Shown here: positions 1 to 29,641 of the stretch, in pieces
How the letters are laid out: each line of letters starts with the position of its first letter
Numbering within the stretch: position 1 is the stretch's first letter
DNA from: Acidobacteriota bacterium
Lineage (GTDB): Bacteria > Acidobacteriota > Thermoanaerobaculia > Multivoradales > UBA5704
Length of the DNA stretch: 29,641 nucleotides
Direction of reading: 5' to 3'
NCBI GenBank assembly: GCA_040005235.1
Contig: JBDTZG010000060.1
Location: forward strand, 1 to 29,641
Made by a program: the position numbers and the translations under genes
The notes under the pieces: generated by a model
What the model saw: the letters and a program-made list of their open reading frames with translations, nothing else
Told to the model about the DNA's origin: nothing
Database searches by the model: none

Positions 1-2
1 GC

Positions 3-1133
3 CGCGAGGGGGCCGGCTGCATGATGGTCACCGGCCAGGGGAACGGCCAGGGAGGACGCGAGCATGGCCAGAAGGCCGACCAGCTCCCGGGAGCCCGCTC
101 GATCTCCGATCCGGAAGCGCGCCGCCATGTGGCGGAGGTGTGGGGGATCGCGCCGGAGGAGATTCCCCAAGCGGGGCTGACGGCTATGGAAATCATGGAG
201 GCGATCCACCGCGGCGAGATCAAGGCGCTGCTCTCGATCTGCTTCAATCCGTTGGTCTCGCTGCCTGATTCAACCTATGTGCGGGAGGCACTCGCGAAGC
301 TGGAGCTGTTCGTGGTGGTCGATTTCTTCCTCTCCGAGACCGCCCAGCATGCGGATGTCGTCCTCGCCGGCAGCCTCCAAGAGGAAGAGGAAGGAGTGGT
401 CGCCAACGTCGAAGGGCGGGTGCTCCACATTCGCAAAGCGGTCGATCCTCCCGGCAACGCTTGGCCTGACTCGAAGATCTACATCGAGCTCGCCCGCCGG
501 CTCGGCAAGGAGAAATACTTTCCCTACCGCGAGCCGCGCGAAATCTTCGAGGAGCTGCGCCGCGCCTCCAAGGGGGGGATCGCCGACTACTCAGGGATCA
601 CCTACGAGCGGCTCGACCGCGAGATGGGGATCTGTTGGCCCTGTCCGAGCGAGGATCACCCCGGCACGCCGCGGCTGTTCGAAGGAGGGAGGTTTTTCCA
701 TCCCGACGGCAAGGCGAAATTCGTGGTCGCCGAGTACCGCGAGTCCGGCGATCCGGTCGACGAATCCTTTCCGATCTTTCTCACCACCGGCCGCGTCGTC
801 TCGCAATACCTTTCAGGTACCCAGACGCGGCGGATCGGCGCGCTGGTCGATCAGTATCCGGAGCCAAAGTTGGAGATCCACCCGCAGCTCGCCGAGCGGT
901 ATGGCCTGGCTAACGGCGACCGGGTGCGGATCACCACCCGCCGGATGTCGATGGAGCTAACCGCAATGGTGGTGCGCACGATCCGCCCGGACACGGTGTT
1001 CATCCCCTACCACTGGCCGGGAGCCAAGAGCGCCAACCAGCTCACCCACCGCACGCTCGACCCGCGCAGCAAGATCCCCGAGTACAAGGTCTCCGCCTGC
1101 CGGATTGAAAAGGTTGTGGAAGGGTCGCGATGA
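3..1133 (+). CDS. Molybdopterin (bis-MGD) oxidoreductase catalytic subunit, NasC/NapA/FdhF-like; C-terminal part, 5' end outside window
   Basis: Frame open from position 3. Motifs [44 protein letters not shown], and the C-terminal molybdopterin-dinucleotide domain (LEIHP..A..GL..GD.V; N.LT..LDP.SKIPEYK). Confidence 0.9.
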
Positions 1134-1723
1134 GCGCCGCGCAGTTCTACATCGACCCCTCCCGCTGCATCGGCTGCCAGGCGTGCGTGAACGCCTGCGC
1201 CGAGTGCGGCACCCATCGCGGCACGCCAATGATCAGCGTCGACTACGTCGATCGGGCCAATTCGATCGCCACCGTGCCGACCGTCTGCATGCATTGCGAC
1301 GACCCGACCTGCGCCCAGGTCTGCCCGGCCGACGCGATCAAGAAGGGGGAGGACGGCATCGTCCACTCTGCGCTCAAACCGCGCTGCGTCGCCTGCTCGA
1401 ACTGCGTGCTCGCCTGCCCGTTCGGCGTGCCGAAGATGCAGGTGGAGCTCGAACTGATGATGAAGTGCGACATGTGCTACGACCGGACCTCGGCGGGACT
1501 TAAGCCGATGTGCGCGACGGTCTGCCCGAGCCAGGCGCTCACCTTCGCGACCCCGGAGGAGATCGCCGCCGCCCGCCGCGAGACGCCGGTCAACTCGTTC
1601 CGCTTCGGCCGCCAGATCGTCGCGACGAAAGTCTTTCTGATGCTGCCGGAAGGGGCCGCCGAGCCGAGCTTCGACGTTGCGGATCACATTTGGGCGGACC
1701 CTCTGTGGGAAGGAGAGGCATGA
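1130..1723 (+). CDS. 4Fe-4S dicluster ferredoxin subunit (DmsB/NrfC-like)
   Basis: Cys groups [53 protein letters not shown] overlap with the upstream gene. Confidence 0.92.
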
Positions 1724-2268
1724 ACCCGCTCGAAAAGCCCGCGGCTGGGCCCGAGACTCGGGCCGAGGAGGCAGCGCCGCCGCGCCCGCTCTGGCGCGAC
1801 GAGTTCTCGGTCTTAACCGGCGAGGAGCGCTACGTCAACCGCCGCCAGTTCGGCAAGTTCCTGGCGCTCGCGAGCTTGGGCATGTTTGCCGGCAACCTCT
1901 GGATCCTGCTCCGCGCCCGCTTCGCCAAGACCCCGCCGTTTCCGCGCGTCGTGATCGCGAACGCCGCGGAGATTCCGGTCGGCGGCGCGCGGAAGTTCCA
2001 CTATCCAACCGAGACCGACCCCTGTCTGCTGATCCGGATCGACGAGACGACGTTCGTCGCGTACAGCCAGAAATGCACTCATCTCTCCTGCGCGGTGGTC
2101 TATTCGAACCTCCGGAAACGGATCGAATGTCCCTGCCACCAGGGGGTGTTCGCGGTGGCCGACGGCAGCGTCGTCTCCGGCCCGCCGCCGCGCCCGCTGC
2201 CGCGCGTGCTGCTCGAACGAAAGGGAACCGACCTGCTGGCGGTCGGCCTCCAAGGCGGCGAGGCGTAA
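1720..2268 (+). CDS. Rieske 2Fe-2S protein with twin-arginine/TM anchor (AioB/QcrA-like)
   Basis: CTHLSC and CPCHQGVF Rieske boxes; NRRQF followed by a hydrophobic helix. Start moved to ATG 1720 (ATGA overlap, AGGAGAGG upstream). Confidence 0.88.
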
Positions 2269-2281
2269 GAGGTCCCGGCCG

Positions 2282-2518
2282 ATGCTCGAACGTAGCGTCC
2301 TGCCCCGCAAACAGCGCTCGACCGCGATCGATGGTGCGATCGCCCTGATCGCGATCCTGCTGATCGTCCAAATGTGGCTCCTTTCCGCCGCGCTCGAAGC
2401 GTTCCTCGGCGGGCACAAAGAGACCGCGCTCCCCGCGGCCGTCATCTCCGGTCTACTCTTGGCCGCCTGCGGCGCGCTCTATCTGTTGATCGAACGGGTG
2501 GACCGGGGCGGAAGGTGA
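2282..2518 (+). CDS. Small two-TM membrane protein (DUF6755-like, from recall)
   Basis: Two hydrophobic helices with a QMWLL..ALEA motif; GAGG upstream; last gene of the oxidoreductase operon. Confidence 0.65.
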   Translation: MLERSVLPRKQRSTAIDGAIALIAILLIVQMWLLSAALEAFLGGHKETALPAAVISGLLLAACGALYLLIERVDRGGR

Positions 2519-2726
2519 CGGGGGCGGAGAATCCGAGCGAGGACCTGCTTTTCAGTCGAAGTAACCCTCGATCGCGGCGTAGATGAGCGCGCCGCTGTGA
2601 CAACTGTTTTAGGCCGAGAAGGATCTCGCCATCGCCCGCATCTAAACCTGCGGCGGGGCAAGATCGCATCGATCACGAGCGTCCCTTGAGGATGAACCTC
2701 CCGCCAGCTTAGAAAAGGAGCCATCC

Positions 2727-3743
2727 ATGAAGATCGTTCGCCGTTTTATCCCGCTGGTTGGAGTGGCGCTCGCGCTTGCGAGCAGCCTCCCCGTGCTCGC
2801 TGACGAGGTATGCATGGAGACCGCTAGCGCCGCCTTGAGCGCCTGCCGAAGCTCCGCCCAGGACGCCTTCCAGCTCGCGTCCGGCACCTGCATCAACCTC
2901 GAGCTCGACTCGGCGGAGGCGCAATGCCTGCGCGAAGCGCAGACCGCGCGGACCGAGGCGCTCTCCGCCTGCAATCTGCAGAAGGCATCGCGGCTCGACA
3001 TCTGTGCCCGGCTCGGTGGGGCGCCTTACGACCCGAACGTCTCTCCCGCGCGGTTCGACAGCGATCTCGCGCATCTCACCCGACCGAATCCCTATTTCCC
3101 GCTCCGGGTCGGCCACCGGTGGGAATTCGGCGGCGCCGAGTCGGTCGAGATCGAAGTGCTCGATCGGACCAAGCTGATCGCAGGGGTGACCTGTTTCGTG
3201 GTCCGCGACGTGGTGTCGGTCGATGGCATCGTCCACGAGGACACCGAAGACTGGTTCGCCCAGGCCAAGACGGGCGACACCTACTACTTCGGGGAGGAGG
3301 TCAAAGATTACGAGGTGTTCGAGGGGGACGAGCCGCCGACGCCCGAGCTGATCTCGATCGACGGCTCGTTTAAAACCGGACGGGAAGGCGCCAAGCCCGG
3401 CCTTGCGTTCCCCATTGCTCCCCGCCCGGGCCTGTTCTACCGTCAGGAATTCTCGCTCGGCAACGCCGAGGACGTGGCGGACGTCGTGACCACTTCGTAC
3501 AAATACGGCCGCAACGCCGAACTCGATCGGTTGGTGCCGCGTGCCCTGGCGGAGCTGCTGTGTGCCGCGGGCGACTGCGTGGTCACGAAAGAATTCCAGC
3601 CGCTCGCTCCGGGCATCTTCGAGCGCAAGTTCTACACCAAGAACATCGGCGGCTTCCTGGTCATCCATCTCGACACCGGAGAGGTCGTACAGCTGGTCGG
3701 CTGCAACATGGACCCGCGTTGCGCCAGCCTGCCGAGGCCGTAA
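2727..3743 (+). CDS. Secreted protein of unknown function with Cys-rich N-terminal region
   Basis: AAGGAG RBS; Sec-type signal peptide (MKIVRR-hydrophobic-VLA/DE); spaced cysteines; NPYFPL..G..W and DWFAQ...G..YYFGE segments; host-like codon use. Confidence 0.8.
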   Translation: MKIVRRFIPLVGVALALASSLPVLADEVCMETASAALSACRSSAQDAFQLASGTCINLELDSAEAQCLREAQTARTEALSACNLQKASRLDICARLGGAPYDPNVSPARFDSDLAHLTRPNPYFPLRVGHRWEFGGAESVEIEVLDRTKLIAGVTCFVVRDVVSVDGIVHEDTEDWFAQAKTGDTYYFGEEVKDYEVFEGDEPPTPELISIDGSFKTGREGAKPGLAFPIAPRPGLFYRQEFSLGNAEDVADVVTTSYKYGRNAELDRLVPRALAELLCAAGDCVVTKEFQPLAPGIFERKFYTKNIGGFLVIHLDTGEVVQLVGCNMDPRCASLPRP

Positions 3744-4014
3744 CGTCGCTACGCCGGCTGGCCTGCCCGGATCGGACCGCTTCGGATGCACGGCTGCGAG
3801 CGATCGGGCTCGCGGCCGTTTGCCTTGAAGAGCATGGGCGTTTTCCCGTCCGACTGTCGCGCCAGGAGAAGAGCTGAGGAAGCGGCAGGGCGGGGGAGGG
3901 GGCGGCGACCGGCTGACGCGGCAGGCCCGCCGGGAAGAAATTCACCAGGCAGTCCGTTCTCCTCCGGGCAGATCAAAAGGTTCCGTCGGCATGGCCATGG
4001 TCAGGGGTTTCGAG

Positions 4015-4100
4015 GGAGTGCGCCGACGCGTCGGCGCTTTCCCTGCGGCGACGTGTCGCCGCCACCCCAACCGCTCGAAGGCACCGCGCCTCGTAGCGCC
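4015..4100. repeat. REP/REPIN-like element family B, left part
   Basis: GGAGTGCGCCGACGCGTCGGCGCTTT..GCGGCGACGTGTCGCCGCCACC; perfect 18-bp palindrome at 4020-4037; aligns with 20098-20180. Confidence 0.8.
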
Positions 4101-4144
4101 CTCCCTCCCCATTCTCGCTGCCGTTTGTCGGCCCGCCGGTCTCG

Positions 4145-4264
4145 CTGAATCGCGCAGTGGAGGTGCCAAAAGGTCCCGTCCGCGCGGATCTCGAGACGAC
4201 GCCAGATCGGAGGGGCGATCTCGGCGAGCCGGACGTAAAAAACGAGAATCTCCTTCACGATCAC
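4145..4264 (-). pseudogene. N-terminal fragment of a plasmid pRiA4b ORF-3 family protein
   Basis: VRLAEIAPPIWRRLEIRADGTFWHLHCAIQ fits the family pattern (P.IWRR..V....T...LH..IQ); similarity ends after about 40 aa and the frame runs into repeat DNA. Confidence 0.7.
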
Positions 4265-4347
4265 CTCTTTCTATCTACCTGGCGAATTCCAACACCACCG
4301 ATCCTCGCGTTGAGCTTAGGCGACCTCTGCCGGTGCTTGTTCCGAAG

Positions 4348-4480
4348 CGTCGCCGCCACCCTGAACGCTCGAATTGCTCAGGTCTCGTCGCGCCCGCTTA
4401 CTTGAGCCGCGTCGCTTCCTTTTCGAGATCGCCGACGCGTCGGCGATCAGAAAGCGGCGACACGTCGCCGCACTCCAAAA
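4348..4480. repeat. REP/REPIN-like element family B, right part
   Basis: Perfect 22-bp palindrome GATCGCCGACGCGTCGGCGATC (4427-4448), then GCGGCGACACGTCGCCGCACTCCAAA; aligns with 20138-20242. Confidence 0.8.
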
Positions 4481-4552
4481 TGTCTGGTGGCGGGCTGCAT
4501 GCTCTTGCCGCACCTGGCGGACTTCTTCGATGATCGCATCGTCATCGATCAT
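4481..4552 (-). pseudogene. Truncated small hypothetical gene (MIDDDAIIEEVRQVRQEHAARH...) cut by the repeat
   Basis: GAGGTG RBS and ATG just downstream of the toxin; protein-like for about 23 aa, then the frame enters the family B repeat. Confidence 0.45.
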
Positions 4553-4585
4553 GAGACACCTCTGTTCCTCGCTTTTAGGGCAGGT

Positions 4586-4888
4586 TCAACGCCGCCCGAA
4601 CCAGTAGAACGGCTGGCGGTTCTGATGCGCAACGGCCAAGATGCGGAGCCCTTCAGCCTTTACCCGGTAATGTAGGGTGTGACTCCAGCGCGAAGAGGGT
4701 TGAACAACTATCGAACGGACGGTGCCGCGAGTGAGGGGGGCGGAGTCGGGGAATCTGCGGATCCGGTCGATGAACGACTCAACTTGCTGCGCGAGCTCAA
4801 GGCCCTTGCCCGGCTGAAGTGCTTCGTAGTAATCCACCGCCTCATCAAGATCCGCATCGGCGAGAGGGTGGAACACATAGGGGAGCAT
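4586..4888 (-). CDS. Type II toxin, RelE/ParE family
   Basis: FHPLADADLDEAVDYYE...G and LHYRV....LRILAVAHQNRQPFYW; overlaps the antitoxin stop codon (TGATG). Confidence 0.88.
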   Translation of the reverse strand: MLPYVFHPLADADLDEAVDYYEALQPGKGLELAQQVESFIDRIRRFPDSAPLTRGTVRSIVVQPSSRWSHTLHYRVKAEGLRILAVAHQNRQPFYWFGRR

Positions 4889-5127
4889 CACTTGCGGTAG
4901 CGGGCGTAGAGGCGACGAAATACCTCCCCCCCAGGAATTCCAACGACTCGGCCTGACTCCATCTCACCGTCTCGACGCTCCGCCTCTTCTAGCCAGAGTT
5001 CGGCGACCTGAGCCTCGGGAAGGGCGGTCAAGCTTTCGACCAGGGCATGGGCAAGCGCAACGCGAGCGCCGGGCTGTACCTGAAGAGCTGCTTCTTGGAT
5101 GGACTCGATGTTCGGTGTCGTTGCCAA
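4888..5127 (-). CDS. Addiction-module antitoxin (TIGR02574-like)
   Basis: AL....R..LA..L.ESL......W..EAERR......G.V..IPG.EVF pattern; directly upstream of the ParE toxin; TTG start. Confidence 0.82.
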   Translation of the reverse strand: MATTPNIESIQEAALQVQPGARVALAHALVESLTALPEAQVAELWLEEAERRDGEMESGRVVGIPGGEVFRRLYARYRK

Positions 5128-5194
5128 AGAACAAGCCTATACCTTGCCGGGGCTCGGGAACTAGCCCGATGGCTAAACTACAGCGACCCAGCCC

Positions 5195-5365
5195 AGCGAG
5201 CGGTTGAAACCGCTCGCTACGATACGACGTCCCTGGCGGGACGTTCCTGGTGCAACGCCCGATCCTGCGTCTGGGCCTCGGCGAATACGGTGCCGGGCGT
5301 CACGGAACCCAACATCTCGTCCCGGCAGGGACGACGTATCGTAGCGAGGGAATTCATTCCCTCGC
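5195..5365. mobile_element. Non-autonomous derivative (MITE/REPIN, family A) of the Y1-transposase element at 29040-29641
   Basis: Both double-hairpin ends match the ends of the 29040-29641 element; the interior aligns with the transposase 3' end. Confidence 0.85.
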
Positions 5366-5407
5366 GGGCTGGCGGACTGGCGAACTCGCCGGGCGCTCCA
5401 GCCCCCC

Positions 5408-6049
5408 TCACCCCTCCCGCAAAAAGAACGCCAGCTCCTCCAAGTGAATCCGTAAATCCACATTCTTCACCGGCACCCCCGGCCGCCCCTGCACCCGCTC
5501 GGGAGCGAAGTTCAGCACTCCGCGCACCCCCGCGTCGGCGAGCGCTTCGTAGTTCGCTTGGGCGGCTCCGGGGGGCACCGTCAGGACTCCGATTTCGGTC
5601 TTCGCCTCGCGGACGATGCGCGGCAGCTCTTCGGCGGCTTCGACGGTGACTTCTCCGACTTTCCGGCCGACCTTTTCGGAATCGTTGTCGACCCCGGCGA
5701 CAACCCGGAAGGCTCCGGAGTTGAAGCCCAGGTAGCGGGCGAGTGCGCTGCCTAAGTTGCCCATGCCGACCACGACGATCGAATGGTCGCGGTTTAGCCC
5801 CAAGAGGTCGTTCAGGCGCTGGCAGAGCAGATCGACCTCGTAGCCCACGCCGCGGATGCCGAACTCGCCGAACTGGGCGAGATCTTTGCGGATCTGGGCT
5901 GCGGAGAGGTGGTAGCGGCGGGCCAGCTCCTGGGAGGAGATCCGGCGGATACCCGCCTCTTGCACCTGGCGCAGGACGCGGAGGTAGACCGAGAGGCGAT
6001 TGAGGGTGAGCGGGGAGACCTCCTCGCGCTCTGGGGTGAGGATCGGCAC
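5408..6049 (-). CDS. rex: Redox-sensing transcriptional repressor Rex
   Basis: TLNRLSVYLR, ISSQELA, QIRKDLAQFGEFGIRGVGY (winged HTH), VVGMGNLGSAL (NAD(H) binding), LNFAP. GTG start at 6049, just past the nuoN stop. Confidence 0.95.
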   Translation of the reverse strand: MPILTPEREEVSPLTLNRLSVYLRVLRQVQEAGIRRISSQELARRYHLSAAQIRKDLAQFGEFGIRGVGYEVDLLCQRLNDLLGLNRDHSIVVVGMGNLGSALARYLGFNSGAFRVVAGVDNDSEKVGRKVGEVTVEAAEELPRIVREAKTEIGVLTVPPGAAQANYEALADAGVRGVLNFAPERVQGRPGVPVKNVDLRIHLEELAFFLREG

Positions 6050-6063
6050 CCTAGGCGACCTGC

Positions 6064-7509
6064 TCAGGGCGCCCAGGGCGACCCGAGCACCCATTCGAGA
6101 AGGCGGGTCGGCCAGACGCCGAACGCCAAGATCCCGACCGCCGCGAGAACCGCCGCGGCGCGGCCCCAGCCGTCGATCAGCAGGCTGGAGGAGCCCTCGG
6201 TGGCGAGGCGCGACTGGGGTTTCATGTAGAGGGTGTAGACGATCCGGAGGTAGTAGAAGACTCCCACCAGACTCGCCAAGACGCCCACGATCGCCAGGCC
6301 CCAGCGGCCGTCCGAGACGGCGTTCATGAACACCACGTACTTGCCGAAGAAGCCGAAGGTCGGCGGGATGCCGCCGAGCGACAACATGAAGATCGCGAGG
6401 CAGCCGCCGAGGACGGGGTAGCGGAAGCCGAGCCCCGACAGCTCCGAGATTTGGTGCTGCTCGCCCGCTCGGGCATACAGCAGGGTGACCACCGCGAACG
6501 CGCCCGAGGTCATCAGCACGTAGGAGAGCAGATAAACCGCAACCGGGCCGATCGAATTGGCGCCCGGCACGACCAGCGCGAGCAGCAGGTAGCCCATATG
6601 GGCGATCCCCGAATAGGCGAGCATCCGCTTGATGTCGCGCTGCACCAGGGCGAGCAGGTTGCCGACGATCATCGAGGCGACCGAGAGGAACGCAACGATG
6701 CCGGACCAGCGGCCGATCATCTCCGGGTTCGAGACCGCCACCTGCAGCAAGCGGATGAACACCATCGCGCTCGCTACCTTGGGCGCCACCGAGAGGAATG
6801 CGACGAACGGCGTCGGTGCACCCTGATAGGTATCGGGTGACCAGGCGTGGAATGGCACCAGGCTCATCTTGAAGCCGAAACCGGCGAGCACCAGCAAGAG
6901 GCCAAGGCTCGGGATGATCGGGAATCTCTCGGACAGCGCAAAAGCGGCGCCGATCTGGTCGAGCCGCGTGCTGCCGGTCTCGCCATAGAGAAGGGCGATG
7001 CCGAGCAGGACGAACGCCGAGACGAACGCCCCCATCAGGAAGTACTTGATCGCCGCCTCGGTGCCGATCGCGATCCGTCGATGGTAGGCGGCGAGCGCGT
7101 AAAGGCAGATCGACAGCAGCTCGAGAGCGAGAAAGATCGTCAACAGCTCCGTCGCGCGCAGCAGCAGCAGCGCACCGCAGGCGCTCCAGAGCAGCAGCGC
7201 GTGATATTCGCCCGAGAGAATCTTTTCGCGCCGCAGGTAGCCCTGCGAGGCGAGCAGGCAGATGCCGGTCGAAAGCAGCACCGCGAACGCGAACGCCCGG
7301 ACCGGCGCGTTCCAGTCGAGCGCGCCGAGCGAAGAGGTGCCGGAGGGGACGGACTGGAAACCCCAGACCGCCGCCGCGACCGCGACCAAGGCGATGCCGG
7401 TGAACGCCCGCCGAAGAGTAGGAAGCAGCGCTTCGAGCAGCAGAAGCAGGACGCCCCCACCGGCCAGGATGATTTCGGGGGTGAGGCTCGCGAGGTCGTG
7501 AGCGTTCAT
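6064..7509 (-). CDS. nuoN: NADH-quinone oxidoreductase subunit N
   Basis: EAAIKYF, FKMSLVPFHAWSPDTYQGAPTP, IKRMLAYSGIAHMGY, LSLGGIPP..GF.GK. Confidence 0.95.
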   Translation of the reverse strand: MNAHDLASLTPEIILAGGGVLLLLLEALLPTLRRAFTGIALVAVAAAVWGFQSVPSGTSSLGALDWNAPVRAFAFAVLLSTGICLLASQGYLRREKILSGEYHALLLWSACGALLLLRATELLTIFLALELLSICLYALAAYHRRIAIGTEAAIKYFLMGAFVSAFVLLGIALLYGETGSTRLDQIGAAFALSERFPIIPSLGLLLVLAGFGFKMSLVPFHAWSPDTYQGAPTPFVAFLSVAPKVASAMVFIRLLQVAVSNPEMIGRWSGIVAFLSVASMIVGNLLALVQRDIKRMLAYSGIAHMGYLLLALVVPGANSIGPVAVYLLSYVLMTSGAFAVVTLLYARAGEQHQISELSGLGFRYPVLGGCLAIFMLSLGGIPPTFGFFGKYVVFMNAVSDGRWGLAIVGVLASLVGVFYYLRIVYTLYMKPQSRLATEGSSSLLIDGWGRAAAVLAAVGILAFGVWPTRLLEWVLGSPWAP

Positions 7510-9149
7510 CGTCCCTCTCCGTCCTGGCTCATAGGGGCGTCAGTGGGTGCGTCGATCGCGATGGCAGGGAGCGCGCGCAGGGTCGGTTCGTCCGGTGTGG
7601 CCTCTGCGGCCCTCGTGTGGAACTCGGCGAGCAACGATTCGAGCGCGGGGCGGCTCGGCGCGAGGAACGTCCCCGGCGCGATGCCGATCCAGAGCATTAG
7701 AACGCCCAGAGGCAAGAGAGCGAACATCTCGCGCCAGCTCAGATCCTTGAGGCTCTTGTTCTCTTCTTTGGTTAGCGGACCCCAGAGCGTGAGATAGAGC
7801 ATCTTGAGCAGGTAGACCGCTGCCAGCACCACGCCGAACGTTGCCGCGACCGTCGCCCAAGGGAGCGTTCGGTACGAGCCGAGGAGGATCAGGAACTCTC
7901 CCGCGAAGCCGTTCAACGCCGGCAGGCCGACCGAGGCGAGGGTCGAAAAGACCAGCCAGAACGAGAAGATCGGAATCACCGCGGCGAGACCGCCGAACTC
8001 GTCGAACTTCTTCGTGTGGCGCCGGTCGTAGAGCATGCCGACGAGCATGAAGAGAGCGCCCGTCGAGATGCCGTGGTTGACCATCTGGAGCAAGGCCCCC
8101 TGCCAAGCGACGAGATCGAACGCCAGCAGGCCGAGCATCACGAAGCCGAGGTGGGCGATCGAGGAATAGGCGACCAGCTTCTTCATGTCGACCTGCACCC
8201 AAGCGACCAGCGCGCCGTAGAGGATGCCGATCAGCGCCAGGCCCACCAGCCAGGGCTGCGCCTTGACGCTCGCCTGCGGGAAGAGCGGCAGGGCGAAGCG
8301 GAGGAAGCCGTAGGTGCCGAGCTTGAGCAGGATGCCGGCGAGGATCACCGAGCCGCCGGTCGGGGCTTCGACGTGCGCATCGGGGAGCCAGGTGTGGACC
8401 GGGAACATCGGCACCTTGATCGCGAACGCCAGCGCGAACGCCGCGAACAGCCAGCATTGCGTGGTGAGCGGCAGATCGAGACGGAGGAGATCCTGATAGG
8501 CGAAGCTCCAGACCCCGGCGAGGCCCTTATAGGTGAACGCGAGCCAGAGGATCGCGACCAGCATCAACAGGCTGCCCGCCATCGTGAACAGGAAGAACTT
8601 GACCGCCGCGTAGACCCGCCGCTCGCCGCCCCAGATGCCGATGATCAGGTACATCGGGATCAGCATCACTTCCCAGAACATGTAGAACACGAACAGGTCG
8701 TACGCGAACAGAGCGCCGAGGATGCCGGTGGTGAGCAGCAGGAACGCCGCCGTGAACGAGCGCCAGTGCTTTTCGATCCCTTTCCATGAGACCAGGAAGA
8801 CGATCGGCAGCAGCAGCAGCGTGAGCAGCGCGAGCGGCATCGAGATGCCGTCGATCGCGAGGTCGTAGCGAATACCGTAGGCGCCGATCCACGGCATTCC
8901 CGGCGGGCTGCCCACGCCCGCGCCCTGGGCGACGTCGCGCAGCAGAGGGAAGCCGCCGCCAGGTACCCAGCGCGACGCGACGTAGGCGATTCCGAGCCCT
9001 AATTCGACCAGCGAAACCAAAAGGGCATAGAACTTCGCGACCTTCGCGTTGCCCTTGGGCAACAGAAGCAGCGGAAGGCAGGCCGCCGCCGGCAGGAACA
9101 CCAGCCGGGTGAGCGTATCGCCGAGGAGGAGATCGAGAAAGGTCGTCAT
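7506..9149 (-). CDS. nuoM: NADH-quinone oxidoreductase subunit M
   Basis: FWEVMLIPMY, YAAVKFF, IKVPMFPVHTWLPDAHVEAPT, KKLVAYSSIAHLG. Start ATG 9149 (TGATG coupling to nuoL). Confidence 0.95.
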   Translation of the reverse strand: MTTFLDLLLGDTLTRLVFLPAAACLPLLLLPKGNAKVAKFYALLVSLVELGLGIAYVASRWVPGGGFPLLRDVAQGAGVGSPPGMPWIGAYGIRYDLAIDGISMPLALLTLLLLPIVFLVSWKGIEKHWRSFTAAFLLLTTGILGALFAYDLFVFYMFWEVMLIPMYLIIGIWGGERRVYAAVKFFLFTMAGSLLMLVAILWLAFTYKGLAGVWSFAYQDLLRLDLPLTTQCWLFAAFALAFAIKVPMFPVHTWLPDAHVEAPTGGSVILAGILLKLGTYGFLRFALPLFPQASVKAQPWLVGLALIGILYGALVAWVQVDMKKLVAYSSIAHLGFVMLGLLAFDLVAWQGALLQMVNHGISTGALFMLVGMLYDRRHTKKFDEFGGLAAVIPIFSFWLVFSTLASVGLPALNGFAGEFLILLGSYRTLPWATVAATFGVVLAAVYLLKMLYLTLWGPLTKEENKSLKDLSWREMFALLPLGVLMLWIGIAPGTFLAPSRPALESLLAEFHTRAAEATPDEPTLRALPAIAIDAPTDAPMSQDGEGR

Positions 9150-11110
9150 CAGGAGCGCAAGATCCACCAGAAGAGGCCCAGAACACCGAGGAAGAAGTAG
9201 AGCGCGTAGTGGCGCACGTTGCCCGTGGTCGTGAGCCGGCCGCCTTCGGCGGAAAGCTCGGTCGCCCAAGCGAGAGCGCGCACCGAGCCGTCGACGATCG
9301 TGTCGTCGAAGCCCTTCCAGAGGAAGCGGGAGAACGATCCGAGCGGCTTGATGATCAGCCGGTCGTAGATCTCATCGACCCAATATTTGCGATCGAGCAG
9401 GCGGTAGACGGCGGGGAAGCGTCGCGCCCACGAAGCACCTCCGAATTCGCCGCGGCCGTACAGTTTGAACGCGTAACCGATGCCGATCAGACCGGCCGCC
9501 ACCGAAGCGATCAGCAGCAGCCAGTCGGTCGAAGCGGCCATCTCGGGATGCTCTACGGCGTGCTCGGGAAGTCGATTGGAAAAATCGGCGATCACCGGCG
9601 ACAGGAAATGATGGAACGAGTTGCCGCCGCCGAGAATCTCTGGAATGCCGACCCAGCCGGAGCCGACCGCGCCGACCGCGAGCACGAGCAGCGGCACGGT
9701 CATCACCCAGGGAGATTCGTGGAGGTGGTGCTCCTGTTCGTGGGTTCCCCGGAACTTGCCGAAGAAAGTCATCGCGACCGCGCGCACCATGTAGAACGCG
9801 GTGAGCCCCGCCGTGAGCAGCCCGATCGCGAACAGCCCCCAGTGGCCGGTCGCCGCGGTGTTGTGCAGAATCTCGTCCTTACTGAAGAAGCCGGCGAAAC
9901 CGGGTACGCCCGCGATTGCCGCGGTGCCGAGCGCGAAGGTCCAGAACGTGACGGGCATGAACTTGCGCAGGTTGCCCATCTTCCGCATGTCTTGCTCGCC
10001 GCCCATCGCGTGGATCACCGAGCCGGAGCCGAGGAAGAGCAGCGCCTTGAAGAACGCGTGGGTGCCGAGGTGGAAAACCGCCGCCGTGTAGGCGCCCAAA
10101 CCCGCCGCGAGGAACATGTAGCCGAGCTGCGAGACGGTCGAGTAGGCGAGCACCTTCTTGATGTCGTTCTGCACCAGGCCGATCGACGCGGCGAGGATCG
10201 CGGTGAACGCGCCGATCACCGCGACGAACGTGCCGATCTCGGGAGCCAGCTGGTAGATCGCATTCGAGCGAACCACCATGTAGACGCCGGCCGTGACCAT
10301 GGTCGCCGCGTGGATCAGGGCGGAGACCGGCGTCGGCCCGGCCATCGCGTCGGGGAGCCAGACGTAGAGCGGAATCTGCGCGCTCTTGCCCATCGCGCCG
10401 ATGAAGAAGCAGAGCGCGACGAAGCCGGCGAACGTGAGGCCGAGCGCGTAGTGCTCTTTAAGTGCCTCGGGCGCGCCGACCACGACGGGGAAGATCTTCG
10501 AGTAGGTGAGCGTGCCGTATTTCGCGGCCAGGGCGAACATGCCGGTCAAGAACGCGAAGTCGCCGATCCGGTTGACGATGAACGCCTTCCGTCCTGCCTG
10601 CGGCGGGAAGCTCTGATCGAAATAGAAGCCGATCAATAGGTAGGAGCAAAGCCCCACCCCTTCCCAGCCGACGAACATGACCAGGAAGTTGTTGCCCAGG
10701 ATCAACAGCAGCATCGCGCCCATGAACAGGTTCAGGTAGGCGAAGTAGCGCCGGTACCCCGGCTCGTGGCTCATGTAGCCGGCGGAGTAGACGTGAATCC
10801 AGAAGCCGACGAACGTGACGATGAACAGCATCACCACCGACAGCGGATCGAGCAGGAACGCGATCGGGATCGAAAAGGTCCCGGTCGTCCAGCTCCAGAG
10901 CGTCTGCTCGAATGGCGCGGGGTTCGTGCCGTGCAGGTATTGCCAGATCGCGGCGAGGGCGACCAGCATCGAAACGCCGGGGAAGCCGACGCCGATGAGA
11001 GTGGCGGTCGCCTTGCCCGCTTTCGGCCAGAACAGGCAGATCAGGCCGTTGAGCGCGGCGCCCGCGATCGGCAGGGCGGGAACGAGCCAGAGGAGGTCGA
11101 GAGATCGCAT
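9149..11110 (-). CDS. nuoL: NADH-quinone oxidoreductase subunit L
   Basis: GWEGVGLCSYLLIGF, KAFIVNRIGD, GKSAQIPLYVWLPDAMAGPTPVSALIHAATMV, HAFFKALLFL. Confidence 0.96.
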   Translation of the reverse strand: MRSLDLLWLVPALPIAGAALNGLICLFWPKAGKATATLIGVGFPGVSMLVALAAIWQYLHGTNPAPFEQTLWSWTTGTFSIPIAFLLDPLSVVMLFIVTFVGFWIHVYSAGYMSHEPGYRRYFAYLNLFMGAMLLLILGNNFLVMFVGWEGVGLCSYLLIGFYFDQSFPPQAGRKAFIVNRIGDFAFLTGMFALAAKYGTLTYSKIFPVVVGAPEALKEHYALGLTFAGFVALCFFIGAMGKSAQIPLYVWLPDAMAGPTPVSALIHAATMVTAGVYMVVRSNAIYQLAPEIGTFVAVIGAFTAILAASIGLVQNDIKKVLAYSTVSQLGYMFLAAGLGAYTAAVFHLGTHAFFKALLFLGSGSVIHAMGGEQDMRKMGNLRKFMPVTFWTFALGTAAIAGVPGFAGFFSKDEILHNTAATGHWGLFAIGLLTAGLTAFYMVRAVAMTFFGKFRGTHEQEHHLHESPWVMTVPLLVLAVGAVGSGWVGIPEILGGGNSFHHFLSPVIADFSNRLPEHAVEHPEMAASTDWLLLIASVAAGLIGIGYAFKLYGRGEFGGASWARRFPAVYRLLDRKYWVDEIYDRLIIKPLGSFSRFLWKGFDDTIVDGSVRALAWATELSAEGGRLTTTGNVRHYALYFFLGVLGLFWWILRS

Positions 11111-11127
11111 CGCTTAAGTTTCGTGTC

Positions 11128-11445
11128 CTACCAGCGCATCAGGTTCAGACGGTTGACGTCGATCGTCCGGCGCTGCCGGTAGACCGCGATGAACAGGCCG
11201 AGGCCGACGGCGGCCTCCGCCGCGGCGACCGCCATGACGAACAGGACCATGATCTGGCCGGTCCGTTCGCCGAGCAGACGCGAGTAGCCGACCAACGCGA
11301 CGTTGGCGGCATTGAGCATCAGCTCGATCGAAAGGAAGATGCCGATGCCGTTGCGCCGCGTGAGCGCGCCGGCCACGCCGATCGCAAACAGGAGCGCGGC
11401 AAGCACCAGGAACCAGGAGACCGGGACGGAATTCGGCAAGCTCAC
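11128..11445 (-). CDS. nuoK: NADH-quinone oxidoreductase subunit K
   Basis: RRN, SIELMLNAAN, VAAAEAAVGL. Confidence 0.95.
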   Translation of the reverse strand: MSLPNSVPVSWFLVLAALLFAIGVAGALTRRNGIGIFLSIELMLNAANVALVGYSRLLGERTGQIMVLFVMAVAAAEAAVGLGLFIAVYRQRRTIDVNRLNLMRW

Positions 11446-11993
11446 GGTTCTACCTCCGAGACAGGTGAGTCTGCGCCGGGAGCCCCGGACGGAGCCGCAG
11501 GAGGTTTACGCGCGACCACCGTAGCGGCGACCACCGCGACCAGGAGCAGCAGGCCGACGATCTCGAACTGCAACAGGTAGCGACCAAACAGGTCGCGGGC
11601 GAACTCGCGGATCGAGACGAACTGTTCCGTCAGCACTCCGGCGTTCCGGGGTTGCGCGGCCCGATAGAGCAGCGGCACCACCAGGCCGATGAACGCGCCC
11701 GCGCCGAGCAGGGCGACCCAGCGGTGGACCGTCTGCCCTTCCTGCTGGTGCTCTTCCTTCGAGATGTTCAAGAGCATCAAGACGAACAGGAACAAAACGA
11801 CGATCGCGCCGGCATAGACCAGCACCTGGAGCGCGCCAATGAACGGCGCGCCGAGCAGCACGAACATCACCGCGAGCGAGAACAGCGTGACCACCAGGCT
11901 CATAGTCGCGTAGACCGGGCTCTTGTGGGTTACCACCATCAGCGCCGACCCGAGCGCCAGCGCGGCAAAGATCAGGAAGATCGCGGTTTCCAT
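11442..11993 (-). CDS. nuoJ: NADH-quinone oxidoreductase subunit J
   Basis: LQVLVYAGAIVVLFLFVLMLL, LF..YLL.FE.VG.LLL. Confidence 0.95.
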   Translation of the reverse strand: METAIFLIFAALALGSALMVVTHKSPVYATMSLVVTLFSLAVMFVLLGAPFIGALQVLVYAGAIVVLFLFVLMLLNISKEEHQQEGQTVHRWVALLGAGAFIGLVVPLLYRAAQPRNAGVLTEQFVSIREFARDLFGRYLLQFEIVGLLLLVAVVAATVVARKPPAAPSGAPGADSPVSEVEP

Positions 11994-13025
11994 TTACCCC
12001 ACCCCCGGAAACCAGCCGGCGAGCGTCGCTACCGCCACCGCCAAGAAATTCAAGATCGCGAGCGGCAGCAGCACTTTCCATCCGAGCCGCATCAGCTGGT
12101 CGTAACGGAACCGCGGGAAGGTCCAGCGGACCCAGACGTAGAACAGCATGAACAGGGAGACTTTGCCGAATAGGACGGCCAGGCCGACGATCGCGCCGAG
12201 CCAGCCGGTGAGATGAACCCAAGGCAAAGTCCAGCCGCCGAAGTAGAGCGTCACCGCGAGCATCGACAGAGCGGTCATCGAGATGTACTCGCCCATGAAG
12301 AAGGTGGCGAAGCGCATCGCGCCGTACTCGGTGTGGAAGCCGGCGATCAGCTCGGACTCGGCCTCCGGCAGGTCGAACGGCAGGCGGTTCGTCTCGGCGA
12401 ACATGGCGATAAGAAAGACCAGGAAGCCGATCGCCTGCGGGATCACCATCCAGAGGTGTTTCTGCTGGTAGGCGACCACGTCCGGCAGGTAAAACGATCC
12501 GGCGGGAATCAGCGCCGCGAGCACGGCGACGGTGAGTGCCAGCTCGTAGCTGATCAGCTGAGCCGAGGCGCGGATGCCGCCGAGCAGCGAGAACTTGTTG
12601 TTCGAGGCGTAGCCCGCGGTGATCAAGCTGTAGACACCGAGCGAAGAGAGCGCCAGGAAGATCAACACGCCCGCGCTCCCGGTCGAGACGATCATCGGAA
12701 CGGTCTTCCCCGAAACCGTGAGATCGGGGCCGAACGGAATCACCACGTACGTCGAAAGGGCGGGGATGAGCGCGAGGGCCGGGGCCATCAAGTACAACGG
12801 CTTGTCCGCGCCGGCCGGCGTCACGTCCTCTTTGAACATGAATTTGACCGCGTCGGCGACGCCTTGGACCAGGCCCAGCGGCCCGAGCCGGTTCGGTCCC
12901 GGCCGGTCCTGGATGAACGCGCTCATCCGGCGCTCGACCCAGAGCATGATCGGGGCGACGCCAAGGATGAAGATCCCCAACATCAGGGCCATCTTGGCGG
13001 CGGTGGCGAGCAATTCGAATTGCAT
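11994..13025 (-). CDS. nuoH: NADH-quinone oxidoreductase subunit H
   Basis: ERR...IQDRPGPNR.G, AQLISYE, AETNRLPFDLPEAESELIAGFHTEY, PRFRYDQLM. Confidence 0.96.
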   Translation of the reverse strand: MQFELLATAAKMALMLGIFILGVAPIMLWVERRMSAFIQDRPGPNRLGPLGLVQGVADAVKFMFKEDVTPAGADKPLYLMAPALALIPALSTYVVIPFGPDLTVSGKTVPMIVSTGSAGVLIFLALSSLGVYSLITAGYASNNKFSLLGGIRASAQLISYELALTVAVLAALIPAGSFYLPDVVAYQQKHLWMVIPQAIGFLVFLIAMFAETNRLPFDLPEAESELIAGFHTEYGAMRFATFFMGEYISMTALSMLAVTLYFGGWTLPWVHLTGWLGAIVGLAVLFGKVSLFMLFYVWVRWTFPRFRYDQLMRLGWKVLLPLAILNFLAVAVATLAGWFPGVG

Positions 13026-13034
13026 CGCGCGCCT

Positions 13035-14654
13035 CTAGCCTTCCGCCCCGGCGGCTTGCGCGTCGGCAAGCGGCGCGCCGGTCGGCGGGAGCGCTCCAAA
13101 CGTGAATCCAGCCAGGTCGGGCGCCTCGCCCGCAAAGCGGTCGAACACCGCGGCGGGGGAGAGGCCCGCCCACGCCGGATCGAACCGGGCGAGCAGATCG
13201 GAGAGCACCTCGACGCCGCCGCGTACCTGACCGGGTGCAGGGAACGCGGCGCGGAAGCGCTGCACCCTGCGCTGCGAGTTGACGAACGAGCCGTCTTTCT
13301 CCGCATGGGTGGCGATCGGAAGAGCGATGTCCGCCGCCTGCGCAAGGGGCGAGTCGGCCCACGAGAAGACGATTAGGAAGCTCGCCTGCCGGAGGCGCGC
13401 GACTGCGGCGTCATCCCAGGCTGCAGCGCCGAAATCGCCGTCGGCGACCACCAGCGTTGCGCAGCGCGAGGCCGCGTCGCCGTTCAACAAGTCTTCCGCG
13501 GTAAAGGCTCCCGGCCGCCCGGAAAGACCCGCCATCTCCGCGCCGCGCCGGTTCGGCGCCGCTTCGCGGCCGACTACGCCGCCCTGGGGATTGGGAATCC
13601 GGCGCTCGGGGAACGGATCGACCGCCACCGACCGGTGCGGCGTGCCGATCTGGTCGGCGAGTTGGGCGAACAGGTACGCCTCTTCGGTGGTGAGCTGCCC
13701 GGAGCCGAGGATCGCCGTCGCCCCTTCGGCGCTGCGGCTGCGCACCCTCTGGTAAACCGAGTCGAGCGCCTCTTTCCAGGTGGTGGCTTTGCCCTTCACC
13801 CGCGGCGAGGTGAGCCGTGGTCGGTCGCGGTACTTCTCCCAGCTCGCGCGGCCGTCGTCGCACATCCAGTAGTCGTTCACTTCCGGGTTCGTCCGCGGCT
13901 TGTAGCGGCGGATCTTGCCGCGCCGGTGCTCGATCGTGATGTTGCAGCCGGCGTCGCAGCCGGCGCAGATCGACGGCTTCTTATCCAGGTTGAACACGCG
14001 CTCGGCGAAGCGGAAGCGGGTGGAGGTGAGCGCACCCACCGGGCAGACATCGACCACGCAGGTGGCGAGCGGGTTGCTCAGCTCTTTGCCCGGGAACACG
14101 CCGATCTCGGCATGCGAGCCGCGGTTGAAGAAGCCGATCTCGCTGGTTCCCGCGATCTCCTGGGTGAATCGGACGCAGCGGGTGCACTGGATGCAGCGGT
14201 TCATGTTCAAAAGAACGTTGGCGCCGAGCGGAATCCGCTCGCGCCCCGGGTAGGTGCGCTTGTCCTCGAACTCGAATCGCGAGTAGGCCACACCGTGCTT
14301 GAACGAGTAGTCCTGCAATCCGCACTCTCCGGCCTGATCGCAGATCGGGCAGTCGAGCGGATGGTTGATCAGCAGGAACTCCATCATCCCCTTTTGCGCT
14401 TCGTGGACTTCCGGGGTGTCGGTGCGGACTACCATGCCGTCGGCGACCGGGGTGGAGCAACCGGCCTGGAGCTTCGGCATCTTCCTGCCGTTCATCTCGA
14501 CTTCGACCATGCACATGCGGCACTGGCCGACGACCGAAAGGCGCGGGTGGTAGCAGTAGTGGGGGACCTGAACGCCGACCTTCGCGGCGGCCTCGACCAG
14601 GTTGGTGCCCGGCTCGACCTCGAAGGTGCGATCGTTGATCGTGACTTTCGGCAT
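13035..14654 (-). CDS. nuoG: NADH-quinone oxidoreductase subunit G (short, 539 aa)
   Basis: CYHP...G.CRMC (N1b), HPLDCPICDQAGEC (N5), CIQCTRC...CPVGAL (N4), CAGCDAGC...C (N7-type). Confidence 0.92.
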   Translation of the reverse strand: MPKVTINDRTFEVEPGTNLVEAAAKVGVQVPHYCYHPRLSVVGQCRMCMVEVEMNGRKMPKLQAGCSTPVADGMVVRTDTPEVHEAQKGMMEFLLINHPLDCPICDQAGECGLQDYSFKHGVAYSRFEFEDKRTYPGRERIPLGANVLLNMNRCIQCTRCVRFTQEIAGTSEIGFFNRGSHAEIGVFPGKELSNPLATCVVDVCPVGALTSTRFRFAERVFNLDKKPSICAGCDAGCNITIEHRRGKIRRYKPRTNPEVNDYWMCDDGRASWEKYRDRPRLTSPRVKGKATTWKEALDSVYQRVRSRSAEGATAILGSGQLTTEEAYLFAQLADQIGTPHRSVAVDPFPERRIPNPQGGVVGREAAPNRRGAEMAGLSGRPGAFTAEDLLNGDAASRCATLVVADGDFGAAAWDDAAVARLRQASFLIVFSWADSPLAQAADIALPIATHAEKDGSFVNSQRRVQRFRAAFPAPGQVRGGVEVLSDLLARFDPAWAGLSPAAVFDRFAGEAPDLAGFTFGALPPTGAPLADAQAAGAEG

Positions 14655-14684
14655 GCGGGTTCTTTCTGTCTCGATCCAGGAATC

Positions 14685-15971
14685 TTACGCAGCGGCGAAA
14701 TAGCGGCGATGCGGCACGGGGCAGGCGTGCTCGCTGATGTGCTGTTCGATCTCGTCGCGGAACTTCTCGACCAGCGAGCGCACCGGGCCGATCGCGGCGT
14801 CGCCGAGCGCGCAGAGCGAATTGCCGCCGACGTTTTTAGAGACGGAGTAGAGCAGGTCGGCGTCGTTCGGATGGCCGTGCCCGGACTCGATGCGGTGGAG
14901 GATGATCTCCATCCAGTTCGTCCCCTCGCGGCAGGGTGTGCACTGACCGCACGACTCGTGGGCGAAGAATTTCGCCAGTCTTGAGGCAGCGCGCACCATG
15001 CAGGTCGTTTCGTCCATCACGATCACCGCGGCCGAGCCGAGCATCGAGCCGGCTTTCGCCAGGGTGTCGAAATCCATCTTGAGGTGCGATTCGGACGCTT
15101 TCAAGATCGGCGCTGAGGCGCCACCCGGAATGAACGCTTTGAGCGTGCCGCCCTTGTACATGCCGCCGCAGACTTCGAGCAGCTCGTCGAACGAGACACC
15201 GAGCGGCAGCTCGTAGGTGCCGGGGCGCTCGACGTGGCCGGAGACGGCGTAGAGCTTCGGGCCGGTGTTCCGCTCATCCGTGCCGATCCCTTTGAACCAG
15301 GCGGCGCCGCGGTTGATGATGTGCGGCACGTTGCACAGCGTCTCGACGTTGTTGATCACGGTGGGGCAGCCGAACGCGCCGACCACGGCGGGGAACGGCG
15401 GTTTCACGCGCGGCTGGCCGCGCTTGCCTTCGAGCGACTCCAACATCCCCGTCTCTTCGCCGCAGATGTAGGCGCCCGCCCCCATGTGGACGTACATGTC
15501 GAGCTTCCAGCCGGAGCCCATCACGCTGTCGCCCAAAATCCCCGCCTGGTAGGCCTCGTGGATCGCGGCTTCCAGAATCCGCGCCGCCTTGGTGTACTCG
15601 CCGCGGATGTAGATATAGGTCGTGTTCGCGCCTACAGCGCGGCAGCAGATCGCGCACCCCTCGATCAGCTGGTGCGGGTCGTACTCCATCAGCAGCCGGT
15701 CTTTGAACGTCCCGGGCTCGGACTCGTCGGCGTTGCAGACCAGATATTTCGGCTTGTCAATTTTCGGGATGAAGCTCCACTTCATCCCGGCGGGGAAGCC
15801 CGCGCCGCCGCGCCCGCGGAGGCCGGAGTCCTTGACCGCCTGGGTGATCGCGTCCGGCTCCATCTTCAAAGCCGCTTCGAGCGCCGTATAGCCGCCGTTC
15901 TTCTTATAGCCGGCGACGGTCAAAGCGTCGGGATTGCCGACGTTTTGGGTCAGAGTCTTCTCGAAGGCCAT
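14685..15971 (-). CDS. nuoF: NADH-quinone oxidoreductase subunit F
   Basis: GLRGRGGAGF, NADESEPGTFKDR, GAGAYICGEETG, ESCGQCTPCREG. Confidence 0.97.
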   Translation of the reverse strand: MAFEKTLTQNVGNPDALTVAGYKKNGGYTALEAALKMEPDAITQAVKDSGLRGRGGAGFPAGMKWSFIPKIDKPKYLVCNADESEPGTFKDRLLMEYDPHQLIEGCAICCRAVGANTTYIYIRGEYTKAARILEAAIHEAYQAGILGDSVMGSGWKLDMYVHMGAGAYICGEETGMLESLEGKRGQPRVKPPFPAVVGAFGCPTVINNVETLCNVPHIINRGAAWFKGIGTDERNTGPKLYAVSGHVERPGTYELPLGVSFDELLEVCGGMYKGGTLKAFIPGGASAPILKASESHLKMDFDTLAKAGSMLGSAAVIVMDETTCMVRAASRLAKFFAHESCGQCTPCREGTNWMEIILHRIESGHGHPNDADLLYSVSKNVGGNSLCALGDAAIGPVRSLVEKFRDEIEQHISEHACPVPHRRYFAAA

Positions 15972-16489
15972 TACTTCAACCCTCGCACGATCTCCCGAGC
16001 GCTCTCGGGGGTCAGGTTCTCATGGTAGTCATCGTCGATCATCATCATCGGTGCCGTGTCGCACGAGCCGAGGCACTCGAAGTGGATGTAGGAGCAGCGG
16101 CCGTCGTCCGTCACCTCGTCCTCGCCGACGCCCAGTTCCGCGCGCATCGCTTCGAGGATCTCCTCAGCGCCACGCAGCTGGCACGACAGGTTGTTGCACA
16201 CGCGGATGCGGTGCCGGCCGACCGGCTTCAAGTGATAGAGGTCGTAGAACGTGACGACGCCGTAGACCGTCGAGACCGGAAGATCGAGCTCCGCGGCGAC
16301 CGCGGCGATCACCGGCTCGGCGAGCCAGCCGTCGAAATTGCGCTGGGCGATGTGGAGCGCGGGAAGCAAAGCCGCCTGCGCCGTGGGATACCGCTTGCGG
16401 ATCTCGGCGATCTCGGCCTTGGCGGCATCGGGAAGTGTCGCGAGCGCCAGTTCGGCAACCGAGGCGGTCTGTTCGGCGGTGGCGCTCAA
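15971..16489 (-). CDS. nuoE: NADH-quinone oxidoreductase subunit E
   Basis: ALLPALH.AQ, V..VVTFY, VCNNLSC..RG, ECLGSC..AP. Probable TTG start at 16489 overlapping the nuoA stop; the 460-aa ORF-track version is over-extended. Confidence 0.92.
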   Translation of the reverse strand: MSATAEQTASVAELALATLPDAAKAEIAEIRKRYPTAQAALLPALHIAQRNFDGWLAEPVIAAVAAELDLPVSTVYGVVTFYDLYHLKPVGRHRIRVCNNLSCQLRGAEEILEAMRAELGVGEDEVTDDGRCSYIHFECLGSCDTAPMMMIDDDYHENLTPESAREIVRGLK

Positions 16490-16893
16490 CGAAAGGCCTC
16501 CGTGAGGTGGTCCCCGTGCTGCTTCGGGCTCAACATGACGTTCAAGCCGCCCTTGGCCCAGACGTAGGCATAGCCGACGAGGATCAGGCCGACGAACACC
16601 ATCACTGCCCAAAACAGCGGCCAGCCCCCCTCGCGCAGGTGGAGCGCCCAGGGGAACAGAAACGCGGCTTCGAGGTCGAAGATGATGAAGTCGATGGCGA
16701 CCAGGAAGAAGACGATCGACAGCCGTTTGTGAGATCGGTCGAGGAGCGGCAGGCCGGATTCGATCGCGGAGAGGTGGACCGTGCCGCCGCGGATCTGGCT
16801 CTTGCCGAGCAGGTAGGAGAGCATCAGGATCGCGAAACCGACGAACATCGCGATGCCCAGCGTCAAGAGGATCGGATAGTACTGCGAGGGCAC
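16486..16893 (-). CDS. nuoA: NADH-quinone oxidoreductase subunit A
   Basis: ESG, FFLVAI.FIIFDLE..FLFPWA, Y.W.KGGL; GGAGGA RBS before GTG. Confidence 0.93.
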   Translation of the reverse strand: MPSQYYPILLTLGIAMFVGFAILMLSYLLGKSQIRGGTVHLSAIESGLPLLDRSHKRLSIVFFLVAIDFIIFDLEAAFLFPWALHLREGGWPLFWAVMVFVGLILVGYAYVWAKGGLNVMLSPKQHGDHLTEAFR

Positions 16894-16907
16894 TTAGGTC
16901 TTCCTCC

Positions 16908-16938
16908 CTAGGATCTCTCACCGAAGATCCGCAGCTCT
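16908..16938. repeat. 31-bp sequence duplicated at 20359-20390, containing GGATCT-N8-AGATCC
   Basis: CTAGGATCTCTCACCGAAGATCCGCAGCTCT versus CTAGGGATCTCCCACCGAAGATCCGCAGCTCT. Confidence 0.85.
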
Positions 16939-17039
16939 TAGAACTCTCCCCGGAGGCGCCCGAACCCGCAAGCTCAACCGCGCCATTCCCCCAGGTGCCA
17001 GGCACCCGTTTCATGGCCAGGAGCTCGAAGTTCGATCGC

Positions 17040-17057
17040 TCGTGAAGGATGTCACAA
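17040..17057. promoter_or_regulatory. Putative Rex operator upstream of nuoA
   Basis: TCGTGAA-GGAT-GTCACAA matches TTGTGAA-N4-TTCACAA at 12 of 14 positions; upstream of an operon ending in rex. Confidence 0.7.
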
Positions 17058-17075
17058 GCTCCCGGGCGGGGGCAA
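17046..17075 (-). promoter_or_regulatory. Possible sigma70-type promoter of the nuo-rex operon
   Basis: TTGCCC-18 bp-CATCCT with TGn extension; the -10 lies inside the Rex box. Weak consensus match. Confidence 0.3.
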
Positions 17076-17094
17076 GCGGGGGGGCGGGGCCTTT

Positions 17095-17176
17095 CCTGGG
17101 AGCGCCGAGCACCAGCTCGGCACTCGCAGCGGCCGAGATCGCCAAAGCAGCCGAGCTGCTGCTCGGCGCTCCCAGG
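17095..17176. repeat. REP doublet (REPIN-like) family C
   Basis: 27-bp inverted arms CCTGGGAGCGCCGAGCA(C/G)CAGCTCGGC with one mismatch, each an internal GCCGAGC-N4-GCTCGGC hairpin, around a 28-bp spacer. Confidence 0.85.
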
Positions 17177-17245
17177 CTTCGCTGCGGAACTTCCACTGCT
17201 ACGCTTTGCGCTGTTTCCCTGCGAAGGTGTATACCCGGAGCCGCA

Positions 17246-20068
17246 ATGCCTTCGAATTCGGAGATGAAGAGCCCCCCGGAAGAGTCTGGAGCGTTCGAGC
17301 TTCTCTGCCTCGATCTCTGGCGCGAGATCTGGAAGCTTGAGGGAGGCGCGCACCAGAACGGACGCTCAGGGTTCGGGCAGCACGGCGTCGATCTTTACGG
17401 CCGGGAAGGGGGCCTCTGGGTCGGAGTGCAGTGCAAGCAAAGGGCGGAGCGGCTCGGTTCGAAGGTGACCGTCCGAGAACTCGACGAGGAAGTTCGGAAA
17501 GCGCTGGATTTCAAGCCCGCGCTCTCGCGGTACATCGTGGCGACCTCGGCCGCTGCGGACGTAGCGGTGCTAACGAGAGCGCGGAAGATTACTGAGGAGC
17601 ACGCCGGAAAGGGTCTGTTCTCGGTCGATGTCTACCCCTGGGAGCGGATCTGGCACGAGATCCACGAGCGGCAAGAGCTGCTCGATCGTGTCCTGCCGAT
17701 CTACTGGCCGAGAACCTCGGGAGCGCCACAGAAGATCAACCCCACCCGCCTGACCCGCGTCGCCGAGAAGCTCTTCGGCCGAGAGACCGAGCTGGCGCAA
17801 CTCGATGCCGCCTGGGCGGATCCGAACATCCACGTGGTCACCCTCGTCGCCTGGGGCGGCACGGGGAAGACCTCGCTGGTCGCGAAGTGGGCGGCGGGGT
17901 TGGAGCTCGGGGGCGCCGATTACTTCGACTGGTCGTTCTACAGCCAGGGCACGCGGGAGGAGGGGTCGGCCTCCGGCGAACCGTTCGTGAACGCGGCGCT
18001 GCGGTTCTTCGGCGGGGAGGAGGAGGGCGAGAAGATCGCGGCGAGTGCGGCGTCCGGGTGGGACAAAGGCGCCAGACTCGCGGCGTTCGTGGCGCGGCGG
18101 AAGGCGTTGCTGATCCTTGATGGAATGGAGCCGCTCCAGTACCCGCCGTCGAATCCGCTCGCGGGGCAGTTAACGGACCTGGGCGTGAAGGCGTTGCTGC
18201 GGGGGCTAGCGGCGAAGAATCCCGGGTTGTGCGTGGTGACCACGCGCTTGAAGCTCGCGGAGCATTTCAACGCCTATCGCGAAACGACAGCACCGGAGTG
18301 GTCGGTGGAACGGCTGAGCACGGTGGCGGGGGTGGACCTGCTCGAAAAGCTTCAGGTGAAGGGGAGCAAGGAAGAGCTTCGAGCGCTCGTTGAGGACGTG
18401 GACGGCCACGCGCTGACATTGAACCTGATCGGAACGTTCCTCGCCAAAGCGTATGGCGGGGATGTACGGAAGCGCGACCGGGTGAAGCTCGAAAAGGCCG
18501 ATGCAAAAGTGCAAGGCGGCCACGCGTTTCGGGCGATCGCCGCCTATGAGAGGTGGTTTGTCAGCGAGGGAGGGGAGGAGGGTGTTCGGCAGCTTGCCAT
18601 GCTTCGGCTAATCGGACTGTTCGATCGTCCCGCAGATGGCGGTTGTCTTGATGCGCTGAGGAAAGAGCCGGCGATCCCGGGCTTGACCGACGCGCTGGTG
18701 GGGCTCGAGGAGGAGGACTGGAATCTTATGATCTTCGCTCTCGCCGAGTGCCGGCTTGTTTCGGCGGGGGCTGGCGGCAGCCTCGACGCCCACCCACTTA
18801 TCCGTGAGTACTTCGCCTGCCAGCTCCGCGAGAACTACCCCGAAGCCTGGCGCGCCGCGCACGGGCGATTGTTTGAATACCTGCGGGACACTACCAAGCC
18901 ATACCAGCCGGGCACGCTTGAAGGCCTCCAACCGCTTTACCACGCCATTGCCCACGGCTGCCACGCGGGCCGGCAGGAGGAGGCACGCGCCGGGGTCTAC
19001 CGGGATCGAATCCAGCGAGGGCAGGAAGCCTTCAGCACGTTCAAGCTCGGAGCGATCGGCGCCGACCTGGGTGCCGTGGCCTGCTTCTTCGATCCCCCTT
19101 GGCGCAGCATCTCGCGCGCGCTCACCGAAGCCGCCCAGGCCTGGCTGCTGAACGAGGCCGGCTTCCGCCTGCGCGCCCTGGGCCGACTGACCGAAGCCCT
19201 GGAGCCGATGCGGGCTGGGTTGCCCATCGAGGTCGCGCGTGAAGATTGGAAGAATGCTGCCGCCCGCGCCTCCAACCTGAGCGAGATGGAGCTGACGCTG
19301 GGCGACGTCTCCGCCGCGGTGCGGGACGCCGAGCAGTCCGTGACCTTCGCCGACCGCAGCGGGGATGCCTTCTTGGCAATGGCGTGCCGCACGGCGTACG
19401 CCGACGCCCTACACCAGGCGGGCCGCCGGGCCGAGGCGCTGGCGCTCTTCCGCGAGGCGGAGGGGATGCAGGCCGAGATGCAGCCCGAGTACCCGCGGCT
19501 CTACTCGCTGCAGGGCTTCCAGTACTGCGACCTGCTGCTCGCCGAGGCCGAGCGGGCGGCGGGGCGGCGGGGCGGGGCAGGAGCGGACGGAGAGGCGCTC
19601 TCGGAGGCGATCCGCGGGGTCGAGGAGCGGGCGGCGCAGATGATGAGGTGGGAGCAGGAGAACTGGCTCCTCGACATCGCCCTCGACCACCAGACCCTCG
19701 GCCGCGCCGCGCTCTATCGGGCGATCCTGGCAGGCTCCGATCTCGCCCCCGCGAGAGCCCACATCGAGCAGGCCGTGGACGGCCTCCGTCGCGCGGGTGA
19801 CTTGCCGCGCCTCCCGTGGGGCCTCCTCACCCGAGCCTGGCTTCTCTCCCGAGAGGGCAACCCCGACGCCGCGCGGGCCTACCTGGCCGAGGCGCAGGAG
19901 ATCGCGGCGAGGGGGCCGATGCCGCTGTTTCTGGCCGATATCGCCTTGCAGCGGGCGCGGTGGTTCGGCGACCGCGAGGCGCTGGCGGAGGCGCGGCGGT
20001 TGATCGAGGTACACGGGTATGGGCGGCGGCGGGAGGAGTTGGCGGATCTCGAAGTGGAGTTGGGGTAG
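17246..20068 (+). CDS. Restriction-endonuclease-like nuclease / STAND NTPase / TPR protein (NLR- or Avs-like, putative defence)
   Basis: N-terminal FE.LC.DL...GRSG..QHGVD...GVQCK (Mrr-like PD-(D/E)xK), FGRE.EL, Walker A GGTGKT, Walker B LLILDGME, GHALTL (GxP-like), TPR-like C-terminus. Start ATG 17246 with GGAG; the ORF-track extension runs through a repeat. Confidence 0.8.
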   Translation: MPSNSEMKSPPEESGAFELLCLDLWREIWKLEGGAHQNGRSGFGQHGVDLYGREGGLWVGVQCKQRAERLGSKVTVRELDEEVRKALDFKPALSRYIVATSAAADVAVLTRARKITEEHAGKGLFSVDVYPWERIWHEIHERQELLDRVLPIYWPRTSGAPQKINPTRLTRVAEKLFGRETELAQLDAAWADPNIHVVTLVAWGGTGKTSLVAKWAAGLELGGADYFDWSFYSQGTREEGSASGEPFVNAALRFFGGEEEGEKIAASAASGWDKGARLAAFVARRKALLILDGMEPLQYPPSNPLAGQLTDLGVKALLRGLAAKNPGLCVVTTRLKLAEHFNAYRETTAPEWSVERLSTVAGVDLLEKLQVKGSKEELRALVEDVDGHALTLNLIGTFLAKAYGGDVRKRDRVKLEKADAKVQGGHAFRAIAAYERWFVSEGGEEGVRQLAMLRLIGLFDRPADGGCLDALRKEPAIPGLTDALVGLEEEDWNLMIFALAECRLVSAGAGGSLDAHPLIREYFACQLRENYPEAWRAAHGRLFEYLRDTTKPYQPGTLEGLQPLYHAIAHGCHAGRQEEARAGVYRDRIQRGQEAFSTFKLGAIGADLGAVACFFDPPWRSISRALTEAAQAWLLNEAGFRLRALGRLTEALEPMRAGLPIEVAREDWKNAAARASNLSEMELTLGDVSAAVRDAEQSVTFADRSGDAFLAMACRTAYADALHQAGRRAEALALFREAEGMQAEMQPEYPRLYSLQGFQYCDLLLAEAERAAGRRGGAGADGEALSEAIRGVEERAAQMMRWEQENWLLDIALDHQTLGRAALYRAILAGSDLAPARAHIEQAVDGLRRAGDLPRLPWGLLTRAWLLSREGNPDAARAYLAEAQEIAARGPMPLFLADIALQRARWFGDREALAEARRLIEVHGYGRRREELADLEVELG

Positions 20069-20094
20069 GGCCCGGCGGATCGGCCCGTTGACCG

Positions 20095-20242
20095 TTTGGA
20101 GTGCGCCGACGTGTCGGCGCTTTGGTCGCGGCGACGTGTCGCCGCCACCTCGAACGCCCGCAGGCTTCGGGTCTCCTCGCACGGGCTCTCCTGGCCCGGC
20201 ACCTTCCTCTTCGAGATCGCCGACGCGTCGCCGCACTCCAAA
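20095..20242. repeat. REP/REPIN-like element family B, near-complete copy
   Basis: Terminal inverted repeats TTTGGAGTGCG...CGCACTCCAAA with internal GCCGACGTGTCGGC-type hairpins. Confidence 0.85.
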
Positions 20243-20289
20243 TTCAGCGGCATTCGCAGCCGGCAACACTTCTATTCTGCAAAGCCCTT

Positions 20290-20359
20290 CCTGGGAGCGC
20301 CGAGCATCAGCTCGGCTGCTTTGTCGACCTCGGCCGCTGCGAGTGCCGAGCTGTTGCTC
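20290..20359. repeat. REP doublet family C, second copy, inverted, right arm truncated
   Basis: Same arms as 17095-17176; the spacer is the reverse complement of that copy's spacer with 2 substitutions. Confidence 0.85.
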
Positions 20360-20390
20360 TAGGGATCTCCCACCGAAGATCCGCAGCTCT
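20359..20390. repeat. Copy of the nuoA leader segment 16908-16938
   Basis: Direct repeat differing by one insertion and one substitution. Confidence 0.85.
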
Positions 20391-20410
20391 GTGATATGAA
20401 CGAGAAAGCG

Positions 20411-20639
20411 ATGGACTGCGACATCTGTGGAAAAGGTGGTGCCCAGGTCCGGCTCATGACCCCGGAGCTACGGCAAAGGTGCAAACCTTTTGGTGATCGA
20501 GAACGTTCCGGTGGTGGTCTGTACCCAATGCGGAGAGAGCTACCTGACCGCCGAGACCCTGCATGAGATCGAGCGGATCAAGCTTCACCGCAGCAGCTTC
20601 GCGAAGCCAAGAAGCGTCGCCGTGGCCAGTTTCGCGTAA
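20411..20639 (+). pseudogene. YgiT-type zinc-finger (MqsA-like antitoxin) gene with a one-base frameshift
   Basis: MDCDICGKGGAQVRLMT, then after removing one C from CCCC (20460-20463) RSYGKGANLLVIENVPVVVCTQCGESYLTAETLHEIERIKLHRSSFAKPRSVAVASFA*. Absent from the ORF track; an alternative in-frame ATG lies at 20396. Confidence 0.8.
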
Positions 20640-20659
20640 GGGCGGCGATCCCAACCCCG

Positions 20660-20974
20660 AAATTTCCTGGCCCCACCCCAAAATCCGCTGGCCGCGCCCC
20701 AAATCCGCTGGCTGAACCCCAAATCTCCTGGCGGGACTCCAAATCTCCTGGCGGGACTCCAAATCTTCTGGCGGAGCTGGAAATTTGCTGGCTGGACTCC
20801 AGATCTTCTGGCGGAGCTGGAAATCTGCTGGTCGGACTCCAAATATGCTGGTGGAGCTGGAACCAGGAGATTTCAGAGCCCACCAGCGAAGTAGAGGCTG
20901 CGGCCAGGAGATTCCGGCGACGACCGGGAGATTTCGGCTCTGAGCGGCCGAACCGTCGGCGCGTCCGAGATTTC
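20660..20974. repeat. 20-bp period array: about 10 forward units, then 4-5 degenerate reverse units
   Basis: AAAT.(C/T).CTGG-type units start every 20 bp from 20681 to 20841; reverse cores GAGATT(T/C)C at 20867, 20908, 20928 and 20967. Confidence 0.85.
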
Positions 20975-21020
20975 GATCGGCCCCTGGTAGAGTCGCGCGG
21001 CTTTTTCGGACTCCGCTTCC

Positions 21021-21902
21021 ATGATTCCAGGTCTCGCCGCCGGCTCGCTTCTGCTCGTTCTGGTCTCCGCCTTGTCTTGGGCGGGGTTCGATCTGCTGCG
21101 GAAGCTCTTGGCTCGCGAGATCGGTCCCCTCCCTTTGATGGCATTTTTGTGCCTCGCTTCGGCGCCGCCGTTTGCGGTCTGGGCGGCGTTCTCGGGCGGG
21201 TTTTCGGTCGGGCCGGGGTATTGGGTGCCGGCTCTCGGCTCGGTGGCTTTGAACGTGGCGGCGAATCTGCTGTTTCTGGAGGCTTTGCGCACGGGGGAGC
21301 TGTCGGTTGCTGTGCCTCTGCTTTCGCTCACCCCGGCGTTTGCCTCCCTGGTGGCGATTCCCCTGCTGGGGGAGCGGCCCACCTTTTCCGACGCCTGCGG
21401 CATAGCGCTCGTGGTGATCGGGGCGTTCATCCTTCAGGCTCCGACGGGAGACGAGCGGTGGACTTGGGAGTCGATCAAGGCGCGCCGGGGCCTGCGGCTG
21501 ATGGCCGGGACGGCTCTCCTCTGGTCGCTCACCCTTCCGCTCGACAAGCTGGCGGTCACCCGCTCGCACCCGCCGTTTCACGCCCTGGTGTTGAATCTGG
21601 GGGTCGCCTTGGCCGCTCTCGTGATCCTGGCGCAGCGGCGGGAGCTGCATCGCCTGGGCGAGATCCGCAAGAAGCCGCTCGTGTTTCTCGCCGCTCTCGG
21701 CGTCTCTGCGGTCGCCCTCGGCGCCCAACTCGCCGCCCTCCAGACGGTCTGGGTGAGCGTGGTCGAAACGCTCAAGCGGACGATCGGCAACCTCTCCGCG
21801 GTGGTCGTCGGCCGGCTCGCTTTCGGCGAGGCGATCGGCGCGAGAAAGCTCGCCGCGGTGACGTTGATGGCCGGCGGAGTCGCCCTGATTCTGCTGTTCT
21901 GA
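21021..21902 (+). CDS. EamA/DMT family transporter
   Basis: About 10 TM helices in two repeats; ELSVAVPLLSLTPAF..LVA..LLGE and FGE motifs. Confidence 0.88.
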   Translation: MIPGLAAGSLLLVLVSALSWAGFDLLRKLLAREIGPLPLMAFLCLASAPPFAVWAAFSGGFSVGPGYWVPALGSVALNVAANLLFLEALRTGELSVAVPLLSLTPAFASLVAIPLLGERPTFSDACGIALVVIGAFILQAPTGDERWTWESIKARRGLRLMAGTALLWSLTLPLDKLAVTRSHPPFHALVLNLGVALAALVILAQRRELHRLGEIRKKPLVFLAALGVSAVALGAQLAALQTVWVSVVETLKRTIGNLSAVVVGRLAFGEAIGARKLAAVTLMAGGVALILLF

Positions 21903-22153
21903 GCTACGACGGTGCTCGGCGTCGCATTTGCGCGTCCTCTTTTTACCGCTTCGACACACCGGGGATGTAACGCTTCGCGCGCCTTAGGAGCCTCTTGGGT
22001 CGGGTTGAGGAAAACGTCGGGATGAGACGCGCAAGTCCTTATTTCAAAGGACGTTCCGACACTAGAGAAGATTCACTTTCGGGCGTCGGAAGCCTAGGAT
22101 CTAGCGGCAACGTAGATGCCATTGGGCAACCAGCGGGCAACCAGGAGGAAGTC

Positions 22154-22417
22154 ATGGAAAGAGTCGAGATCCGCGAGAAGATCAAGGACATCATCGCCAA
22201 CGTGGCGGGGCTGAAGCGCGAGAAGATCGGCGACGAGGATTCGTTGCGTGACGATTTGGCGCTCGATTCGCTCTCGCTCCTGGAAATAGGCGTCGACGTC
22301 GATTACTCGTTCCAGCTCAGTCTTCCCGACGAGCGCTACAAACAGCTCGCCACGTTGCCGCAGATGGTGGATTTGGTCGAAGCCCGTCTGGCCGAGCTCG
22401 CGCCGGTCTCGGCGTGA
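22154..22417 (+). CDS. Acyl carrier protein
   Basis: AGGAGG RBS; acidic 87-aa protein with the DL.LDSL phosphopantetheine site. Confidence 0.92.
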   Translation: MERVEIREKIKDIIANVAGLKREKIGDEDSLRDDLALDSLSLLEIGVDVDYSFQLSLPDERYKQLATLPQMVDLVEARLAELAPVSA

Positions 22418-23670
22418 CCGGAGGCGCCGGGAACCGCTCGATGACTTCGATCGCGGTGACGGGGCTCGGGCTCGCGACGCCGATCGGCCTCGGTCACGAG
22501 ACGGTCTGGCCGGCGCTGCTCTCCGGCCGGTCGGGGTTCCGGCCCGTCGCGTTGTTCGACACCTCGCGCCACGGCACCCACCTCGGAGCGGAGGTGCAGG
22601 ACTTCGATCCCGCCGCCTGGGTGCGTCGATTGCCCGTCTCCTCGATGGGCCGGGCGTCGCATTTAGCGATCGCCGCGTCGCGCATGGCGCTTGCCGACGC
22701 TGGAATCGATCCGGAGCAGATGACGCCCGAGGCGGCGGAGCGCTTCGGGGTCACTTTGGGCACGACCTCGGGCGAGCCGCTGGAAATCGAGCGCATGTCC
22801 GACCTGATGGTCGGCGACCGGCTCGACGAGCTGGGCGGCGAGTTGGCCGGCCGCTACCCCTGCCATCTGATCGCCGCCCACGTCGCTTCGGAGTTGGGCT
22901 TTGCCGGGCCGAACCAGATGATCCCAACCGCCTGCGCCGCGGGTAATTATGCGATCGCCTTCGCGGTCGAAGCGCTGCTGGCCGGACGTGCCGATCTGAT
23001 GATCGCGGGCGGGGCCGATTCGTTTTCTCGGATGACGTACACCGGCTTTGGCAAGCTCGGCGCGATCGCGCCGGACCTCGTCCGGCCGTTCGCCAAGAAC
23101 CGCAAGGGGATGATCCCGGGCGAGGGCTCAGGCGTGCTGGTGCTCGAACGGACCGAGAGCGCAATCTCGCGCGGCGCTCGGATCTACGCCGAGGTCGCGG
23201 GCTATGGCCTCACCTGCGACGCCCACCACATGACCGCGGCTCACCCGGAAGGGGACGGCCCGGCGCGCGCGATGGAGCGGGCTCTTCGCACGAGCGGTCT
23301 TGTCGCCGGCGACGTTTCCTACGTGAGCGCCCATGGCACCGGCACGCCCACCAACGACAAGCTCGAAACGCTCGCCGTGCATCGGGTGTTCGGTCGCGGG
23401 ACGACGGTGCCGGTCAGCTCGATAAAGTCGATGATCGGCCACACCATGGGCGCGGCCTCGGCGATCGAGGCGGCAGTCTGCTCGCTCGCGATCCACGAGG
23501 GGTGGATACCGCCGACCATGAACTACGACGAGCCCGATCCGGAATGCGATCTCGATTGCGTGCCGAACCAAGCCCGCCAGGTACGAGTCGATGTGGCGAT
23601 GAACAACGCCTACGCCTTCGGCGGTAACAACGCATCGGTGATCTTCCGGAGGCCTCATGCCCCCGCGTGA
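22414..23670 (+). CDS. Beta-ketoacyl-ACP synthase (FabF-like / type II PKS KS-alpha), active triad
   Basis: TACAAG (Cys), AHGTGT (His), KSMIGHTMGA (His), N.YAFGGNN. GTGA overlap with ACP; alternative ATG at 22441. Confidence 0.92.
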   Translation: MTGGAGNRSMTSIAVTGLGLATPIGLGHETVWPALLSGRSGFRPVALFDTSRHGTHLGAEVQDFDPAAWVRRLPVSSMGRASHLAIAASRMALADAGIDPEQMTPEAAERFGVTLGTTSGEPLEIERMSDLMVGDRLDELGGELAGRYPCHLIAAHVASELGFAGPNQMIPTACAAGNYAIAFAVEALLAGRADLMIAGGADSFSRMTYTGFGKLGAIAPDLVRPFAKNRKGMIPGEGSGVLVLERTESAISRGARIYAEVAGYGLTCDAHHMTAAHPEGDGPARAMERALRTSGLVAGDVSYVSAHGTGTPTNDKLETLAVHRVFGRGTTVPVSSIKSMIGHTMGAASAIEAAVCSLAIHEGWIPPTMNYDEPDPECDLDCVPNQARQVRVDVAMNNAYAFGGNNASVIFRRPHAPA

Positions 23671-24901
23671 GGTGGTGGTCACCGGCCTCGGCCTGCTCTC
23701 GCCGCTCGGCGATACGCCGGAGGCGCTCCATGAGGCGTTGCTCGCCGGGGAAGTCGGGATCAAGCCGATCGAGCTGTTCGATCCGAGCCTGCTCACGACG
23801 AAGCTCGGTGGCGAGATCCGACCGTTCGAGCCGCAGCGCTACCTGGGCGAGCGAAATCTTCGGCCGCTCGACCGGACCTCGCGCCTGTTGATCTCAGCCG
23901 CCACCCGGGCGCTCGAAGACGCGGGTTGGACCGAAGAGGCTCGAAACGGCCGCGAGCTGTCGCTCGCCGTCGGCACCACCTATTGCAGCATGCACACGAT
24001 CGGCGAGTTCGACCGCCGGGGCTTGAAACTTGGGCCCAACTACGTCTCGCCGTTCGATTTCGCCAACAGCGTGATCAACGCGGCCGCCGGCCAGACCGCC
24101 ATCTGGCACAAGCTCGCGGGAGTCAACTCCACCCTCGCGGGGGGCGAGGCCTCGGGCCTACAGGCAATCGCCTACGGCGCCGATCTGATCCGCACCGGCC
24201 AGGCCGACATGGTGCTCGCGGGCGGGGTCGAAGAGCTCTGCTTCGAGTCGTCGATCGCCTATTCGCGCGCCGGAAGGCTTGCCGGCGGCGAGGTGGGGAG
24301 CGAAACCAACGGCCGCCCGGTGCCATTCGACCGTGCGCGCGACGGCTTTGCTCCGGGAGAAGGTGCGGGTCTGCTCGTGCTCGAAGCGGCGGAGGTGGCC
24401 GAAGCGCGCGGCGCGAAGATCCACGCCCGCATCGCGGGGAGCGGTGCGGCGTTCGCGCCGGACCGCAATGGTGATTTCGCCGCAGCTCTCTCTCGCGCGA
24501 TCCGCGCCGCATGGACTTCCAGCGGCGCCGAGGGCGGCGCGTTTCTTTGCGTCTCTTCCGGCGCGAGCGGTGCGCGAGAACTCGACGCCTGGGAGGCCGA
24601 GGGGATCGCCCGCGGTCTCGAAGCGGCGGGGGTTTCAGGGCTTCCGGTGACCGCGATCAAGGCGAATCTCGGGGAAGCTTTGGGAGCCTCAGGAGCGTTT
24701 CAAGCGATGAGCCTGATCGCGACGCTCGCCGACGGCCGGATTCCCGGAATCGCCGGGTTGGAATCGACCGACCCAGGATTTCCTCTCACCGGAGTTTCCG
24801 CCGCGTCGCGGGCGTTCGCGACCGCCCCGGGCACCTTGGCGCTCGCGACCGCGATCTGCGCCGATGGTCCGGTGATGGCGCTTTTGCTCGCCGCGCCGTA
24901 G
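23657..24901 (+). CDS. Catalytically inactive ketosynthase homolog (chain-length factor / KS-beta-like)
   Basis: KS-fold motifs (VVVTGLG, PFD..RDG..PGEGAG) but GGEASG replaces the catalytic Cys, and SGASG and GEALG replace the two His. Confidence 0.85.
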   Translation: MPPREVVVTGLGLLSPLGDTPEALHEALLAGEVGIKPIELFDPSLLTTKLGGEIRPFEPQRYLGERNLRPLDRTSRLLISAATRALEDAGWTEEARNGRELSLAVGTTYCSMHTIGEFDRRGLKLGPNYVSPFDFANSVINAAAGQTAIWHKLAGVNSTLAGGEASGLQAIAYGADLIRTGQADMVLAGGVEELCFESSIAYSRAGRLAGGEVGSETNGRPVPFDRARDGFAPGEGAGLLVLEAAEVAEARGAKIHARIAGSGAAFAPDRNGDFAAALSRAIRAAWTSSGAEGGAFLCVSSGASGARELDAWEAEGIARGLEAAGVSGLPVTAIKANLGEALGASGAFQAMSLIATLADGRIPGIAGLESTDPGFPLTGVSAASRAFATAPGTLALATAICADGPVMALLLAAP

Positions 24902-24947
24902 CAAACGGATTAGCCACCTCGAGACTTACACCAGGAGGCGCCACGCC

Positions 24948-26795
24948 ATGCCACGCACACAAGACTGCGACGTCCTGATCCTTGGAGCCGGCCTCGCCGG
25001 ACTCTCGCTCGCACGCCAGCTGCTGCTAGGCGGGGTCGAATCGGTCCTGCTGCTCGACCGCCGCGAGATCCCGCCGAAGAAGCAGAAGGTGGGCGAGGCG
25101 ACGGTGCAGATGAGCGGCTATTACTACTCGCGGGTGCTGGAGATGGAGGAGCACCTGCTGCGGAAGCACTACTTGAAGTACAACCTCCGCTTCTGGTGGA
25201 AGACGCCCGGCTTCGAGGATCGCGCTGAAGGGTACAGCCAGTCCTACCTGCGCCAGATCTCGAACATCGCGACCTATCAGCTCGACCGCAACGTGTTCGA
25301 AGAAGGGCTGCACGAAGCCTGCTCGGCCGATCCCCGCTTTTCGTTCGCGGCGCCGATCTCGTCGCTCGAAGTGGATCTGAACAACGCGACCGAGATTGCC
25401 GACGGACGCCACGCCTACCGCTTCGTCGATGCCGCGGGCGAGGCGGTCGAGGGGACCGCACGCTGGGTGGCCGATACCTCCGGCCGCTGGCGCTTCTTGG
25501 CGAAGAAGCTTGGCCTGATGACCGAGAGCCCGATCCGCCACGGTACTTCGTTCGTCTGGGTGGAAGGGTTGCTCGACGCCGAGAAACTGACCGACCTCTC
25601 CGAGCCTGAGATCCGCAAGCGGCCCGACCGCCGGCAGACCGGCCACATGCCGTTCTTCCTTGCGACCAACCACTTCTGCGGCGACGGCTACTGGTTCTGG
25701 ACGATTCCGCTCCACGGGAAGACCAGCCTCGGCTTGGTCTACGACGTCGAAAAAGTCGATCGCAAAGAGGTCAACACCGCGGAGAAGCTGATCGACTGGG
25801 TCTGCCGGACGTTTCCGGCGTTCGCCCGCGACCTGCCGCACAGGAAGCACTTCGACCATTCCGGTTTCGTCAGCTTCGCCCATGACGTCAAGCAGATGAT
25901 CTCTCCCGATCGCTGGGCGCTCGCGGGCGAAGCGGGACGTTTCTCCGATCCGCTCTACAGCCCGGGCGGCGATTTGATCTCCACCCACAACACGCTGATC
26001 ACGGACGCGATCTTGCGGACGCCGACCCAGGAGCTGTTGACCACCAAGGCGCGCCTCTACGAAACGCTCGCCCGCGCGATCTATGACGGGTACGTGCCGA
26101 GCTTCGCCGTTTCGTACAACACGCTCGGCGACCAGGAGGCATTCTCGCTCCGCTATTCGTGGGAGCTGGCGATCTACTTCTTCTTCTACGTCTTTCCGTT
26201 CATCAACGACCTGTTCACCAACTTGACGTTCCTGCCGATGTATCTGCGGCGGTTCTCGAAGTTGGGGCCGATGAATTCGTCGCTGCAACGGTTCCTCGCC
26301 GATTTCCAGCGCTGGAAGCTCGGGGCGAACCTGCCGCCGCCTTCGGCCCCGGTGTTCTTCGAGTTCTCGACCATCGGGCCGCTCAAGGAGTCGCAGGAGT
26401 ATTTCTACGAGATCGGCGTCAACCCGATCGAGGCGCGCGACCTGCTCGACCGGGCGCTCTCCCGGCTCGACATTCAATCGCGCCACGCCGTCGCCCAGGT
26501 CGCCTCGACGGTGCTCGGTATCGAAGACGTGCTCAAGAGCAAGGCGTTCGCCGAGCGGGTCGACGTCAACAACCTCCGCTTCGACGTGGACGAGCTGGCG
26601 CAACTCTGGGAAGAAACGAAGGACATCCCCGGCGAGATGGATTGGGGGTTCTGCCCGATGGCGCTGCGCCGCGCGCTGGGGCCGCCGGTGCCGCTCGACC
26701 AGCGGCAGCCGAAGTCGGATCCTATTGACGCCATGGAGGCCATGACGGCCAGCCCAGCACTCGAAGAACGCGCGGCGGAGCTTTCCGTCGCGTGA
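24948..26795 (+). CDS. Flavin-dependent halogenase family protein
   Basis: GAGLAG FAD motif, KVGEAT, Lys in YLKYNLRF, WFWTIP (WxWxIP), GEAGRFSDPLYSPG; AGGAGG RBS. Confidence 0.8.
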   Translation: MPRTQDCDVLILGAGLAGLSLARQLLLGGVESVLLLDRREIPPKKQKVGEATVQMSGYYYSRVLEMEEHLLRKHYLKYNLRFWWKTPGFEDRAEGYSQSYLRQISNIATYQLDRNVFEEGLHEACSADPRFSFAAPISSLEVDLNNATEIADGRHAYRFVDAAGEAVEGTARWVADTSGRWRFLAKKLGLMTESPIRHGTSFVWVEGLLDAEKLTDLSEPEIRKRPDRRQTGHMPFFLATNHFCGDGYWFWTIPLHGKTSLGLVYDVEKVDRKEVNTAEKLIDWVCRTFPAFARDLPHRKHFDHSGFVSFAHDVKQMISPDRWALAGEAGRFSDPLYSPGGDLISTHNTLITDAILRTPTQELLTTKARLYETLARAIYDGYVPSFAVSYNTLGDQEAFSLRYSWELAIYFFFYVFPFINDLFTNLTFLPMYLRRFSKLGPMNSSLQRFLADFQRWKLGANLPPPSAPVFFEFSTIGPLKESQEYFYEIGVNPIEARDLLDRALSRLDIQSRHAVAQVASTVLGIEDVLKSKAFAERVDVNNLRFDVDELAQLWEETKDIPGEMDWGFCPMALRRALGPPVPLDQRQPKSDPIDAMEAMTASPALEERAAELSVA

Positions 26796-26808
26796 GCGGG
26801 GGACCGCG

Positions 26809-28248
26809 ATGACTTTCGCGCCGGGGCTCGAACAAGCGTTCGCGACCGACCCGGGAGAGCTGGCCGGGGTGCCGCTCGAAGTCGAGGGCGACCTTCCCGG
26901 TTACCTCCAGGGCACCTGGATCGCGAACGGCCCGGCGAGCTTCGGTCGCGGCGATTTCCGTTATCGCCATTGGCTCGACGGCGACGGCCGCGTGATCGCC
27001 GTCCGCTTTCCCGGCCAGGGCCGCGCACCGATCGCCACCGCGCGCTACGTCGGCACCGCGAAGCGGCTGGAAGAAGAGAAGGAAGGCCGGGCGCTCTACC
27101 GGGCGTTCGGCACCGCGTTTGCCGGCGACCGGTTGATCCGCGGCGTGGCGCTCGCCTCGCCCGCGAACGTCAGCATCGTCCCCTGGCAGGGGCGCCTGAT
27201 CGCGAGCGGAGAGCAGGGTTTGCCCTACGACCTCGATCCCGCAACCCTCGAAACCCGCGGCGAGTACACGTTCGGCGGCAAGCTCAACCCGCTCTCCCCC
27301 CTCGCCGCGCATCCGAAGCTCGACCCCAACACGGGAGAGCTGATCCACTTCGGCGCCTCGTTCGCCGGAGCGCAACCGAGCGTCACCCTCTACCGTTTCG
27401 CCCCGGACGGGGCGCTCGCGCTCCGGCGCCGGATTCCGCTCGACCGCCCGGCGGTGCTCCACGATTTCGCGGTCTCCGACCGGTTCTGCATCTTCCACCT
27501 GTCGCCGTATGTGATCGAAGTCGGCCCGCTCTTGTCCGAAGGCAAGTCGCTGTTCGAATGCCTGGTCTGGCGCGAAGAGCTGGGCAGTCGTCTGGTGGTG
27601 GTCGAGCGCGAGACGGGCGAGGAAGTGGTGACGATCCCGCTCGGCGGCGGCCACTGCCTGCATCTCGCAAACGCCTGGGATCGCGTCGAAGAGGGCAGCG
27701 ATCGGCTGACTCTGGATCTGCTGGAGCTCGACCAGCCGGCTTACGAGCAGTATCAGCCGCTCCCCGAGCTGTTCGACACCGCACCGCCCGGTCGCCTGGT
27801 GCGCCTGGAGATCGACCTCGGCTGGGGGACGGTCGTCTCGCGCCAAACCTGCGCCTACGAAGAATCCCCCGATTTTCCCGCCATCGATCCCCGCCGCTTC
27901 GCGCGACCGATCGACGACGTCTGGATGCTCGGCATCTCTCATACCGGAAAAAGGGGACCGAAGTTCTTCGACCGCATCGTCCACCTCGACTGGAATCGAA
28001 GCGAAGGACCCCACGATCTATGGATCGCCCCTCCGAGCATCTACCCCTCCGCCGAGCCGGTGATCGTTCCCGATCCCGAGCGAGAGACGGGGGGAGTGTT
28101 GCTCTGCCCTTTGTACGACGCCGAGCGGGAGGCGACCGAATTGGTGGTCTTCGACGCCTGGAATTTGGTCGCAGGACCAAGTGCGCGAATTAAATTTCCC
28201 GCGCCGCAACACCTATGCTTTCACGCGACGTTCGTCCCGACGGAGTAG
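26809..28248 (+). CDS. Carotenoid oxygenase (RPE65/CCD/lignostilbene dioxygenase) family protein
   Basis: VEG.LP..L.GT...NGP, HWLDGDG, four candidate Fe-binding His (AHPK, LHDF, HLAN, FHATF), DFP.ID, EP..VP. Confidence 0.9.
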   Translation: MTFAPGLEQAFATDPGELAGVPLEVEGDLPGYLQGTWIANGPASFGRGDFRYRHWLDGDGRVIAVRFPGQGRAPIATARYVGTAKRLEEEKEGRALYRAFGTAFAGDRLIRGVALASPANVSIVPWQGRLIASGEQGLPYDLDPATLETRGEYTFGGKLNPLSPLAAHPKLDPNTGELIHFGASFAGAQPSVTLYRFAPDGALALRRRIPLDRPAVLHDFAVSDRFCIFHLSPYVIEVGPLLSEGKSLFECLVWREELGSRLVVVERETGEEVVTIPLGGGHCLHLANAWDRVEEGSDRLTLDLLELDQPAYEQYQPLPELFDTAPPGRLVRLEIDLGWGTVVSRQTCAYEESPDFPAIDPRRFARPIDDVWMLGISHTGKRGPKFFDRIVHLDWNRSEGPHDLWIAPPSIYPSAEPVIVPDPERETGGVLLCPLYDAEREATELVVFDAWNLVAGPSARIKFPAPQHLCFHATFVPTE

Positions 28249-28783
28249 GGTTGGCCTGATTGGGCGGAGGGTTCCTCGCAGGAAGCGGGGCGGCTTGAGC
28301 TTGGGGGAGTTCGGCAACCCGGGCTGCAAGGTATTTCTTGCCCCGCTCGACGGAGTCGAATAGAGCTTGCGCGTAAACATGCCTGCGCGACTCGAGATAG
28401 CCCTGTAACACAGGACTCCTCTCGTATCTATCGGCGATGGCTTTGTCCCAACACTCCATCGATTCTTTAGGTAAATTCTCGCCCTGTAACGAGACATGTT
28501 CGTATAGATCGCCGAACATCTCGCAGGCTAGCATCACTTGATCAAAGTTGGGGTCGCCATCACTGAGAGTTTTTCCATCGTAGAGATACTCCCTGATCTT
28601 TGGATTGTCGAACATCAAACGAATAGTCTCCAACGAATGGGAGAAAATGTTTGTATGGGCGCCGGCCCTGGTGTCCTTGTTGATTTGCCGGATTTGGTAG
28701 GAGACGAAGAAAAATCCAGCAATTGCCACGAAGACTCCCGCTACCGAGGAAGCGGCTTGCACCTGATCGGGCCACGATGTCAT
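28190..28783 (-). CDS. Hypothetical protein with N-terminal TM helix, lower GC than neighbours
   Basis: AGGAG RBS; TM segment followed by YQIRQ and a helical domain; AT-richer codons; tail overlaps the oxygenase 3' end. Confidence 0.7.
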   Translation of the reverse strand: MTSWPDQVQAASSVAGVFVAIAGFFFVSYQIRQINKDTRAGAHTNIFSHSLETIRLMFDNPKIREYLYDGKTLSDGDPNFDQVMLACEMFGDLYEHVSLQGENLPKESMECWDKAIADRYERSPVLQGYLESRRHVYAQALFDSVERGKKYLAARVAELPQAQAAPLPARNPPPNQANPTPSGRTSRESIGVAAREI

Positions 28784-29039
28784 GACTTCACTCCTGAGAG
28801 TTGTTCACACTCTAACGAAGCAGATGTATTCGCGTCAACACGGTGCACCTGTGCGCGCTACGGCTTCTATTCTCTGAGCCTGCGGCTGCTCGTTGCATGA
28901 TCGTCAGGGACTTCGGAATGCCCGGCCGGATTACACCTACAAGGTCGCTAACGACGAGGCTGGGGAGCTGCTGGCGGAGCTTGGGTAGATCGGGACGCCA
29001 GCGCAAAACCCGCGGCGGCAGGACCTCGTCGGGAGCCCC

Positions 29040-29641
29040 GCGAGCGGTTGAAACCGCTCGCTACGTTACGACGTCCCTGGCGGGACGTGCCTGGCACATT
29101 GCTCAATCCTCCGACTCGGCCTCGTCGAAGGAGATGCCGTGTTTCGACAGGAGGTCTCGGCGTTCGGTCTGGAAGGTTGAGCTGCGATGGTGCCGCTCTT
29201 GATTCAGGACATAGGTCCGGACTCGCTCCAGCACCGAGGTGCTGACTGAGAACGCGGCGTACCCCTCCTGCCAGGCGAAATGATCCGGGATCCTCCTGGC
29301 CTCGTTGATCCAGCGCGAAGAGCTTCCCTTGATTGCCTTCACCACAGCCGCGACCGAAGGGTGCGGTCGCAGATCGACCAACAGATGAACGTGGTCGGGC
29401 ATGCCGCCGATCGCGAGAAGTAGTCCACCCTGGTCGCCCACCACGCCTCCGACAAACGGGTACAGCTCGCGAGCCAGCTCAGGGCGGATCCAAGGTGTGC
29501 GGTGCTTGGTGGCGAAAACGATATGGAAACAGAGCCGCGCATAAGTTCTCGGCATGCACCCAATCCTCTCGATCTCTCGACGAACCTAACATCTCGTCCC
29601 GCCAGGGACGACGTAACATAGCGAGGGTTTTCAAACCCTCG
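29040..29641. mobile_element. IS200/RAYT-like element: Y1 transposase between inverted double-hairpin ends (family A)
   Basis: Left end 29040-29088 and right end 29596-29641 are approximate reverse complements, each with two hairpins; the right end reaches the window edge. Confidence 0.85.
29103..29555 (-). CDS. tnpA: IS200/IS605-family HUH (Y1) transposase
   Basis: HIVFATKHR, PDHVHLL (HUH), IKGSSSRW, F.WQEGY.AFSVS, YVLNQ (catalytic Tyr). Confidence 0.95.
   Translation of the reverse strand: MPRTYARLCFHIVFATKHRTPWIRPELARELYPFVGGVVGDQGGLLLAIGGMPDHVHLLVDLRPHPSVAAVVKAIKGSSSRWINEARRIPDHFAWQEGYAAFSVSTSVLERVRTYVLNQERHHRSSTFQTERRDLLSKHGISFDEAESED

Follow-up and report, generated by a model that had tools for sequence, protein, structure and literature searches.

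The combination of an active β-ketoacyl synthase (KS), an inactive KS homologue and a dedicated ACP is known from the anammox bacteria, where Cluster I (KustE3603-3608 in Kuenenia) encodes a FabF2/FabFmut heterodimer along with amxACP, and crystal structures come from Brocadia fulgida. According to a preprint (10.64898/2026.05.19.726425), this FAS chain-length-factor pair decarboxylates malonyl-ACP, favours C6-C8 chains and is encoded beside a phytoene-dehydrogenase homologue. PDB entries 9s5h and 9s5i are most probably this anammox "ladderane cluster" heterodimer, the PDB code being missing from the main text of the preprint. FabF-related KS/CLF heterodimers with a discrete ACP also occur in the highly reducing type II PKS for ishigamide (Iga11/Iga12) and in the cispentacin system (AmcF/AmcG). 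A similar trio lies in the stretch of DNA from a soil acidobacterium analysed here (the window, 29,641 nucleotides), followed by genes for a flavoprotein and a dioxygenase. Open reading frames, Pfam matches and spacing place these five genes, all on the plus strand, where the preliminary description had located them, and a transporter gene lies a short way upstream:

21021..21902, + strand: EamA/DMT-family transporter gene, 293 aa; hydropathy profile with some 10 hydrophobic segments, high GC3 (0.83), weak NCBIfam DMT matches
22154..22417, + strand: dedicated ACP, 87 aa; PF00550 34 bits, DSL serine motif
22414..23670, + strand: KS, active β-ketoacyl synthase, 418 aa; ketoacyl-synt N/C 149/130 bits, triad C174/H307/H343
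23657..24901, + strand: CLF, catalytically dead KS homologue of chain-length-factor type, 414 aa; ketoacyl-synt N/C 126/40 bits
24948..26795, + strand: flavin-dependent-halogenase-like FAD protein, 615 aa; Pfam DAO 34.5 bits, Trp_halogenase 27.5 bits
26809..28248, + strand: CCD (RPE65) family non-haem iron dioxygenase, 479 aa; PF03055 (RPE65) 317 bits

The ACP and KS genes overlap by 4 bp and the KS and CLF genes by 14 bp, gaps of 46 bp and 13 bp separate CLF from FAD and FAD from CCD, and an AGGAGG sequence (22143-22148) lies 5 nt upstream of the ACP ATG (22154). The transporter is probably an accessory or export gene of the cassette, its homologues being present in 18 of 80 related loci and upstream of ACP in 17 of these. 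A 501-aa open reading frame on the opposite strand (20454-21959) is most likely a spurious antisense frame. No gene for a flavin reductase, KR, DH, ER or thioesterase is present within the window.

The ACP scores under the cut-offs of all the ACP models matched in the profile search, and in related loci its orthologues precede KS. The KS triad is invariant in 36 orthologues, while BLASTP of KS against CLF puts E164, G302 and E340 at the triad columns of CLF, where neither Cys nor His occurs in any of 42 orthologues; alignment and orthologues thus bear out the earlier reading of one intact Cys-His-His triad and one homologue lacking all three residues. The AlphaFold model of CLF (pLDDT 88) adopts a thiolase/KS fold with a Z of 55 to FabF. 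Aromatic CLFs carry Gln at the Cys column, where the acidobacterial CLF has Glu. Best PDB matches of KS and CLF are 9s5h_B (466 bits, about 52% identity counted on the printed alignment) and 9s5h_C (224 bits), respectively. KS scores lower with Iga11 (345 bits), FabF (321 bits) and the actinorhodin KS (243 bits). It reaches 392.5 bits against the FabF subfamily PRK07314 (cut-off 387) and 244 bits, under the cut-off of 325, against the AmcF model, and is 37% identical to the FabF-like gene on contig C9 of the same genome. Judged from sequence, the KS/CLF pair is FAS-like and not aromatic-PKS-like, and the label "type II PKS-like" was too specific.

These comparisons make it highly improbable that the locus encodes an aromatic or aryl-polyene type II PKS for either an aromatic polyketide or a xanthomonadin- or flexirubin-like halogenated pigment, with CCD acting late, in tailoring or turnover. 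Aryl-polyene clusters are likewise composed of KS, CLF, ACP, a halogenase and an acyltransferase, a SnoaL-like cyclase family is found at 3 loci, and one structural match of the FAD protein (3nix) is a Cytophaga flavoprotein. However, KS scores FabF above the actinorhodin KS or AntD, the CLF lacks the aromatic-type Gln, aromatase and cyclase genes are absent from the window, and KR, DH, aryl-starter (ammonia lyase, chorismatase, AMP ligase), LolA and MMPL genes are absent from the window and the recurrent neighbours scanned.

The likeness to anammox Cluster I, which shares the FAS-like context and, according to the preprint 10.64898/2026.05.19.726425, a phytoene-dehydrogenase-family gene with the acidobacterial set, is partial. 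Neither a FabZ homologue nor a B12 radical-SAM gene lies between ACP and CCD at any locus scanned, and the ACP does not resemble amxACP, scoring 27 bits with 9s5i_E and 46 bits with an ordinary ACP. The triad columns of 9s5h_C, from the printed alignment and the KS/CLF column mapping, hold Val, Asn and Glu, which fits the description in the preprint, and 9s5h-type partners carry Val or Thr at the Cys column whereas the acidobacterial CLF does not. An acyltransferase, a halogenase-like enzyme and CCD belong to the acidobacterial set and are not among the genes that the preprint lists for Cluster I. From the Iga and Amc systems it differs in having no dedicated KR or DH and in its other tailoring enzymes, and KS is closer to 9s5h than to Iga11.

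Relatives of the FAD protein number 311 in species genomes, and nearly all of the 80 fetched are from Acidobacteriota. In 69 of the 75 loci whose downstream flank covers 1 kb or more, CCD directly follows FAD on the same strand. In the 40 loci flanked by at least 8 kb on both sides, with genes scored within 9 kb, KS is present in 25, CLF in 25, ACP in 23 and all three in 22, while 15 have no KS or CLF. Of the 41 loci with CLF upstream, 21 have it directly before FAD, less than 300 bp away. A relative of the same family as this genome (L084) carries the full set in one operon, in the order ACP-KS-CLF-CrtI-CrtI-AcylT-FAD-CCD. Since the same arrangement recurs in many species, the linkage is far above chance. 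The oxygenase and halogenase-like genes are conserved beside KS/CLF in other genomes, and the proposal of a single conserved functional unit of five genes holds, also on genome-wide co-occurrence.

This co-occurrence was scored in one sample of 401 Acidobacteriota genomes, where related genomes are kin and the counts therefore overstate independence. A FAD orthologue is present in 12 genomes (E ≤ 6e-229; next best 9e-89). All 12 contain orthologues of CCD, found also in G385 (E ≤ 3e-110; next best 1e-48), and of a PlsC-type acyltransferase, found also in G215 (E ≤ 2e-92). Of the 12, 10 have a CLF orthologue, as do G215 (75% complete) and G108 (83%); these score 311 bits or more, against a FabF background of no more than 276, and no CLF orthologue was found in the FAD-positive G345 (93% complete) and G124 (96% complete). 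All 11 FAD-positive genomes tested besides this one have a CrtI-like orthologue (51-70% identity), as does G215; G040 and G108 have weak matches (34-36% identity), and G385, G119, G131, G186, G024 and G002 have none. In this genome, the dedicated acyltransferase (570 aa) is encoded on contig C4 and the CrtI-like desaturase, a phytoene-dehydrogenase-family protein, on contig C138. In five genomes of one family, CCD lies beside ACP-KS-CLF and FAD beside the CrtI-like and acyltransferase genes, and in four of these five the groups lie on separate contigs or at a distance of hundreds of kb; co-occurrence of the set persists despite loss of linkage. The five genes without the acyltransferase and the CrtI-like desaturase are not the whole pathway, and functionally the cluster is not "compact". 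The suggestion that oxidative cleavage is the release step is weakened by the acyltransferase, which offers an ordinary release route and whose gene lies inside the operon in relatives.

The FAD protein carries GAGLAG (13-18), K77, WFWTIP (249-254) and RFSDPLYSPGGD in its N-terminal domain, so that the GxGxxG and WxWxIP motifs reported earlier are present. K47, K77, W249, W251, I253 and P254 are invariant in 23 family members, and K77 aligns with the Lys-Lys pair of PltA. The top Foldseek entries, at 15-20% identity, are the halogenases CtcP, PltM, CmlS, ChlB4, PltA, CndH, Mpy16 and Bmp2, which share with it GxGxxG, the invariant Lys, WxWxIP, the second FAD motif and the fold, together with RadH and FasV. 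In the list as printed, the first monooxygenase appears at rank 38 and all entries above are flavin halogenases except 3nix, which is uncharacterised. Its atlas neighbours bear Trp_halogenase, a model whose threshold no single stretch of the protein passes alone. The protein thus displays every testable sequence and fold hallmark of flavin halogenases, and halogenation itself is predicted.

A flavin monooxygenase, epoxidase or hydroxylase acting before or after C=C cleavage, giving a product without halogen, seems unlikely. The low identity to proven halogenases would suit such an enzyme, as would the noise-level best NCBIfam matches (LodB, 29.5 bits; geranylgeranyl reductase, 29.8 bits), the lack of a reductase partner in the window and the large, family-specific helical C-terminal domain (residues ~340-585). 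This domain of ~250 residues, with invariant W405, E406, L407, F416-P417-F418 and N420-D421-L422, distinguishes the protein from the PltA/PltM-type halogenases, which act on carrier-bound substrates or small phenols, as does its partnership with CCD and the absence of a pyrrole, phenol or tryptophan substrate pathway nearby. The invariance of K77 and of WxWxIP, a motif thought to block monooxygenation, and the ranking of the Foldseek entries argue for a halogenase instead.

The four-His assignment of the CCD-family oxygenase stands, as 68 orthologues all retain its iron ligands H168, H218, H285 and H472. It shares the RPE65 fold and these ligands over its full length with the Synechocystis apocarotenoid-15,15'-oxygenase (ACO), its best PDB match (180 bits; lignostilbene dioxygenases, 108 bits), and is likewise akin to other bacterial carotenoid-cleavage oxygenases, but it is encoded in a FAS-like operon and not in a carotenoid or retinal context. 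It falls under every NCBIfam equivalog cut-off (best 151 bits versus 650). CrtI-family and RPE65-family enzymes classically act on carotenoids and other isoprenoids, and this genome has a squalene-synthase-like gene beside a mevalonate-pathway gene, so an isoprenoid substrate is kept in play. The substrate of the CrtI-like enzyme, the FAD protein and CCD would then be a carotenoid or a polyene derived from squalene, which they tailor and cleave. The role of ACP, KS, CLF and the acyltransferase would be limited to supplying a special fatty acyl group and attaching it, in the manner of acylated C30 carotenoids (staphyloxanthin, for example). The two CrtI-like genes followed by an acyltransferase in L084 recall CrtN/CrtP/CrtO, and some FAD homologues have a precomputed Lycopene_cycl match. 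We nevertheless consider such a route unlikely. SQS_PSY, glycosyltransferase and cyclase families are absent among the recurrent neighbour families scanned, none of the 11 CrtI-family matches in this genome is above the curated cut-off, and the CrtI-like gene reaches none of the carotenoid equivalog cut-offs. SQS_PSY matches in this genome are just two, the squalene-synthase-like gene and a 32-bit match, and ACP-KS-CLF at the operon start suggests that the chain itself is the substrate.

The reading that we favour, tentatively and at somewhat less than an even chance, is that a conserved acidobacterial pathway, of lipid or polyketide-like type, has its core in the window. In it, an acyl chain would be built, desaturated, transferred, probably halogenated, and cleaved at one of its C=C bonds. 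Its full gene set would plausibly, with the same reserve, comprise ACP, KS, CLF, one or two CrtI-like flavin desaturases, a PlsC-type acyltransferase, the halogenase-like protein and the CCD-type dioxygenase. Upon the gene identities, catalytic residues, conservation, gene order and genome-level co-occurrence seen here, we would predict substrate, product, halide use and step order as follows. The KS/CLF heterodimer would assemble, on its own ACP, a dedicated acyl chain of defined length, with ketoreduction, dehydration and enoyl reduction presumably borrowed from the housekeeping FAS. The CrtI-like enzyme(s) may put in C=C bonds, and the acyltransferase may move the chain off ACP to an acceptor, most likely a lipid. 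From its motifs and fold, the halogenase-like enzyme is expected to chlorinate or brominate the unsaturated chain, and the dioxygenase, from its family, to cut a C=C bond to aldehyde or ketone products. The chain-building genes may be an optional feeder and not an obligate part, since CLF is lacking in G345 and G124 and 15 of the 40 loci have no KS or CLF.

The preliminary description did not recognise this combination from a characterised pathway, and we likewise found no match in the searched literature and databases. The five-gene set is present in hundreds of uncultured species, and none of the described pathways searched accounts for it.

The 29.6-kb contig C48, which is the entire window, belongs to the 6.2-Mb, 140-contig assembly of the source genome (G000), and its closest related records are Thermoanaerobaculia MAGs. 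Positions 21021-28248 carry six genes, all on the + strand:

21021-21902, +, EamA/DMT transporter
22154-22417, +, ACP of 87 aa, with AGGAGG 5 nt upstream
22414-23670, +, KS
23657-24901, +, KS homologue (CLF)
24948-26795, +, FAD protein of 615 aa, halogenase-like
26809-28248, +, RPE65-family oxygenase (CCD) of 479 aa

The ACP and KS genes share 4 bp, and the KS and CLF genes 14 bp; gaps of 46 bp and 13 bp separate CLF from the FAD gene and the FAD gene from CCD. Residue alignments of KS, CLF, the FAD protein and CCD upheld in every detail the five-gene layout and the catalytic residues reported in the preliminary description. No flavin reductase gene is present in the window, and the promoter and terminator scan of 20000-29641 gave no sites above the level of shuffled sequence.

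The cassette is preceded by the gene for a TPR/AAA protein of 1008 aa and by a nuo operon in divergent orientation. The AAA_16/TPR protein (17042-20068, +) has paralogues on contigs C104 (67%) and C46 (51%) and therefore is not specific to this locus; short fragments of 72-78% are also present on C3, C94 and C122. The complex I genes (5408-17353, -) run from a NuoE-like protein with an N-terminal extension of ~300 aa through F, G, H, J, K, L, M and N, followed by a Rex-type redox-sensing repressor (5408-6094); NuoI and NuoA-D were not recognised beside this run in the window. Opposite the DMT gene is an Arg/Gln/Pro-rich ORF of 501 aa (20454-21959, -), which is most likely not a gene because it belongs to no family and has the poorer codon-position GC pattern; this also explains the strong AT skew of 21001-22000. 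Downstream of the cassette (28190-29641), an orphan 197-aa ORF in a stretch of lower GC (0.565) is followed by an IS200/Y1 transposase close to the contig end. In the close relatives L004 and L006, CCD is followed on its 3' side by an f15 gene (270-300 aa), an RRM protein, chorismate synthase and RNase II, and the same four genes are located at the end of contig C116 in G000 (L091:3569-8741). It looks like an insertion or assembly break directly after the cassette in G000. The f15 protein recurs beside the cassette, upstream of ACP or downstream of CCD, in L027, L031, L055, L076 and L080, and its copy in G000 (L091:7845-8741, -) has hydrophobic helices towards the C-terminus and an HExxH-like motif, HEAFH. 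Neither Pfam nor NCBIfam assigned a family to the 197-aa ORF or to the neighbour families f8, f15, f16 and f22.

The window carries the hallmark of a minimal type II PKS, namely a KS with a Cys-His-His triad next to a CLF that lacks it. The KS triad (C174/H307/H343) is invariant in 36 orthologues, and the BLASTP alignment of KS with CLF places E164, G302 and E340 of CLF in the triad columns; the NAAAGQ motif of CLF (141-146) is not the Cys region, since the pairwise alignment sets that column at E164. Among 42 CLF orthologues the three columns contain Glu (36), Ala (5) or Phe (1), then Ser (18), Gly (15) or Ala (9), then Glu in all 42, and none has Cys or His at any of them. Aromatic CLFs have Gln at the Cys column, whereas Glu predominates here (36/42), and the KS scores lower against the actinorhodin KS than against FabF or 9s5h_B, a chain of a solved KS/CLF heterodimer. 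Among solved structures the KS matches 9s5h_B with 466 bits, followed by ishigamide Iga11 (345), Thermus FabF (321), actinorhodin KS (243) and AntD (205); the best match of CLF is 9s5h_C (224 bits). The KS passes the FabF subfamily model PRK07314 (392.5 versus 387) but not the FabF equivalog, and reaches 244 bits on the cispentacin AmcF model (cut-off 325). It is 37% identical to the FabF-like gene of G000 itself (contig C9) and ~52% identical to 9s5h_B, as counted from the alignment. The fold search with the CLF model listed FabF, actinorhodin and ishigamide entries, from a library (to 2026-04-08) that does not hold 9s5h. No aromatase or cyclase is present in the window, and just 3 of 80 related loci contain a member of a SnoaL-like family. 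The term "type II PKS-like" is too specific for this pair, given the missing CLF Gln, a KS nearer to FabF and the lack of a cyclase/aromatase. In comparison to aryl-polyene clusters, the dedicated KR/DH, aryl starter and LolA/MMPL genes are absent from the window and from the recurrent neighbour families scanned; the accessible text of the flavoaffinin preprint describes a different aryl-polyene cluster (10.1101/2025.02.08.637243). A second KS/KS-like pair of G000 (C134:31907-34347, L090), 34% and 32% identical to KS and CLF of the window, lies near a MacB/FtsX-type transporter gene.

The best-matching structures probably come from anammox bacteria. A Brocadia fulgida heterodimer has been solved alone and in complex with C8-ACP (10.64898/2026.05.19.726425), and in chain composition 9s5h and 9s5i fit these structures, 9s5i including an ACP chain of 80 aa. 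The dead anammox subunit is described as having Val or Thr in place of Cys and Asn, Glu or Cys in place of the histidines (10.64898/2026.05.19.726425); in 9s5h_C we find Val, Asn and Glu at the triad columns, from the printed alignment and the KS/CLF column mapping. We infer, with good support, that 9s5h/9s5i are the anammox amxFabF2/amxFabFmut heterodimer, although the PDB codes do not appear in the main text of the preprint. The same preprint reports that malonyl-ACP is decarboxylated by this heterodimer and that C6-C8 chains are preferred in crosslinking; genes for a phytoene-dehydrogenase homologue and for a B12 radical-SAM enzyme accompany those of the heterodimer (10.64898/2026.05.19.726425). 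The JBC paper on amxFabZ, in the text accessible, calls the cluster exclusive to ladderane producers (PMC10139942). The genes of the window are of the FabF2/FabFmut type, with 9s5h_B and 9s5h_C as their best PDB matches, and are predicted to form a heterodimer likewise. The part common to anammox Cluster I and the acidobacterial set comprises ACP and KS/CLF, and a CrtI-family (desaturase-type) flavoprotein, present in 12/12 FAD-positive genomes, is by its family a possible counterpart of the anammox phytoene-dehydrogenase homologue. In contrast, the amxFabZ and B12 radical-SAM families are absent from the window and from the ACP-to-CCD genes of related loci, and the acidobacterial ACP is not amxACP-like (27 bits to 9s5i_E).

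The FAD protein contains GAGLAG at residues 13-18, with G13, G15 and G18 of the GxGxxG motif invariant in 23 sequences, and WFWTIP at 249-254, with W249, W251, I253 and P254 of WxWxIP invariant in the same number and aligned to the motif of PltA and ChlB4. Also invariant in the 23-member alignment are K47, K77 and an RFxDPLYSPGGD motif. In a low-identity phmmer alignment K77 falls on the second Lys of 'KKFGAAW' in PltA; our assignment of the catalytic Lys within that motif, which carries or positions the hypohalous species, is presumptive. Sequence matches to solved structures are weak, with PltA best (E 1.5e-5) and then ChlB4, RadH, Bmp2, CtcP and PltM. An AlphaFold model built from the family alignment (pLDDT 82.8, pTM 0.85) gave CtcP, PltM, CmlS, ChlB4, RadH, PltA, FasV, CndH, Mpy16 and Bmp2 as top Foldseek entries (E 7e-20 to 4e-16), together with one uncharacterised flavoprotein (3nix). 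The protein therefore displays the hallmarks of a flavin halogenase that sequence and model can address (both motifs and the fold), at 15-20% identity and with K77 as a candidate catalytic Lys, and is predicted to be one. That it is instead a non-halogenating oxygenase seems somewhat unlikely, as monooxygenases enter the Foldseek ranking from rank 38 on, and this would alter the FAD/CCD step alone. Its C-terminal 250 residues are helical, with invariant motifs specific to the family, and Atlas neighbours of similar length with Trp_halogenase come from Cyanobacteriota, Pseudomonadota, Bacteroidota and Actinomycetota. Complex prediction of residues 1-520 with CCD (run scores 0.38, 0.00 and 0.01) has no bearing either way. 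A second, shorter halogenase-like family (~530-620 aa, ~28-30% identical, E ~1e-70 to the family profile) is found with no CCD beside it in G000 (C49:7026-8609, L089) and eight other genomes.

CCD is a full-length RPE65-domain protein (PF03055, 317 bits versus a cut-off of 27, residues 21-477). H168, H218, H285 and H472 are invariant in 68 orthologues, and in the printed alignment with ACO the first three fall on its corresponding motifs. The closest solved match is the Synechocystis apocarotenoid oxygenase (180 bits), with lignostilbene dioxygenases farther away (108 bits). All NCBIfam equivalog cut-offs lie above its scores, including NOV2 (151 versus 650 bits) and LSD (143 versus 800 bits), and hence it is not a lignostilbene dioxygenase equivalog. 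A Gly precedes the conserved Glu (G134-E135), at a position where LSD sequences presumably have Lys, as part of the Tyr/Lys pair for binding of the 4-hydroxyphenyl group.

With the FAD protein as query, 1844 proteins were obtained at E <= 0.001 among 7999 scored candidates, the named matches being mainly from Thermoanaerobaculia, Pyrinomonadaceae and other Acidobacteria. A relative is encoded in 311 stretches of one-genome-per-species contigs, of which the best 80, nearly all titled Acidobacteriota, were compared using tblastn with the window proteins for linkage. The linkage on which the preliminary description depended is conserved there: CCD follows the FAD gene within 600 bp on the same strand in 69 of the 75 loci with at least 1 kb downstream (exceptions L012, L016, L026, L028, L037 and L062, the last with CCD 4.6 kb away), and of the 40 loci flanked by 8 kb or more on each side, 25 contain KS, 25 CLF, 23 ACP and 22 all three. 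CLF lies upstream of the FAD gene in 41 loci, directly adjacent in 21 and 0.6-6.9 kb apart in the other 20. ORF calls in these loci are crude (GC3-guided) and families are named from one representative each; apparent CLF-FAD fusions among the calls were rejected as open-frame read-through because CLF and FAD occupy different frames. Two inserts recur: a CrtI-family flavoprotein, often in two copies (TIGR02734, 165 bits versus a 238-bit cut-off), and a protein of ~570 aa with a PlsC-type acyltransferase domain as its C-terminal half. Less regular are FG-GAP/ASPIC proteins, a family-less 310-aa protein, a LuxR response regulator and a patatin-like lipase, among others. In L084, from the same family as G000, the whole set forms one operon in the order ACP-KS-CLF-CrtI-CrtI-AcylT-FAD-CCD. 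Several loci also have ABC1/UbiB-type atypical kinases as recurrent neighbours, either beside the acyltransferase or close to the FAD gene (L085:396-3752; families f25/f28 in L020, L022, L040, L051 and L060).

In G000 itself the CrtI-like gene is located on contig C138 (72% identical to the L012 representative) and the acyltransferase on C4 (51% identical), beside FG-GAP genes. Co-occurrence was therefore counted at the level of genomes.

Occurrence of orthologues in 401 evenly drawn Acidobacteriota genomes (CrtI-like: 20 genomes searched)
FAD protein, E <= 6e-229 (next best 9e-89): 12 genomes
CCD, E <= 3e-110 (next best 1e-48): the 12 FAD-positive genomes and G385
Acyltransferase, E <= 2e-92: the 12 FAD-positive genomes and G215
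CLF, at least 311 bits (FabF background <= 276): 10/12 FAD-positive genomes, G215 and G108
CrtI-like, 51-70% identity: all 11 other FAD-positive genomes and G215

The cassette is thus present in ~3% of the phylum-wide sample (12/401: G000, G357, G353, G336, G033, G100, G345, G124, G369, G176, G180 and G005). A CLF orthologue was not found in the FAD-positive genomes G345 and G124; G215 and G108 are 75% and 83% complete. No CrtI-like match at E <= 1e-30 was obtained in G385, G119, G131, G186, G024 and G002, and those in G040 and G108 are weak (34% and 36% identity). G024, G049 and G152 enter the counts solely as genomes without an orthologue, and the counts do not represent independent events because the genomes are related. 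The CrtI-like and acyltransferase genes are neighbours in 9/12 FAD-positive genomes. The set is kept together even where linkage is broken, as in five genomes of one family with one block of CHASE2-cyclase, CCD, three FG-GAP genes, TPR, ACP, KS and CLF, and a second of FAD, CrtI-like, acyltransferase, ABC1/UbiB-type kinase and ArsA-like ATPases, which in 4/5 lies at a different place on the chromosome or on a separate contig. In G180 the FAD gene is ~2 kb from CLF on the opposite strand. These data demonstrate that the acyltransferase and CrtI-like genes are members of the set also in genomes that lack the linkage, G000 included, and the five genes of the window are not the whole pathway. In one acidobacterial family (L081:2167-4011, L083:1-1890) a CHASE2-sensor adenylate/guanylate cyclase is directly 5' of CCD, and three FG-GAP/ASPIC (CRTAC1-like) genes and TPR proteins lie between CCD and ACP-KS-CLF; such neighbours hint at a connection with signalling or the cell surface.

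From the identities, residues, gene order and co-occurrence observed, we infer every chemical step of the following outline, which we put forward tentatively as quite possible. The KS/CLF pair and ACP would build a dedicated acyl chain, the CrtI-like enzymes would desaturate it and the acyltransferase would move it off ACP, which would account for the missing thioesterase of the preliminary description. The halogenase-like enzyme and CCD, whose genes are nearly always adjacent and in the same orientation, may then act as a pair on the unsaturated chain, with the outcome that a C=C bond is cut. In the contiguous operon of L084 the genes stand in an order that fits these steps. A squalene-derived polyene could instead be the substrate, and in G000 a squalene-synthase-like gene does adjoin a mevalonate-pathway gene; however, none of 11 CrtI-family matches in G000 exceeds the curated cut-off, and we regard such an isoprenoid route as unlikely. 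The only other SQS_PSY match in G000 scores 32 bits, so that together with the CrtI-family scores a canonical C40 pathway is not evident; two further CrtI/CrtO-like genes, on C135, lie among amine and aromatic catabolic genes. A more specific form of the acyl-chain outline, improbable as a whole, is a non-isoprenoid "pseudo-carotenoid" lipid pathway, in which a chain from a ladderane-type FAS heterodimer would be converted by the CrtI-like enzymes to a conjugated polyene on a membrane lipid, marked by a new class of flavin halogenase and released by CCD as a (halo)polyenal, perhaps a signal or a protective lipid fragment.

Acidobacteriota are among the most abundant soil bacteria, with poorly known lipid and secondary chemistry, and relatives of the cassette FAD gene occur in 311 species-level genomes. 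To our knowledge, joint action of an FAS chain-length-factor pair, a CrtI-like desaturase, a remote flavin halogenase and a CCD has not been reported. Our literature search found no paper linking CCD, CLF/KS, flavin halogenase and an acidobacterial gene cluster, which agrees with the preliminary description, where the combination was not recognised from a characterised pathway; a catalogue of type II PKS clusters, in its accessible text, merely lists Acidobacteria among the phyla with KS-CLF hits (PMC10132072). Three results are new: the counts of co-occurrence of the cassette genes at genome level, the membership of the acyltransferase and CrtI-like genes even when unlinked, and the comparison of the CLF triad columns with the description in the anammox preprint. 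If the chain is halogenated and cleaved, two well-studied enzyme families would gain new substrates, and soil may harbour a new class of halogenated lipid aldehydes. Judged by sequence, the KS/CLF of the cassette appears to be the closest relative found of the heterodimer assigned to ladderane biosynthesis. As ladderane producers are described as having no genetic system (10.64898/2026.05.19.726425), the acidobacterial set could be of use for comparison. Should the polyenal-releasing lipid pathway prove true, the acidobacterial cassette would be a sister of the anammox KS/CLF and phytoene-dehydrogenase module, and a genetically more reachable model of how that module acts before cyclobutane formation.
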